The notes beneath the pieces were generated by a model that saw nothing but the letters and a program-made list of their open reading frames with translations, had not been told where the DNA came from and made no database searches. A stretch of 60,407 nucleotides of DNA, filler included, from Dugesia japonica (taxonomy: Eukaryota), in assembly GCA_001938525.1 (NCBI GenBank). It is 5 parts of 5 records of this genome, joined end to end, with 100 filler letters (N's around TTAATTAATTAA, not from the genome) between each part and the next. Parts side by side here need not be neighbours in the genome. Positions count along the whole stretch, not along the records: positions 10,517 to 20,873 come from MQRL01590355.1; 4 more parts are not named here. One strand, written 5' to 3'. Below, piece by piece: positions 1 through 60,407 of this stretch. How positions within the stretch are numbered: the stretch's first letter is position 1; each line of letters opens with the position of its first letter. Made by a program: the position numbers and the translations under genes.

Positions 1-1790
1 TCAGTGCAACCGGACTTTAAGAAGCCGTTTATATTAGCAACAGATGCAAGTGGATATACAATGATGTATTGAGCCAGTTAGACTAAGAGGGTCAAGAACG
101 GGTAATCGGGTATTTCAGTAAAACTTTTCAAAGTGCAGAAAAAAACTATAGTACAACAGAGAGAGAAATATTGGCAATAGTGAAAGCAGTAAAACATTTC
201 AACCAACTTATACTTGGACATGAATTAGTAGTGAATAAAGATCATCAACCGCTTACAATGATTGGACAAAAACTGTTACAGATAAATCGAATTGCAAGAT
301 AGGCCATGAAGCTACAAGACTATGCACCATTAGTAAAATATAAATCGGGTAAAGCAAATGCAAATGCAGATTATCTGTCAAGAGCGAGATTCACGGATGA
401 ACTAGAAGAAGATACTGAAACTAAATTGCAAGATAAAGAAGTAATTATTATTCAGCAATTAATGAATCGAGAAATACGAACTTTATCTATGATATTAGCA
501 GTGAACAAAGATTTNNNNNNNNNNNNNNNNNNNNNNNNNNNNNNNNNNNNNNNNNNNNNNNNNNNNNNNNNNNNNNNNNNNNNNNNNNNNNNNNNNNNNN
601 NNNNNNNNNNNNNNNNNNNNNNNNNNNNNNNNNNNNNNNNNNGACGATACGCAATAGTCAATGGATGGTTGATGATGAAAGAAAGCGACAAAATGTTGTT
701 AGTAATACCTAAAAATAGACAAGCAAAAATTTGGGAACAATATCATAATGGAATATTAGGTCATATGTCAGCTAAAAAGACGGAATCAAAATTGAGAGCA
801 AAATATTATTGGCCACATATGACGATCAGTGTAAAAACATGGGTAGAACAATGTTAGATATGCGCAGCAAGGAGAGGAACTAGGAAGAAATTCAAAGTTC
901 CGCTACAACCAATTCCAGTGCCCGCAGCACCGATGGATATAATAGCAATGGATATAATCGGACCATTACCACCAACAAACAATGAAAAGATATACATTTT
1001 AACAGTAGTAGATTATTTATCAAAATTCCCAGAAGCTTTTGCGTTGCGAGATCAGAAAGCAGCAACAATTGCCAAAGTGTTAGTTGACAAAGTATTTAGT
1101 CGTTATGGACCTCCAAAAAAATTTTAACGGATCAAGGGAAGAACTTTATGAGCGAGTTAATGAAAGAAGTTACAAGTTTCTTCAATATTTACAAACTACG
1201 GACATCGGCATATCATCCGCAGACGGACGGAATGACAGAAANNNTCAATCAAACTTTAACAAGAATGCTATCGAGCTACGCTTCAAAGGATCAAAGAGAA
1301 TGGGACAAACATTTGAATTTATACCTTTTTGCATATAGGATGGGAGTCCATCCAACAAGAAGAGCAACACCATTTAGTTTAATGTATGGAAGAGAATGTA
1401 TTATGCCTATTGATCTGGAATATCAACCAGCAATTTCACAATACATAAATGAAGACGATTATGTGACAGGCATGAATAGAGCGAATGAAGGGAATGTGGA
1501 AATTGGCAGAAGCAAATGCAAGATTTAGTCAAGAAAGTTACAAAGAATTACACGATCGTAAAGCCGACGCTCATACATTTAAAAAGGGGGATCTTGTGTT
1601 AGTAAACACACCGAAAATTGATATTGGAAAGACAGATAAATAAAGAGACCAAGCAAAGGCCCATATATGGTGATCGAAACAACGACAACAAATATAAAAT
1701 TAAAAGAATTGGGAAAACCACTAAANAAACCAAGTATCGTGCATGTATCAAGATATAAATTAGCAGCCAAAGAGGTAGAGGCAAATAAAG
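1..1790 (+). pseudogene. pol: Ty3/Gypsy pol, 3' part (RNase H, integrase HHCC, DDE core, GPY/F), decayed
   Basis: Translations give PDFKKPFILATDASG...KNYSTTEREILAIV...DHQPL...YKSGKANANADYLSR (RNase H); YHNGILGH...YYWPHM...C*IC (HHCC); MDIIGPLP...VVDYLSKF...TDQG...TSAYHPQTDGMTE (integrase core); KGPYMV. Several stops and frameshifts. Confidence 0.96.
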
Positions 1791-3418
1791 AAAACTTAGT
1801 AGAAGCAGAACCAGAAACGAGTAAAATGAAACGAGTTCTATTTAAATTAGACAAGCCNNNNNNNNNNNNNNNNNNNNCAATCAAATCAAGAAATCGTGTG
1901 ATGATGTTAACAGCAAAACCAATAACAAAACTTTTGGAGACTCAAGAACCAAACAAAAAAGTTAATCGGTGTAAAATCTGTCAAGAAACAGACAAGAAAC
2001 AGTACCTTTGTTAAAATGTCAATTGCTAAAAATGTGTTATCAATGTTTGAAAACGACACAAGATAAAATCGTGCATGTAGATTGAGAACTTAATAGAGTA
2101 TCATTACAAGTGTCGAGAGAAAACAGATATTAAAAGATCAGCATGTAAACAATGTATGGAAGTAGTACTAAAATTAAACGTGTCCAAGGAGAAATATAAA
2201 CAATGGTGTAATAATTGTATAACAAATGCGAGATGAATAATAAGTAGTGAAATTAGATGTGTCTTCAATCACTTAATGGGCTTATCAGCAGCAAAACCAC
2301 CAAGAGTAAATATTAAATTAACAACTGAGAAGATTATGAAAAAGTTTCAGCTTAATAATGATCTAACTCAATTTGAAAATAGACGAGATATACTTAATAA
2401 ATATTATCATTCAGTGGATAGCGGATTAATTCAAGAGAATTGAATTTGCGACTATCCAAGATGTGGACGATACGGAATGAATGGACACGAATCCGCAGAC
2501 AACTGGATACCACTGTGTAAATCATGCTTATGAATTTCACAGAGAATTACAATGAGGCAACAAGAAAGATAGACATTTAATAAACCAAATCGATTCGAGA
2601 TCGACAAAAANNNNNNNNNNNNNNNNNNNNNNNNNNNNNNNNNNNNNNNNNNNNNNNNNNNNNNNNNNNNNNNNNNNNNNNNNNNNNNNNNNNNNNNNNN
2701 NNNNNNNNNNNNNNNNNNNNNNNNNNNNNNNNNNNNNNNNNNNNNNNNNNNNNNNNNNNNNNNNNNNNNNNNNNNNNNNNNNNNNNNNNNNNNNNNNNNN
2801 NNTGAAATCAGATGCACTTATTGTAATAAAAATCGAATAGAAACCAGGATCGTAATAACGAAAAACAAGTTAAAAGGGGTATGCCTGAAATGTATAATAA
2901 TAATGGGGCTACAACTGAAAGAAGCTGTAGAGAAAATATGGGATATGATAGATACAAATCCAGAACAGACAGAAGCTCAGAAGTGTAATCGATGTGTATC
3001 AAAGAAACCAAATAAATGTCCAATTGTGGCGGAAGACTTAAAGAATTTATGTAATAAATGTTTCCAAAAGACAGAAATCGAGGTGAAAGACTCACTAATT
3101 TTAATAGCACGAAAGAGAAGCTGGTTGATGAATCATCCGGTACAGGATAATCAAGGATGTCTCCAATGTAAAACAAACGATGAAGCAATGGAGTTACCAA
3201 TACCAAATAATGTGTTCAAGAAGTTGTGTTTAATATGTACAGAGATAATGCGATATCAATTAGAGAAAACAGTTAACGAATTACATAAAGTAATGGCACA
3301 ACGGAAAATGGAAGAGCAACATCATTGTATCAAGTGGCAGCCTCGAATCGACGAGGACGCCGATCTTTCGAAAGAAGAGGGTGATTTGAAGAGACAAGGT
3401 GAAGCACTCATTAGGTAA
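1790..3418 (+). pseudogene. Post-integrase extension with six CxxC-x17-19-CxxC zinc-finger-like units
   Basis: CKIC..CYQC (~1970-2046), CKQC-x17-CNNC (~2143-2220), (Y)PRC-x17-CKSC (~2453-2527), CTYC-x19-CLKC (~2813-2893), CNRC-x18-CNKC and CLQC-x19-CLIC (ORF 2903-3418). Frameshifts and an N gap interrupt the frame. Confidence 0.7.
3370..3381 (+). promoter_or_regulatory. Polypurine tract of the Gypsy element
   Basis: GAAAGAAGAGGG at the end of the pol region, preceded by CGAGGACGCCGATCTTTC and followed by an abrupt shift to non-coding AT-rich DNA. Confidence 0.6.
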
Positions 3419-5635
3419 GATTTCATTCTACGATTAGAAATGGGGTTGCATGTAATGCAAACAAGTCTAAATATGATATCTTAAAAGATTACATTATCAT
3501 AATGGCTGAAGATTGTGAAAATTAATTATGTAATCTTGTTATAAAAAATAAATGTTTTTTTTTAAAATGGTTTTAAATTTATTTTATAAATAGTTTTTTA
3601 CTATTTTATAAATAGTTCTTATTATATTATAAACAGTAATATAAGTAATATTATAAGTAGTAATTAGAAAATATGTAAAAATATTACTTATTACAATAGG
3701 GATGCAACACAGATGTAACACAGATTGAATACACTTTTAATGTGATGAAGTATAGTTTTTATGGGTTGACTTAAAAATTTAACAAGTTTTCCTAGAAAAG
3801 AATATCAAAATTTATATTACAAAAATCATTAAAATCTGACATTTACTGGAAAATTAATGAATTTTAAAATAAAATGTAAAATTTTGAAATTTCATGAAAA
3901 TGAAATAAAATTAACACACGAAATAAAATTATTAGAAGTGTTGGGCTGAAACAAGCCTGTGGATAACAGGAAAATTTAAACAAAAGTGAACTATGGAAAA
4001 GAGGAGACAATGCTACTGAAGTAATAAAAGAAATAGGAATATTAACCATGACAATAAAGAATAAATAAAGTGACAACTTCCTCATAATGATAGATTAAAT
4101 GAAAATTGAATTGAATTAATAAGAAACCGAGAACGAAATAGAAATAATACTTGAAGGAAAGAATGAACCTAAATCATCACAATAAAGTCAAGGTTTGAAA
4201 TATGGCATAAATCAGATTTAATCATAAGAATTACGGAATACAGAAACCAGTGATCATTACATGGAAATTATAATAAAAGAAATAATAATAAATGAAGGTG
4301 CTTAAAAAGATAATGTTCGGAAAAATGTTCAAATGACAAATTCAGAGATAAAAGAATAAGGTTAAATGATAAATGATGAAACGAAAGAAAGAGAATAATA
4401 ATTCAATAAATGAACGAATATTTATTACCAGAATGTGAAAGGCAGAAAATAAATAATAATCAACGATAAAATGCTCCAAGGAAAATAATCAACGGTAAAA
4501 TACTCAAGGAAATAATAATCAACGATAAAATGCTCAAAAGAAATAATAATTACAGAATTAAAGTACGAAGGCTCCAATAATATATTCCGTAATAAAAGAA
4601 AATCATTTAATAAATTATGGCTCATGAAATAAAAAGCAAATTAAAAATGAAGTGTATGAATAATGTCAAGAAATGATAAAGGAGAAATAACGAACGAAAG
4701 CGAAATTAGAGTGTGNNNNNNNNNNNNNNNNNNNNNNNNNNNNNNNNNNNNNNNNNNNNNNNNNNNNAAAAAGATAGTTAAAATATAATAAAATAATTAT
4801 TTCGTAAAGTAAGATTAAAACAAAAGCAAGTTATAGTAAAAGATTTTATGAAAGTCAAACGAGTTTACGAGAAAATAGTTAAGACGTAAATTATTATTAT
4901 TATAGTAAGAACATTATTAAAATTATTGTAATGTCGATATAAACCTTTATATCATAATAATAAAAGTATTTGAATAATTAGAAATAATATTATTATTATT
5001 TTAGTTAAATACTATTAATTCAGAAAAAGAAAGCGAAGTTAAGAAATCAGAATTATATTTTATAAAGGAAAATAGAAAGTTAAATTAATATTTCAGAGGT
5101 ATATTGAATTTTTGTAAGATAAATATTAATAAAATGATTNNNNNNNNNNNNNNNNNNNNNNNNNNNNNNNNNNNNNNNNNNNNNNNNNNNNNNNNNNNNN
5201 NNNNNNNNNNNNNNNNNNNNNNNNNNNNNNNNNNNNNNNNNNNNNNNNNNNNNNNNNNNNNNNNNNNNNTTAAATTAATATTTCAGACGTATATTGATTT
5301 AATTGTATTTATTCACGTAGAAATTCCTATTTGTATTATAGCAGCAAACTATCTAAAATTATTATTATTTTAAGATAAATATTATTGAAATTATTATTAT
5401 TGCATAAATATTGTTATTTATAGAGAAAGAATTTGAATTAAGAGAACAGAGTTGTATGAGAAGAAAGACAGTAAAAAGTTATTTAAGTATTAAAAAATTA
5501 TATTAAATTATTTATGGATTTACGTTAATATTTATATTTAAAGATTAAAAACAAGAAATGAAAATTATTATTATTATGTTTAAATATTATTAATTTTAAA
5601 ATTTATTCGTGCCGGTCCGATGATCATGGATTTCA
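3387..5635 (+). mobile_element. Candidate long LTR (~2.25 kb)
   Basis: Starts TGAAG just after the PPT and ends TTTCA followed by T-TGGCACCG (PBS-like). Contains a ~30-bp tandem repeat. No second copy in the window to confirm. Confidence 0.4.
4451..4550 (+). repeat. ~29-30-bp tandem repeat, about 3 copies
   Basis: ATAATCAACGATAAAATGCTC(C/A)A(A)GGAAA repeated. Confidence 0.8.
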
Positions 5636-6241
5636 TTGGCACCGTTCACGTTGAAGCAGATCAATTGTAGACNATTTATATGTATCGGGTGAGCACCGTG
5701 CATTCTGAAAATAATCTGTGTCGGGTGAGCATCGCACAGAATACACAACAGTAAATAAGGATGCCGAGTGAGCACCAACCTTTATATGCAGCATTAAATA
5801 ATATGAAAAAATATACACGTCCAAATTTGGACATATTAGCAGAATCTGCGATTGAGCACCGCACGATTCAATGATTTTTCAAAGATTTGTAGAACTGCTT
5901 ACTGCAACTGTCAAAATTGATTTTACAGGGCAGTATAAAAGAAAAGATACCATCCAGCAAATTACCATTATTTACCATTTTTTAACATTTAATATTTTTG
6001 CCATATTTTTTCATTGTTAAATTTTACTAAATAGTTATTAGTCACTTATTAAGCACATTAATCGAGATATTTCTCTTAAAAAGAAACTCAGTTCTATCAT
6101 TAACAGACTACAAAGTAAATTTGAATTATATTTATTAGATAAAATCGGAAGACTGGAATGATGCTCATCGTTGACTGGCAACGATCGACATCAATGCTCA
6201 GAGATCCGTTCTTAATTTCGATGCGAGATTATCCACTAATA

Positions 6242-6490
6242 AAAGTTTATACTGCTATAATATTGAAAGTTTATAAAAGTTCATAATGCTATGATATTAA
6301 AAGTTTAAAATGCTATGATATCGAAAGTTGATAATGCGATGATATTGAAAGTTTATAATGCTATAATATTGAAAATTTATACTGCTATAATATCGAAAGT
6401 TGATAATGCGATGATATTGAAAGATTATAATGAGATGATATGTAAAGTTTATAATGCTATGACACTGAAAGATTATAATGATATAATTTT
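6242..6490 (+). repeat. 24-bp minisatellite, about 10 copies
   Basis: Unit AAAGTTTATAATGCTATGATATTG. It explains the repetitive ORFs 6315-6821(+) and 6297-6524(-). Confidence 0.9.
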
Positions 6491-7050
6491 TATGGATAAA
6501 AGAGTGGAACAACAGGTGCATCACTACAATAATCAGTTAGCGGAGATCTTGAGCAGGAACGAACACCGAAAGAAAGAACTGATATCTTTGCTGATACGAT
6601 CAACGGAAGTGCGAGCAATCCAAAGTTACTCAGCTAGAAATGGAAGAATTCAACAAGATGTCGGATCAGCTGAACATAAAAATCGAAGAGATGTTACGAC
6701 AGACTCTAATACCGCTCGATGGTACAAAAGAAAATCAGGAAACTTTATTGTGTATAATGATTCATGTGTTAACAGCAATACAGTTTTAAGTCTAGTATTT
6801 TCATGTCTTGATTATATTTAATGATAATGTGTTAAACTGAATCAAAGGAATAAGAGAAATTAAAAGAGAAATTCGTTTAAATTTTGTGAGTTCCGATTTG
6901 AAATGTTAATGATATATAATATGCTGAATGATTTAATATTTGATAAAATAATGGTTTAATAAGTATTGAATAATGAAGTTGATAAATCAAAACGAGAGCC
7001 GGATAGAAATGGAAATATAAAACGGGATACAGCATAGTCCCGCTGAATCC

Positions 7051-7063
7051 GGGAAAAGGGGGA
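7051..7063 (+). promoter_or_regulatory. Second PPT-like tract followed by a TGTTAC LTR-like start
   Basis: GGGAAAAGGGGGA, then TCG, then TGTTACT...AGTAACA (7067-7086). Confidence 0.4.
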
Positions 7064-8813
7064 TCGTGTTACTAGAGAGAGTAACACAAATTTATGTGGT
7101 TGATAGGTATCATCCCCCAGACAGAAAGATATTTGGAAGAGAAAGTAAATACCATGAATGAAAGATCAAAAGAAACCAGATATTAAAAAACAACATCAAA
7201 AAGCCTAGCAACCCAACAGAAGGAAGCATTTTAATTGAGTGAATCCTATACAGAAAAATGTTTAGTTTTTTATTCTGAGAGCAATGACACCAAATTTGAG
7301 AATGCATCAAAATAATGAGTTTGAAATGTTTAAAGAAGCTACGATGACAAAATTTGTTGAGGAGTGACAATAAATTACAATGTGCAAACAAGAGTTTGAT
7401 GAAGAAAGTAGGAAAAACGAATATACAAGTAACTATTGAAGATACTACTAAGCTATAAAAATTTTTAGTGTATTTTACTATATTTAATTAATAATTGTAT
7501 TTAAAATTACAATTTGAATAATTAAAAACTCTTTTTAATGTAAAATTAAAAGAATCTCATCATGAGTGTGAAATAGAGTATTTTAACAAAACTTGAAAAT
7601 TATTGTTATTACTTTTGTATTGTTGTCAAGACATATATTTCTTTAATGAACCATACAGTTAGCATAATGTCGAAATTTTTAAAATATATTCTTGGAACAT
7701 TTCTAATATATTTCTGCAAAAAACAACTAAAATTTCTAAATACAAAAATAATTTTAATTTCATACTTTTCAATCATAAATTAATTTTTTCAAAATAAATT
7801 ATTCTAAAAATTTTTCAAAAAAAAATTTTTCTAATTCAATTATTTATAAAATATCTAATCTACTCGAGATAAAAAAATAACTAAAATAAAAAAATGTATT
7901 ATTTAAAAACAAGATCATAAATTTAAAAGATTTTTATTAAAATATTCTAATTAATTATTAAAATCATATTAATAATTTAATAATAGTTTAATATTTTTTA
8001 AATATTAAAATACAAACATTAAATAGATAAGTTTTAAATAAATTTTCTCCTGAATATTTAATTATTTTACTACTGCATGTCACCACGATGTTTCCAAATC
8101 ATTGTTGGTAAAATATAATTAATTTCTTTCTGGAGAAATTTTGATTGTCAGAAGACTGTTTAACAACCATAATATTTATTAAAGCAAATCTAGAAAAGTA
8201 GAAATAAATAAATAAGTAATTATGATTTGAGCAATCACCATTCCTCAATAAGCAAATAAACACCAACCAATTGTTTAACATATTAAACATTTGAACGTAC
8301 AGACAAATATCAATTACACAAATTCAATTTATGTAATTATATATTAAAATAGTTTCACCAGTTAAATATCATGATTTTTAAATGAAATGTTAATAGTCTA
8401 AAAAATATACAAAATTTTAAGTATTAAAAAAAATACTGAAAAAAATTTACTTTTAATTCAATAATTCATTAGTAAAATGGTTTTTTGCTGAATTTTCGAT
8501 TATCATTTATAATTATTTCTTGATAGATTTTTTGATAAATGCAATTTGATATTCAATATACTTTCAATGAAATTATTAATTATGTTGCGAGCTACTTAAT
8601 TTTTTTAAACAAATACTTACACATTTTAATTTTAAATTTTTTAATGGTGCAGTTTCTTTGCTAGTTCGTCTAATTTAAAAAAAATTTACTGGTACACTTT
8701 CATAAATATCTTTTTAAAATGTGTTCCAAAACTTTCATACATTTTTTATAAAAATAACTTTCAATTATAATTTGCAATTTTACATTTAAAAACAATTAAA
8801 AATTTATACTTTT

Positions 8814-9086
8814 TTAAAAATACCTAATAGCCTTCACGTGGAATTTTTTATGATACCAACAAAGAGTAGATTTAGTTACAGAAGATAAGTTTGGAGAATC
8901 ATTAATATGTTGGGAAGATTCATTGGAATAGGAATTAAATTTTTCAGAAGTTGTGTCATTATTAAAGTTAGAAAACTTAATATTTTCTTTTGCATCACTT
9001 TTTTTGAAGTTATTTACGTTTTCATAAGATTTTTTACGGTTTTCGACTAGTTTAAATGCATCATTTACCCGTTGCCAAACAACCAA
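8814..9086 (-). pseudogene. Possible Gypsy gag C-terminal remnant
   Basis: Ends in LCWYHKKFHVKAIR, resembling the CWYHxxFGxxAxxC motif at the end of Gag in many invertebrate Gypsy elements. Confidence 0.35.
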
Positions 9087-9501
9087 TAATACTGTTTCAT
9101 TTTTGCTTAAATTTATTTAGGTTTGATATTAATTTAAATCGAAATGAATACTTTACATTCTTTTAAGTTAAACTTTTGACTTGTTTAGTTTTATATTTTA
9201 ACTAAATATTTATCAAAGATTTTCAGTAATTTTTTAATAAGTTAATTTTCAATTGTTTACTGTGAGATTTTTCATTAGTAATAATATCAAAAATCGTTAT
9301 TATCTACATCTTTCTTCCTTCATAATTTTCTATAATTCATTTGACAATTAATAATTAATTGCTTCTTCGTTCTTATTTAATTTTATCTTTATTTTAACTA
9401 AAGAGTTACAAACAAATTCACATAGGGAGGCAGGAAATACGATAGATATCCTTACAGTGATTATTGAAAATTTTGTTATTAAAAATGAAAATCAAATTTA
9501 A

Positions 9502-9570
9502 CCCTTGTGTGATCGGCGTGGTACAAATGTACTAATAGCGTATGTAAATTGCTATCCTCTAACACAAGGG
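9502..9570. mobile_element. 69-bp piggyBac-type MITE or footprint
   Basis: TTAA|CCCTTGTGT...ACACAAGGG|TTAA: perfect 9-bp TIR starting CCC with a TTAA duplication. Confidence 0.6.
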
Positions 9571-10416
9571 TTAATTTTATTTATAGAAAAATTATTTTTA
9601 ATAAAATAGTTAAACAATACTAATAAAGATAACAATAAATTTAATAAGACAATAAAATAATAATGAAAATAAAATTTATTCTGATTAGTATTAAATTTTC
9701 GAGAATTCATCGCCAATAATATTTTAATAAGTGTAAGTTTATAATTAATAATTGTTGAGATAATTTTAGGGAATACAAAAATCAAATAAAAGTAAAAAAA
9801 CAAAATTTTTATAATAAATATTTTATGATTTGACAATTAAAATTGAAATCGATTTTACACACTTTTCAAGTAGAAAGTGTAAAATCAATTAATTATTAAT
9901 CGAAATCAATAAATTTTTATTTTAAGATAATTTTCATAAAACAATTTGATTATTAAATGAAAATTTTTAAATTTATTCTTTTCGTTAAATTTTTAAAATT
10001 TAAATAAAAAAAGACACTCGAAATTATTTTGAATTAAATTTGAAATGAAAATAAAAATTGTTTGTTTATTAATGAAAATAAGATAAATATTTGCAGAAAT
10101 CTCAGTAAATGTAAGTTGATTGTTTTGTTTATTTTTATTTTTATAATCAACAATTTATTGGATTTATTTTGATATTTATAAATTTAATTTCGATAAATCT
10201 TTATATTCTTTCANNNNNNNNNNNNNNNNNNNNNNNNNNNNNNNNNNNNNNNNNNNNNNNNNNNNNNNNNNNNNNNNNNNNNNNNNNNNNNNNNNNNNNN
10301 NNNNNNNTGTGAGATTTTTTATTAATAATAATCACAATAGTAACAATCACATCTATTATCGATCACTTTATAAAACTTGAATAGATATTCTGGTGTCTGA
10401 TTATCTGCTTGAATTA

Positions 10417-10516
10417 NNNNNNNNNNNNNNNNNNNNNNNNNNNNNNNNNNNNNNNNNNNNTTAATTAATTAANNNNNNNNNNNNNNNNNNNNNNNNNNNN
10501 NNNNNNNNNNNNNNNN
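10417..10516. other. Artificial assembly spacer (also 20874-20973, 30264-30363, 42217-42316)
   Basis: Exactly 44 N + TTAATTAATTAA (stops in all six frames) + 44 N, four times. Confidence 0.95.
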
Positions 10517-12335
10517 TCACCGCCGTGAATAAGGAGTACTGCTCTCGGGAACTAGCTACTTTAGATAGTTCTCAGGCCGAAAGAATTTTATGTTTATCTA
10601 GAAGAGATAAGTCATGAAGGTGTCGGCAACGTTAAGCATACGTAAATGATAGGGTGACCACCCACGGCAGTTCGGTTGGGTTTTGCCTTGAAATCCATTT
10701 TCTACAGCTATTTGCTCATAACCTTACTGAATTTTATTGATAAGGTGAAATGAGTCCTGGTAGAATCAGCCGAAATTGATTCGGAGAAACTTGTGATAAT
10801 TGAATTTCAGTGTTGACTAGAAGGTACATCAGTTGACAAATATGGAATCAGATTAGCGGGAGTTGGAAACCTAGGTAGAGTTTCAACTGTAATTTTACGT
10901 CAGAGCAGCACGAAAGTTACGTATCAGCGGAATTTCGATTTCCTTTGAAATCCTGCACATTAGCCAGTAGACCGGATACTTCTGGAGATTACGATTGAGA
11001 TTGTGACACATAATTTGGAGAGCCTGGAGTTGAATCGAAATAGACTACCAGCTACTCCATGAGATTATAGATTTGCGAAGCGATAATCGCAGCTGAAATA
11101 ATAGACTACCGGTTACTGAGTATTTGAAGAGATTTTAAAGGAGATTTTAGTTAAGATATCGCATGGCTGGAGTCGCCGAGACCACCAATCAGTGCAAGCG
11201 ATCAAGAATAAATACTTGGAACCTTACTGGTTGACCACCGGAAGGAGAACACGGCTGAAGATCTGATCGATGATAATGGAATAGAGAGAATGATAAATGA
11301 TATAGATTTGGAAATGAAATGTATTGATAGGATTTAATGAGGTTGAAGTGATTATTTTTGGATATTTTTGAAATGATTTAAGTGGATTTTAAAAGTTATT
11401 AGAGTTATTGGAGATTTTGGTTGAGACATTGGATATTGGAAATTTGAATTTGTAGTGGATTAATTGAGGTAAATGTATATGAAGAGTATTTTGGAGATAT
11501 TGAATAGAGTATTGTGAAAGCTATGGTGTTTTAGAGATACTAATGTGTACTAATGTGATGAGTAGTTGGGATAAGTATGGCCGAAGTAAAAAAAATGTAA
11601 TACAAAGATTATGATAAAGTAAAACGGTTATAAAGTGTAAAGATACGAGTCGACAAAGTAGATATCGCGTGTGCAAGAACTAAAAATAGTTAAAAGTGTG
11701 CAAATAAAGTCTAAAAAGTATGAGGAGTAGTAAACAAAGGTATGAAATGAATTAAGTTAAATTTGTAAAATTAAAGATGCGCATAACGAATTAAGTGAGT
11801 AAAGTAAAGTCAATGGATCAGATAAGTATGCAGTTTGTAAAAATTAAACTTAAATATGTTTATATGAGAGTGACAAGTAGATGTATAGTAAAGTAAACGA
11901 TAACAAGGGATGATGAAGTGAAAAAGTGTATATTGGGAATTAACAAGTACGAGTTATGAAATTATCAAGTATGTATAGAGAGTTTAATAGGTATGAATTA
12001 AAAGAGTGTGTGTAATTAATAAAGTGTATGCGTAATGAAGAGTGTGTGTATTGATAACAAGCTAACACAAATTAATGATAAATGCATAAAGAAGTGATGT
12101 AATTGGAGTGCAGAAGCCGGGAGGCTATCATATTTTACTTTTAGGTTATTCAACAAATCAAACGATCTAGAACTCAATCAGATAATTCACCATTGATAAT
12201 TCAACTGACAGATACAATCTACGCAATAAGACAAAGGATCAGAAATCTTATTCGAGTAAAAAATCACATCCAGCCAAGACACAGAGATCAGTAAGAGAAA
12301 TCAGCGCGATAACGACATATCGATCACTAAGTCAA

Positions 12336-13690
12336 TTGGATAATTTCAGAAGTGACAGTCCAGAATCAGGTGATGACTCAAATATGTCAGATAACGAGAC
12401 GAATAATTTAAATAAAACGTTGAACGATGACAATAATAGTATTAGCGGAACTAAAAGCAAACATGGATCGGAATGGAAAACGGAGTTTAATGACGAGCAT
12501 TTTTTAGGCGTTCCAGAAAAATTAGAGAGCTTTATAATGGCTTACGAAATTCATCGAAAGGCATGCAGATGGAGTGAAGAGCGAGCAGTAGATAGACTAC
12601 CGTTTTATTTTAAAGGATTGGCAAAAACGATATATTGGAATAAAGCAAAATTGGTCAAAGATGGAATAAAGACGTAGGCAGAACCGAAGAAACTTTAAGA
12701 GGACAACTTCAAACCATTGACATTACAAGGACAAGAAGTTCAAGATTTTACAGCAAAACGATAACTAAAAGATAAATCATTACAAACTTATGCAAACAGA
12801 GTAATGGAGACTCGGGAAATTAGAACTTGGAGAAGACGTGCAAGATAAAGTAATTCTTGGAATATTTATTAAAGGTCTCAGGAATGCAGAAGTGCGTAAT
12901 TGGGTAAACTTAAAACAGCCAAAAACAGTGGATGAAGCAAAAAATGAAGAAGGAGTATCACAACAGGTAGAAGCTTCACTGAAACAGGGAAGCATTTTTA
13001 AAATTGAGGAACCGGAGGTAAAGAAGGTTCCAAAGATAACCAATTTTATACCAGCAAACACGCAACCATTTTTAAAATCGTTGACTCTAGGTCAGAATCA
13101 ATCGGATAACAGAGGACAATTTAATAACTCGCGAGGAGGAAGTAATAATGGACAAAATAATTGGCAATCCGCGGGTAATCAAAACTTATTTAATTGTGGA
13201 AGATATGGACACATTACTAGAGAATGTCGTTCAGGATCATTAAGCTGTACTTTGTGTCAAAAGACAGAACATACGGCAGATCGATGTTTTACATCCAAAC
13301 TCATAGTATGTTATACTTGTAATAAACCGGGTCATACGAGCAGAAATTGTTTCAACAATACAAACCGAGGAGGATATAGAAATAATAATCGGGGATTTCA
13401 GAAGAAGTCAAACAATCAAGCAATCGAGAGTATGATGCAACAAAATAATAATCTAAGACAATAATTGCAAAGTAATCAGAAACAGAGTCAATAACGAGTT
13501 AATATGTTGCAGCAAGTAGTATAGCGACATGAAGCGACACAAAAAAGAGTATATGATAAACTCAAACAAGAACAAGAATACTTAAAGCTCCAAGTCGAGG
13601 AACAACGAGTAGCATAGATGAGATTGAACGAGAGAGCGGCACATAATAATAATGGTCAATGACGGGTGAATATGATGCGAGCAGTAAATG
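12336..13690 (+). pseudogene. gag: Gag (Ty3/Gypsy capsid, three CCHC knuckles, Q-rich coiled coil)
   Basis: FLGVPEKLESFIMAYE...WSEERAVDRLPFYFKGLAKTIY...FIKGL...VRNWVNLKQPKTVDEA; knuckles (F)NCGRYGHITREC, CTLCQKTEHTADRC, CYTCNKPGHTSRNC. Confidence 0.92.
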
Positions 13691-16053
13691 ATGAAGAGGT
13701 CAGAACAAGCTTCGATCAAACGACGAGTAGAGAGCATACTCGATTTAATACAAGGATTCAACGGAACGATCGACAGAAAACATTATTGGAAATTAATGAA
13801 TCATGTAATGGAACTAATGGAGTGTAGTCATCTAAGCCCAAGAACTAAAATGGAATGGCAGCCAATGATCTTGGAGTATGAAAGTGAAATGCGAGATAAA
13901 ACAATACCGGAAGACTTCAAAATCATAATCAATAAAACATGTAAAGAATTTAAAGAGCCATCTGGAGAGATAGCGCAGTATCAGGTCACCTTACAAAATG
14001 ATACGGTAGGAGGACTTTGTGCGCTATTAAGAATAAAAAGGTACTCGAAAGACCGCTGTATGATTATGTGTTATGCTCCAAGACGAGAGTAATCGAACAA
14101 GATGATATTGATGCGCAAATAACAAATTATGAAATTCGACCTGGACGTATAGAGATAATACAAGTCTTAGATTTAACAGAAATTTATAAAACGAAGCAAC
14201 CAGTGCGGCATTATTTACAATTTTGAACAATAAAGGAGATAATGAAGTCCTTGGAGCAGAAACTTTATCGATATACAACGGAGGTACGAAAACCAATGAC
14301 AACTGCTACACGAGACCGTCAACCCGTCAAATAATTCAATTTTGAACCGACTAAATTGGCAACAAGCAGATTAAATATATCTAGCAATGTTAAAACCGAC
14401 AAAGAAATCAATTAGACGATGACGAGATCAGCAATCAAGGTTCCACCATGTAATTTAGGAGTGATGGCACAAGTAAATATGATGACAACTAAAGAGATAT
14501 CTGATACTGAAAATGAAACAGATAATATAATCCAAAAAGAAATCGAGACAATAGAAGCATTACTAAAGATAAAGAGAGCCATCAAGGAACCGACAGCGCG
14601 ATCAAAGATGGAAATGAATCAACGGAGGCTATCGACAAAATATTCTCGATAAAGCGGAATCTAAAGGATAAATTAAACAGATGACGTTATTGGATGACAA
14701 TGAACCACTTGGCGGAAATAACTGAACTAAGACATGTAGATACTACGACTAAATAGAAGTGGAAGCTGCTAATCATGAAATACAAAGCTGAGGTAATAAA
14801 GGAATTAAAAAACAAGGATTATTTTGTCTGGGTCGGAGAATCAATCAAGCCAGTACCGATAGGTGAAGAGAGGTGGAGTCCAGAAAACATGTGACCAATA
14901 ACGTTAAAGGCGGAAATGACGAAATACTATCGTCCTAAAGTCATGAAAATTAAAGGAACAACAATTAGAGATTTAATTGAAGCTTTATCGGAATTAGAAT
15001 GGCCGAAAGCGATAACAGAATATATTATACATATTCCAACAATCAAGATCAAGATGATGTAGACGAACATGTATATACTTATGGAGTCAAACCAGGATGG
15101 GAACTGGAAATTAGATTGACCGACAAAGAACGAGTGTGTCGAGATCAAGAGAAATTATGGCCGCACTTAGATTTTCGAACAACAGAGGAAATTTTGATAT
15201 CGCTGTATGAATGTTTTATGAGTTATATAGTGCCGCTAATTAAAGATACGAAACTCAAAGAACGAAAAAATCAAATTTCAGATTCAAAGACTGAAGACAA
15301 CAAACCGAGTACGAGTCAAGAAAGATTATTCATTATGCGATCAATTTCAAAATTTTTGAGTAAAAGTAATAAGAGCCCGAAACAACCAACGATTATAAAT
15401 GATATTAGCATGAGTAAGTTGAGCGAGATAACGGTAGCAGGGACGATGATTCCGACAACGAATATTATCAGAATGTAGTAACTATAGAAAATTATGTCAA
15501 AGAAACCTTACGTCGAAAAGAAAGAATCCCGAAGCAATCGTATTGGAGAATATTGAATATAGCATGGGATGAACATTATTATTAGTGGACGAGAGGAGCA
15601 AAACGCAGTGCCAACCCAGAGTTAATTGAGAGGTACACAGAGCAAATAAAGAAGGAAACTGTGGGAGCATATTTTGGAGTTAAAATTAATTATCCGACGA
15701 TAGATGATTATTTAGTGACAACAATGCAAACAAAAGTGATTAAACGATTTGAGACGACAAATGCGGGTGAATTAAAGGATATTCTTAGTGAATTACTGTT
15801 AAAACATGGACTGGAGCGATATATAATACTATGTGATTATATGATAATTGAACGAGACAAATTGAATAACTGAGAAATGCATTTAATTGAGTTCAGGTTA
15901 AGACCTGGAGAGATTACAGAATTAACATTAGAATATGATGATGGTCAACCGAAAGAGTTTATGAAGTTATCAGTCAGTAAAATGCGAGCAAAAATGAGAA
16001 AAGTATATCAAGAGGAGATAGACCAATTCGAGTATTTAAAGTTAATACATGAT

Positions 16054-16455
16054 TGTTTTACAATTGCAATTATTATGAGAATAATTTTTGGACTTAACCA
16101 TTGATCGTTTTATAGAATTCATATAATATTAAAGCTTAGATCAAAATTATTGATATTGGATAACAATTCGATACTTCGACCTTGTCTTCGTCAGGAATTG
16201 ACTTNNNNNNNNNNNNNNNNNNNNNNNNNNNNNNNNNNNNNNNNNNNNNNNNNNNNNNNNNNNNNNNNNNNNNNNNNNNNNNNNNNNNNNNNNNNNNNNN
16301 NNNNNNNTTATTTTATATTTAATTATTTAATTTAATTATTGTAAATTATATTTAGTTTAGAATTGCTTTATTTTATTAGTATTTCTTCATGTTTTTTCTA
16401 TGAAGTGTAGATATGTAGCCTGTTCCTAGTGTTTTCCATGTAATAATACATGTAA
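16054..16455 (-). mobile_element. ~400-bp hammerhead-containing insertion (Penelope- or retrozyme-like) with 12-bp TSD
   Basis: TTAATACATGAT at 16042-16053 and 16456-16467; removing the insert rejoins LKLIHD|DQIALT. The terminus GAGAATAATT(T/G)TTGGACTTAACCATTGAT recurs at ~45177, and inverted at ~31800. Confidence 0.75.
16164..16200 (-). ncRNA. Minimal type I hammerhead ribozyme (one core mismatch)
   Basis: Minus strand reads CAATTC-CTGACGA-A-GAC-AAG-GTC-GAAG-TATC-GAATTG: stem I CAATTC/GAATTG, CUGANGA core, stem II GAC/GTC, GAAA changed to GAAG, short stem III with an NUH (AUC) site. Confidence 0.7.
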
Positions 16456-18291
16456 TTAATACATGATGATCAAATTGCATTGACAGCAACGACAGGAAAC
16501 GAAATGGAACCATGGAAAACCTTAAAGTAGAATTTAGCAAAAATCGGATTAGTAATAATTTTCATTATATTAAAAGTAGACAGAGGAAAGAGGTAATTGA
16601 TCGAATGGATCAACAAGGGTTGATATTTGGAGAACATTTTAATGAAGCTGTGAGAGCAATAGTTTATTTAAAGGCATCGCAAACGCCGAAATAAGTAGTG
16701 AAAGTAACAGCACATTTTCCAGATGAATCGAGTAAAGAATTTAAAGTGAAACGATGACAAAATGGGAGAAATTGATAAAACAAATACTAAAGTATGTGAA
16801 TAAACAATCATTAATAGACAAAGAAAATGTGGCAGTGGTAAAAAAGAGAAGATATTGTAATTTATTAATTACGGAGGATCTCGATGGAGAAGCAGTGAAA
16901 TTATCAGGTATATGGCCAGGCTTTATGATGAATATATATGTATTTGCAACAGGAGACCGAGAAAGAAATCCTTATATTAGAAGAGAAATCAGAGAGAATC
17001 TATGTCAAAAAACAATACAATATTATGTGGAGAATGTGAATCCATTAATGCCATGTGAGTTACAGGTGCATCCCGAAGACTTAAACTTTGAACTAACTGA
17101 ACGAGTTACAATGTTACAAACTGGATGAACAACGAATCGACTGTACAGATCGAATCAAGAGTTGAACAGATCCGCAGAGATATTAGAGATGAAGAATCGT
17201 AAAAAGAAGACAAATGAAGATGAGGAAAGTTTATATTATTAATCAACGAAGAGGAGATTTCAAAAGTAGACGTTCAGCATTTAATGGATCAAATGCTATT
17301 AAAAAGAGATTTAGCAATAGACGAATTGAGAGATTTAACATTTGAAATATCGAGATATAAAGAGAAATTTACGTGGGGACCGAAACAATTCAGACAGATT
17401 ATAAAACGATGGCATGTCAATGAAATAGATGAAATTGAGCCAAGGGAATACAATTTTCGAAAAGTAGATCCAGAAGAGTATATAACCAGGATAGCTGGCT
17501 TGGCTTACGAAACAATTGGAGATGTAAAGGAGAAAATACCGTTTGAGTCACCATATATTTTGACATTAAATGACAGAGAAATGTTAAGCGAAGATATAAT
17601 TGGAACATTAAACGTTCGTTGCAAGCAGACAGTTTAATTGTATATTAAACCGGAAGTAGGGAAGAGATAAATGAAAAATAAATTAGTTAAAGGTACAACG
17701 TTACCAACTGGAAAACAAATTCAACCGCAGATTACAAAGTATACGAAACCAATTGTAATCGACAGTGAAGAGGGTACGAGTAATACGACGTCAAAGTCAA
17801 CAAAGAGTAAATCAGCGAAGTCAAAAGGACATGTATCGTAAAGAGAAATTACGACAAAAGAAGATGATGTTATTAAACAAGTATTTAGATTACCAAGTGA
17901 TGACGATGACGAAGAGGAATTACAGATAACGAGAATTGATCCAGCAACAATGAGTCAAATGCCAGTGAAAAAGTAAAAGATAGTAAAGAGTAAATGTAAT
18001 CCTAGAGAAGTAGATATTGATATTCTATCACCAAGAATACCAGAGTAAACAAGACAAAAGCCACCTTCATTTTTAGAGAAATCACCTTCATTGATAGAAT
18101 TTGAGCAAAATGAGAGAATGCCAACTCCATTAGAATATGAATTTGGAGAAGAAAATATAATTCCACCAGTAGAATTTGAAGAGGAAATAACGACAACAGA
18201 TAATGCAATCGAGACTACAGATAATCAAGAAGAAACGACAGATCAAGAAATATATCAGAGAATAATGGTCGATGCGGAAACAGAAATGGAG

Positions 18292-18318
18292 CGGAAGGCG
18301 CGAGGCCGACCAAGAGGA
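18292..18318 (+). other. AT-hook motif within the retroelement polyprotein
   Basis: RKARGRPRG in ORF 18091-18897, after a long acidic/Pro-rich linker. Confidence 0.7.
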
Positions 18319-18420
18319 TCTATTACGACAAAAGGAACAACACAACGAAAACTTAAGCAAGATGAACAATTAGCAGCAGTATCACAAGAGGTCACGGAGA
18401 AATTTGAACCAGCAGAATTA

Positions 18421-18729
18421 TCGACAGAAAAAATAATGCATCAAGTATTATTAATATTATATCCGGAATTAAAGATGTGGATTGGAAATACAGTATTATC
18501 AGCAAAGTGTAAACATATTGCAGCATTATTGGAACCAATAATACAGAAGCTAACAGCATTTAAATGGACAGGAAAGAAAGAACGAGATAAATTAGAGAGT
18601 GCAGTTGAACGAATATTTGGAGGATGTCCAACTTCATCAAGAATTGCAGCGGCAGTAACATATTTAGTTAAACGGACGCACTTGGCGGTAATAGACAAAG
18701 GAGGATGGTCAGTGTGGAACGAGAAATTA
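18421..18729 (+). other. Bcl-2-like helical domain (candidate) in the retroelement polyprotein
   Basis: LESAVERIFGGCPTSSRIAAAVTYL resembles BH1 (F..VVEELFRDGVNWGRIVAFF); IDKGGWSVWNE resembles BH2 (IQDNGGWDAFVE); upstream helices sit in BH4 and BH3 positions. Confidence 0.5.
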
Positions 18730-18861
18730 AAACCGGAAACAAATCCACAACGAAACTTAGTAGAAAGAGCACGATTATTGATGAAAGATTACATAGACGA
18801 AATAGGGACAGAATCGAATGATAGAGCAAGGACGAATGCGAGTCCAAATGGTATACAATCA

Positions 18862-20873
18862 ATGTTAATGTTATTAATGTTAATGATGCTAATGTGACGT
18901 GGTGCAGCTATAAAAGTGTATGATTGTGATAAAATGAATATTGGAGAAACGGTATATTCTTTAGTAGACGTGGATGAATGTCCAGAAGTGAATCTAGAGA
19001 GTGTAGAACCAGTTCAAAAAGCGATACCATATTTTGTGTATGAGGAATCAGATTATTACAAGACAAAGGTAAGAAAATGTAGAATGACAATGACAGTGTT
19101 TGTGTATTATTGTGGGACAAGAAGCTATACAGCAATTATCGAAACTGGACAAGAAGTAAGACAGATCTCTCTAACAGGGCAGCAATGGGAAGAAGGATTT
19201 GTAACTGGAAAAATAAGAGTAGCAGACGGAAAAATTGTTAACGCTAAAAGTGGACAGATCATGCAACTAAGAATATTCGCAGCAGAAATTATATCGGATG
19301 AGCATGGAACATGTACTCGAGGTACCTATACTGTAAAAGGAGTAGTCACCAGTTATGTGGTAGTGATATAAAGTTATCGAGTCGAATTAAAGGAATATGA
19401 TATATTCTTCGATACAAAGACACAGATGATGAAAATGTACACTATGTGTAAAGCGTCAGATCTTTAATGTGACACGGGAACATCAACTTTAGTGTATAAT
19501 GTTAATCATCAAGAATGCGCAATGATATTTCTTAAAGAAACGGCTTTAAACTAATATCAAGGTAAAATGGTTATTAAAATAGATGAAAAGGAAACGACGC
19601 GACCAGTGGGGAAGGTAGATGAAGGCATGAAACCAAAAGCAGGTAAAATACACTGGGTAGAAACGCCAGTAGTTTTAATGTCGACTGACAAAAACGATAT
19701 GATCCGTTTGATACGAAAGAAAACNNNNNNNNNNNNNNNNNNNNNNNNNNNNNNNNNNNNNNNNNNNNNNNNNNNNNNNNNNNNNNNNNNNNNNNNNNNN
19801 NNNNNNNNNNNNNNNNNNNNNNNNNNNNNNNNNNNNNNNNNNNNNNNNNNNNNNNNNNNNNNNNNNNNNNNNNNNNNNNNNNNNNNNNNNNNNNNNNNNN
19901 NNNNNNNNNNNNNNNNNNNNNNNNNNNNNNNNNNNNNNNNNNNAAATATTAAAGACGAAATTGGCAACAGCAACTACAAATCCAGATAATGTATCACCAT
20001 TATTACCGATAGAGGAAGGACAATTTTGACGAACATTACCTCTCGTAATGTTCAAATATCGATGTAAAAAAAAGGATGCAACGTTGGCACCAAAGGAACA
20101 TAATAAATGCTATAATGAAGTAGAAATACTTTATGACAGAGAATAACGATTTGTGCAGCCAATCACTAGAGTTATATCACCACGAGGATATATTCCAAAT
20201 TTGATAAACTGTTCAAATTTATTTGAACCTTACTTTAAACTACAGAATAATAAATGGGTACGATTTCCAGAGAGACTTCCAGTAACAAGAGTCAGAAATT
20301 TTTCATGATTACAATTAAAAGGTGGAACACAATTTACACCGTTAAATATAGCGAAAGGAGGAATCTATCAACAAGAAGATTTGGACAAAGCAAGAGAACC
20401 TATGTTGTTTTCAGTAAAGATGATGTAAATTCTATCAAATCTAGTGCAAATAGCAGGATTGAGGATTCACAGCAGATGGTAGACCAAATTACGAATTATT
20501 ACTATCCCCGGATCATTTTCAGACAGCAACAGTCAATGTAATTAAGAAAATGTGGGGTCGATTCATAGTTTTTTGACAAGCAATGGCTGGATTACTAGGA
20601 ATAATTTTCATAAAACAGTCAAAGTGATATTGACACGATTATTGGCATGTTTGGACTTATACAAGAAAGAAAGATATCTTGGTCAATGATGATGGGAATA
20701 TTTCCAGCATGATCAAAGTCGGTAGTATTAAATAGTCATTCAAATGACTTACACTGTACGAGGAGATTATTGCGATATATGAGTCAAATAAAAGGAACAG
20801 ATGAACAGATTGTCAATCAGATTCGAGCAATGTGTAAAGATATGAGGAAACGAAAAGAAAGAAAAACGACAAT
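18862..20873 (+). pseudogene. env: Chuvirus-like (Jingchuvirales/Monjiviricetes type) fusion glycoprotein, env-like
   Basis: Signal peptide MLMLLMLMMLM*RGAA, then VYDC..YSLVDVDEC..KVRKC..YYCG..GTC..VVVI*S..MCKASDL*C; after the gap YRC..KCYNEVEI..FVQPITRVI..INC..W..GGIYQQEDLDKAREPMLF; TM region KMWGRFIVF*QAMAGLLGIIF..WSMMMGIFPA*S. The motifs follow chuvirus G order (GYDC, SLLDVGEC, YYCG, CYNELPV, GIYT.EDLD...MF, LWGGFITFG). Confidence 0.88.
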
Positions 20874-21149
20874 NNNNNNNNNNNNNNNNNNNNNNNNNNN
20901 NNNNNNNNNNNNNNNNNTTAATTAATTAANNNNNNNNNNNNNNNNNNNNNNNNNNNNNNNNNNNNNNNNNNNNTTAATCTCATTTCATAATATGACATCA
21001 TTTTTCCCAATTAAATGAATTAGGATTAAGTTTCAATATTCCATAAAAAGAAATGTCATAAAACACTATAAATACGAGACGAATACACTACAAGTTGACG
21101 TAGACGATAGTTTGGAATAAATTTACATGAAGGCGTGTAAAAGAAGACT

Positions 21150-21859
21150 TATAAAACAGGATTAGTTCGTATTTTTGTATCATTCGATGCAAAAATAATG
21201 GTGTCAAAANTTAAAGATAATTTAGATGTGTTTGTGATCAATTTGATCAGGATGTTGTTGGATAAACACAAGATGATGCTGCAATTAATTACAAATTTAT
21301 GAAGATTTTCGATCATCATTGAATTAATCACACTATTCATTTGGGTGTCTGTGAAGAGACAATAGTGTTTTCCATTTATCTGAAGAGGGTTCATGTGATT
21401 TAGATGAAATTATTGTTTTGGACTATGCTGTTCACATGGAAGTGGTTCTAGAAGAATGTCTTGACGATGTTGATTTTAATGAAAAATTAAAAAACGCATA
21501 GTATTTTTTAAAATTCGTTAAAAATTCTACAGTCAGAAATCAAATATTCCGATTTCAATTAATTGCTTAATTTAGTAATGAAATTGAACTTCATTGAAAT
21601 TGTGAAACACCGCTGGAGTTTTAATGCGATCATGATTACACCATTGATAAAAACGAAATGGCGTCTCTTTAAATATTTTTTTGAACTTAATTCACTGATG
21701 ATTATCAACAAAATTGACAAAGTTCCTTTAACCGCAAAGTGAAAGTTTACCGATAAAGAAAGAATGTTTTCCACGGCAAGCCAAATTAGCACTAAATTGA
21801 AAACTCAGTTATCGGATAAAAGCTTCCACATCATCGTTTTCCTTAATACTTCTTTTTAA
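21150..21859 (+). pseudogene. hAT transposase remnant (internally deleted)
   Basis: NHTIHLGV, VKHRWS and the C-terminal dimerization motif ERMFSTASQISTKLKTQLSDKSFHIIVFL*. Confidence 0.65.
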
Positions 21860-22069
21860 AATTTTCAATTAAAGATTAATAGTAAATGCAGGTAAAACTG
21901 CTGTTGAATGAGGAAATAAATTTACATATTGATTTCTTTATTTATTTGTTCTTTTTTTGTATGATATACACATGTTAAAGTTTATAATAAAAGCCTTTTT
22001 ATATTTAATCTCTGAGAGAAAGATTGTTCCATTAAGATTGTAACTTTATACAATTATAAATAGATTTCA

Positions 22070-22860
22070 TGAGCATAAGTAAACCATCATACTAAAACTA
22101 TAAATCAACACATTAAATGGCCAACAATAATGATAAAACTTTGAATCTAACATAAAACTTGTATCATAACACATTAATAATGCAAGCCACTATAAGAAAC
22201 TTAAAACTCGCCATTAAGACTTCAATTAAACATATTAAAATTATAATCCATTACACTTAAATTACATTTCATCATACAAAGTCCTAAGCCAACACATAAA
22301 AAATAATACTCAACATCTAAAGTTTCAAAGCCAGCATGTAAAATATAATAGACAACATGTAAAAATTCTAAGCTAGCATATAATAATTATAAGCTCACAC
22401 CTTAAAATTATCATCCATCACACTAAATTCTAAGACAAATTAATAGTCAACGCATAAAACTTAATAGTCATCGTGTGAAAATTCAAAGCTTACACATAAA
22501 AACTAATAGACAACATTTAAAAATTCCAAGCTTACACACTAAAATTACATTAGATCACTCAAAATTCTAAGCGAACAAATTAATAGTCAACATGTAAACC
22601 TTCTAAGCTAATACGTCAAAATTATAATCTGTCACACTAAAATTACATAGAAGTCATAAACGTTACAAAACTTACATAGAAGCAGATAAAACCTTTCAAA
22701 ATCCCACGTAAAGCATAGCTAAGTAATTCAAAGATTATAAATTTTCAAAGATTTACTAGAAGTATATAAAATCTTTTAAATATTACATAGAGGTCATAAA
22801 AAGTTTACAAAAATTACATAGAGGACAATAAAACCCTACAAAAATTTACTTAAAGTCAAT
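22070..22860 (+). repeat. Degenerate ~22-23-bp tandem repeat
   Basis: Units like TAAAATTATAAGCCAACACA repeated with drift. Confidence 0.7.
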
Positions 22861-23486
22861 AATAATAATAATTTTAATAATAATAAAATAATTTTATTTT
22901 ACCATATTACATAAAAAATACGGCTGACAATTAATTATTTTATTATTATTATAAATTTATATATGAATTACTTTTTGTTTAACTGTGTTAAATAAATGAA
23001 ATATGACTGTCATTAGATTCTTTAACATTCTGTTGTGTTATGACACAGGAAATATGTATGTGAATCGACGGCGTAATCGATAATATATAAGCAAGATTCA
23101 AATACTATTTCGTCATTTTAACGAGCTTCAAATTTTAAGTGTTTATTAAATTAATTATTTGTTTTAAATTATTTTAGATGATGTATTTTAATATGAATTA
23201 TGCAAATAATTTGAGAAATTTAAATAGAATTTTTGCAAAATATATCAAGTTTTAATGGTTCTTTGCAAATAATATTTAAAATGAAATTATTATAACTCAT
23301 TATTATTTTGATATTTTTTATTTTTAAAGTATTTAATAATTTATTTAAATTAATTTATCTGAATACTTTTAATAAGAAAAGAACTATTATGCCTAATTTA
23401 GAAAGGTTTTAATCGAAGTTAAGACCAATTTAAATGATTTTAATGCAAATAATATGAAAATGAAATTTTTATGAAAACATGTTATA

Positions 23487-23810
23487 CCGTGTTTTTCCAT
23501 ATATAAGGCATATATATTAGTAACCATATATATTAGTAGCCTTTAATTAAGAGAAAATCTTTTAAGATAAATATAAAAGTTTATAAATAAGCAAAAACTT
23601 AAAATTTTTAAGTTTATTCCAAAATTTATTCCAATATGACCATGTCATCACATTCTAATAAATCATATCGGTTCTGACAATTTAAACCTTGTAATTCTTG
23701 ACTCTCCAATTCAACTAAAACTAACGACCCCAACCTTTCATTTCTAGCCATAGCTGTTTCATATTCGGTTCGGCTTTAAATCCTACTAGGCCTTATATAT
23801 GGAAAACAAG
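23487..23810. mobile_element. pogo/Tigger-type MITE
   Basis: TA|CCGTGTTTTTCCATATATAAGGC...GCCTTATATATGGAAAACAAG|TA inverted repeats. Confidence 0.6.
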
Positions 23811-26155
23811 TAATTTATTGATTTTATTTTAAATTTAAAGTTAATTTAATTATTTCTTTTCATTTAATAGTAATTATTTTATATGTTATGTAATTAGTTT
23901 AATAATGATTTAAGAATTCTATTTTGATAACTTTTATTTTGATTTAATAATTTACTATTTGGATAAGTTCAATACATTTATAGTTAATTTGAATATACCT
24001 TATTTAAAAGTTTAAAAAGAAGTTTCAAACTTGTAAAGTTTAGTTAAATTGTAATATTTTAAATGGATTAATAGCAAATAATTTGATAATATAATAATAA
24101 TTTTAAAGTTATTTGAAATTCAAGTTAAATTGTGTTAATTTAAAATTTAAATAATTTACAAGACATCGTACTCTTAATTTAGACTCGTAATAAATGAGAC
24201 ACTGATTCATTTAAGTCAATGTAAGGTAATGAATTAATTTTTTATTTGAAATTATGTTTTGATAATTTCATGAAGAAACCACTCCAATATTGCAGTAATC
24301 ACACGAATTTTTTAATAAAACTTATTTTCAATAGTATATAATGTGAATAAATATTTTTTATTATGATTTTAACCATTTTTGTGTAATATTATTAATATTG
24401 TCAATATTATCCGGGGGAAGTAGTTAATTATCCAGGTGAACAGCTAATATTAACATTACCCAGGATTAACTAAATTTTAATAATATCCAGTAAAATTCAC
24501 TTAACTACCAACCACGCATGTTTCTGAAAAAACCCATAAAAACATCAATTTCACTTAATTTAAAACAAAAAGTCATTTAATTCATTTAATTTAACCAATA
24601 AATGAATTTCAGAGAATTGTGTAATGATGACATAATCATTATATAATAATTTATTGACGATTTCACCTTCGCGCATCGATCACGAAATAAACTGTTTACA
24701 TTTCTATCCCAGATGATATGTTTCACGTAATCACTTAAACCCAATCTGATTGGCTGGTGAGAGAGGAGTTGGTACAATGTGCTTATATCTATCTACTCAA
24801 AGTCTTTACTTCATCTTTCGTAAGCTAAATATACATATATTATCTCATTGTTTTTATTATAAAATTCCATTAGATTTACTGGGTAATATGTATTATTTAA
24901 TTGTATTTGAACAATTTTAAGATAATGTTCACCAAATTTTGAAGACTTAAATTATTATTCTTTGTATATGAAATTTCTGGATGTTTTACTACAAACAAAA
25001 TATATCTTGGTTTAAAGGCTAGATTATCAATCTTTAAACAAAAATGTTTTCCTGCTTCCATTGTAGTTACTGAAGTTATTGTAATTAAAGAACAGAATAG
25101 AATAAAAAGATGGTGAAGGACTTGGAACTCAAAATTAATAAGGTAATGCAGGATTACATCTTCAAAATAGAAAAATAATTTAAAAAAATAAAATATTTCA
25201 ATATTAAAATAAAAAAACCAATTAAAAAAATTCTGGAAATAAAAATACAGATAAAAATACTAAAAAAAATTTAGCAAACATAAAAGAAACTCAAGTGTAT
25301 TGAGATGGAAGAGATCCGGATCCAACATAATAAAAAATACCACCATCTCATGTACTGGGGTTTTGCTATTTTTCTAAAATTTTGTATATGTTTACTTCGT
25401 ATTTTTTTAATACAAAAATCCCTTATCTAATGAAAAATGTCTTTTAAGGAGACTTTTTGAAGGACGTTATTATTAATAATAATAATGAATATTTTTAAAT
25501 TTCTTTTATCAATGGTTTGAATTCTATTGACAAAAAACGAAAACATAAAAATTTAATTTGATGGCTAGACTATGTGAATATTAATAATCAATTTCCATGT
25601 CTTTTGCAGTTTATTTATTTTGTCAAAATTTAAATTAAAATTAAAGAAAAAGTTAATGCGTTGTTTCTATTTAAAAAAAAATATTCTATCAATGTCAATA
25701 TAAACACAATTTTGTCAGCAAATTTAAATAAGGAATTAGCTGTTTCCATGAATACATAATTAATGATGGATATGTCAATATGGTCAATAAGCTCTTATTG
25801 ATATTTCACATCAATTTATTTATATTTTAGGAGAATATTGCACTTAGATCTCATTTATTAGGACAAATATTTTGCCCATTTTCATATATTTCATTGTTTA
25901 TGTTTTTTTATGCATAATTATTAACAAACTATTTAAATTGGTTTGATTTTTTATTATTTATTTATTTTCAAATTATTTTTGATTTATCGGTAGTTATGGT
26001 TATTCTTCGTAGTTTTAAAGATTGGCAAAAAATAAAGAAAATAAACTCCAATGATTATTTTTTTATTTCTCAATAGTTTAGATTTGGATCAGATGACATT
26101 CAAATAACATCAGATAATTTGTATTTATAGATAATATTCAATGAATTGTTTATCT

Positions 26156-26344
26156 CATCGGTTACCAAACTTTTTAGACCAGGGAAAACTTTGCAAAAAC
26201 AATAATTCTGGAGGAACACTTTTTTTTATATACGGGATAGGATTTTATTTTATTAATCAGTTGGTATTTATTTTTCCTTCCGGAACACTTGTTGATCTTA
26301 AACAAAACAGCTATGTTCAACGGAACATCATTTAGGAACCATTG
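26156..26344. mobile_element. hAT MITE
   Basis: CATCGGTTACCAAAC...TTTAGGAACCATTG termini, GGAACAC internal motifs, 8-bp TSD GTTTATCT/GTTTATCC. Related copy at 53135-53280. Confidence 0.65.
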
Positions 26345-27059
26345 GTTTATCCGACAGCGGTATTTCAGGAATTAATTTAAAAATTAACAACATTTAAAAA
26401 ACTAGGATTTATATACGAATAAATAATTGGTTTAGAACAATTGTTGTCCAAGCCGTGTACCGTGACAAGTGTTCTTGTGAGTCGCGAACATTTTTGGAAA
26501 ATGCAAAAAAATACAGTTTTATTCTGGTCAAAAAATAAATCTTTACATACGTCATTAAAAATATTTAATTGAGAAATGAGTGACTTAGAGTTTCTTTGTC
26601 AAGAACTTAGCCCCAATTATAACTTATTTGTTCGAAACACTAGACTAAATCATCACTTTAAATTTCTTTTATGTTAAATTGTGTTACCATAGCAAAACCT
26701 TTAATAAAACTACAAATAAACTCAGCACCTAGTCCGCTACAGAATTAAGAAAAAATATAAATAATCACACCCATTTTTGGACATCTCTGTAGAAGCTACG
26801 GGTGGGCAACGTACGATTTCTTACATAAACAGAAATCTGAAGTGGACACCAACTGTATCTGTCAAAATTTGACGATACAGTGAGGTATAAAAAGAAATCA
26901 AAACCATTAAAAATCAGTCTTAAAAAGTCAATTATAGCTCTTGCTGATTCATTGTTAAAAATTGCAAGTAGTATTATTACGAACCTCATCGTCCTTGGCA
27001 AAGAGAAAGTAACTACTAATTAATTATCAATTATAATATTAAAATATCACAAAGTGAAT

Positions 27060-29930
27060 TAAAAAGAAGTGTACCGAGACGAGAACTGTTAGCTGCTGGC
27101 TCTGCTGACTAGAACGATCGTCACCTGCCGGTTATTTTCGCACGAGATCATCCACCTTGAATTTAGACAGTGTGAAAGTTGAATATTGTTGAGTTGATTA
27201 TGAGAAAGTTAGACTCCATATTGTGAGACGATGTTATGCAGATGAGAGAGATAAATATTTTTGAAATATATGCTTATGAAAGAGATCCCCATTGTTAAAC
27301 TATTATGATTATAAAAGAGACATATATTGTTGGGAGAAGTTAATAATGATGATGTTTTAAGATATAAATAGTGTTGAAAGATCTTGAGCGAAAGATGAGA
27401 AGTAATATGATGAGAGATAAATATTGTACATATGAGTGAGATAAATTGGTAAAAAGAATATCTATGAATTAATCATTAGCAACATGAATACGAAATTGAA
27501 CAGAAATACATGAGATAAGATGGTTTACTGTTAATAAGTGGTGGTTGAACTTCTTTTTAATCTTCGATAATTAATTTGATTCTGAGAAATGATAGATGAA
27601 CTTTCTTCTAATGATTATAATAAGATACTTTTGTGAACCTTATTATAAATAAAACTTTAATTGTAAAGTTTTATTTAAAGATAGCAGTTCGATATATAAT
27701 CATGATTTGTTTTTATTGTTTTTTGAACTCTAGAAATATGATTATGAATAGTTTTGTAGAATACTTATTTCAATTATTGATAATTTGATATATATGCATG
27801 ATCATTCTTTAAACATAATTGGATCACGTTATTAGTTCGGAATCTTACTGATGCATCATGAAACAGGAGGACCATTCGTCATTTGGAAAGAGATAGACTC
27901 TCAAACGAGATTAGACAATAATGCGGTAGTGACTTTATGACCACCTATAGAATTGAAAGTTTTGATTGAAACAAAAGTAATATGAAAAAAGTAGAAAGTA
28001 GACTCCTTCCATAATAACGAATGATCGAGATTCTGTTATAGTATTTATGTTTTATGAGTAAGAGATAATGTTCACGAAGAGAATACTCTGCAAAAATATT
28101 AAACTATTATTCAATGCAAAACTATTATTTGTATATAGTTTTAATAGTTCCATAATAGTTCCATAATACATGCTAGTATTATGGAACTCACTCATATCTG
28201 AGGATAAAGATTTGAAGCCATGGTGGATTATCCAGGATAGCCTCAGGCAAAAGAACAGACAAATGCTCGAGTTAAAAGAAAAGATCACTCAGCAGGAAGA
28301 CACACTCCAATAAAAGCTAAAGGTACTTGACACACTGAAATTAAAAGTGGATCAACCAACACCAACTGTGAGTGATATCAAAACAAGAGGGCGGAATTAC
28401 TCGTCGGAACCACAGAGCTTGCAAAACAACAACAACGCCTAATACAGACGATGCGTTCCACTCAAAAAGAGGCAGAAGAATACTCAAAGTTATCTGAGTG
28501 ACTGTCAACCAAAGTCGAGACGATTCTCCAACATATTCTGATACCATTGTACAAAACTGATAGTAGCCATGAAACCACAGTGTGATTGTGTTAAAATGCA
28601 ATACAGTTTTCATGTTAATTGACTTTTCTGTGTCAATAGCTAATATCCGAAAGAAGTGGTTCTCCTCTATGCACAAGAATTTGCAAAAGTGAAATTATAG
28701 AATTACAAAGGAAGAATACGCTCCTCAGAGAAAAGTATACGCGTCTGAAAAAAATGGATTTTGCCCTCTCGCAAACGTGTCGCGCGATGGCCGACATAAC
28801 GAAATCCTATGCAGATAGAGAAAGTGTGTTAATAGCAACTGAGCAGACGTTAACGTAAGTGTTAGGGTGAAACACCCGGTTTAAAAAGAAAATTATAACC
28901 CAGGGTTTAAATTAGAAACAATAAAGTAAAGAAAGGGAGGCAGAGAAACTAATTAGGAATATTTGTCATTTGGATAAAATTATAATGATTTAGAAAATTC
29001 GGAAGAAAATGCAAAATGAAGAAAGAAAATACCGGGTGGATAAAATATTAGCTCTAATTAATTCCAATAATTTAAGTAAGTATAATTTATTAACTAAAAA
29101 ACAAGAAAATTATCATTAAAAATAATGATTAATTAACAAGAAAATTAATTAATTTGTTTCAAAAAAGAAATTAAATGAAGAGAAAAATCGGTTTTTATAG
29201 GATATCATCACTCTGGAAGATCACAGAAAATCCAAACAAGAAAACTTGGAAAGAGGAAGTCACCGGGCAACTAAATTCTGTACCAAAAAAGTGTAGTACC
29301 AACAGAAGGCTCTAGAAAAGGAGTTGAAGAATAGACTGATGAGGGGTCAGAAAATAAATGAAAAACAAAGGAACGTAAATCAACTGGTGTCCTAAAAATA
29401 GGCACCAATAGAACAAACAGAATTGGCAGAAAAAAGCTAAAAATTATGCCATGGGCCAATGCGAGTCGGAGAAAATAAATTTTAAAATAACAACCGGTCA
29501 GATTCAAGCAGTGATGCTAAGCAGAGGGTATATAAACCCGGGTGAAAAAGTGAAACTTAACTTATAAAAATTTACAATATATTGGTTAATTAATCCTGTG
29601 AAACCGAAAGCAAAGTAATTCATTAACGACAACTAGGTATTGGAAAATTTATTTATCAGTTATATTTAGGAGAAGATTAAAAAAGGGAAAACTTTCAGTT
29701 CAACTCAGTGGAAAACGGTTTAGAAAACATCAATTCAAACAGAAAACCCAAATCAGTATCATCAAACCTTTTGCAGAATCACTTACCTTAATAATGTGTA
29801 ACTGTTTGTATTTTAAATATTATGTCAAATAATAAAGTTAATCAAATTCTTACCAAAAAAATCTTTTTTTTGTTTGTCATGAATAATAAAATGAAAATTT
29901 CAATATTTGACAATAATTTTTATAACAACA
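27060..29930 (+). mobile_element. Probable decayed LTR-element internal region plus LTR-like segment
   Basis: Purine-rich strand, a degenerate coiled-coil frame near 28230-28450, and a TGTTA (28860)...TAACA (~29926) segment with TATA and AATAAA. No TSD or second LTR found. Confidence 0.3.
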
Positions 29931-30363
29931 TTACAGGAATTATTTTTTATTTGACTTCAAACACTCCCGATTAATTGCATTACAATGACGAGACAGATTT
30001 TCATTCAGTGCAATAAATGATCTCCGATTTCTGATGCCGAATAATTCCAGTACTTTCCATGATTTCACTCATTTAATTCACTAGTAGAAAAAGATTGTAA
30101 GAGTTCAGGCAGTTATCACAACAGCAATCAGCACGTCGCATCGTTACCCACAATTCTGATTTTAACCACATTAATTCGATGCAAGTCGTGCCAATTAGGT
30201 ATTAGAGAATTAAACACTTACAACATTAACTAAGACATACTAGTAAAGAGTATTCAGTGATGANNNNNNNNNNNNNNNNNNNNNNNNNNNNNNNNNNNNN
30301 NNNNNNNTTAATTAATTAANNNNNNNNNNNNNNNNNNNNNNNNNNNNNNNNNNNNNNNNNNNN

Positions 30364-30427
<64 letters not shown>

Positions 30428-30433
30428 GTTATT
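30364..30433. repeat. (ATT)n microsatellite (others at ~46236, ~55013, ~55983-56139)
   Basis: Direct trinucleotide repeats. Confidence 0.95.
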
Positions 30434-30599
30434 ATCTAACAGGAAATGTAAAGGAAATATTTAGTTCCATGATGATAAGCAGTGTACACAATTTTGAACA
30501 TTTTTTATAAACACAGTAATCTCCATGACTATAACACTGTCAGAAAATATTTTCCGGTTATTGCTCATAGTTATTGCTCACCACCAATTGAATTATAGT

Positions 30600-31340
30600 T
30601 GTCAATACGAAGACTCGGGAAACAGTGTTTGAGTGTTAATCTTTTTTACATTTACATAAAACAATAAATTATCAAGAATTGCTTTTAGTTCAACAAGGAT
30701 TTGAATTGGATCAAACTTGAAATCACCATCAATCCGTCTGAAATGATGACGTCATAACCTCGAGTACTCTCGCTTTTAGTAATAGCGGCTGATCAACTGC
30801 AAAGTCTGGATTCAATACGAATGTGAAAGAGTAATAAATCTTTAAAAATACTTCGTAATAATATCATTGTTTCGATGCACAATTAGCAGACCGATGTTAC
30901 GATTAATTGATCGCACATAGGCTTCGGTATAATCATTGGACCACCTTTATCATCAAAATTAGTAGTATAATCAATGTTTCTTGAATGACGTGGACTATAC
31001 ACAATAATTTCAGAAAGTTGAACAAACGAGTCATATTCACCAATTGCTTGAAAGACAATCAAAACAAATTTTATTAATCGACAAATTAACTTTATGCAGC
31101 AAAATTTTTGGTTGCTTAAATAAATCCAATCAATGTCGTACAGAGAGTCAGCTATGCAGACTTATTTGCCAACCTTTTTCTAACTTCTTTATGATAACCA
31201 ATGAATTCAAGAAACGTGTTTACGTATCAATTTCAAAATTTAACTGTTTCAATTATCATCTTTTACATGTATGCATTATTTTTATCTTCGACGTTCACAT
31301 TTTTTAGCGTTAATGATATTTGATTGAATAGTTTTTTTAT
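30600..31340 (-). pseudogene. Maverick/Polinton (adintovirus-like) major capsid protein remnant
   Basis: KLFNQISLTLKNVNVEDKNNAYM*KMIIETV, LDLFKQPKILLHKVNLSI, IDGDFKFDP and LFYVNVKKINTQTLFP, in the same order as Maverick MCP motifs SLFSQVDV.LN...NNTYPYRAYIETL, LDLFNQ.RLLLNGVDL.I, FNG.Y..NPF and VYVDG..IP..PL.P. Confidence 0.55.
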
Positions 31341-31659
31341 CTGTGTGAGAAAATAACCAGCTTTCCTGAGTCACTGCGTTTGTTCAATTATATTTTGTTA
31401 AAAGGTGATGGAGAAATATGTGGCTCCAATGGATTACAACTTATTAAACGAGTGCTTGTTACTATCAACCTATTTGCTCTCGAAAGTAGAACCAAAATGT
31501 CTTCAACAAATATTCCGTTGACTATCGACGAGTAAATATAGAAATGTCTAATACTATCGAATAATTTAACTATTTATTTATTTTTCTTCTTCCATATATT
31601 TGTAGAATTTTGCAAAGAGTAGACAGAGAAATAGCGTAAGATGTTCATCATATGATACA

Positions 31660-31833
31660 TAATCAATAAAAATAAAGAAAAAGCTTCGATCAAAATAAAA
31701 TATATTATCTTCTACAATTGTCGAAAATTTGAATATCTATAAAAATACATTTTATTTTGATTGAAGCTTTTTATTTATTTTAATGAAATCTCAAATGCGA
31801 TCAATGTTTAAGTCCAACAATTATTCTTGCAAT
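31660..31833 (+). mobile_element. Second copy of the hammerhead-element family (ribozyme core deleted)
   Basis: Inverted repeat AAGCTTCGATCAAAATAAAAT / ATTTTATTTTGATTGAAGCTT around ACAATTGTCGAAA, plus the terminus ATCAATGTTTAAGTCCAACAATTATTCTTGCAATA. Confidence 0.6.
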
Positions 31834-32486
31834 AATCAATATGGTCTATCAATTTAAATGACAAATTCAAATTTCGAATCTAATATAAATTCTGCAAATA
31901 TTTTGCAACATGCTTTTAAAAAGTATGCAACTAAAGTATTTGATAACCATTAATTCATTTTCAAATTCACAGCAGAATCAATAATTTTCTTGGTAGCAGA
32001 CTCTGTAGCAGCCTCTAGCTTCAATGAACAGATTTAAAATCGGTAAAAGTGCCCAAACAAATCCATTTCCATTTTGTCTTTGGAACCATAATATACTTCC
32101 TTTTTTTATTTCTTATCTTGAAATTGCTCTGGGTGATTTGTAAAAATAAATAATCACGTTAATGTTCCTTATGGGACAACAAACAAGATATATTTGACTA
32201 TCAATTAAATGTTGTATGACGAATTAAAATATAATTAGTTTTTGTTTAAAGATAATTATTGATTATTTTTATAAATATGTTTTTACTATTATTTGATGTA
32301 AATATATTATTATCACCTTTAATTTATTATTTAAAAAACCAAATTCTCACAAAATTATGAAATTTCACACTAATCGAAATTTCATACCAGTGTTGAGAAA
32401 TCGCGATTGGTCTCGACCCTACTTATCTACCTACTTATGGAACACACTAGAAAAGAGTAAAATGAAATAAAAACATTTATATTTAC

Positions 32487-34261
32487 TTTTCTAAAAACAA
32501 GTATTGGTAAGATATTCCAAAAACAGCTGCAACCCAGGTCATCCATAAAAATGTATCGCCAACTTTCTGATGAAAATGTCGCAAAACAAGCCTAAGAATA
32601 GTTTAATTTTAGATTCTCAAAATTTTATTCTACTTACCAAGGTGTATAAGATGTAGCAATAAATATATAAATTACTGTTCTGTCTCCAACATGAAAAATT
32701 TGTTTTAACTTTCTTAATATTGAAGATTTAATTAATAAACATGTTAAACATTATTTTTATAAAATATAAAAATATGTAAATCAAATGAAAATTAGTAGAA
32801 ATTGCACAAGAATAATTATAAACTCTGACTCAGACCAAATAATAAGTAATTAAAACAATTATTTTATACTTAAAAAAAACTTACAACTAAACATCATTTG
32901 ACGCGAACCCATAATCAGAAGTTGGAATTGATAATAAGGAGTGTTTTGAAACATTTTAAAATTGACGACCGTTCAATATGAACAATTAAGAGCATTAAAA
33001 TAAATTGGATAAAAAATAATTTGCACAACATTGCAACAAATAACCACCGTTACACATTTAGAATAAATTGACTATAAAAATGGCTGGATGATGAAAGATA
33101 CCTAAAAAATCGTGAAATTTTGTATATTGACAAACATTTATGAAAAAAGACTTCTTTCTCAATAGTTTTCTTGCAGTCGGAGGTTTAGAAAAGAGCATTC
33201 ATTATAAAACTTATAAAGAGACTACTTTGTAAGTTTCGCATAACACCTTTTTATTTTTGCATGGATTAACTATCAGCCTCTATTTATCCAAAGGTATTAC
33301 TGAATGATAAAACCAATAGATATTCTACTATTTTTAAAACAATTTTTTCCCCACTAAAATTGCTGGGCCTCTAAATATGTGGAGTCAAAGACGGTGGCCT
33401 CAATTGATTCACCTGGTAAAATATTAAATATTAACTATTAATTCGATTACGAAAAGTTATGATTTAAGACTTTATTGTTAATTTTATTTCTGTCTGCCAT
33501 AAAAATAATCAAATTGTGTAAATTTATTAGAATTCCAACTAATATAAGATTGTATCTTTTTGAAGTAATTCGGTTTTTACCGTCATTTGGGTTAAAATGA
33601 TTATTAATGCAAAATCATTTTACATCAGGGGGATTTAGTGCGTATTTATTATTAGCTCAATTCAATTCTACATGGAAAAAATGCATTTATTTTTTGAACA
33701 AACTTTAAAATCCATGTTTTTATTTTATAAATTCACTAAAGTGTAAAATAATTTAATAACTGATAAATAAAAAACCAGATCATAATTTCCATTTGGAAAT
33801 ATTTTAACCAAATATTTTATATTATGTTTTATTTTTACGTTAAATTTTTGATTATAATTTCACATAACTGAACATTTGATGACATAACACTAATAAGTTC
33901 TTTCAGAACTAGAGAAGCATATTAAGTGATTAAAAATTAAACTTACTGATATTTTCCACTAAAAGACAAGACATGGAATATGGTAGAAGTAGCAAATAAA
34001 CATATTACACCCAAGCAATAAATGAACACGACAATTTTTTCTTTTTCATTTGTGGCTTTTTTAAATAAGTGAACAGAGGCAAATAAGCTGGGTATTACAA
34101 GTAAAAAATGAGTAACAACATTGGCTGTGTGTTCATATGATGTAGGAACATATGATTCACCTGGTTTTGCTTTAGGATTCATTAATCTTAATTAAATAAA
34201 TATTTTACATTGAGTCTGATTATATTTTAACAAACTTAAATGATTTTGAACATGTAATCAT
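32487..34261 (-). CDS. MMD: MMD/PAQR (hemolysin-III family) membrane protein, 5' exons: 34236-34261 (tentative), 33947-34186, 32638-32712, 32487-32591
   Basis: Spliced translation LMNPKAKPGESYVPTSYEHTANVVTH...IYCLGVICLFATSTIFH...FHVGDRTVIYIFIATSYTPWLVLR...W..AAVFGISYQYLFLEK matches MMD/MMD2 motifs. GT-AG introns with consistent phase 2, including 46-bp and 49-bp introns. 3' exons not found. Confidence 0.9.
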
Positions 34262-35659
34262 TACTATTTCATTGTTTATTTTAAATAAAATTCATATTGA
34301 ATGAAATAAGATTGATATTTTAAAACAAACATTAAAAGGTCGATAATGTNNNNNNNNNNNNNNNNNNNNNNNNNNNNNNNNNNNAAAAAAATTAGGATTG
34401 GTGAAATTTTTTAGTCTTTTGAAGTGAAAGAAAACAGCAATAAAAGTTTTTCTTTAATTTATGAGAATTATGCCAAAATTTTAATTAAAAAATGGAAATT
34501 AAACAATTGAATTTAATTGTTTTTTCTTTATAAATGTTTTGGTATTATGATATATTTGAACACATCAACTTTATAAATTCCGCTTTTCATAGATTTCTCA
34601 ATTATTATTCGTTTTCTCTTTGGCAACTTCATGATTATGTAAATTGAGATAACTCATATATTATAACAGTTCTGTGTAACTCTTGTGAGATTAAGATATC
34701 ATTTTTCCTTTATGATAAGCATATGAAAATGATAAGAACTAGGCGCCTAAGCTTTATAAATATTTGGTTTTAGGGTGTCCACTACCGAAGTACTAAAAAT
34801 CCTTGATATATTAATCCTTACATTAAGTAAAGATACTTGAAAATAGCGTTGAAAGATATTTCATTAAGGAATGTGAGGCGAGATAAAACTGCCTGGAGAG
34901 AATTATCAACTTTGGAATGAAAGTATTCAGATATTGTTATTCTAACATTATATGTAAGTTTTCTATTTTTGGAAATTTTTTGACTGTAAATATCAGTTTC
35001 TTTCAGTACATCTTTCTTTGACAAAACTATATTAAGTAATGCTTTTAGATGTGCATGCAGGCCACCAATACTGCCTCCATTACATTTAATTACTTTACTT
35101 CACTTTGGGAGATTACATTTTTCTACGTTTTATTTATTTTTCCACGAAGAAAATAGAACTAAACAGAATTTTAATCATCGGCCTTAATGGTTTTTTGAAT
35201 TCCTGATCCTGACTATTCATAGCTACTATGAAAAGTATTTAAACTAAAATACATATAACATTAAAACTAACATTGATCCTCACAAATATAATCAATTTTT
35301 TAAGTATTTTAAAATTGTAAAAATTATGAAAATTGTTGGCTGGAACTTGAGAACCCGTTTCGAAATCAAATTTAAATGATATTAAAGAGTAAAAAGTCTA
35401 ATGAATGAAAACTAGTAACTTGTTGAGAATGGTATCGAGATGTAATCAAGTACTAAGTCGGAATATCATTATTTATACTGGTTTTATTAAATTATGAAGA
35501 ATATTAAGAGTATTGTATGTTGAATTCAAAATGTAGATTTTAATATAACATAAATAATATTAAAATTATTATTATGATAATTGCCAGCTGTATAAATAAT
35601 TAATTGAATGTAGTTTTGATTTTTATTATTTTTATTATTATTACCATTATTATTGTTTT

Positions 35660-36000
35660 GATTTTACCTAGGAAGCTCAATTTTAATGCAGATCAAACAT
35701 GGCCTAGCAAAATCTCCACAAAGAATTTGATCACATGTTTACTCTCTAGATGTTCAGAATGGAGCCGGTGACTCGTAACCGGCAGTTTGAGTGCATACAC
35801 GCATTCTTTTGGTTTGGGTTCACACTTCAAAATACTCGGTATAATTTATGAGGCACACTTAACCCTTATTGTTTATCATTCATTAGGGATGGTCACAAAG
35901 TTTCTGAATTTTAATCGTGAAACTATATCTGGCAATTATTACTCGCGACCTTACCCCATCGTCGATAGTTTATAATTTTGTGATTCAGAAAAGAGAAAAT
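35660..36000 (+). pseudogene. Possible non-LTR (RTE-like) RT C-terminal remnant
   Basis: FYLGSSI..IKHGLAKS and KILGIIYEAHLT resemble the YLGS..I..RIAKA and RILGI.W.D..TN motifs. Heavily decayed. Confidence 0.3.
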
Positions 36001-36230
36001 CAAGCCTCTTGTTCCTAATTCATTACAATGTTGATTTTCATTTTATTATCGTGGATCAGTATTGGCATCAAGACATACTCATACGCCATCAATTATTATC
36101 ACTACCACTTATTGCGTAATCTTATTATCGTTAATCACCAACATTAACTATTAATATTACTTCTTATAGTTTTCATTATTAACGCTATTACCATTATTAT
36201 TACCGATATCATTATCATCACCATTAAAAT

Positions 36231-36460
36231 TGTCAGGATAAGTAAATGAATATTTTAAGTTTTAATTTNNNNNNNNNNNNNNNNNNNNNNNNNNNNNNNN
36301 NNNNNAAGTTGTTTAAATATTCAGAGTGCTTGACAGAAGATTGAAAATCAAATAAAAAGAGTAAATAATTAAAAGGTGGAATTTCTAATTGTTTTAGAAT
36401 AAATATGTGAAAGTATGACTGACTATTTACTGAATGAGCACGTATGCCCTATTTCTAATA
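36231..36460 (+). repeat. 5' LTR
   Basis: TGTCAGGATAAG...TTTCTAATA, direct repeat of 40559-40788. Confidence 0.95.
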
Positions 36461-36473
36461 TGGTGGCAGCGGT
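36461..36473 (+). promoter_or_regulatory. Primer binding site, tRNA-Leu
   Basis: TGGTGGCAGCGGT is complementary to the tRNA-Leu 3' end ACCGCTGCCACCA. Confidence 0.85.
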
Positions 36474-36501
36474 TAATACAGATAGTATTACGGACCATCT
36501 T

Positions 36502-37514
36502 ATGTCTGATATCTACAGAAGACATGATGACATAGAAAAATTGATATGCAAGTGCGAAATGTATTTCGGCGTCAAAGGAATTAACAATAAAAAAAGATCA
36601 GGAATGGTTTGTAACGTGTTTGATAGAAGAGGAACTAGTTGGGAAGTATATTGAATTATTTAAAAAACAGAAGTATTCCAGGATCGACTTCACATAGCTT
36701 TTGGAAAGGAAAAAAGCATGATACGGGATTTCAGAGAACTATTAGATTTCAAACGAAATCATGAAGATGTGGAAACATATATTTCCAAAGTAGAAGAATT
36801 GATAAATAACTTATTTTCAAATAAAATTTTATACAAGAAAACATGGTGGCAAAGATGCTGATTCACTGTGCAGGCGATAGACGCGCAGAAGAAGTACTCC
36901 TTAGGAAAATAAATGAAGTTAATGGCATTAAAGAAACTTTGAGATCGTTAGAGAAACTGAAGAATAAAAGAGAACAAATTAATGTAGTTCAAAGCAGTCC
37001 AAAAGAAACGGTAAGATTTAATCAGACAGCTCGAAATGTGGATAGAAAACAACAACATAGTTGGTTAAAGTCTAATGATATATTTAGATGTTGGGAATGT
37101 GATAAAAAAAAAGGCCATAGTCGCCGAGAATGTCCGATGAGAAGACAAATGAAATGCTGGACGTGCGAAAAAGAAGGTCATATTAGTCGAGACTGCAGAG
37201 AAAATCAGATGAGACGATGCTTTTGATGTGAATTAAAGGGACACATTTTTAGAGAATGTAAAGAAACAACCAGCAATCAGACGAAGAACGAGGTTAGATC
37301 AAATATGTTGAACAGTAATGGAGGAATGAATCGAACTTATTATGACAACAAGAGAGTTAATGGATTTTAAAATATTAGATGTGCACCATTACATGTGATT
37401 CAGGAAGACTAAGAGCAAGGATTAAGTTATGAAAAGGATGGAGAAGATGAGAGATGAAGATTCCCAAATGTAGAGGCTCCGACAGTAGAGGAGCTAGTTG
37501 GAGCTGCATATTAA
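36502..37514 (+). pseudogene. gag: gag with three CCHC knuckles
   Basis: CWECDKKKGHSRREC, CWTCEKEGHISRDC, CF*CELKGHIFREC. Confidence 0.88.
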
Positions 37515-37699
37515 CTGGAAGTTAAATGGTATATCCTCAGGGAGTGGAGAAGTGAGAAGATGTGAATGCGATTGGAGAGAAAGTATTTAATTTTATGAAA
37601 AATGAGTGGTAGAAGTAGATAAGAGAGATGGAAAATGTTGGAGATAAAGAGACAAGCAGAGGCAGTAATTGAGTATGATGTATTTCAGGGTAGACAGGG

Positions 37700-40545
37700 A
37701 TGGGAGATAGGGATGGGAGATCAGTGGTGGGACCTTTGTTAGATTCGGGGGCAAGAGTAAACGTAATGAATTCAGAATGCCTTGTGAAGTTGGGGAAAGT
37801 ATCATTAGAATGTTGCGGGACAAAACTTTGGTTTGCAAACGACAGTTTATTGGAGAAATTGGGTACAGTTAGATTGTGGGTGCAATGGAAAGGAAGAGAG
37901 AAACAGATATTATTTACGGTAGTGAAACAAGTAGTACCGGATATTATAGGTGGTATGGAATTCATGAATGCGTTCGGGTTTTCATTGATATAACGAGGTT
38001 TAAATAGCAGTAATGCAGAATCCAAGAAGTATATTTGCAATATAGAAGATAATTTCGGGAAACAAGCTGACACAGATGAACAATGGAGGAAATCGGACAG
38101 TACGATAAATTGGAAAGGAGATGATCGGTTGGAGGATGTTTGTAGACAAAAATGGGGAGTATTTATTGCAGAAAAATTATATGTGGGTCGAACAAATACT
38201 GTTGATCACAAGATCATTACGAAAGGAGAGCCAATTAAAACGAAACCCTACATAAAACTGATAAATTTGGAGAGCAAAATTGACGAAACAATTTAAAACC
38301 TGTTTGATAAAGGCATAATAAGACGATGTAATTCTCAATGGAATTCACCATTGGTATTCGTATGGAAGAAAGATAAACAGGATATCAGGTTATGTTTAGA
38401 TTTCAGGAAGCTGAAAGCTATTACAGAGAGACAAGCGTTCCCAATGCCGAATATTGAATAGATGCTAGATATGTTGAAAGGGATGGCTTACTTCAGCACA
38501 ATAGACCTTGGTAATGCTTATTACCAAGTAGAGTTAGACAGCGAATAGCAGGAAAAGACAGCATTTTCGACTAAACAGGGTCAGTACTGTTTCAACAGAA
38601 TGACGTTTGGCATTGCAGCAGCGCCGGATACGTTTCAGAAGCTGATGGTAAAGGTGACGAAAGACATCAAGGGATCAAGTATATTTAGTTGATATCTTTA
38701 TTTTTTCTAAGACACGAGAAGAACATTATGGAATTGTAAAGAGTGTTGGACAGCATTAGTGAAGCAAGTCTCTGTATTAGCCCAGAAAAGTGCATTTTCC
38801 TTCAGAAAGAAATTAAAGAAATTAAAGAAATTTGTCTTAGGACAAATTATCAATTCAGAAGGAATTTGTACAGATCTGGTAAAAATAGAAGCTATTCAAG
38901 CTTTTGAAGAACCATTATGGGAGAAGAAATTGCGTAGCTTCATGGNCATCTGTAATTATAGAAAGTTTTTTCATGAGTATGCAAATAAATCTAGAAAATT
39001 GGAGCAGCTATGTAGCGGTCAAGGTAATACGAAGATAATTTGGTCTTTAGAGTTATCAGATGTGTTTAAAGAAATGTAGAAGGCTTTAATTTCTACATCA
39101 ATTTTAGGATATTTGAATGTGCATGAGGAATTTATTCTAGACACCGATGCTAGCTTTAGAACGAATGATGCGATGCTGTCGCAAAGGGATGAAGACGGAA
39201 ACGAAAAAGTGATAGCATACGGGTCTCAAGCAATGTCTACCCACGAAAAAGGATACTGCATAACTCGTAAGGAACTCCTGGAAGTATATTACTTTTGTTT
39301 AAGCTTAAAACATTATTTATATGCTTGACCATTTATTTTAAGAACGGATCACAAAGCGATCACGTTCATGTTGCATACAAAAAAACCAATTACAATGCAG
39401 TTCCAAACCTGGATTAATTTTCTAAGTAGTTTGGACATGAAATTGGAATTCAGGAAAAGTGAGAATCACGTCAATTCAGTTGTTTTAAGTAAATTGTACA
39501 GTGATAAATGCGTACAGTGCCAATTAATACATGAGGAGGTAAAGATGGGAAAATTGAAGACGAGAAGACTAGGAGACACTGAGGAAATAAAGAAGTTGGA
39601 TATTGACATGAGTGGAAATAGAATGTCGTAGAAAATTTGGCTATTAGANGAGACAATGGAGCAGAAGATTGTGGAGATTCATAAAGCATTATGTCATGGA
39701 GGCATAGAGAAATCGGAGAAATATATCTGCTAAAGATACGAAGAGAGACAGTTAAGATCAAGAATTAGAGAGATTATAAGAAGCTGTATTTTCTGTCAAA
39801 AAGCAAAGATTTCGACAAGTACAAGACTCGAAATAACTAAAGAATCAGACAGTTTTACTCCGTTCGAAGTGATGTTTATAGATATTTTTGGCCCATTAAA
39901 TGAGACGAAGAATAGGAAGAAATACATCCTTGTCATGATCGACCAATGTAAGAAGTTTGTAGTTTTATTGAGTTTAATTAGACAGGATGAAGGTACGATT
40001 CGAGATTGTATTTTGAAGCACTAGACTCTGAAATTTGGATGTCCAAGAGTGATACGTTCTGATTGCAGGAGTGTCTTTGAATGAAAATAGATGAAACAGA
40101 TAAAGCAAAGATTACGTGGCAAGTGTTGAGTCCTTATCATCATAGGACAAACGCTCAAATTGAACTCCAATTTCAGACGATTAGGGATTTATTAAACGCA
40201 TCGATACGAGATAGAGGAACGAGATAGAGGACAAAACAGAAAACTACACAATGTAGGCCGGCAGAGTTAGTATTCGGGAGACAGTTGTACAGGGAAGGGT
40301 GGTGGTCAAAAGAGAAGACGAACAAAAATCAGATGACAGATATAGCTAAGGATAAAAAAGCCAGACAAGAAGACATTTTCAAATAGGTGAGAAATTACTG
40401 GTAGAAGTAGAATCTTGAGATAAAAACCAAGATCGGTATGAGAGACCGTATTTAGTGATGAAAAAGATTCATGAGAGACGTTATGTAGTAGAAAGGAAAG
40501 ATGGAAAAAGATTGACGCGGAACATCGAAAAACCTAAAAATTTCT
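37700..40545 (+). pseudogene. pol: pol (protease, RT, RNase H, integrase), many stops and frameshifts
   Basis: LLDSGA (protease); SQWNSPLVFV.KK..IRLCLDFRKL..FSTIDLGNAYYQV..KTAFST..RMTFG (RT); ILDTDAS..VIAYGS..TRKELL..TDHKA (RNase H); HKALCHGG..CIFC..IDIFGPL..SPYHHRTN (integrase). Confidence 0.93.
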
Positions 40546-40558
40546 GGAAGGAGGAGGA
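40546..40558 (+). promoter_or_regulatory. Polypurine tract
   Basis: GGAAGGAGGAGGA immediately before the 3' LTR. Confidence 0.85.
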
Positions 40559-40788
40559 TGTCAGGATAAGTAAATGAATATTTTAAGTTTTAATTTAAGA
40601 AATTAATTAGAAATTAATTTAAATAAAAAAAAGAAGTTGTTTAAATATTCAGAGTGCTTGACAGAAGATTGAAAATCAAATAAAAAGAGTAAATAATTAA
40701 AAGGTGGAATTTCTAATTGTTTTAGAATAAATATGTGAAAGTATGACTGACTATTTACTGAATGAGCACGTACGCTCTGTTTCTAATA
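40559..40788 (+). repeat. 3' LTR
   Basis: Matches the 5' LTR except for three substitutions near its 3' end. Confidence 0.95.
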
Positions 40789-41989
40789 AATATCATTATT
40801 ATTATTAGTCTTATCGTAATTATTACTGTCTTAAAAATTAAAAGTTGCTACTGAGGGTTATTTATAACTGATTACTTCTAAAAGGAGGTGTAATTTTATT
40901 GTTTCCTTGTTAATATTATCGTAGCGCCTTGATTTAACAATAAAAAACCATTATTATAGATCATTATGAACTGCAATTAATGAAACACTAATTAAAATTT
41001 ACTATAATGATTCAATACCACAAAATTTAATTAACCATGGTAACAAATCATCCATTTTATTAGCAAGTTGCAATTAATTTAAAATTTTTTAATTATAAAT
41101 ATTACTAATGTTTGAACTCATTACGACTGTGCAAAAAGAAACATTTAATGAAAGTTATTTATCATTAGTTACAAACATTTATTGATTACAGTATAATTCA
41201 AAGTTTACATAAACTAATTAAAACTAACGTGAACTGCATATTCATCTGGAGCAAGCACAGAGCGCGATTAGAAATCACTATGGCAACCCGATTGAATTGA
41301 TTTATCTATGTCCACTTACATGTCAACACTAGAATTTGTTCTTCTTTCCATTTTCACACTAACGTAATCGGTATTTTAATTAAACTGCACACCTACGCTG
41401 TATATCCTTTATTCATTACACACCTCGAAATCCACGACCCCTTTTTACTATAATTGTTTTACCCGCTGCTTTTTCCTTAATAGAAAGTCTTCGGTTTCTT
41501 ATATTTTCGTATAAATTTAATTTCCTTTTTATAATAAATCATTTAAATTTGTATGATTTATTTTATTTATAATGGTTAAATTCATTACGACTGTGCAAAA
41601 AGAAACATTTAATTTATTTTTCTTTTCAATTTATTAGTTAGATTGCCATTTTTTGTTTATAAACTGAAATTTAATTTAATTTAGGCGTTTCTTTCCATAA
41701 AAAAGTTATTTAATTTATTTTTTACCTCTTCAATTATTAACTTAATTCAATTTTTTTTCTACTTAATGAATTATTTGCTTCAGTTATTACTTGCCATTTT
41801 CTTTGTTTTCTCAGTTTGCTAATGACTTCTGTCATTTCCTTTCTTCTCTGGTTTTCTTATTTCCATGTTGTTTTCTTTTCTGCTTTAAGATTTTACGGAT
41901 CATCTCATATTTTTTAATTCCCTAATCTTGGTTTTTCTTTAATTACTTCTTTCTTTAACTACCATATTCGTCAATAGCCAAAATACTTA

Positions 41990-42216
41990 ATTGTGGCAAG
42001 TGGTTATAAGAAAGATTGTTTCAAATAGAATCAGAACCAGAAAGTTTGGTGGATGGCGAGGATAGTGAGAATAATTTAACAAATGTGAATAATGATTTTG
42101 AAATGTCGCTTAATGATAAACTTAATATGGCTATTGAAAAAGAGTGTGTGCAAAAATTACAAGAAGTCGTTCATGTTAACACGTTTAGAAAAGAATGTAA
42201 TTTTTGGAAGCAACTG
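41990..42216 (+). pseudogene. hAT transposase fragment (region before the dimerization domain)
   Basis: SLNDKLNMAI...RKECNF/LEAT resembles the KE..LFEAT segment of invertebrate hAT transposases. Cut by the spacer. Confidence 0.4.
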
Positions 42217-42697
42217 NNNNNNNNNNNNNNNNNNNNNNNNNNNNNNNNNNNNNNNNNNNNTTAATTAATTAANNNNNNNNNNNNNNNNNNNNNNNNNNNN
42301 NNNNNNNNNNNNNNNNAATAATTTTAATTAATAAATTAATTAACGAAATTAATTAGTTATACAAATAACTATATTTTCTGACTAATCAATAGAAATAGAA
42401 TTGAAATTTATTTAAAATTTATTTGTTAACAATTATGAGTTACTATTGTTAATATATTCAAAAATAGAAGAGACAAATTTAATTAAAATATGTCAATACA
42501 CAGTTACTAAACTAATTAAAATAGAAATTTAAAAAATTAATAGATAACAATACTCAACAAGTTGGTAGGGGAATTTTGTTTTTTTCAACCTTTATAAAAA
42601 AGAAAATTTCATTAAAATATCATCAATACTTTTTGAGAAAAATGGTTCTATTTAGGATATTTTACTGCATAAAGTTATCTTTGAATTTTGTTGAATA

Positions 42698-43859
42698 TTG
42701 GGTTGTATCATAAATAACAAAACTACAATAATCTGTTATATAATCGATATTATTAAGTATAACTGTTTCCCATCTTCCTGGTAGCTTATCAATTCCTTCG
42801 CTTAAAATTTGGTGGATTTTGACTCGAAAACATTTTGACTTCAAAGGTAGATTTTAAATTTTCCAAACGTTTTGTAAAGATAGGAATGACAAAGTCCGGG
42901 GAGTAAGATGGATACAGTTAAACAGACCAGCCAAGTTCCAGAATTTTTTTGAGTCACTTTTGCTGTATGTGGTTTCACATTGTTGTGTAAGAGGGTTACA
43001 TTTTTTGCGATTCACAAGAGCAGTACGTTTTCTTGAAGTTTATCTTGAACTCTTTGCAGTTGCTGAATGTATTTATTTCCAGTAATTATTTCATTTCGAT
43101 TTAACAATTCGTATAGGACCACACTTCGATGATTCCATTATACAGACAATAAAATCTTCTTCCCATATTTGTGTGGTTTGGGATCTGGTAAAAGTGATTG
43201 ATCTATACGAAGCCATTGACTTTTGTGAACAACATATTCAAATGTAACTCATTTATCATATCTCGTTATGATTCTGTCTAAAAAAGGCTCAGTATTTTGC
43301 CGTGAGAGAAGACTTGTGGAAATTGAAATCCGATTTACTCTATTTCACTAACATAGATTATGAGTTTCCCATACTTCTAATATGCTGACTTTGCAACATT
43401 TTTCAAGGTGGTGATACACACTTGATTGTGATGTGTTAAGCCTCTCAGCCAACTCCCTTGTTGTTTGTCGTGGATTCTGTTCCAATTATGTCTCTAAAAT
43501 TTTGTCATCTTTGGTTCATCTATTAAGGACTCCTTCCCAGAACTAAATTTAACGAACCAATTTTTAATTGGCCGATATTATTCCTTTACCGTAAACACTA
43601 TATATTTTTTCAGAGGTCGCCTGGTTTGAATTCCGAAAGTATTCAATGATGAATATATACTTTTTGATTTTCTATTTTAAAGATTAAAATAACAATTTAA
43701 CTTATCAAACAACACACCAGTCAGTCGTTAAATCACTAAAAAAAAACTCCTATTCATATTGCTGAAACAAAGAATCATTTGTCTTATTGAAAAAATAAAT
43801 CAAAACTAATGATTATATACTTTGTATATCCATCGGAAGTTATTTATGACACAACCCAA
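42698..43859 (-). mobile_element. mariner element (1162 bp), decayed transposase
   Basis: TA|TTGGGTTGTATCATAAATAAC...GTTATTTATGACACAACCCAA|TA TIRs; minus-strand KKILLSV*WN, LGWSV..YPSYSPD, GIDKLPGRWETVILNNIDYI. Confidence 0.92.
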
Positions 43860-44831
43860 TAAAATTAATTAATTAAATAAATAAATTAAATTAACAGTTT
43901 TGATTGAAAATAAATTGTACTTAATAAATTTGTATATAAATTGTAAACATATGGCCGTAAAGAACATTACTTGACCGAGCGAAGTAACTTGACTGCAAAA
44001 TTCACTCAAAAAATAATTTGTTTCGAACTGATCCAAGAAGTGACTTAAAACATGTTTAAACTTCTGTTTGCTTCTAATAACAGAAAAGCAGTTTATAATA
44101 ATAATGATAAACCATATAAAGAAAAATACCCATGAAAGATTTGTAAAGTTTTTATCATTTAAAATTTCGTTTTGAAATCAAGTAAAAGAAATTGAAAAAT
44201 TTTCAAAATCTTTCTAATCCCAAATAAACAACAATATTCGAGAATATAATAAGTTAATAGCACACGGTGGATAATTTCACTAACAATTAATAGTTCAGAG
44301 GAAAATAACCATGTAATATTTGTCAATTATTATCACCGAAAAAACAAAAATTAACCAACTTCTAGAAAAGTGCATCTCGAAAAAGAAAATTCATCTTGCT
44401 ATTTATCTTCATTGATGTATTTTAAATTTTTCGACTATCAATCATCAACAGATGTTTCTAAAATTATGGTTTACGATTTTAAAAAAGTTAGTTCTAATAA
44501 ATAACTCATTAAATAGTGGATTTATAAAGTCGAATAAATGGATCCAATGAAACAAACTTATTTTTATTACTGTGAAACCTGGTTTTTACGTTTTTGACAA
44601 GACTGATTCAAATGAAGATTTTGGATAAGAATAAATGTACTAAAATAAAATGGAATTGTAAAAATTGAACGCAAATAGAGGGAAACGTGAATTCCCGGCA
44701 CGACAAAACGAGGTACAAATTCTTTAAAAACTTGGAAATTTGAAAATTATAAGTTAATTTTACTAAAAATGTTATTATGCATAAAAAATGGAAAACAAAA
44801 TTTTCTGAAACAGATGTGTTAAGCTACTTTA

Positions 44832-45125
44832 TCTATAAAAATAAAAATGCAAATATTCGTTTATTCAAAATCGATCAACTCCAAAAGTTTTTCATCGATA
44901 GCCTTGAAATTTTGACGGATTTCTTCTCACACGGACAATTGTATGTTGCATGTTTTAGAGTCGGCAAATCAAGCAATCTTTATACTTACATAAACAATGA
45001 AACAATAAAAAATATTGTATATCCACAAGCATTGTAAAATTAAATAAATTAGAAACGTATTTATTTTCTTTTCTGTTTCATTCAACAAAATTGAGACATA
45101 GCAACGCGTGGGTGGTTATGGCTAG
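44832..45125 (+). mobile_element. Non-autonomous mini-Helitron (294 bp)
   Basis: A|TC...CTAG|T termini, the PIF1-helicase C-terminus FSHGQLYVACFRV...KNIVYPQAL*, and a GC-rich subterminal GCAACGCGTGG. Confidence 0.85.
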
Positions 45126-45170
45126 TTTCTCGAATATTATAATGAGTATATTAATTTGACAATCAACAAA

Positions 45171-45310
45171 TATTGCGAGAATAATTGTTGGACTTAACCA
45201 TTGATNNNNNNNNNNNNNNNNNNNNNNNNNNNNNNNNNNNNNNNNNNNNNNNNNNNNNNNNNNNNNNNNNNNNNNNNAACAACATTATTTTGATCGAAGC
45301 TTTTTAATTT
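45171..45310 (-). mobile_element. Third copy of the hammerhead-element family (core lies in an N gap)
   Basis: TATTGCGAGAATAATTGTTGGACTTAACCATTGAT...N...ATTTTGATCGAAGCTTTT. Confidence 0.55.
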
Positions 45311-45383
45311 TTTTAAATATTAATTTTATATTATAAATCATATTATATTATAAATTATAATATACATTTGAAATAAGAAATAC

Positions 45384-46230
45384 CTGAAAGGAGGTTCTAA
45401 TATTCATAACATCATTTGGAATGAATTGAGTGTCGGCTTCTTCTTCAATTCTGTAAGTAGTAGAAAGAGAATTATTTCCACCGGAAGAATGTGCCGAACT
45501 AGGCTCAATTTTAAATGCAATTTGGCCATCCAAAGGGGAAAGCTGTTTGTCTTTAATTGGTCTTAATTGGCGATTTAAATCTGTATTGTTTGATTTTGTG
45601 GACTTGGGATAAACCATTTTTCCATTTGACTGATAAATTCTTTGATTTTGATCATGTATTATTAGATAGTTATTATAGTTGTTAACTAAATTCTGATTTT
45701 CTAATTCTGTATTTGGTACGGAATATGATTTCATTTGATTTTCTAATTCCTATTTTTTAATACATTAAAATAATATTTAATTAAATCAATAAATTGTTAT
45801 AAGAAAAAAATATTTGTTTCTACAAACTCATTCATTAGATTAAGTGTACCCAAATTCTATAATAATTAATTTAGTTTGAATTATTTTTACTGGATTTTCT
45901 AGTTCCTTTTTTAAGGATAATGAATTAAATTTACATTTTTCTACTTAATCATCACAATAAAATCAGATTGAAATTGTGGAACATACCTAATAAATCATTT
46001 TACTAAAATTTATTTAATATTTTTTTAGAATTATTGGTGAAAAAATAGAGATTAATTCTATTTATAAAAAATTAAATCTGCAAAAACATTTAAAAATATT
46101 CCCACAATTGAAATAGAGAAAATTAAAACTAATTTATAATCAGATGATGTAAATATTATAATCAATGGACTTCAGGGTTGATTTATTTTTGAGAAAATTC
46201 TATTGAAATATTAAGTTTAATTATCACTAA

Positions 46231-46299
<69 letters not shown>

Positions 46300-49200
46300 N
46301 NNNNNNNNNNNNNNNNNNNNNNNNNNNNNNNNNNNNNNNNNNNNNNNNNATTATTATTATTATTATTAATATTATTTTACACAAAAAATATTTTATTTTA
46401 TATATAAATAGTGTTGTGTAGAATCAGGGCCAAATTAAAGGGGGCAAGCGTGGCCACAACATATTTATAAGATCAAGTAACTTAAATAAATAAAATGAAA
46501 ACTTTGACTTATCCTTGATACTTTTTACTTATTAAACGGTATTATCAAATCAGTTAAGCTACGACTGAGATGGGATAAATCCAAAAAACATCAAACTTTT
46601 TTATGTATTTGTGAAAGAAAGTTCCACATGATATTATAATATGATCTAAAATTTAAGAAATTTTGATGTTTTTACTTTGATGCAATTTACTTTACGATAC
46701 TACTGGCCAGAATACGCTACTGAAAGTCACATTAATTTTAAAATATGAGGAATAGAAGAAAAGAGACTCCAAAATATAAGTTTGTCCGGGGCGCCTGAAA
46801 CTTTAATCCAGTGCTATGTAGAATAATACCACATTTATCCGTAAAAGTAAGAACATTTAGATACATAATCTACTAAAAGTTTTAGTTACAAAATTTTTTA
46901 TTAAACATGACACAACATGAAATTTAAAGTAAATAACATAAAGCTAAAATTATTCTAAAATTATTCTACAAAAGACTATTTATAAATGAGAATAAAATAT
47001 TTTTAGTTGCTGAATAAAATAATTTATACTTTTGAATAACCCTGTAATAAATCATTTTAAGTTTAAATGATAATTGAGTTAAATATTGATTACTCGCAAA
47101 AAAATTTTTAATAAAAAGAAAATTTAAACAAATATACAATAAAATTTAAAAAAATATAAAATAAAATTTAAACAAATATAAAATAACTTTAACACAAAAT
47201 TTGTTTGAATAAGTTTTGTTTATAAATATATGTTATATGTTTTGTTAAACTAACTTCATGATCAATAATTACGATTACAATTAATCAACGAACAAATAAC
47301 GCTAAAACATCAGTTGAACAAATTTTCAAATTTGTAAATATTTTCATATATAATGATTAATACACCACAATATTAATTTCGGTTTGAATCCATAATAACA
47401 AATTTTTAAAACTGAATTTGAAACTTTATTTTCGATAAACAAAGTAAATCACGAGTTTATAAACACGAATATCTATGATTAATAATTTATACCAAACCAA
47501 ATTTTGTCATGAGGACTTTAGTCGATTTTCAATATATAAAATACCCAATGTAACTTCATCAAAAATTGATCCGCCCAGATCATTCGATTTGCAATTTTCG
47601 GATCAAATTTTTCATATTTAAATTTTAATAGTATTTTAATTGTTACTATTTTAGAGGGTTTTTCTTTCACTTTCACAGTACTATTTAAACTTAAAAGTTC
47701 AATTTTTAAGATATCAATTTCATTAAATTTGATTACATTCCAAATGAAATGAAATTTATTACAATTCTTTAATTGCGATAATCAAGGTTTGACGCTATTT
47801 ATTTTATTTTTTGTCAGTGTAAAATTAATAGGGTTGATTATTTTCTATGAATCAAGTATTTAAATATATTGAATACATAATAAATTAATTATAATTGTTA
47901 GGAATACAATAATCATTGTTAGATGAATCTGTAACATTCATCTTTGCATTGAAAAAATTAACACTTTTCATTCCAAGATTAATTCAAGACAAAACAAAAA
48001 CACATACTATCATTTTGTTTTTTTTAGAAAAATTTTAAAACAAGCTAAACATTTTTATTTAATTCTGACAGAAGTTATTTAAAAAATTCAAAAACAATAA
48101 TTTTTTAAAAAATATCATTGTTATAAAATTTTATATTTAACAAAAAAATATTCTTAATCAAATTTTTGAAAATTATCATTTTATAAAATTTTATAATTAA
48201 CAAAAATTATTTTTAATTAAATTTCGAAAAATTTCATTCAAAAAGATTTTATTACAAATCAAATTATTTAAACGTTTATTTTAAAATTATTCCAAACATT
48301 AGATTTTAAAATTAACGCAACAAAAATTATTTTATTGACTAAGTCATCTAATTATTAATACTTAATTTCCAAATATTGAAATTTTAAATTTCCTAACTTT
48401 ACTCTATGAAGTTAATTTAATTATTTATTAAACTATTTGCGTTAACAACTTCGGTCGAACTTTCGACAAATTTAACTATTTCAAACCATACTTACAATCA
48501 TTATAATTAAAAACCACATTAATTGAATCGTAATTCATTGTTACAAAATTGATTCATAAAATTAAATAATCAATTTTTCTTGAATCTTCTGAATCTAACA
48601 TCTTTATTCATGACAAGCTATAATATTTACTAATACATATAAAAATTACAAATGTAATAGAATAAAACAAATTTATAATTAACAAATTATACAATAATAA
48701 ATAAATTCTATTATAAGCAAATTGATTATAATTGACGAAGTTAAATTTTCTATTACACCACAAATATTAATAAAATAAATATTACACAAAATTTAAAAGA
48801 GTTTACAATGCTGAAATTAAACTAAACAACACTAATTATATTCTTCTATAGATTCAATTGTTTCCTACTTATACAATTACACACTTCAACAATCGGTCAT
48901 ATTACAATAGCAGAAACAAAATTAGAGTTTTTAGAGTATTTAATTACATCATTTCAACTAATTTTCTAAATAATATTAGATAGGTAAGAAAATAATGTCC
49001 ATTTTTTACTTTAAAAATTTAAAACTGAAATAACTCAAAGACAACTAATTTAGTGTTTGTTTTAATATTTTAAAAAATTCCGTCATTTCAAGTGAAGATT
49101 TCAAATATGGAAAAAAAACCAAATGTACTCTTTACGAGTACAAATTGGACCACAAGGCTGCAGAGGCAAGTCGAAACATCAATTGTGAATTTTGCCAGGG

Positions 49201-52200
49201 GACTATAAATGAGCGCTCGATGAGGAGGTGGTTCCAAAATTTTGGAGAGGGGGATGAGAGTCTGGGAGATATATAAGGTCGTGGACGTCTAGCCTCGATG
49301 GATAATGAAAATTTGAATGATTTGGTTAATGCAGATTCAGACACAACTATTTGACAGCTTACTCAAGAGTTAATTGTCAGTAATATAGTAATACTGAATC
49401 ATCTGAAACAATTGGGCAAGGTGAAAAAAGCTTGATAAATGAGTGCTGCATGACTTAAGTGAGAAACAAAAAAGTCGGCGTTTTGAAGTCTGCCCAACGC
49501 TTCTTCTACTGAATTTCTACTACCCTTTCATCGATTAGATAGTGATGTGCAATGAAAAATTAGTATTTTATGATAACCCCAAGCGTTTCGCACAGTGGTT
49601 TGACCCCGACCAAGCTCCGCAACAATTGCAAAAACCCCAATTTCATGGAAAGGAGGTTATGGTAAGTGTTTAGTGGTATTCCGGAGGCATCATCCCATAT
49701 AAATTTCTATCTCCCGGTGAAACTATTACAACGAATAAATACTGTAAAGAAATCAACGAATGCATAAAAGTTGCATCTTCTTATCCAGCTTTGGTCAACA
49801 GAAAACACTCAACATACGACACAAATGACAATACGATGATTATAACTTGAGCTACGAAAAAATGCATAGTCCTCCGTACTAACCGGACCTTTCCCGTACT
49901 TACTTTTACTTTTTTAAACATCTTGCTATTTCCCTGGATGGAAAAACTTTTAAAAACTAAGGTTCAGCCAAAAATACCTTCCGTGACATTATTGAATACA
50001 GAGCAGAGAATTTTTATATATCTGGAATGAGAAAGCAAGCGTGAGTTAATTGTAATAATTGTTGTTTAAATTAATAAAGTTTAGTTATCTTTTAGTTATT
50101 TCAGTTTAACATTGAAATCAAAAACAGACATTATATTTGTGAGGTAAATTAAATAGACAGGTTGATTCGGGGAATTTTTTGTGGCAAATCAATAAAAGAA
50201 TNNNNNNNNNNNNNNNNNNNNNNNNNNNNNNNNNNNNNNNNNNNNNNNNNNNNNNNNNNNNNNNNNNNNNNNNNNNNNNNNNNNNNNNNNNNNNNNNNNN
50301 NNNNNNNNNNNNNNNNNNNNNNNNNNNNNNNNNNNNNNNNNNNNNNNNNNNNNNNNNNNNNNNNNNNNNNNNNNNNNNNNNNNNNNNNNNNNNNNNNNNN
50401 NNNNNNNNNNNNNNNNNNNNNNNNNNNNNNNNNNNNNNNNNNNNNNNNNNNNNNNNNNNNNNNNNNNNNNNNNNNNNNNNNNNNNNNNNNNNNNNNNNNN
50501 NCAACTCAAGTGTTAATTTTTATGGAACCAAATAACAAAATAGAAGATTCTGAGGAAACTACTTACAATATTCTTACCAACGTAATAAATATACATCACT
50601 AATTCTTCTAACTAATAATTTTGAAATTGTAATTTTCCTAATTTAATGTGACTTATATTGAAAGGATTAAATTAAAATTTAGACGAGTTGTTATTTATAA
50701 ATGTATCGAGATTTAAATCGCAAGCTATTAACGAAAAATGTAATATTTATTGATAATTAACAATCAATCTTTTATTTGATAAAATATACTTTTAGTGGTT
50801 AATAATTTTAAAAATTTTTTATAATTTTAAACCTAACACCTAATTAATTGTTTTCTTATAAATTAATTTTAAAAAATAACAATCGAACATTTGATTCATG
50901 AAATAGTAATAAACAAGTAATAAATCTCGAGTGGCTAGAGATTACAGTTATTTTGATGTAATTGAACCAAATTGATATTTACTTAAATGATATCAATTAA
51001 CACTTATGGATTTATTTACATTTTAACGTACAAAAGAAAACATTAAATCAATATTCAGTTATTATTACTAAAACTAAAATTTCTTTAAATTAGAATAATA
51101 CAAAACATACTCAAATCAATTTTATTTATTTAATTGTAACTTCAAACTGCAAATATTAATAATCTTCAAAAAAAAGTTAATTCAAACCCACTCAATTTTA
51201 ACAATCTTACATAATTAAAAAATTTATTTTAACAAGAAAAAACTTATAATTACACTACGTTCATGACTACAATATTAGTATGTAAATTGATGTTTTCTTT
51301 ATAAATACATCTTGTATTCAACTACGCTAATAATATTATCAACACAGTTTTAATCTGCATCCAAATAAGTTACAATAATATTTATATTAAAGAGATTTCG
51401 GGTCAGCTAACAACTACGACAAGGCGTGTACTTTTAAATAGCGTAATTTAGGAATGAAAATAATTTGATATGATTACTACATCTTTTACGCCAGCAAAAG
51501 CGTATGTGTGTAGTACCATAAAGAAAAGTCGCATACTTATTGCCCATTATTGGAAATATTTTGTAGCCTGACACAACAGTTCATAGTGATCAAAGGAAAG
51601 CGTGCAGGTTTTTATACATCCATGGGTTTGAGAACTCGACAGTAAATCACAATTTTAATTTCGCGAATCCTTTAAATGGTGTTCATAATCAACCTATTGA
51701 ATCGTATTAAAATAAGATTTTATAAAAAAAAGATGAAATTCGATGAAAAATATTATGGGAGATATAAAGGATCACTTTCAAAGTTATGTGGAGAGGTAAT
51801 GTAGATAGCGATAGTTTGATTAACCTATTTACTCTGATTAAAGATTATCTAAAAATTAAATAAATTGTTATTAAATAAAAATTTAATACCTATTTTAATT
51901 TTGTGATATAAATGAATTTAGTTCAGGGCGTACTTTAAATAGTGCAAATTTTGGGGGCGTCGATTTTAGTAGATCTGAAAATTCTTTTCAAATACACCAT
52001 TATTTTTTATAACTAAGCTTGAAAAGTTTATCCGTCTAATATTCAATACTGGATGAATTATGCATACAGTAATAAAAATTAAGAAAAATATTAATCAAAA
52101 ATAATATACAAAATAAATGTAAATTAAATTAAAGATTTTCAAATATAATTTTTCATGCATAAATTGAGACTATTTGTTTTAAAAATTGTATAATATTAGT

Positions 52201-55200
52201 TTGTACCAAAAGTTCTTTTACAGCTGCAAAAAAATACAAAAAGAATATTTCATTAAATTTTAAAACAATAACTATTATTCAAAGTACAGTCCTTCATTAT
52301 TCAACACTTTCTGTCGTCGGTCTGCAAGTTTCCGAATCTGTTTAAAGTACCAATCTCGCTTGTGACTAACAGTTCATTTGTCTTCTGTATCACATATCTC
52401 CTTTGAAGCATATCTTGTTGAAAGTCCGCACTTTTACCAAATTCTGGTCAAAACTCAAAGCTCAATTTTAAAATATGCCATCTTTACTTTACTTATTGAT
52501 AATTTATTAATATAATATAATATTATCCTGTTATATTTGTAACGACAAGTTTTGTATTAATTAACAATTAAAGTTAATACAAATAAAGCATTTAGACCAA
52601 GGGTGCCCAAAGATTATAGAACCAATAGCCAAAATTTGATGAAAAACAAAAACAAAATTTTTAATTCAAATTAATTGCTTTTATATAAATGAATTCTTTT
52701 AAATTATATTCGATTCGGGTATTTGAGATTCTTAAAAAATGAATAGCAAATAGTATTGTTTTGCATTTAACGTCAATAATAAAACACGGATTTTCGGAAT
52801 TAAAAATCGATTTTATTTTCTCAAAATAAAGTTTTGCGAAATATGTATTTTTTTATTTAAATCATAATGATTTTGTCCGCACTTTGGGATACCCTGATTA
52901 TACCCTGATTAAGACAATTTGAAACAAAATATAATAATAGATACAAATTAAAATTTTCACAGCTGTAACAAAACTTTTACGACAATCTTATAATTTTTTG
53001 TGCATAAATTATTAGACTATTTATATTAAAAATTGAAATATGATTTTCTAAATGTAATCTATGATATATTTTCAATTATTATCCATGATCATCTACATTC
53101 GATGATACACCTTAAAAATTTCATAAATCTAGATCAACGGTTTACAAACTTTTCAGATCAGAGAACACTTTTTTATATACTGGATCAGATTTTATTTTAT
53201 TTTATTAATTAATTGGTATTTAGTTTAATTTTCACGGAGCACTTTTTGAACTTCAGCGGAATATAATTTGGAAACCACTTCTCTGGATAATTTCTGGCTT
53301 TGACTCAAAACTGTATCTATGTAAGATATCACAGCATCAATTCAATTAAATTTTTTCCGGGAAATTGTAAACGGTTAAGTCTGTAAGGCCTATGAGGCAA
53401 AAGTTCCAATTAAAACTCCTTCAATTTTTGTTGAGTGATAATATGAACATGAGAACGAATATTATGTGGGTAAAAAATTATTTCTTTTCTATTTGCATTT
53501 TTTAACTACTTCGTAAATTTTTCGAATAATAAAATTAACTACTTCATAAAAGATTAGAATTTATTATATAATTTTGTTTAAATAGTTCACGGTAAGCATA
53601 ACTTTCTTGGTGTGAATATTTACTTTTACAGTAGATAATGCATCTGCTCTTTTGTTGCAAAGGGCAACCTTGAGTTCATTGTGTTATTGTTCGTTTAAAA
53701 AATCTATCAATTCCTTGTAGAATAATAAACGAAATGCAAGTATTATATAAGGAAAACATATCTGGAATAATATGAAAAATACTATTAGAGGTATCGATTA
53801 TTTTAAATTGTAGTTGAATTAGTCATTTAATTCTAAAATAGATCATATCAATTAAGAAAGTTATAGATAATTGATTCTAATAATGGTAATATTAGTAATT
53901 ATATATCAAACTAAAGATATTAGTTTAGTATGAAAGTGCTTAGTGAACACACAAATGCAAAATATATAATTGCTATTCACAATTTTTTCTGTGAATATTT
54001 TTTAGAAATAAATGAATCTTTTTATAAACATTTAATTCTAAATTTGAAAAAATTTATTTAGTTGATTAGTAGCTAATTATTTTCATCGTTATTATTATTA
54101 TCATCCTTTTGCATTAAAACTACTACTATTTAGTAAGCCACTAGCTAGATAGACTTTGATTTAAAAAGCTTTATATTATTTTACTAAACTACTAACTATT
54201 ATAGGAGAAAAACATCAAAATGTAACGTTTATTAAAGCAACACAACACAGTTGAACAGGTCCTTGAAGACCTCACCTGACTTCGCCGGTGCAATTGTTGC
54301 CTGCAATAAAGCTTGCGACCGGTTATCTACAAGTTTGATTCTATTAACTCTTTTTTCATTTCCTTTCTTTTTCCTTCAATGTATTTTTAATCTCTCTTTT
54401 CATATTCAATAAAGTTCTTCCAGATTCTGTACAAATTCTTAACTGTACAAAAACCACATTTATATGAGCATCCAGTATGAGTTATTAGACTATTTTCCTT
54501 TAAACATTGTTTCTACAAATTTTAAATTCTGTATTACGGCATCTTAAACTCAACTTTCGAAGACAAAAGTCTGGTTGAAAAGAATTTTTTTTTTACAAAA
54601 TAAATCTTTGCTCATATTGGGATTTGTTACTGGTTATGAAACTTTAATAAGTATATTACTGGCTGCATTTACAAATAAGTTGAAAATTTTAGTACTTGGC
54701 GGTAAATCTCTTCATTGAAATAAATGCGAGAATTAGATAATATACATATAAAAGAATATACTAAATATGGAAATTAAAAATAGCTCCATATGACAAAATA
54801 TGTCAAGAACTTCCAGAATCGGTCATTAAAATAGGTTCAAAAAAAGTTAATTTTCACGATAAAAGAAAAGATAAAATTTTCCAAGTGAAGAAGACTTTGA
54901 TAATTAAATTTCTGATTTTTTTACAAATACTATTTTTTATTTAGCCACTACTCTTTATTCAGTGTTATTTTCCAAAAAAACTGAACTAGTCGCTAGTAAC
55001 CTAAAACTGGATATTATTATTATTATTATTATTATTANNNNNNNNNNNNNNNNNNNNNNNNNNNNNNNNNNNNNNNNNNNNNNNNNNATTATTAATTATT
55101 AATTATTAATTATTAATTATTAATTATTCTATAATACAACCAATATAATTACTTGAATTCGTTTCCGATAGCTTTCAATTAATATAAATGCCAATTCTGT

Positions 55201-55300
55201 TTCTTTAATATAATTTGAAATATTGTTAAATTCGCTTTTCAAACGTGTCACATATTCCACTGAGTTCTTCAAAATATTTCCCTTATTTTTCTTGGATTCA
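45384..55300 (-). CDS. mitf: MiT/TFE (MITF-like) bHLH-ZIP transcription factor, exons 55153-55300 and 45384-45749
   Basis: The 148-bp phase-2/phase-0 exon ESKKNKGNILKNSVEYVTRLKSE...RKRIQ splices to ELENQMK... It parallels MITF [21 protein letters not shown]...LLRIQ|ELEMQAR in length (49 aa) and intron position, with canonical AG/GT sites. The basic-region exon is not in the window. Confidence 0.78.
46425..46816. mobile_element. hAT MITE with perfect 8-bp TSD
   Basis: TGTAGAAT|CAGGGCCAAATTAAAG...CTTTAATCCAGTGCTA|TGTAGAAT. Confidence 0.75.
48976..50155 (+). mobile_element. mariner element (cecropia/Hsmar1-like), decayed
   Basis: HKAAEASRNIN..RRWFQNF..GRGR..HLKQLGKVKKLDK*VLHDL..MCNEK..YDN.KR.AQW..PPY*PDLS..YFFKHL; degenerate TIRs sharing ATAATGTC..TTTTT. 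Confidence 0.88.
52194..52480 (-). mobile_element. mariner deletion remnant
   Basis: KLADRRQKVLNNEGLY (mariner C-terminus) and TIR-like TATTAGTTTGTACCAAAAGTTC. Confidence 0.45.
53135..53280. mobile_element. hAT MITE, same family as 26156-26344
   Basis: CAACGGTTTACAAAC...TTTGGAAACCACT; imperfect TSD ATCTAGAT/CTCTGGAT. Confidence 0.55.
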
Positions 55301-55837
55301 CTAAACATTGATAAGTATTATAAGTTTTCTAACATCAACAGTTAGAAATTGCATAAATTATAAAAAATATAAAATATATAAAATTAAACTATATAAATTA
55401 AATTATATATTATTATATAAAGGCAATATTCTTATTTAATGGTGAATAATATTTCACAAAAAGAACCAATTTCAAAATTAAAATTTAAAAATTTGTTGAT
55501 CAAAAAAAAATTTAAATCAACTAATATGAAATTGTAAAGTTTTTCAAGAAATATGAATTAATTTATATATATTCAGTACACCGTGATTAATATGCCTAAC
55601 AAACCCGGTTTATATTGATTAATTTGTTTTTAGGTCGGGAAGTATGTAATATCTTTTAAGAATGCTTCAAATACTTCAGGCACGAAGTTGATAGGTAAGA
55701 ATATTTCACAACTCGAACTAACTGCTAATAATGCATCGGGTTATTTGTTAGCTGATATAATGTTCATAGCTCCATTTAATTAAAAGGTAAAATACTTCTA
55801 AGAGAAATTGAATAGACTTACAAGATGGTACCGAAAT

Positions 55838-55978
55838 CATGAGGACAAATTATGATATCTCAATTTGACCACATGAAACAGTTTAAATAAATTTCTTTTA
55901 TAATGAAAATGGTTAATCAACTATTGTGCCAACTGTTTCTATTATAATATTAAATAGTGAAGAAGAATTTCAATTTCA

Positions 55979-56045
<67 letters not shown>

Positions 56046-56095
56046 NNNNNNNNNNNNNNNNNNNNNNNNNNNNNNNNNNNNNNNNNNNNNNNNNN

Positions 56096-56138
<43 letters not shown>

Positions 56139-57013
56139 TCGTAAGGAAAGTTGGTTGCAGCTATTTTTATTTATACCACCATGAATTAATTAATACATAT
56201 AGGCGTTGGTATAGCCTGCGTCCATTGATTCCAGTACCCAGGTGATGAACTCTTTTTGGCCATGGAAATGCGTAACATGATTTCTAAGCAAACACAAGCA
56301 AAGCTCAAACAACAATAAATCATTGATGTACTAACTTCCGAGATCGGGTGTAACAAACCTAGTATTTGCGTTGAGGATCATAATGGATCCAATAATTGTT
56401 AAGGAAAATCCATAAAATCATATCAAATTATATTTAAAATTAATATATTAGAAATAAAAAAGTGAAATGAGAATTTTCTTACATTCCGGGAATTTTAAAG
56501 AATTGAGATTTTTCAATGATAGTTTTACTAAGAGAAATGTGATTTCGTAGTACAAAAAAATGTAATTATTCACAATACTTTAATTTGTTTTGATTCACAT
56601 GAGGATAAAACATGATATCGCAATTTGAAAATCTGACAGACGCGACCTACCACAAGAAACAGTTTAAATAAATTTCTATAATAATGAAAATGATTAACCA
56701 ACTATTGTGGTAACTGTTTCTATTATAATATTAAATAGCGATGAAGAATTTTACTTTCATATATTNNNNNNNNNNNNNNNNNNNNNNNNNNNNNNNNNNN
56801 NNNNNNNNNNNNNNNNNNNNNNNNNNNNNNNNNNNNNNNNNNNNNNNNNNNNNNNNNNNNNNNNNNNNNNNNNNNNNNNNNNNNNNNNNNNNNNNNNNNN
56901 NNNNNNNNNNNNNNNTTATTATTTCGTAAGGAAAGTTGGTTGCAGCTATTTTTACTTATACCACAATGAATTAATTAATACATTTAGATGTTTGCATTAC
57001 CTGCGTCCGTTGA
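55838..57013 (+). repeat. Local ~400-bp duplication (55838-56230 and 56598-57013) with an embedded (ATT)n microsatellite
   Basis: Both copies share GAAACAGTTTAAATAAATTTCT...AACTGTTTCTATTATAATATTAAATAG...TTTCGTAAGGAAAGTTGGTTGCAGCTATT. Confidence 0.85.
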
Positions 57014-57405
57014 TTAGTGTTATTTAATACCGGCGAAAATACGGCAGATATTAAACGTGTTATAATTTAAATCTAGAGTATTTATTCGATATATGGGAAA
57101 AATTTATTCCAGAGGATTAATTATCACTTGAATTTAAAATTTTAATTCACCATTATCGAACATGTGGTTATATTTTTGTAAATCCTTTCACTGTACAAGT
57201 AGACATTACTGAAAATGCTAAATCTATTGCAGAACTTCTTCAAGAAGAAACATCGAAAATTGAAGAGATTTAAGATTTTCAAAATGACATCATATTAAAA
57301 TCTCAAAATATGGTTGAACACTTTTGGAATTTAGTTGACCATAAAAAGTAAAATCTTCGAAAAAAATGAGTCTTCAAAATCAAATCTTGTTTTGGTTACT
57401 CAAAT

Positions 57406-57772
57406 TAGGGTGAGTAATAAGTTCGCGAGCACATTTAATCAAAACTTTTAACAGATATAACGTAACAACTAAAAATGATTATATTTCTAAATATATAACA
57501 GCACATATTTCTTTAACCGCGGCTCTCGTGATAAGGCTTTTCTTCCAAAAAAAATTTAAAAGCACTCTGATTTCCATGTTTCCCATTATTTTTCTAAAAA
57601 TCATAAGATTTGTTTGTTAATTGTTTAGGAACAAATCATTAAAACAAAATAAAGAGCATTTCAACTGCTTTACATTAATGTATAACGATAAATATATAAA
57701 TGATATTCACTGATAAGTTGTATTGAATGCAATGCAAAGCAAAAAGTGCCCGCGAATATATGACTCACCCTA
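57406..57772. mobile_element. Tc1/mariner-type MITE
   Basis: ~30-bp TIRs TAGGGTGAGTAATAAGTTCGCGAGCAC / GTGCCCGCGAATATATGACTCACCCTA. Confidence 0.75.
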
Positions 57773-58441
57773 TATTTGTGTGGATTTTTATTTTTCAATA
57801 TGAATATTATAAAATACAAAATCAGATCTCAATTTACTAATGCCAACCTCGATGATTGTTTACAATTGGGATTATAATCTTACACTCGTAACTGTGAGAA
57901 ATTAGCAAATAAAATGTCAAGGATCACACTGATTCAACTTTTTAAATAAATATATAACTTGTTATAGTAAATATATTACAAAATGTTGGTTTAATAAAGG
58001 ACATAATCATTTTACTAATTTTTTTTCAAATCCTATCGCACCCACCCCTAATTTTTGCAATCTCAAATGCGCCCGCGCCACAAAAATTTTAAAAACCGCT
58101 GCTATACGTTCTCAAAGATATTATGCTATCTATGTTTATTGAAAGATATATTTTTTTAAAGAAAATTTGTTTAAAAAACATTTAATTAAAACAATTTATT
58201 TTTATGTACCTTACAAAAAATTAAATATAAAAAATTCTAACAATTATTGAATTTTCAGTTTATAATTTATGAAAACTAATTAATTAAAATCAAAATACCA
58301 AACCTGGGATTTTATACTTGGGAACAGTTAAAATTAGATAATTATCACAACTTGACTTTTGAATCTATTCATCTTATAGAATATATATGCTCCGGTTTCA
58401 TAATAGTTATTATTTGTCAATAAAAAGCCAGTTATTTTAAT

Positions 58442-59368
58442 GGTTCATGACAAAATATACTCCAACAAAAGATATTCGACAAAATATATTCAGACAAAAT
58501 ATACTAATATAAAATATAAGACAAAATATATTGAAAAATATATAACGATTAATTATATTAATTAACTATTAATTTAACTATTAATTAGATAAATTATATT
58601 ACATAAAATATCTTAATACATTTTTTTAATATAAATAATATTTGAACTGTTGATTTCAAGGTAATCTTTAACTTAAATTCTTAAATCATAATTATTATAA
58701 TATCATCGTATGATCGTAGAACTCGTAAAATCCCAGAAAGGAAAATTATGTATAGGTGAATTTATGTTTCTTGAAGTAAGTGTAGGTGCTGATAATAAAG
58801 AAATATGGAAATAAGAATTAGCACGTCAATACTAGAGTTCACACAAAATATGATATGGTCATTTATGAAAATGGTTTGCACAATCATGCCTCGGTTCATG
58901 GTAAGGTTGCTGTAACAAAAGTCAAAGCGAATATATAGAAGCGCGCAGATGATACTGAGAAGAACACTAGGCAATTTATTCAGCATACATTGATACAAGT
59001 TTCCATTCCTCAGTTGTTTACTTTAAGCAGAGATATGTATCATCTTCGTAGGAATAATGGCATGATTGACATCAGCTATCAAGAGAAATCAAATTGAAAC
59101 TGATCAAACACCTGCTAAGAAACGTAAAACATATCAAAGAATAGATGATGCCAATGTAACCATGGTTTCTGATTATAGTTCAGACATATGTGAAGAATAT
59201 TGCTCGTGTTTTGAATTTTAATGAGATGTAGTCAAGTTTTTTTAAAAATAAATATTTGAATAATTTTGTTAGTTAATAATTTTTTTAATACATTTAATGT
59301 TAATATAATTATATGTTAATATAATTAATCGTAATATATTTGGTCTGAGTATATTTTGTTCTACCGCC
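58442..59368 (+). mobile_element. Mutator-like (MULE) deletion derivative
   Basis: GG...CC termini with inverted ACAAAATATACTC subterminal repeats, flanked by an ATTTTAAT direct repeat. Internal HNH (FLYWCH-like) and PAKKRKTYQRIDD..MVSDY (MULE C-terminus-like). Confidence 0.55.
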
Positions 59369-60407
59369 ATTTTAATTTATTTGTATAGAATCAAATGAAA
59401 TTGTTCAGTCAATTGTTTTGTTTAAAATTTAACATTAAAAAATTTGTTATTATATAATTACAATTAGAAAGTAATAAAAAAAGTGTATCGCATTTTTGAT
59501 TTGTTTTATCATTATTAGTTTCATCGTTCGCATCACTTTATCATTATTTGAACTGATTAAACCAAATTCATTGGGCGGATAAGATCCACTTAAATTTTGT
59601 AAATTTTAACTTAATAAATTATTAAAAATATGATAAAGTCAAGTAATGCAAAATGAGATTGCAGTTTGAAAACAGTGTTCAAAATAATGTAATAGATGAT
59701 CTTAGTGAACTTTGTCCTGCATTCTAAGTATTTAATACATGAATCTGTTCATCGAATATTGAAAAAATATTGCAACCTTATTTTAACCACGATAATTAAT
59801 TGATAATTCATAAAACAAAAAAAATAAAATTCGTCATTAAGGCATTTGTTTTATTACTTTCCGTTAAAATTAAATTGTCAGTTCATTTGATAATTTAATA
59901 TAAAAAATAATGATACTAGTAGATATAATTAGCTATTGTATCAATTAAATTACGCCAATATTAACTTCATTATTACGGCGTTCTTATTTTCACATATGTT
60001 GTGGGCATGTCGTACTCAAAAATTAACCTCAGCATTTATTTTTTGTTTAAAAATTGTATTATAAAAAATAAATACATACTTATAAAATAATATTTGTCTG
60101 TATTTTTATAATATTCAATAAGTAAATCAATATTCTAATTTTATACGCTTATTAATGAATGTTAAATATAAATATGAATTAAATGAATGATTTCAATAAT
60201 GAGTTCAATGAGATTTACCAAAATATCATTTAAAAAATATTATTTAATTTATATATTTAACCAATTAATTTTGTACATATGTATATATGTGAATTTGTCT
60301 GTAACGCTCGATTTATAAAGGCTAAATAAAATAATTTTAAAAATTTAAATAGTAAAAATCAAAAAGTATTTCAATAATAATAATAATGATAATTGATAAT
60401 AAAAATT

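Follow-up and report, generated by a model that had tools for sequence, protein, structure and literature searches.

The closest described systems are Burro and GYPSM1, giant gypsy-like planarian elements; for Burro, the available description gives the order gag-Ubl-BCL2-env-PR-RT-RH-IN and a polyprotein of 4,873-5,140 aa (PMC6431247). Burro elements measure 25-30 kb overall. GAG-ENV-POL errantiviruses with an HSV/gB-type env occur in Nematoda, Bryozoa and Platyhelminthes, and S. mediterranea carries six such elements with up to 215 copies (Chary and Hayashi, PMC13524379). Nematode endogenous retroviruses are summarized there as having env and pol flipped (Sacco et al. 2022, cited in PMC13524379). 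The gag-env-pol architecture has thus been described before, in Burro and in the GAG-ENV-POL errantiviruses, and is not new. Troyka (PMC12440569), as far as its description was available, was judged irrelevant as a comparison system.

The window, i.e. the whole stretch of DNA analyzed, comprises 60,407 nucleotides from Dugesia japonica (GCA_001938525.1). Two of its pieces are treated here: piece 1 and piece 2, the latter taken from MQRL01590355.1. Both are contigs without linkage that were joined artificially, the linker of 44 N + 12 nt + 44 N being identical at four sites in the window. No DNA similarity was found between them, and LTR pairing gave only a 26-bp chance match. The best explanation of piece 2, with a probability of about 0.88, is a decayed Ty3/gypsy (Metaviridae) element of the Burro-like kind, of which the 5′ two-thirds are present and whose contig ends in the env tail, shortly before the expected protease. 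Coordinates are listed in the table.

Table. Features of pieces 1 and 2, in positions of the whole window
Feature	Position	Strand	Remarks
RNase H + integrase, piece 1	3..1800	+	Unlinked contig; Pfam; same broad env-pol lineage
Cys-rich extension after integrase, piece 1	1880..3418	+	Repeated CxxC; from translation
Artificial linker piece 1/piece 2	10417..10516	.	44 N + 12 nt + 44 N
5′ non-coding region	10517..12300	+	No consistent coding frame, no repeat partner
gag	12384..13400	+	Ty3/gypsy capsid and three CCHC-type knuckles; profile and relative matches
Accessory region I	13401..16053	+	Coiled-coil-like stretch rich in Q/N, followed by three related units; continuous coding signal
AT-rich secondary insertion	16042..16467	.	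Contains 103-N gap (16205-16307); 12-bp direct repeat at borders
Accessory region II	16456..18366	+	Folded segments, candidate ubiquitin-like unit, acidic low-complexity linker; coding signal
Further candidate ubiquitin-like unit	about 17380-17646	+	Within accessory region II
Helical domain immediately 5′ of env	18367..18800	+	Putative homologue, by position and motif, of the relatives' Bcl-2-like domain
env	18862..20873	+	Monjiviricetes-type fusion glycoprotein; 3′ end cut by contig end
N gap within env	19725..19943	.	219 N = 73 codons; calibrates gap sizes
Artificial linker, end of piece 2	20874..20973	.	Shortly before expected protease position

Piece 2 carries gag, the accessory region and env, in this order and with no pol within, on one continuous coding strand. 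The coding signal is unbroken from 12300 to 20870 and falls nowhere but in the insertion. This copy of the element, seen to 20873, is dead, as judged by 36 in-frame stops in about 2,600 codons, several frame changes and one insertion. The 5′ non-coding region probably comprises a leader and a portion of an LTR. No LTR pair was found in the window, piece 2 carrying one element end only, and by eye no TGG site in its 5′ region clearly fitted the PBS table of PMC13524379.

Two features of GAG-ENV-POL errantiviruses of the gB type, a Ty3/gypsy gag with CCHC knuckles and a gB/chuvirus-type env, are present in piece 2. Stops and one frame change interrupt the gag reading frame. Its knuckles (about 13189-13350), of which knuckle 1 is without its first Cys, matched zf-CCHC in Pfam (E 1e-10), and in a 14-protein set the capsid part matched gag of the env-clade relatives P0008 (E 1e-8) and P0011 (2e-7). 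A PDB search with the gag of P0008 matched the capsid of dArc2 (E 0.007). Env consists of an internal signal peptide (about 18862-18909), a fusion glycoprotein of the gB-like, class III type, a TM region and the start of a tail; successive parts matched PF24664 (E 2e-19, 9e-18 and 2e-4). Env shares its frame with 580 upstream codons, including the putative Bcl-2-like domain.

The original prediction that the pol domains (protease, RT, RNase H, integrase) are missing between gag and env (13464-18900) was borne out by motif scan, Pfam and custom profiles alike. Regular expressions applied to six frames of this interval gave 0 matches for D[ST]G, YxDD, RNase H motifs and GPY/F or PxTDG; a single loose HHCC match was rejected, many stops lying within it. 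In Pfam, the six frames of piece 2 yielded zf-CCHC and Monjiviricetes_fusion only, and no pol domain. Profiles of PR, RT, RH and IN, made from 12-14 related pols, did not match the interval: RT and IN reached i-E values of 8 and 22 at best, and PR and RH had no listed hit. The identical profiles detected the decayed pol of piece 4 (PR 5e-8, RT 4e-50, RH 3e-32, IN 7e-23) and the pol of piece 1 (RH 2e-26, IN 2e-52). Two N gaps had been called too short for pol, and neither hides it, although only the 103-N gap lies within the interval. The gap in env spans 73 codons versus 73-75 residues across the same stretch in 11 relatives, and therefore the gap lengths of this assembly look like true estimates.

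All 111 env homologues were scanned with Pfam. Same-family copies of the piece 2 element were absent among them, the best relatives showing 29-39% identity. PR and/or RT-RH-IN was located C-terminal to env in 9/9 and N-terminal in 0/9 of the homologues carrying them, a count biased because an env encoded in its own ORF would never appear as a fusion; the remaining 102/111, without a pol domain, were uninformative on order. Pol-carrying homologues made up 6 of the 12 best env matches. In P0004, P0008 and P0025, each a single intact ORF, env is preceded by a gag knuckle with no pol between. In a tree of the 65/111 homologues of sufficient length, with supports under the starred threshold, the window env grouped with P0003, P0004, P0005, P0007 and P0009 (SH-aLRT 94), separate from 15 stand-alone glycoproteins. 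These comparisons indicate that the closest relatives carry env before pol. The opposing case, intact copies in which pol separates gag from env, was seen in 0/9 informative relatives.

Piece 2 ends 134 codons beyond a conserved env anchor. The protease Asp is located at +158 to +418 residues from this anchor in 8/9 pol-carrying relatives, and 13 stand-alone glycoproteins terminate 126-183 residues past it; because the latter end there too, the contig end alone cannot separate an env that stops from an env that continues into pol. By analogy with the 9/9 informative relatives, pol would lie downstream of env in the piece 2 element. Pol would then not be absent from the middle of the element: env would precede it, and the contig would stop just short of pol.

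Piece 1 was predicted to carry pol and an extension without env, and RNase H, integrase and the Cys-rich extension were indeed recovered with no env found. The PPT claimed to follow the extension was not confirmed; several purine runs were present, and no LTR pair. It had no Pfam match at cut-off and no counterpart in the extensions of the relatives. The main RH-IN blocks were 33-50% identical to those of P0003, P0009, P0018 and P0025, and RH-IN was sister to a clade with P0003 and P0009 (support 90/93, below the starred threshold), mirroring the env tree. As RH-IN groups with env-pol relatives, a pol without downstream env is expected there. Piece 1 is best read as the 3′ end of an element from the lineage of piece 2; the two elements are possibly, not demonstrably, of the same family.

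The original prediction had left two arrangements side by side, and they fared differently: the gag-accessory-env-pol order was strongly supported, and the bipartite partner received no positive support. In the bipartite arrangement, a pol-less gag-accessory-env element, bearing ubiquitin-like units in tandem together with a Bcl-2-like domain and a gB-type env, would depend for its replication and mobility in trans on a partner that encodes pol. The element of piece 1 could be such a partner and would then be pol-only with a Cys-rich tail. The lack of pol in piece 2, a piece 1 pol of the same lineage with no env downstream, and a contig end within the range where stand-alone glycoproteins finish all fit such a system, as do the clade members P0013 and P0021, which finish after env without a protease, perhaps cut by their own contigs. 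However, the contigs are broken exactly where the other half is due, piece 2 in the env tail and piece 1 in RNase H; neither a 3′ LTR nor a PPT follows env up to 20873, env is joined to pol in nine relatives, and pieces 1 and 2 have no common LTR. A weak search of the literature on bipartite or non-autonomous enveloped elements revealed no such system by title or abstract. If true, a split, enveloped LTR-retroelement genome would surprise specialists, but we consider it very improbable.

Slightly less probable again is an element of canonical gag-pol-env order whose pol was lost from this copy by a clean deletion. Such a deletion would be traceless, and the copy is heavily decayed; yet env stands in frame behind the accessory and Bcl-2-like stretch as it does in env-pol relatives, no pol remnant was found by the profiles, and both the lack of upstream pol in all nine informative relatives and the pol-free gag-to-env stretch of the three intact ORFs speak against it. 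We give least credence to a scaffolding chimera, in which the gag-bearing half of one element and the env-bearing half of another were joined across 16205-16307. The short-read-style assembly of a repeat would allow this, and the gap together with a composition shift separates the halves, but the gap lies inside an insertion that has a 12-bp direct repeat at its borders (chance 1-2%) and is flanked by coding sequence on either side. Moreover, P0008 and P0011 are matched by gag and env alike, and the post-gap half alone contains 2.4 kb of coding sequence other than pol ahead of env.

The 5.4-kb interval between gag and env is probably the decayed accessory part of a single polyprotein. Three related units of accessory region I, ending near 14180, 15130 and 15950, are candidate ubiquitin-like domains; their pairs, with units chosen by eye, beat 2000/2000, 1985/2000 and 1944/2000 shuffles. 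In accessory region II, 17370-17625 matched the pre-env segment of relative P0002 (E 2e-5, 14-protein set), and a profile of five relatives run on 17125-17700 scored no better than 656/2000 shuffles. Ubiquitin-like segments are present in the env relatives too. A mixed profile matched ubiquitin-family chains (best E 0.011), a window-only profile gave no ubiquitin match, and a relatives-only profile peaked at the candidate sites, yet below control maxima. The accessory segments gave nothing significant in Pfam or PDB, and those outside 17125-19724 nothing significant in the ESM Atlas (best score 0.89, bacterial, taken as noise). A GTDB scan returned a lone 38-residue match in a bacterial MAG, judged spurious.

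In relatives, a domain with a Bcl-2 fold stands before env. For the predicted pre-env domain of P0048, the top six VIA rows were all Bcl-2 family (Z 9.0-7.9) and the best Foldseek match was Bcl-xL (E 0.019); P0013 and P0049 matched Pfam Bcl-2 at E about 1e-3, below cut-off. The window counterpart is only weakly suggested to be Bcl-2-like. With a six-relative profile it outscored 1995/2000 shuffles, its BH1-to-GGW spacing being short, and HHalign gave a probability of 5%. A four-relative Bcl-2 profile run over whole-window frames gave no match, searches with the segment gave no homologue at E <= 1 and no PDB sequence match, and its single-sequence fold (pLDDT 44.8) had no Foldseek match.

Compared by description, not by sequence, with what is available on Burro, piece 2 shares a gag with three CCHC-type knuckles, a long accessory region, a (putative) Bcl-2-like domain immediately 5′ of a mononegavirus-like env, a probable in-frame position of env between gag and the presumed pol, and a similar estimated polyprotein length; neither pol nor a defined LTR was seen in it. 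Differences from that description are the Cys-rich tail in piece 1 and possibly three or four candidate ubiquitin-like units versus one. The MATH/TRAF, BIR and ankyrin domains of Burro had no Pfam match in the decayed single-frame segments of this incomplete element. Like the GAG-ENV-POL errantiviruses, piece 2 has a Ty3/gypsy gag, no pol between gag and env, and a gB/chuvirus-type env presumably ahead of pol; in contrast to them, the copy is not intact and the gag-to-env spacer is long, about 5 kb. The flipped env/pol order resembles that of nematode endogenous retroviruses, a likeness by the available description only. Drosophila errantiviruses are likewise LTR elements with a captured fusion glycoprotein, but of the F type. 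Anakin elements are BEL/Pao elements with a chuvirus glycoprotein and the order gag-pol-env. Their captured fusion glycoprotein is of the same class as the env of piece 2, whereas gag and pol in the window are of the Ty3/gypsy type; both Anakin and the Drosophila errantiviruses are gag-pol-env, in contrast to piece 2 with no pol between gag and env.

Knowledge of the gene order is unchanged by the piece 2 element, a divergent addition (env 29-39% identity) to the little-studied gag-env-pol group. Several relatives show the same accessory-Bcl-2-env cassette as Burro, which supports the idea of apoptosis and ubiquitin modulators being carried within polyproteins. A Burro-like lineage of intact order with three or four tandem ubiquitin-like domains is a tentative proposal, although likelier than a bipartite metavirus.

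An intact Burro-like element of this kind would consist of a single long ORF in the order gag - accessory domains - Bcl-2-like - env - PR - RT - RH - IN, with an estimated polyprotein of about 4,600 aa (about 2,700 codons seen, plus about 1,900 for pol and tail). From the one polyprotein made, the internal signal peptide would direct env into the ER and the env TM segment would bring the chain back to the cytosol, where Gag, the ubiquitin-like and Bcl-2-like domains and Pol would remain. Signal peptidase, together with the protease that the element encodes, would free the parts. Spread from cell to cell would be made possible by Env, and the accessory domains probably target host ubiquitin and apoptosis pathways.

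An inserted repeat of about 0.4 kb is present within the accessory region. The 12-bp copies at 16042 and 16456 resemble a target-site duplication; direct-repeat matches of at least 12 occurred in 1.2-1.7% of control window pairs. The part of the insertion at 16067-16147 resembles dispersed copies in the window at 31754-31836 and 45167-45205.

The window (GC ~28%) consists of five unlinked contigs, with the same 100-nt linker between each and the next (at 10417, 20874, 30264 and 42217). The neighbouring of the first contig (piece 1) and the second (piece 2, 10517-20873), to which the element of interest is confined, is uninformative. Scanning piece 2 with Pfam on six frames, stop codons being replaced by X, matched only zf-CCHC and PF24664, a Monjiviricetes fusion glycoprotein. 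The original observation that protease (PR), reverse transcriptase (RT), RNase H (RH) and integrase (IN) are missing between gag and env was borne out: motif scans of 13464-18900 were negative for D[ST]G and YxDD as well as for RNase H and integrase motifs, and PR, RT, RH and IN profiles made from 12-14 related pols retrieved nothing there (best i-E 8). Since the same profiles recovered pol, comparably decayed, in pieces 4 and 1 (E 5e-8 to 2e-52), the lack of pol is real.

The N gaps are likewise too short for pol, as had been proposed. Within env, 219 N correspond to 73 codons and the counterpart in 11 relatives spans 73-75 residues, so the assembly gap lengths appear to be true estimates. 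The 103-N gap falls within a 0.4-kb AT-rich stretch, the sole place where the + strand coding signal drops between 12300 and 20870. Sequence of this stretch recurs in the dispersed repeats 31754-31836 and 45167-45205, and the two copies of a 12-bp direct repeat (16042 and 16456) flank it; among control pairs, a match of at least that size occurred in 23/1345 from the whole window and in 7/562 from piece 2. We infer a secondary insertion with target-site duplication. The copy is dead: 2,598 codons (segments partly overlapping) contain 36 in-frame stops, and there are several frame changes.

Homologues were collected by phmmer with 17125-19724 against 1.84 billion representatives (E <= 0.001), resulting in 111 matches, every one to env. 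All 111 were scanned with Pfam. Pol domains were found in nine (P0003, P0004, P0005, P0007, P0009, P0011, P0018, P0025 and P0043), C-terminal of env in each case and never before it, a one-sided count because elements of canonical order, whose env has an ORF of its own, cannot show as fusions; the other 102 are uninformative on order. Five of the nine have the order env-PR-RT-RH, four of these extending to IN, and a gag knuckle precedes env in the same ORF in P0004, P0008 and P0025. Env-pol fusions make up six of the 12 best matches. Two or three tandem aspartic-protease domains follow env in several env-pol relatives (P0003, P0004, P0005 and P0007). In an env tree of the window and 65 of the 111 homologues (those long enough; SH-aLRT support only), the window env shared a clade (SH-aLRT 94) with env-pol fusions (five) and gag- or accessory-env proteins (four), the 15 stand-alone glycoproteins lying outside.

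Piece 2 is best read, with a probability of roughly 0.88, as a truncated, decayed Burro-like gag-accessory-env-pol element; of the alternatives put forward originally, this order is the strongly supported one. The contig stops 134 codons past the conserved pre-TM anchor of env, still coding-like, and the first protease Asp lies at +158, 175, 199, 200, 222, 223, 252 and 418 in eight alignable fusions, so pol would be expected to start just past the linker ending piece 2. The end point alone does not prove that pol follows, since 13 stand-alone glycoproteins terminate at +126 to +183. Other readings persist only because the sequence stops at 20873 and the relatives are known without genomic context. 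That a pol-less element relies on a pol-encoding partner agrees with the absence of pol from piece 2 and is improbable, nine relatives having env joined to pol. Loss of pol from a canonical gag-pol-env copy is slightly less credible still; pol between gag and env, which intact relatives were expected to have under this explanation, occurred in 0/9 pol-bearing homologues. Least credible is a chimera, its gag half and env half coming from different elements joined at the gap where the coding signal drops.

The gag-accessory-env-pol order is an already known architecture, not a new one. According to PMC6431247, Burro is a single ORF of 4,873-5,140 aa ordered gag (two or three CCHC knuckles), Smc, MATH, Ubi2/SUMO-like, BCL2, mononegavirus-like env and PR-RT-RH-IN, presented as the first case of an in-frame env between gag and pol. 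BURRO1 was shown to be transcribed and to be controlled by PIWI (PMC8532177). A literature search on gag-env-pol retrotransposons returned PMC13524379 alone, which reports gB-type GAG-ENV-POL errantiviruses from Nematoda, Bryozoa and Platyhelminthes. Its table lists Leu-type primer-binding sites that the TGG-starting site 5' of gag loosely resembles, the match not being clean.

The RH-IN of piece 1 matched P0003, P0009, P0018 and P0025 at 33-50% in main blocks; the piece 4 pol gave 27-29%. From 51 pol homologues and four env-pol fusions, 38 entered an RH-IN tree, 17 being omitted because integrase precedes RNase H. These 17/51 (P0118, P0130, P0135, P0139, P0141 and 12 others), several with a SCAN domain, presumably have a Gmr1-like order, although tandem or chimeric predictions could account for some of them. 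Piece 1 was sister (90/93, not starred) to the clade containing P0003 and P0009 and separate from P0018 and P0025, a split common to the RH-IN and env trees. Pieces 1 and 2 have no DNA in common. A plausible reading of piece 1 is as the 3' end of an element ordered gag-env-pol, in which no env would be expected downstream of pol. The earlier description of this pol as running through an extension into a PPT without env holds for env; neither a PPT nor an LTR could be assigned with certainty. The extension matched no Pfam family and has no counterpart in related pol tails, which, unlike it, carry a further protease-like or membrane-anchored region.

The 5.4 kb between gag and env holds the polyprotein's accessory portion. 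In relatives, a Bcl-2-like domain occupies the position of the pre-env helical domain (Pfam Bcl-2 E 0.001 in P0013 and 0.002 in P0049, below cut-off). The model of one, P0048 (pLDDT 60-74 at residues 71-140, 47.7 overall), gave Bcl-xL as top Foldseek match (E 0.019) and Bcl-2 proteins as its top six VIA matches (A179L: Z 9.0, rmsd 2.7, 99 aligned), a Z of such size being possibly common among helical bundles. Against a six-relative Bcl-2 profile the window domain outscored 1995/2000 shuffles; HHalign probability was 5% and its own model was uninformative. It is a probable candidate Bcl-2-like domain. Three eye-picked units near 14083, 15041 and 15847 are alike (0, 15 and 56 of 2000 shuffles doing as well in the pairwise comparisons), and 17370-17625 is similar to the homologue P0002. 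A mixed profile, combining two segments of the window with five relatives, retrieved mostly ubiquitin-family chains among 36 matches (best E 0.011), and a P0008 segment matched Pfam ubiquitin (E 0.0055); a window-only profile did not retrieve ubiquitin, and a relatives-only profile did not rise above controls on the window. A ubiquitin-like identity of these units is a candidate lead.

Coordinates of the pre-env domain and of further features in the window
Feature	Position	Strand	Remark
Helical domain	18367-18800	+	directly N-terminal of env internal signal peptide
TGG-starting site	12104-12121	+	280 nt 5' of gag
Post-integrase extension	1880-3418	+	Cys-rich, many CxxC pairs
Decayed canonical gypsy element	36400-40600	+	piece 4, separate; gag-PR-RT-RH-IN without env; served as positive control
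Imperfect 230-bp repeat	36231-36460; 40559-40788		83%; possible LTR pair of piece 4 gypsy element
82-codon open stretch	34191-33946	-	by look, presumably PAQR/MMD-type membrane protein exon
Transposase-like fragment	49049-49360	+	taken to resemble mariner transposase N-terminus
24-bp tandem array	6228-6515; 6309-6821	+	within 170-codon open frame
Protein-level likeness	6601-6786; 28433-28610		E 5e-5
Dispersed AT-rich repeat	16067-16147; 31666-31836; 45167-45330		internal palindrome, MITE-like

Follow-up and report, generated by a model that had tools for sequence, protein, structure and literature searches.

A tandemly triplicated module with candidate ubiquitin-like units between Gag and Env of a decayed, probably Burro-type retroelement copy from Dugesia japonica

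What does a retroelement carry between its Gag and its Env when that interval is filled with repeats, and are those repeats ubiquitin-like (Ubl) domains? The locus raising this question lies in a 60,407-nucleotide stretch of Dugesia japonica DNA (assembly GCA_001938525.1), here called the window, in which N44-linker-N44 gaps separate one contig block from the next. A preliminary description had proposed a tandem array of about five ubiquitin/SUMO-like repeats in this place, read as beta-grasp domains without a C-terminal GG. We asked how many copies there are, how far each extends, which of them may have the proposed fold and what the region may have done.

Gene order, decay and kinship of the element

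Read 5' to 3', the element contains a CCHC-type Gag, the repeats, a weak Bcl-2-like domain, a hydrophobic signal and a mononegavirus-type Env (Table 1), so the repeats do lie between Gag and Env as first described. The Gag knuckles match Pfam zf-CCHC in two stretches (E 3.4e-11), with a weak zf-CCHC_5 match at the first knuckle, and the capsid-like part of Gag has no Pfam match. The Env is matched by Pfam PF24664 on three pieces (E 4.3e-19, 1.1e-16 and 2.7e-4). Along the path 12363-19722, hydropathy over 19 residues exceeds 1.5 nowhere but in the stretch directly 5' of Env, which is likely an internal signal sequence. The 2305 codons of that path include 27 stops, and the frame changes 9 times; therefore, the element copy is dead and makes no functional polyprotein now. 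A single frame, 17224-19722, covers U5 (the fifth unit of the proposed array) to mid-Env with 9 stops in 833 codons, and the reading frame was presumably continuous from the Env region back to Gag across the 9 frame changes. The visible sequence of the element stops at 20873, just past Env, and assembly gaps truncate it on either side, which leaves Pol, dUTPase, LTRs and total size out of view; the leader has no second copy and no partner LTR within the window. The window as a whole is AT-rich, animal-type DNA. Elsewhere it holds an exon-sized piece of an animal-type, intron-broken HlyIII gene, a Mariner HTH piece and two further gypsy-like remnants, and no tRNA or Rfam match was found anywhere in it.

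Table 1. Features of the element in window coordinates
Feature	Position	Strand	Remarks
Element-bearing block	10517-20873		One of the contig blocks of the window
Non-coding leader, possibly with part of 5' LTR	10517-12362	+	Starts after gap ending 10516
Gag	12363-13460	+	Broken; one part capsid-like by eye; three zinc knuckles, of which the first is degenerate
R1	13727-14370	+	Helical part, U1 (13937-14172), downstream helix; frame change near 14085
Motif QDDIDAQITNYEIRPG	14098-14145	+	Peptide located in translation
R2	14631-15319	+	Contains U2 (14898-15121); 52/211 identical to R1; frame change near 15030
Motif QDDVDEHVYTYGVKPG	15050-15097	+	Peptide located in translation
R3	15460-16050	+	Contains U3 (15700-15936); 38/153 identical to R1; 2 stops within a single frame
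Motif EMHLIEFRLRPG	15874-15909	+	Peptide located in translation
Later insertion of dispersed repeat	16054-16467	.	With N run; 12-base target-site-like duplication
Probable fourth, more diverged copy	16695-17110	+	U4 (16695-16948) and downstream segment; frame change near 16750
Motif EDLDGEAVKLSGIWPG	16874-16921	+	Peptide located in translation
U5	17446-17655	+	Best ubiquitin-like candidate; unlike U1-U4
Motif ETIGDVKEKI (unit 5)	17509-17538	+	Peptide located in translation
Linker	17665-18380	+	Low-complexity; Ser/Thr/Lys-rich, then acidic; from translation
Helical domain, weakly Bcl-2-like	18388-18822	+	BH1-to-BH2 region, GGW
Hydrophobic stretch directly 5' of Env	18853-18921	+	From hydropathy
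Env, Monjiviricetes-type (class III, gB-like) fusion glycoprotein	18910-20620	+	Broken; N run 19725-19943

This organization is that of Burro and other GAG-ENV-POL gypsy elements of planarians. Burro is described as one giant ORF in which Gag, with its two or three CCHC knuckles, is followed by accessory domains and then by a Ubi2/SUMO-like motif, BCL2, env, PR, dUTPase and RT; its env is homologous to mononegavirus fusion proteins. The SUMO-like motif in front of BCL2 has been on record since 2019, in a source that also mentions decayed Burro/GYPSM1 copies carrying stops and frameshifts (PMC6431247). The element here shares with Burro/GYPSM1 the CCHC Gag, the accessory domains with a candidate Ubi2/SUMO-like unit before a weakly BCL2-like one, and a gB-type, mononegavirus-like env 3' of these, apparently in the same ORF (PMC6431247). 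We are confident that it is Burro-type. It differs in that for Burro one Ubi2/SUMO-like motif is named, not an array (PMC6431247), whereas here a module is repeated three- to fourfold, and in that Pfam finds none of the Burro1 cargo domains MATH, BIR/RING and ankyrin in the frames between Gag and Env of this decayed copy, the 3' part of which is missing.

Other known elements are close in single traits. Six S. mediterranea GAG-ENV-POL errantiviruses are listed in PMC13524379, and in the Platyhelminthes HSV/gB-type Smed_errantivirus_5 and _6 the Env also lies directly behind the Gag region. The Env piece is collinear and gapless with the Smed_errantivirus_6 ectodomain row in supplementary file 3 of that paper, with ~70 of 169 residues (~41%) identical by hand count; in its main text, 'ubiquitin' and 'SUMO' occur 0 times (PMC13524379). 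The BEL/Pao elements called Anakin likewise carry a chuvirus-type fusion protein, but they belong to another superfamily and host, and the available text reports no accessory array (PMC7642597). Word-index protein searches with the frame from U5 to the start of Env, the 5' half of Env and the 5' half of R1 gave 0 matches among proteins of at most 2845 or 2000 residues, to be compared with the 5000-residue Burro ORF. HMMER with the 569-residue frame gave 0 at E 0.001 against 1.84 billion representatives, and no relative was found in metagenome and viral contigs. We found no published description of a tandem Ubl array in Burro-type elements, although figures or supplements of Grohme 2018, Jurka 2007 and Lee 2026 may hold one.

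Extent and copy number of the repeated module

All ten peptides on which the proposed array was based were located on the + strand within 13940-17660, across three frames. The five units, U1-U5, were translated with X at frame breaks and compared pairwise. U1-U2, U2-U3 and U1-U3 are similar (z 7.2, 4.9 and 4.5), whereas the remaining 7 of 10 pairs, in all of which U4 or U5 takes part, do not rise above chance. When the three + frames were compared with themselves without preset boundaries, 13727-13969 matched 14631-14867 (E 1e-8) and 14095-14370 matched 15047-15319 (E 2e-5). The true repeat is a module of ~215 residues, exceeding the length of a ubiquitin domain and composed of an upstream helical part, the candidate Ubl unit and a downstream helix. 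The preliminary description had seen a real repeat, but it missed both helical parts, the separate nature of unit 5 and the kinship to a described kind of element.

At this length the relationship between the first copies is much clearer. R1 and R2 share 52 identical of 211 aligned residues (z 24; 0 of 1000 shuffles), and R1 and R3 share 38 of 153 (z 7.3; 0 of 1000). R1-R4 and R2-R3 are marginal (41 and 70 of 1000 shuffles), the other 6 of 10 module pairs give 92-983 of 1000, and R5 is similar to no other module in the pairwise shuffle tests. The module is triplicated in tandem, as R1, R2 and R3. In one of 6 such pairs that were tested, the segment behind U4 resembles that behind U1 (6 of 2000 shuffles), which makes a fourth copy plausible; we regard it as likely, if open to doubt, and a profile of R1-R3 run over six frames detected no fourth or fifth copy. 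Unit 5 differs from the repeat and is no member of it. The count of five similar repeats was therefore too high, with three copies established, a fourth likely and the last unit of another kind.

No similarity between R1 and R2 is left at the DNA level (local score 28 over ~22 bases), so the duplication is far older than the decay of the element copy. Copies this diverged, 25% identical at best, might also be inert spacers or folding aids that arose by template-switch duplication and were kept without a binding role, and relatives do vary in size, the Smed_errantivirus rows spanning 14.5-18.0 kb (PMC13524379). However, R1 and R2 have stayed collinear over 211 residues despite the loss of DNA similarity, a sign that the protein was long under purifying selection, and we consider a spacer role very improbable.

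The region 3' of R3 is interrupted by an insertion, which had been noticed before and is real: 12-base direct repeats at 16042-16053 and 16456-16467 have a spacing of 414 bases, and related pieces occur elsewhere in the window at 31754-31836 and 45167-45205. The sixth unit that had been suggested at ~15930-16530, once the insertion is removed, is unsupported, as the Ubl profile signal there is at chance (239-294 of 400 shuffles).

Candidate ubiquitin-like fold of the units

Searches of Pfam, NCBIfam and PDB sequences gave no Ubl match for any unit, nor for two alignments. In profile comparisons, U5 stands apart. A Ubl profile of 48 rows from viral and prokaryotic loci, 16-88% identical to ubiquitin, was built with 47 listed matches, leaving out canonical-ubiquitin duplicates and one short match (L254). 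With it, U5 scores 5.8 bits (4 of 1000 shuffles), while U1-U4 score -1.6 to 0.8 bits (240, 415, 797 and 117 of 1000, respectively). A canonical-ubiquitin profile of 156 rows also picks out U5 (6 of 500 shuffles) and nothing in the other units. By hhalign, the alignment of U5 with the Ubl profile is in register; it spans 45 columns, reaching from helix 1 as far as the last strand, and is matched by 0 of 60 column shuffles, but its probability is only 4.7%. A profile of the 25 closer rows recovers 23 of 23 held-out Ubls, a set itself picked by Pfam, at 8-48 bits; U5 reaches 5.1 bits with it (0 of 200 shuffles), below the held-out range, and U1-U4 are at chance. In addition, U5 is placed before the Bcl-2-like domain, as the published Ubi2/SUMO-like motif of Burro is placed just before BCL2. 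Profile signal, hhalign signal and position each weakly suggest that U5 is a beta-grasp domain, and we consider this probable.

For U1-U4 the same fold is suggested by a strand-helix pattern seen by eye, and we lean towards it by a little. The beta-grasp identity proposed for the whole array thus keeps a weak signal in its last unit and lacks a profile signal in the others. The main rival reading is that only U5 is ubiquitin-like, that the module found in triplicate folds in some other, unrecognised way and that the likeness of U1-U4 arises from a chance strand-helix pattern. The profile results for U1-U4, the dissimilarity of U5 to them and the absence of any fold match are what it would predict. 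However, when held-out Ubls were decayed at random in 15, 25 or 35% of residues, only 67, 42 or 26% of them stayed above 6 bits, so decay of a copy lowers the power of the profile test. Taken jointly, the alignment of all five units falls in the Ubl register over 48 columns in hhalign (3 of 60 column shuffles), and a 23-row profile of divergent Ubls, a subset picked after the first profile test, gives a weak signal for U2 (1 of 300 shuffles, against 19 for U3, 23 for U4, 35 for U5 and 280 for U1). We take the restriction to U5 to be a possible but doubtful reading.

An hhalign match of U123 (0 of 60 shuffles) was discounted as out of register. When the whole interval was scanned without preset boundaries, the score rose towards the ends of U2, U3 and U5, the best peaks of 2.3 and 4.1 not exceeding the shuffled means of 3.9 and 4.5. 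Structure prediction, which had been recommended as the check on the fold, was run on U3: AlphaFold gave pLDDT 48 from the single sequence and 49 from a six-row alignment, too poor to judge. The single-sequence model (low confidence, pLDDT under 50) has the order strands-helix-strands and found no structural match. The best ESM Atlas score was 0.89, for most of U4, with no family.

A C-terminal GG, the diglycine of type I modifiers (ubiquitin, SUMO), follows 0 of 5 units, as had been reported. Type II Ubls, such as the UBL of Rad23/Dsk2 and the SUMO-like domains of Rad60/NIP45, are integral, non-conjugated domains without a diglycine end, and they are in tandem in Rad60. The units here would resemble them in the missing GG and the tandem order, but they have no sequence match at library thresholds and sit in a larger repeated module. 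Ubiquitin fused to Gag can replace late domains, and Gag-linked ubiquitin mimics could in principle recruit ESCRT to an enveloped particle; the accessory stretch lies directly 3' of Gag and the element has a full Env. The units are, however, distant from ubiquitin in sequence (best pair 162 of 2000 shuffles), so an Ile44-type surface is not evidently kept, and a budding role seems improbable. Ubiquitin-type domains also occur within viral polyproteins as pestivirus insertions. In BVDV, ubiquitin C-terminal hydrolases cut behind the inserted ubiquitin, for which an intact ubiquitin end is needed (PMC8310069), and by this precedent the units might be cleavage signals for host proteases. Pestivirus insertions are recent, host-derived and hydrolase-cut (PMC8310069), in contrast to the ancient, highly diverged units found here; with GG after none of them, we give this reading hardly any credence.

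A possible host-control cassette

Between U5 and Env lies a linker with RGRPRG at 18301-18318, which we take to be an AT-hook-like motif, followed by the helical domain. Against the viral Bcl-2 protein L260, itself assigned to Pfam Bcl-2 at E 2e-24, this domain aligns over BH1-BH2 with a score of 48 (z 5.1; 4 of 3000 shuffles), and against a second one, L267, it reaches z 3.9 (15 of 3000). It has no Pfam, PDB or ESM Atlas family match of its own (best Atlas score 0.81), and a two-sequence Bcl-2 profile does not rank it top in the window. By sequence it is likely, if weakly, Bcl-2-like.

Taken as a whole, the locus is explained best, and by a modest preference, as the accessory stretch of a decayed envelope-bearing retroelement, likely a Burro-type gypsy errantivirus of a flatworm, in which a module was copied three, probably four times and was followed by a separate, likely Ubl domain and a likely Bcl-2-like domain. 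Gag, the accessory stretch and Env would have formed one polyprotein, as in Burro. The accessory stretch would stay cytosolic because it lies 5' of the only hydrophobic segment, the internal signal directing Env into the ER, and the protease and signal peptidase may release it. The modules would hold GG-less (type II) beta-grasp domains, neither conjugated nor cut by ubiquitin hydrolases, and could serve as non-covalent, multivalent docking sites for host proteins that bind ubiquitin or SUMO. Granted the beta-grasp fold, such a docking role is evenly balanced in our view. Together with the Bcl-2-like domain, which may keep the producing cell alive, the modules would make up a host-control cassette.

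A bolder proposal is that a lineage of flatworm errantiviruses multiplied a helical-plus-Ubl module into an uncleavable mimic of polyubiquitin or polySUMO, with four to five beta-grasp domains. The mimic would absorb host chain readers such as ligases, DUBs and silencing factors, while the Bcl-2-like domain would protect the element and the host stem cell. We regard this as speculative and rather unlikely. Burro1 is piRNA-silenced (PMC8532177), and planarian stem cells are reported, with reference to Lee et al. 2026, to be protected by its anti-apoptotic cargo (PMC13465017).

In this study, only the internal triplication is new; the element type, the Ubl cargo and the Ubl-BCL2-Env layout have been published. 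The gain is modest, since element type and layout were known, the fold is unproven and the copy no longer functions. Interest in Burro-type elements currently stems from the reported anti-apoptotic cargo of Burro1 (PMC13465017). Expansion of a different cargo module in one lineage would mark the interval between Gag and Env as an evolving host-control cassette, and the repeated module offers a concrete domain to test.

Short motifs in and before the weakly Bcl-2-like domain

The helical, weakly Bcl-2-like domain of the main element contains LYPEL in translation (18457–18471, +). LYPxL is the pattern of ALIX-binding late domains, and the fit of LYPEL to it, read from the sequence, is possibly a matter of chance. 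In the linker ahead of the domain lies RGRPRG (18301–18318, +), an AT-hook-like motif; section 7 of PMC6431247, which describes the planarian Burro elements, makes no mention of such a motif.

Archaeal ubiquitin-like proteins

Among the collected loci with ubiquitin-like (Ubl) domains, L234–L255 include several divergent small ubiquitin-like proteins in archaeal genomes of a single phylum. Genomes of the same phylum also encode long proteins with a Ubl domain, in open frames of about 1800–2100 aa.

Other elements in the window

Further features of the window
Feature	Position	Strand	Evidence
Second gypsy-like element, 3' end with RNase H and integrase	1–3500	+	Pfam Integrase_H2C2, E 1e-12
24-base tandem repeat, ~9–12 copies	6228–6515	+	
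HlyIII/PAQR-family host gene, exon-sized piece	33946–34191	-	Pfam, E 7e-7
Third gypsy element, decayed: CCHC Gag, protease, RT, RNase H, integrase	36400–40790	+	Read by translation
Piece like the end of a PIF1/Helitron helicase	44753–45034	+	Resemblance by eye
Mariner/Mos1 transposase HTH remnant	49049–49273	+	Pfam HTH_48, E 2e-11

The HlyIII/PAQR piece is presumably MMD-like. A Pfam search gave no match for the PIF1/Helitron-like piece and no clear match for a broken ORF that is rich in Cys and has numerous CxxC pairs (1880–3415, +); this ORF follows the integrase of the gypsy-like element at 1–3500. In the tandem repeat region, one frame is open (6309–6821, +). The third gypsy element comes with a 155-base direct repeat (98%; 36306–36460 and 40634–40788); its two copies probably belong to the LTRs of a more recent insertion.

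Follow-up and report, generated by a model that had tools for sequence, protein, structure and literature searches.

The window analysed here is a stretch of 60,407 nucleotides assembled from five parts of the Dugesia japonica genome. Along its plus strand it carries what is likely a decayed LTR-type retroelement, a Burro-type Ty3/gypsy element with a Gag-Env-Pol polyprotein, in the order gag, linker, Bcl-2-like domain, hydrophobic signal and env. The gag remnant (12186..13464) is interrupted by stops and frameshifts, contains CCHC zinc knuckles within 12805-13464 (Pfam zf-CCHC, E 3.4e-11) and gave weak tblastn matches to the Gag regions of P0009 and P0005. It is preceded by a GC-richer non-coding stretch (10517-11400) that starts at an assembly gap and by a long purine-rich leader (11400-12200), possibly the LTR or 5' UTR of the element. 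The roughly 4.6 kb of decayed coding sequence between the gag knuckles and the ORF described below gave no Pfam match, MATH, BIR, ankyrin and RING domains included. Within it, a weak candidate for a ubiquitin-like domain (17422..17616) was indicated by a local match to a stretch of P0004 that is ubiquitin-like by eye (1 of 200 shuffles scoring as high, as the best of nine tests), with no match in Pfam or to ubiquitin-like PDB entries. By eye, 14654-14920, which ends in GG, and 17422-17652 look ubiquitin/SUMO-like, again with no Pfam match.

The ORF at 18049..18897 (282 codons) encodes an acidic linker, an RGRPRG basic motif (18301-18318) that we take to be AT-hook-like and that precedes the Bcl-2-like domain, the domain itself and a signal/anchor. 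GRP[KR] motifs also occur 102-229 residues ahead of env in P0003, P0005, P0008 (without the Bcl-2 domain) and P0009 (with it). A single in-frame stop (18895-18897) separates the ORF from env, which continues in the same frame. Rather than a free-standing gene, the ORF is what precedes env in a broken polyprotein. The N-terminal part of env (18898..19724) encodes a fusion glycoprotein of Monjiviricetes type (PF24664, E 7.8e-21; 123 matches among protein representatives), has three stops and ends at an assembly gap; the later part (19946..20820) is frameshifted and was recognized by PF24664 (E 2.6e-17) and tblastn. From gag to env the element spans about 2,200 codons. The retroelement context proposed in the initial annotation is thus borne out by gag zinc knuckles upstream and an in-frame env downstream. 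No LTR pair for the Bcl-2-carrying element was seen in the window, and no pol (PR-RT-RH-IN) was found between the end of env at about 20820 and the gap at 20874, where the copy ends. In the relatives P0003, P0010, P0019 and P0026 env is followed by protease, RT and integrase, and in P0006 by a protease; P0003, P0005, P0006 and P0008 show two to four aspartic-protease-like stretches there. P0010, an env-pol retroelement polyprotein, is assigned by its source to a metagenome bin of Flavobacteriaceae as a hypothetical protein and is probably eukaryotic contamination.

Other repeats lie elsewhere in the window. A second decayed element (4-3418) has RNase H and integrase resembling the pol of the env relatives (P0003, E 6e-92), followed at about 2000-3418 by a Cys-rich ORF region, of which 2573-3415 gave no Pfam match; this may represent the 3' half of a related element whose cargo follows the integrase. 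An env-less Ty3/gypsy element (36300-40800), small and decayed, retains gag knuckles, RT, RNase H and integrase and is flanked by a 155-nt direct repeat of 98% identity (36306-36460 and 40634-40788), likely parts of its LTRs. A 24-nt tandem repeat of about nine overlapping units (6228-6515) lies inside an ORF at 6309-6821.

The domain ahead of env and its relatives

A candidate Bcl-2-like anti-apoptotic domain had been annotated initially at 18421..18729 from four motifs, all of which were found in frame in the ORF, and alignment to relatives and to Bcl-xL supports the helix assignments. Helix 1, at the BH4 position (18421..18462), aligns to the first helix of P0044 and lies outside the Bcl-xL match, and helix 2, at the BH3 position, spans 18496..18534. 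Helices 4-5 (18592..18675) contain the BH1-like peptide (18592-18666), in which the Arg of the NWGR motif is kept and the Trp and Gly are absent. The BH2-like GGW (18691..18723) matches the GGW of Bcl-xL. It is followed by an extra helix (18754..18840), present in the single-sequence model and in a region that phmmer aligns with P0049, and by the hydrophobic segment (18853..18897), which is the env signal sequence and possibly a tail anchor. This segment (hydropathy 2.04) runs up to the in-frame stop, ends 8 residues before YDC, and holds the start of the PF24664 match, at profile position 5. It lies 51 residues after GGW in the window and 27-59 residues after GW in all seven Bcl-2 carriers, and is also present in 11/11 env relatives without the Bcl-2 domain.

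Taken alone, the window domain could not be separated from chance as a Bcl-2 call. It had no match in Pfam, including PF00452, and none to PDB sequences at E values up to 10, and two homolog searches, over 322 and 1821 candidates, came back empty; the ESM Atlas returned unnamed clusters (best score 0.78) and metagenome contigs contained no related locus. A single-sequence model showed six helices at pLDDT 48, and Foldseek gave it no match below 0.001; globins headed the list and Bcl-xL ranked 15th (E 2.3). A wide fold search of this model returned generic helical bundles, and the fold comparisons of the model were set aside as uninformative at that pLDDT.

Six env relatives carry the domain at the equivalent place, directly before the env signal, and in each the frame stays open beyond the domain, across the signal and on into env. 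All six domains, when cut out, matched Pfam Bcl-2 weakly (best E 2.1e-5), the whole proteins scoring 16.5-20.1 bits against PF00452, below its curated cut-off of 31.4 bits. A profile of the six relatives matched Bcl-xL with an E value of 2.5e-5, which improved to 4.3e-6 when the window sequence was added, the match then extending to the BH3 helix. A homolog search from an alignment, A1, returned P0044 alone among 875 candidates. The Foldseek comparison proposed with the initial annotation came out in two ways, since the model of one relative listed Bcl-2 proteins exclusively, none of them significant, and the window model had no meaningful match.

The RI..A and GGW motifs singled out at the outset proved to be conserved. 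The BH1 pattern [RK]-hydrophobic-x-x-small is kept in all six sequences that span BH1, with the NWGR Arg position basic in each (Arg in two; the window has Arg) and the NWGR Trp and Gly in none. BH2 reads GGW in the window and five of the six relatives and QGW in the other, so that GW is present in 7/7 rows, an invariance that is partly by construction as the relatives were chosen on GW. The best-kept part across relatives is the structural core, helices 4-7. Several poxvirus Bcl-2-fold proteins bind non-apoptotic partners, and both this core-centred conservation and the family-wide erosion of NWGR would suit a fold derived from Bcl-2 and repurposed towards a non-apoptotic host partner, in innate signalling or autophagy; an env-signal anchor would likewise be expected to place the domain at the ER and not at mitochondria. 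We hold such repurposing to be rather unlikely, given the uniformly basic Arg position and the BIR/IAP domains of Burro elements, which point to apoptosis as the target. An altered motif is also compatible with BH3 binding, as the available part of one report describes ORFV125, in which SPGR replaces NWGR, as still binding BH3 peptides, more weakly, and other divergent viral members deviate from NWGR as well (PMC9027176).

Ancestry and state of the window copy

In a MAFFT alignment the window domain was collinear with the relatives over helices 1-5; a single gap of 29 columns opens after 18675, beyond which GGW aligns. A profile of five relatives was scored against the window's 160 residues, with 300 shuffles and 11 pre-env linkers as controls. 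With ordinary gaps the window scored 24.6, a value reached by 1/300 shuffles; with a long deletion made cheap, a setting picked after the gap had been observed, it scored 32.9, which none of the 300 reached. The linkers, from relatives without the domain, all scored 21.3 or less, below the window. Local comparisons were weaker: blastp against P0044 gave E 0.039, hhalign a probability of 3.5%, and a local HMM 3.6 bits, equalled by 83 of 2000 shuffles. Weak local scores would be expected if a quarter of the domain has been deleted.

The lack of any direct match and an HMM score merely within the top 4% of shuffles could be taken to mean that only the relatives have a Bcl-2 domain and that the likeness in the window lineage arose by chance. 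This appears improbable in view of the equivalent position ahead of the env signal, the collinear alignment of helices 1-5 plus GGW, the shuffle and linker controls, and the Bcl-xL match that improves when the window joins the profile. The domain of the window is very probably of Bcl-2 ancestry, in a divergent lineage, and the initial assignment is backed via the relatives' profile, alignment, Pfam and Foldseek matches, as the window domain alone matches nothing. Strict membership of the Bcl-2 family is a different matter, and the window copy fails it, having no helix 6, no NWGR and a score under the Pfam cut-off. An env tree of 18 rows (without P0044 and P0049, which were too short) was mostly unresolved and gave five Bcl-2 label changes against 5.2 in shuffles, so that gain and loss of the domain are not distinguishable from it.

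The initial annotation had also remarked on a BH1-BH2 spacing much shorter than canonical and on a helix 6 short or deleted in this copy. From the YL that ends the BH1-like helix to GGW the window copy has about 11 residues, where the five relatives spanning the region have about 38-40, and the helix 5-helix 6 hairpin, present in 5/5 of these, lacks about 29 residues in the window (at 18676..18702). The family was further examined in contigs from four sequencing runs over 1.2 kb (X1, X2 and X7 guessed to be DNA, the kind of X5 not established). It is abundant, with 487-1232 contigs per run over this region, a depth that does not equate to copy number. Among the sequencing runs listed as containing the sequence none was of RNA, which has no bearing on expression. 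In one contig 18693 is linked to 18703 across unknown letters, and loose ends (15-92 letters) occur ahead of 18700-18724, which suggests that other copies have sequence that is absent from the window. Contig depth falls at 18656-18696 in all four runs, an observation not counted alone as evidence. Such extra letters just before GGW speak against short spacing as a family trait, with a compact or permuted Bcl-2 whose helix at 18754-18840 replaces helix 6, as does P0049, which has helix 6 plus a similar stretch after GGW. That arrangement would be in keeping with a frame open across the gap and with the long amphipathic helix predicted after GGW, and we give it little credence. The short spacing is instead quite probably a deletion in the window copy.

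Family contigs also vary at the stop codon that ends the ORF. Together with the six relatives that are open into env, this indicates that both lesions are likely peculiar to the window copy. Helices 5 and 6 form the core hairpin of the Bcl-2 fold, and without helix 6 the copy probably neither folds nor works; the element also has many stops elsewhere. From its sequence, the copy is likely dead, through the apparent loss of helix 6 and the stop that cuts the domain from env. Being broken, it would make a poor test object, and natural intact relatives such as P0044 or P0009 would be better.

A candidate pro-survival role for intact copies

The overall reading that we consider fairly probable is that a host-derived Bcl-2 was incorporated into a Burro-type polyprotein, that intact copies are membrane-held and pro-survival, and that the window copy is dead. 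The polyprotein would enter the ER membrane at the env signal sequence, and signal cleavage would release env into the lumen, leaving the Bcl-2 domain cytosolic and held by the env signal as a tail anchor. The intact domain might then bind pro-death BH3 helices and prevent the death of the producing cell. The BH3-binding groove of Bcl-2 proteins is made up of helices 2-5, and the NWGR residues Gly and Arg are important for binding, according to the accessible parts of two reports (PMC9027176, PMC11209288). A pro-survival action of intact copies via this groove is, on balance, somewhat favoured. It is more tentative that the cleaved env signal stays on the ER as the domain's anchor and that the element's protease frees the domain from Gag. 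The fullest form of the proposal, in which an abundant retroelement family would make a working membrane-anchored Bcl-2 mimic, reusing the env signal as tail anchor and engaging BH3 helices although Trp and Gly of NWGR are absent, and thereby protect the cells that replicate the element as a second anti-death arm beside the Burro1 IAP, is doubtful. A Bax/Bak-like domain that permeabilizes membranes for particle exit is very improbable: Bak and Bax are among the weak matches and sequence alone cannot split pro- from anti-apoptotic members, but Bcl-xL was the best match throughout, the element has its own env, and viral Bcl-2 homologs are pro-survival in the portions of the literature covered.

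Large DNA viruses are well known to encode Bcl-2 mimics. Were a pro-survival mimic to operate in a retroelement, it would mean that host cell death can be tuned by a genomic parasite, a point of importance for animals that rely on adult stem cells.

Comparison with Burro elements and viral Bcl-2 proteins

Burro/GYPSM1 are giant Ty3/gypsy elements of planarians, for which PMC6431247 cites Grohme 2018 and Jurka 2007; it credits their BCL2-like motif to Grohme 2018. Burro elements have long LTRs and exceed 30 kb in all. They are described as carrying Gag, MATH, BIR, ankyrin, Ubi2/SUMO-like and BCL2-like motifs in a single ORF, where a mononegavirus-like env lies between BCL2 and protease, and some copies are noted as decayed by stops and frameshifts (PMC6431247). 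The window element resembles them in its Gag CCHC knuckles, its long accessory region and a mononegavirus-like env that immediately follows a BCL2-like motif in the same frame, and its gag-to-env length fits a Burro-scale polyprotein. As compared by published description, it differs in having no BIR, MATH, ankyrin or RING matches and no pol or LTR, the copy ending at a gap. Burro1 is reported second-hand, in the part of the source available, to protect stem cells via its IAP domain (PMC13465017). Flatworm GAG-ENV-POL errantiviruses of the HSV/gB type, Smed_errantivirus_1-6, also have env between gag and pol (PMC13524379, in the part available); the window env is, by eye, most like those of Smed_errantivirus_5 and 6. 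Neither Bcl nor apopto- occurs in the main text of that report, and the supplement rows covered contain parts of the env ectodomain only.

In layout, the window domain resembles viral Bcl-2, sharing with Bcl-xL, A179L, FPV039, KsBcl-2 and ORFV125 the helix order, the BH1 Arg, the BH2 GGW and a C-terminal hydrophobic segment. It differs from Bcl-xL and the viral proteins in its identity of about 20%, the absent NWGR Trp and Gly and the missing helix 6. Whereas the viral homologs are genes of DNA viruses, the window domain lies inside a retroelement polyprotein. Among the papers listed, PMC6431247 is the sole description of Bcl-2 in such retroelements, and it gives no helix-level detail, functional test or statement on anchoring for Burro; Grohme 2018 and a 2026 Dev Cell paper on Burro1 may say more. 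Bcl-2-like cargo before env is therefore already published for planarian Burro, and to this the window copy adds a divergent lineage and detail at the level of individual helices.

Follow-up and report, generated by a model that had tools for sequence, protein, structure and literature searches.

A predicted chuvirus-related fusion glycoprotein in frame with upstream coding sequence in a decayed Ty3/gypsy-like element of Dugesia japonica

One scaffold in the 60,407-nt stretch of Dugesia japonica DNA analysed here (the window) carries a glycoprotein-like sequence in frame with a long upstream reading frame, and this arrangement raises the question of how, and as what part of which product, the envelope protein of such an element would be made. 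An earlier note on this DNA held that the env was produced as the C-terminal part of a polyprotein by way of an internal signal sequence, and that its chuvirus-like glycoprotein had been captured independently. The reading favoured here is that the scaffold probably represents a decayed, multi-copy Ty3/gypsy-like element in which a chuvirus-related glycoprotein (G) shares the frame of the upstream ORF and likely occupies the middle of a Gag-accessory-Env-Pol polyprotein of the Burro/GAG-ENV-POL kind.

Layout and decay of the element

The scaffold is bounded on both sides by 100-nt spacers (10417-10516 and 20874-20973) and ends at 20873, with the sequence 3' of G beyond view. Features recognized along it are collected in Table 1. 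Because diverged contigs cover all 30 bins of the scaffold in four of four runs, mostly at 80-95% identity, the element family must be present as many diverged copies, the summed contig depth not being equal to copy number. Contig depth keeps to a similar order throughout the element, the secondary insertion excepted.

Table 1. Features of the scaffold, in coordinates of the window
Feature	Coordinates	Strand	Remarks
Whole scaffold	10517..20873	+	Leader, gag, accessory region and env: the 5' part of a Ty3/gypsy-like element, multi-copy and decayed
Gypsy-type Gag capsid region	12372..13185	+	Broken: three stops in first part, frameshift near 12800
Three CCHC zinc knuckles	13186..13350	+	zf-CCHC E 4e-8; first knuckle without its first Cys
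Accessory coding region	13460..18861	+	Decayed, about 5 kb, between gag and env
Secondary insertion	16042..16467		Far more abundant short repeat; flanked by a 12-nt direct repeat; contains a 103-N gap
RGRP motif, presumably AT-hook-like	18301..18318	+	Similar motifs in relatives P0002, P0003 and P0007
All-helical segment	18391..18810	+	Lies where relatives have a Bcl-2-like domain; possibly a degenerate one
Internal hydrophobic signal-like segment	18853..18915	+	Interrupted in this copy by stop 18895-18897
Predicted class III (chuvirus/gB-type) glycoprotein ectodomain	18916..20450	+	PF24664; broken by stops, N gap and frameshift
Predicted membrane-proximal region, transmembrane segment and decayed cytoplasmic tail	20475..20873	+	Extends to scaffold end

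The insertion bears the marks of a later arrival. Its flanking repeats (16042-16053 and 16456-16467) form a target duplication, the bins at 16053-16744 are by far the deepest and stand well above their neighbours in all four runs, and one contig from another copy joins 16041 to 16462 without any insertion. A pol gene hidden in the 103-N gap was considered and rejected, because that gap lies inside the insertion, which is absent from another copy.

The copy itself is old and heavily decayed, and it cannot make any of the products proposed below. Five stops fall between 17224 and 18049. In addition to the stop at 18895-18897, G contains seven others in frame (19369, 19465, 19552, 20027, 20144, 20306 and 20574), together with frameshifts and a 219-N gap at 19725-19943.

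A gag profile built from three env-bearing relatives matches the capsid region with an i-E of 1.9e-8, the best among 810 chunks, and no Pao-family model of Pfam matches upstream of env. Both results bear out the view that the gag is Gypsy-like rather than Pao-like. Between gag and env, Pfam searches in three frames detected no protease (PR), no reverse transcriptase (RT), no RNase H (RH) and no integrase (IN), and tblastn with the pol sequences of relatives gave matches solely on other scaffolds of the window. Pieces of the accessory region scanned with Pfam yielded nothing below E 0.04. In this decayed sequence, a ubiquitin-like domain was matched neither by a five-sequence profile nor by Pfam, and Pfam found no MATH domain; a home-made exonuclease-like profile had no match in the element, and neither did Rfam. 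The RGRP motif of Table 1 is one that we take to be AT-hook-like, Pfam AT_hook reaching just E 8.4 in P0007.

The chuvirus-type identity that had been claimed for G is upheld by profile search. The Pfam family PF24664 (Monjiviricetes_fusion), for which the cut-off is 27 bits, matches both halves of G when the translation is read with X at stops: the first half, 18862-19368, at 63.2 bits (E 1.5e-17), and the second, 19946-20450, at 62.5 bits (E 2.6e-17). All motifs in the list on which the claim rested are found by three-frame translation. They fall into three frames: that of the upstream ORF (18862-19724), a second one (19946-20450) and a third one, which holds the membrane region (20475-20620). 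On sequence evidence, then, 18862-20873 encodes a chuvirus-related class III fusion glycoprotein. Its ectodomain is 29-40% identical to the envs of relatives by tblastn, and 20475-20615 is 38-66% identical to them.

Other repetitive sequences occur elsewhere in the window. Positions 1-3420 (+) hold the 3' part of another Gypsy-like pol (RNase H and integrase, 42-50% to relative P0008). The frame then continues into a long stretch that is rich in cysteines, with numerous CxxC pairs and without a firm Pfam match; the whole may represent the 3' half of a related giant element. The Gypsy element at 36306-40788 (+) is compact and decayed; its terminal repeats are 98% identical over 155 nt, and it carries no env alongside its gag knuckles, protease, RT, RNase H and integrase. 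Its primer site is presumably tRNA-Leu-like. A tandem array at 6228-6515, with about 12 copies of a 24-nt unit, forms an open frame.

The junction between the upstream frame and env

Translation confirms that the three ORFs singled out in the earlier note, delimited here as 17224-17637, 18049-18897 and 18898-19371, share one frame, and that a lone TGA at 18895-18897, which ends a hydrophobic stretch, splits G from the upstream ORF. The signal-like segment in which this stop lies was called from hydrophobicity and alignment; it holds the most hydrophobic 13-mers of the ORF and aligns with the signals of relatives.

The junction was tested over 18700-18960 with contigs from other copies. At codon 18895-18897 a stop is missing from 295 of 409 depth units in run X1 (13 contigs) and from 1420 of 1475 in run X5 (10 contigs). 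The TGA is absent from most of the depth contributed by other copies, and the stop is specific to this copy. No indel reaches a 25% share at the junction, and two contigs cross it with 0 gaps. Sixteen substitutions are listed on the 5' side of the ATG at 18862, and third positions of G's frame account for 11 of them (p = 0.004, a rough value, the rows sharing contigs and not being independent). Since the stop is absent elsewhere, the junction is gap-free and substitutions favour third positions, the upstream frame is a coding one that stays open into G. Continuity from gag to env was tested in this way at the env junction alone, the 5-kb region between them carrying many stops and frameshifts in this copy.

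The ATG at 18862 opens the hydrophobic segment, as might be expected if env came also, or mainly, from a spliced or subgenomic RNA starting there, as in Drosophila errantiviruses, and the in-frame junction were a minor read-through. Polyprotein and spliced routes can coexist, but the open, coding passage from the upstream frame into G that other copies show makes this second route unlikely as an account of the locus. RNA reads over the region number 0 and 2 in two runs, too few to test expression or splicing.

Relatives of env, what follows it and where it came from

An HMMER search of 1.84 billion proteins returned 127 matches at E <= 0.001, and the closest envs are 30-39% identical to that of the window. 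Of the 11 matches with E <= 1e-30, eight have 130 residues or more of a longer ORF ahead of the env signal; the other three begin at or inside env. Nineteen matches were scanned for further domains. In eight, G is followed by a protease within one ORF, five of these eight also carry RT and RNase H, and four of the five have an integrase as well; a zf-CCHC precedes G in two of the 19. The order G, proteases, RT, RNase H, integrase is seen in the 4844-aa protein P0128 and again in a 3426-aa open frame of L001.

Other searches were less productive. Word-based protein searches gave none from 5967, 530 and 1204 candidates, where the full HMMER search succeeded, and no relative was found among viral contigs. 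Two of 401 pattern matches in metagenome contigs passed; one of them, L002, was dropped as a chance match of 16 residues in a phage-like contig that is unrelated. A solved-structure search with alignment A1 gave nothing but proteases among the best 60 of 243 rows.

Several peculiarities of the relatives were recorded along the way. After env, P0003, P0128 and L001 have several tandem aspartyl-protease-like domains (seven stretches in P0128). L001 has a separate RNase T-like exonuclease ORF after pol (10617-12107, E 1.4e-5) and, at about 8900-10282, apparent extra signal-plus-membrane modules after its proteases and integrase. P0008 (HBK71150.1) is an env-pol retroelement polyprotein on a 9-kb contig that was deposited as a Flavobacteriaceae protein; it is likely host DNA binned into a bacterial genome.

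The position of env within the polyprotein is where the earlier proposal needs amendment. In nine of ten relatives the first protease motif lies 130-224 residues past the membrane motif, none being matched in P0005; in L001, in addition, the distance is 203 residues. Because the scaffold leaves 106 codons between the WGRF membrane motif and its end, and because the closest envs are continued in one ORF by protease, RT, RNase H and integrase, env is not expected to be terminal. The proposal of a polyprotein env made via an internal signal thus stands, with other copies lacking the stop and crossing the junction free of gaps, and its placement of env at the C-terminal end is probably wrong.

A terminal env would imply a pol-less gag-accessory-env element that is copied in trans by a helper. 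The 10.4-kb scaffold is without a detected pol domain, and relatives P0013 and P0020 end in or just after env with no pol shown. However, the scaffold ends before the point at which a protease would begin, the eight protease-bearing relatives, P0128 and L001 all run on past env, and P0020, which stops where the tail begins and sits on a 7.6-kb contig, may be contig-cut; a pol-less element is accordingly improbable. A reading of the locus as an insect element lacking pol is rejected in view of the relatives and the Burro layout.

With env placed in the middle of a Gag-accessory-Env-Pol polyprotein, its production can be pictured as follows. One long ORF would comprise gag, accessory region, env and pol, as suggested by the relatives and by general polyprotein topology. 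The internal hydrophobic segment would bring the ectodomain into the ER, cleavage by host signal peptidase at this internal signal would set it free, and the downstream membrane segment would stop transfer. Judging from relatives at 30-39% identity, protease, RT, RNase H and integrase would come next, on the cytosolic side and beyond the scaffold end, and the element's own protease would free this PR-RT-RH-IN portion. Env would let particles bud and fuse with neighbouring cells.

In seven relatives (P0005, P0007, P0013, P0020, P0047, P0070 and L001) a helical Bcl-2-like segment, which has a GGW-like motif at its end, precedes the env signal, with a short linker in between. Pfam Bcl-2 is weak in three relatives (E 0.00096, 0.012 and 0.055). 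Of 48 Foldseek rows obtained with a P0047 model, 46 belong to the Bcl-2 family, none of them reaching significance (best E 0.067), and a structural search (VIA) places Bcl-2 proteins at Z 5.9-6.9 among generic bundles. The corresponding segment of the window tops 810 chunks against a six-relative profile, yet with E 0.26; an earlier profile ranked it third, and hhalign gives it a probability of 1.4%. A single-sequence fold of this segment has a pLDDT of 50, with generic helical matches only and no Bcl-2 match. That it is a degenerate Bcl-2-like domain is plausible.

A more tentative idea, which we regard as possible and somewhat doubtful, is that the env signal doubles, after the signal-peptidase cut, as the C-terminal membrane anchor of the upstream Bcl-2-like domain. 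If so, one polyprotein would supply a membrane-tethered, virus-style death inhibitor in fixed ratio with the fusion protein and Pol, and the Gag precursor would be tethered too, in the manner of the flavivirus capsid anchor. Suppression of host cell death would then be tied to particle assembly in an invertebrate retrovirus-like element. A narrow literature search found no paper on this signal-as-anchor topology; the available portions of PMC6431247 note the BCL2-env order and not the topology.

The origin of env was addressed with a quick tree of 84 of 129 rows, midpoint-rooted and without bootstrap; the 45 others were dropped for short cover or, in the case of P0128, as a near-duplicate of P0006. 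All labelled polyprotein envs share a 28-row clade with the window env (SH-aLRT 97). A separate 51-row clade (SH-aLRT 98) holds P0062 and P0043, the G of Tacheng tick virus 4. In this quick tree with one named chuvirus, P0043, the window env lies in a clade of its own kind and is not nested among chuvirus G proteins. P0062 (1259 aa) has a BEL/Pao-type knuckle and then a chuvirus-like G directly in frame, which suggests a gag-env order in a BEL/Pao element too; its BEL label is our assumption from the knuckle motif.

Had this Gypsy lineage recently and separately captured the G gene of a chuvirus, the significant similarity to the Tacheng tick virus 4 protein (E 7.6e-9) would be accounted for. 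Identity to that protein is just about 22%, however, against 30-39% to retroelement envs, the env clade of the quick tree is distinct from both P0043 and P0062 with its BEL-type gag, and PMC13524379, in the parts accessible to us, argues for ancient vertical inheritance, all of which makes a recent capture very improbable. The claim of independent capture as a new event is likewise unsupported: in the quick tree env groups with Gypsy polyprotein envs and apart from P0043, and both the combination of Gypsy with a chuvirus-like G and an in-frame env between gag and pol have already been published. Least probable of all is that gag and G have no relation to each other, either as chance neighbours or as a chimera of the assembly, with a solo endogenous viral G next to a piece of a transposon. 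A short-read scaffold with internal gaps, its whole stretch spanned by no single contig, might allow this, but contigs from other copies bridge the junction gap-free, the same group of relatives matches both gag and env, and depth away from the insertion is similar in order throughout the element.

Comparison with known elements

The published systems closest to this locus are compared here through the accessible portions of the papers cited. Anakin is a BEL/Pao element with a chuvirus glycoprotein (PMC7642597) and thus carries the same glycoprotein family on an LTR retrotransposon. The gag examined here, in contrast, is of Gypsy type, and Pfam gives no Pao-family, RT or integrase match before env. 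Endogenous viral elements (EVEs) with Jingchuvirales glycoproteins are described in PMC10084718; the present env differs from these in belonging to another clade than the named chuvirus G of the quick tree. Gypsy fragments next to chuvirus-type glycoproteins had already been reported in this literature (PMC7642597, PMC10084718).

A closer parallel is provided by errantiviruses of GAG-ENV-POL order whose env is of the HSV/gB type. Chary and Hayashi (PMC13524379) describe such elements with a gB-type env in nematodes, bryozoans and flatworms, including nine flatworm elements entered as ENV_HSV, as well as 114 arthropod Gypsy elements with a chuvirus-like glycoprotein, and they equate chuvirus-like G with the gB type. 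Like these, the present element is of Gypsy type, with a chuvirus-like/gB-type env after gag and signal and membrane segments that flank the ectodomain. Its HSV/gB-type assignment comes from the PF24664 match, a sequence criterion rather than a modelled trimer fold. Ty3/gypsy Pol after env is seen in relatives (RT_RNaseH, Integrase_H2C2) and would lie outside the scaffold here. Their elements are intact, and the limits of their search favoured compact ones, whereas about 5 kb of extra coding sequence separates gag from env in the element studied here. The main text of PMC13524379, as far as it was available, makes no mention of 'Burro', 'Bcl' or 'fused'.

Burro/GYPSM1 elements, as presented in the available parts of PMC6431247, are giant gypsy-like planarian LTR retrotransposons with env in frame between gag and pol. 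Their hallmarks are a length of >25 kb, long LTRs, a Gypsy Gag with two or three CCHC knuckles, ubiquitin-like and MATH domains between gag and BCL2, and BCL2 just before env; the env was likened to gypsy Env by HHpred, with mononegavirus glycoprotein matches noted. The element described here is similar in having a Gag with three CCHC knuckles (the first degenerate), a long accessory region and then env in frame. Further likenesses are seen in relatives, namely Bcl-2-like and ubiquitin-like segments before env (the latter a weak Pfam match in P0007), and PR-RT-RH-IN and ankyrin repeats after it. Unlike Burro/GYPSM1, the present copy is decayed and cut at 10.4 kb, with LTRs and pol out of view, and its env is assigned by Pfam to the Monjiviricetes class III family; the likeness to GYPSM1 drawn here is one of layout. 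Membership in the Burro group is likely. The gag-accessory-env-pol layout is already published, and this copy is a further, decayed example of it rather than a new kind. To these known systems it adds evidence at the DNA level that, across copies, the accessory region joins env through an open, coding junction.
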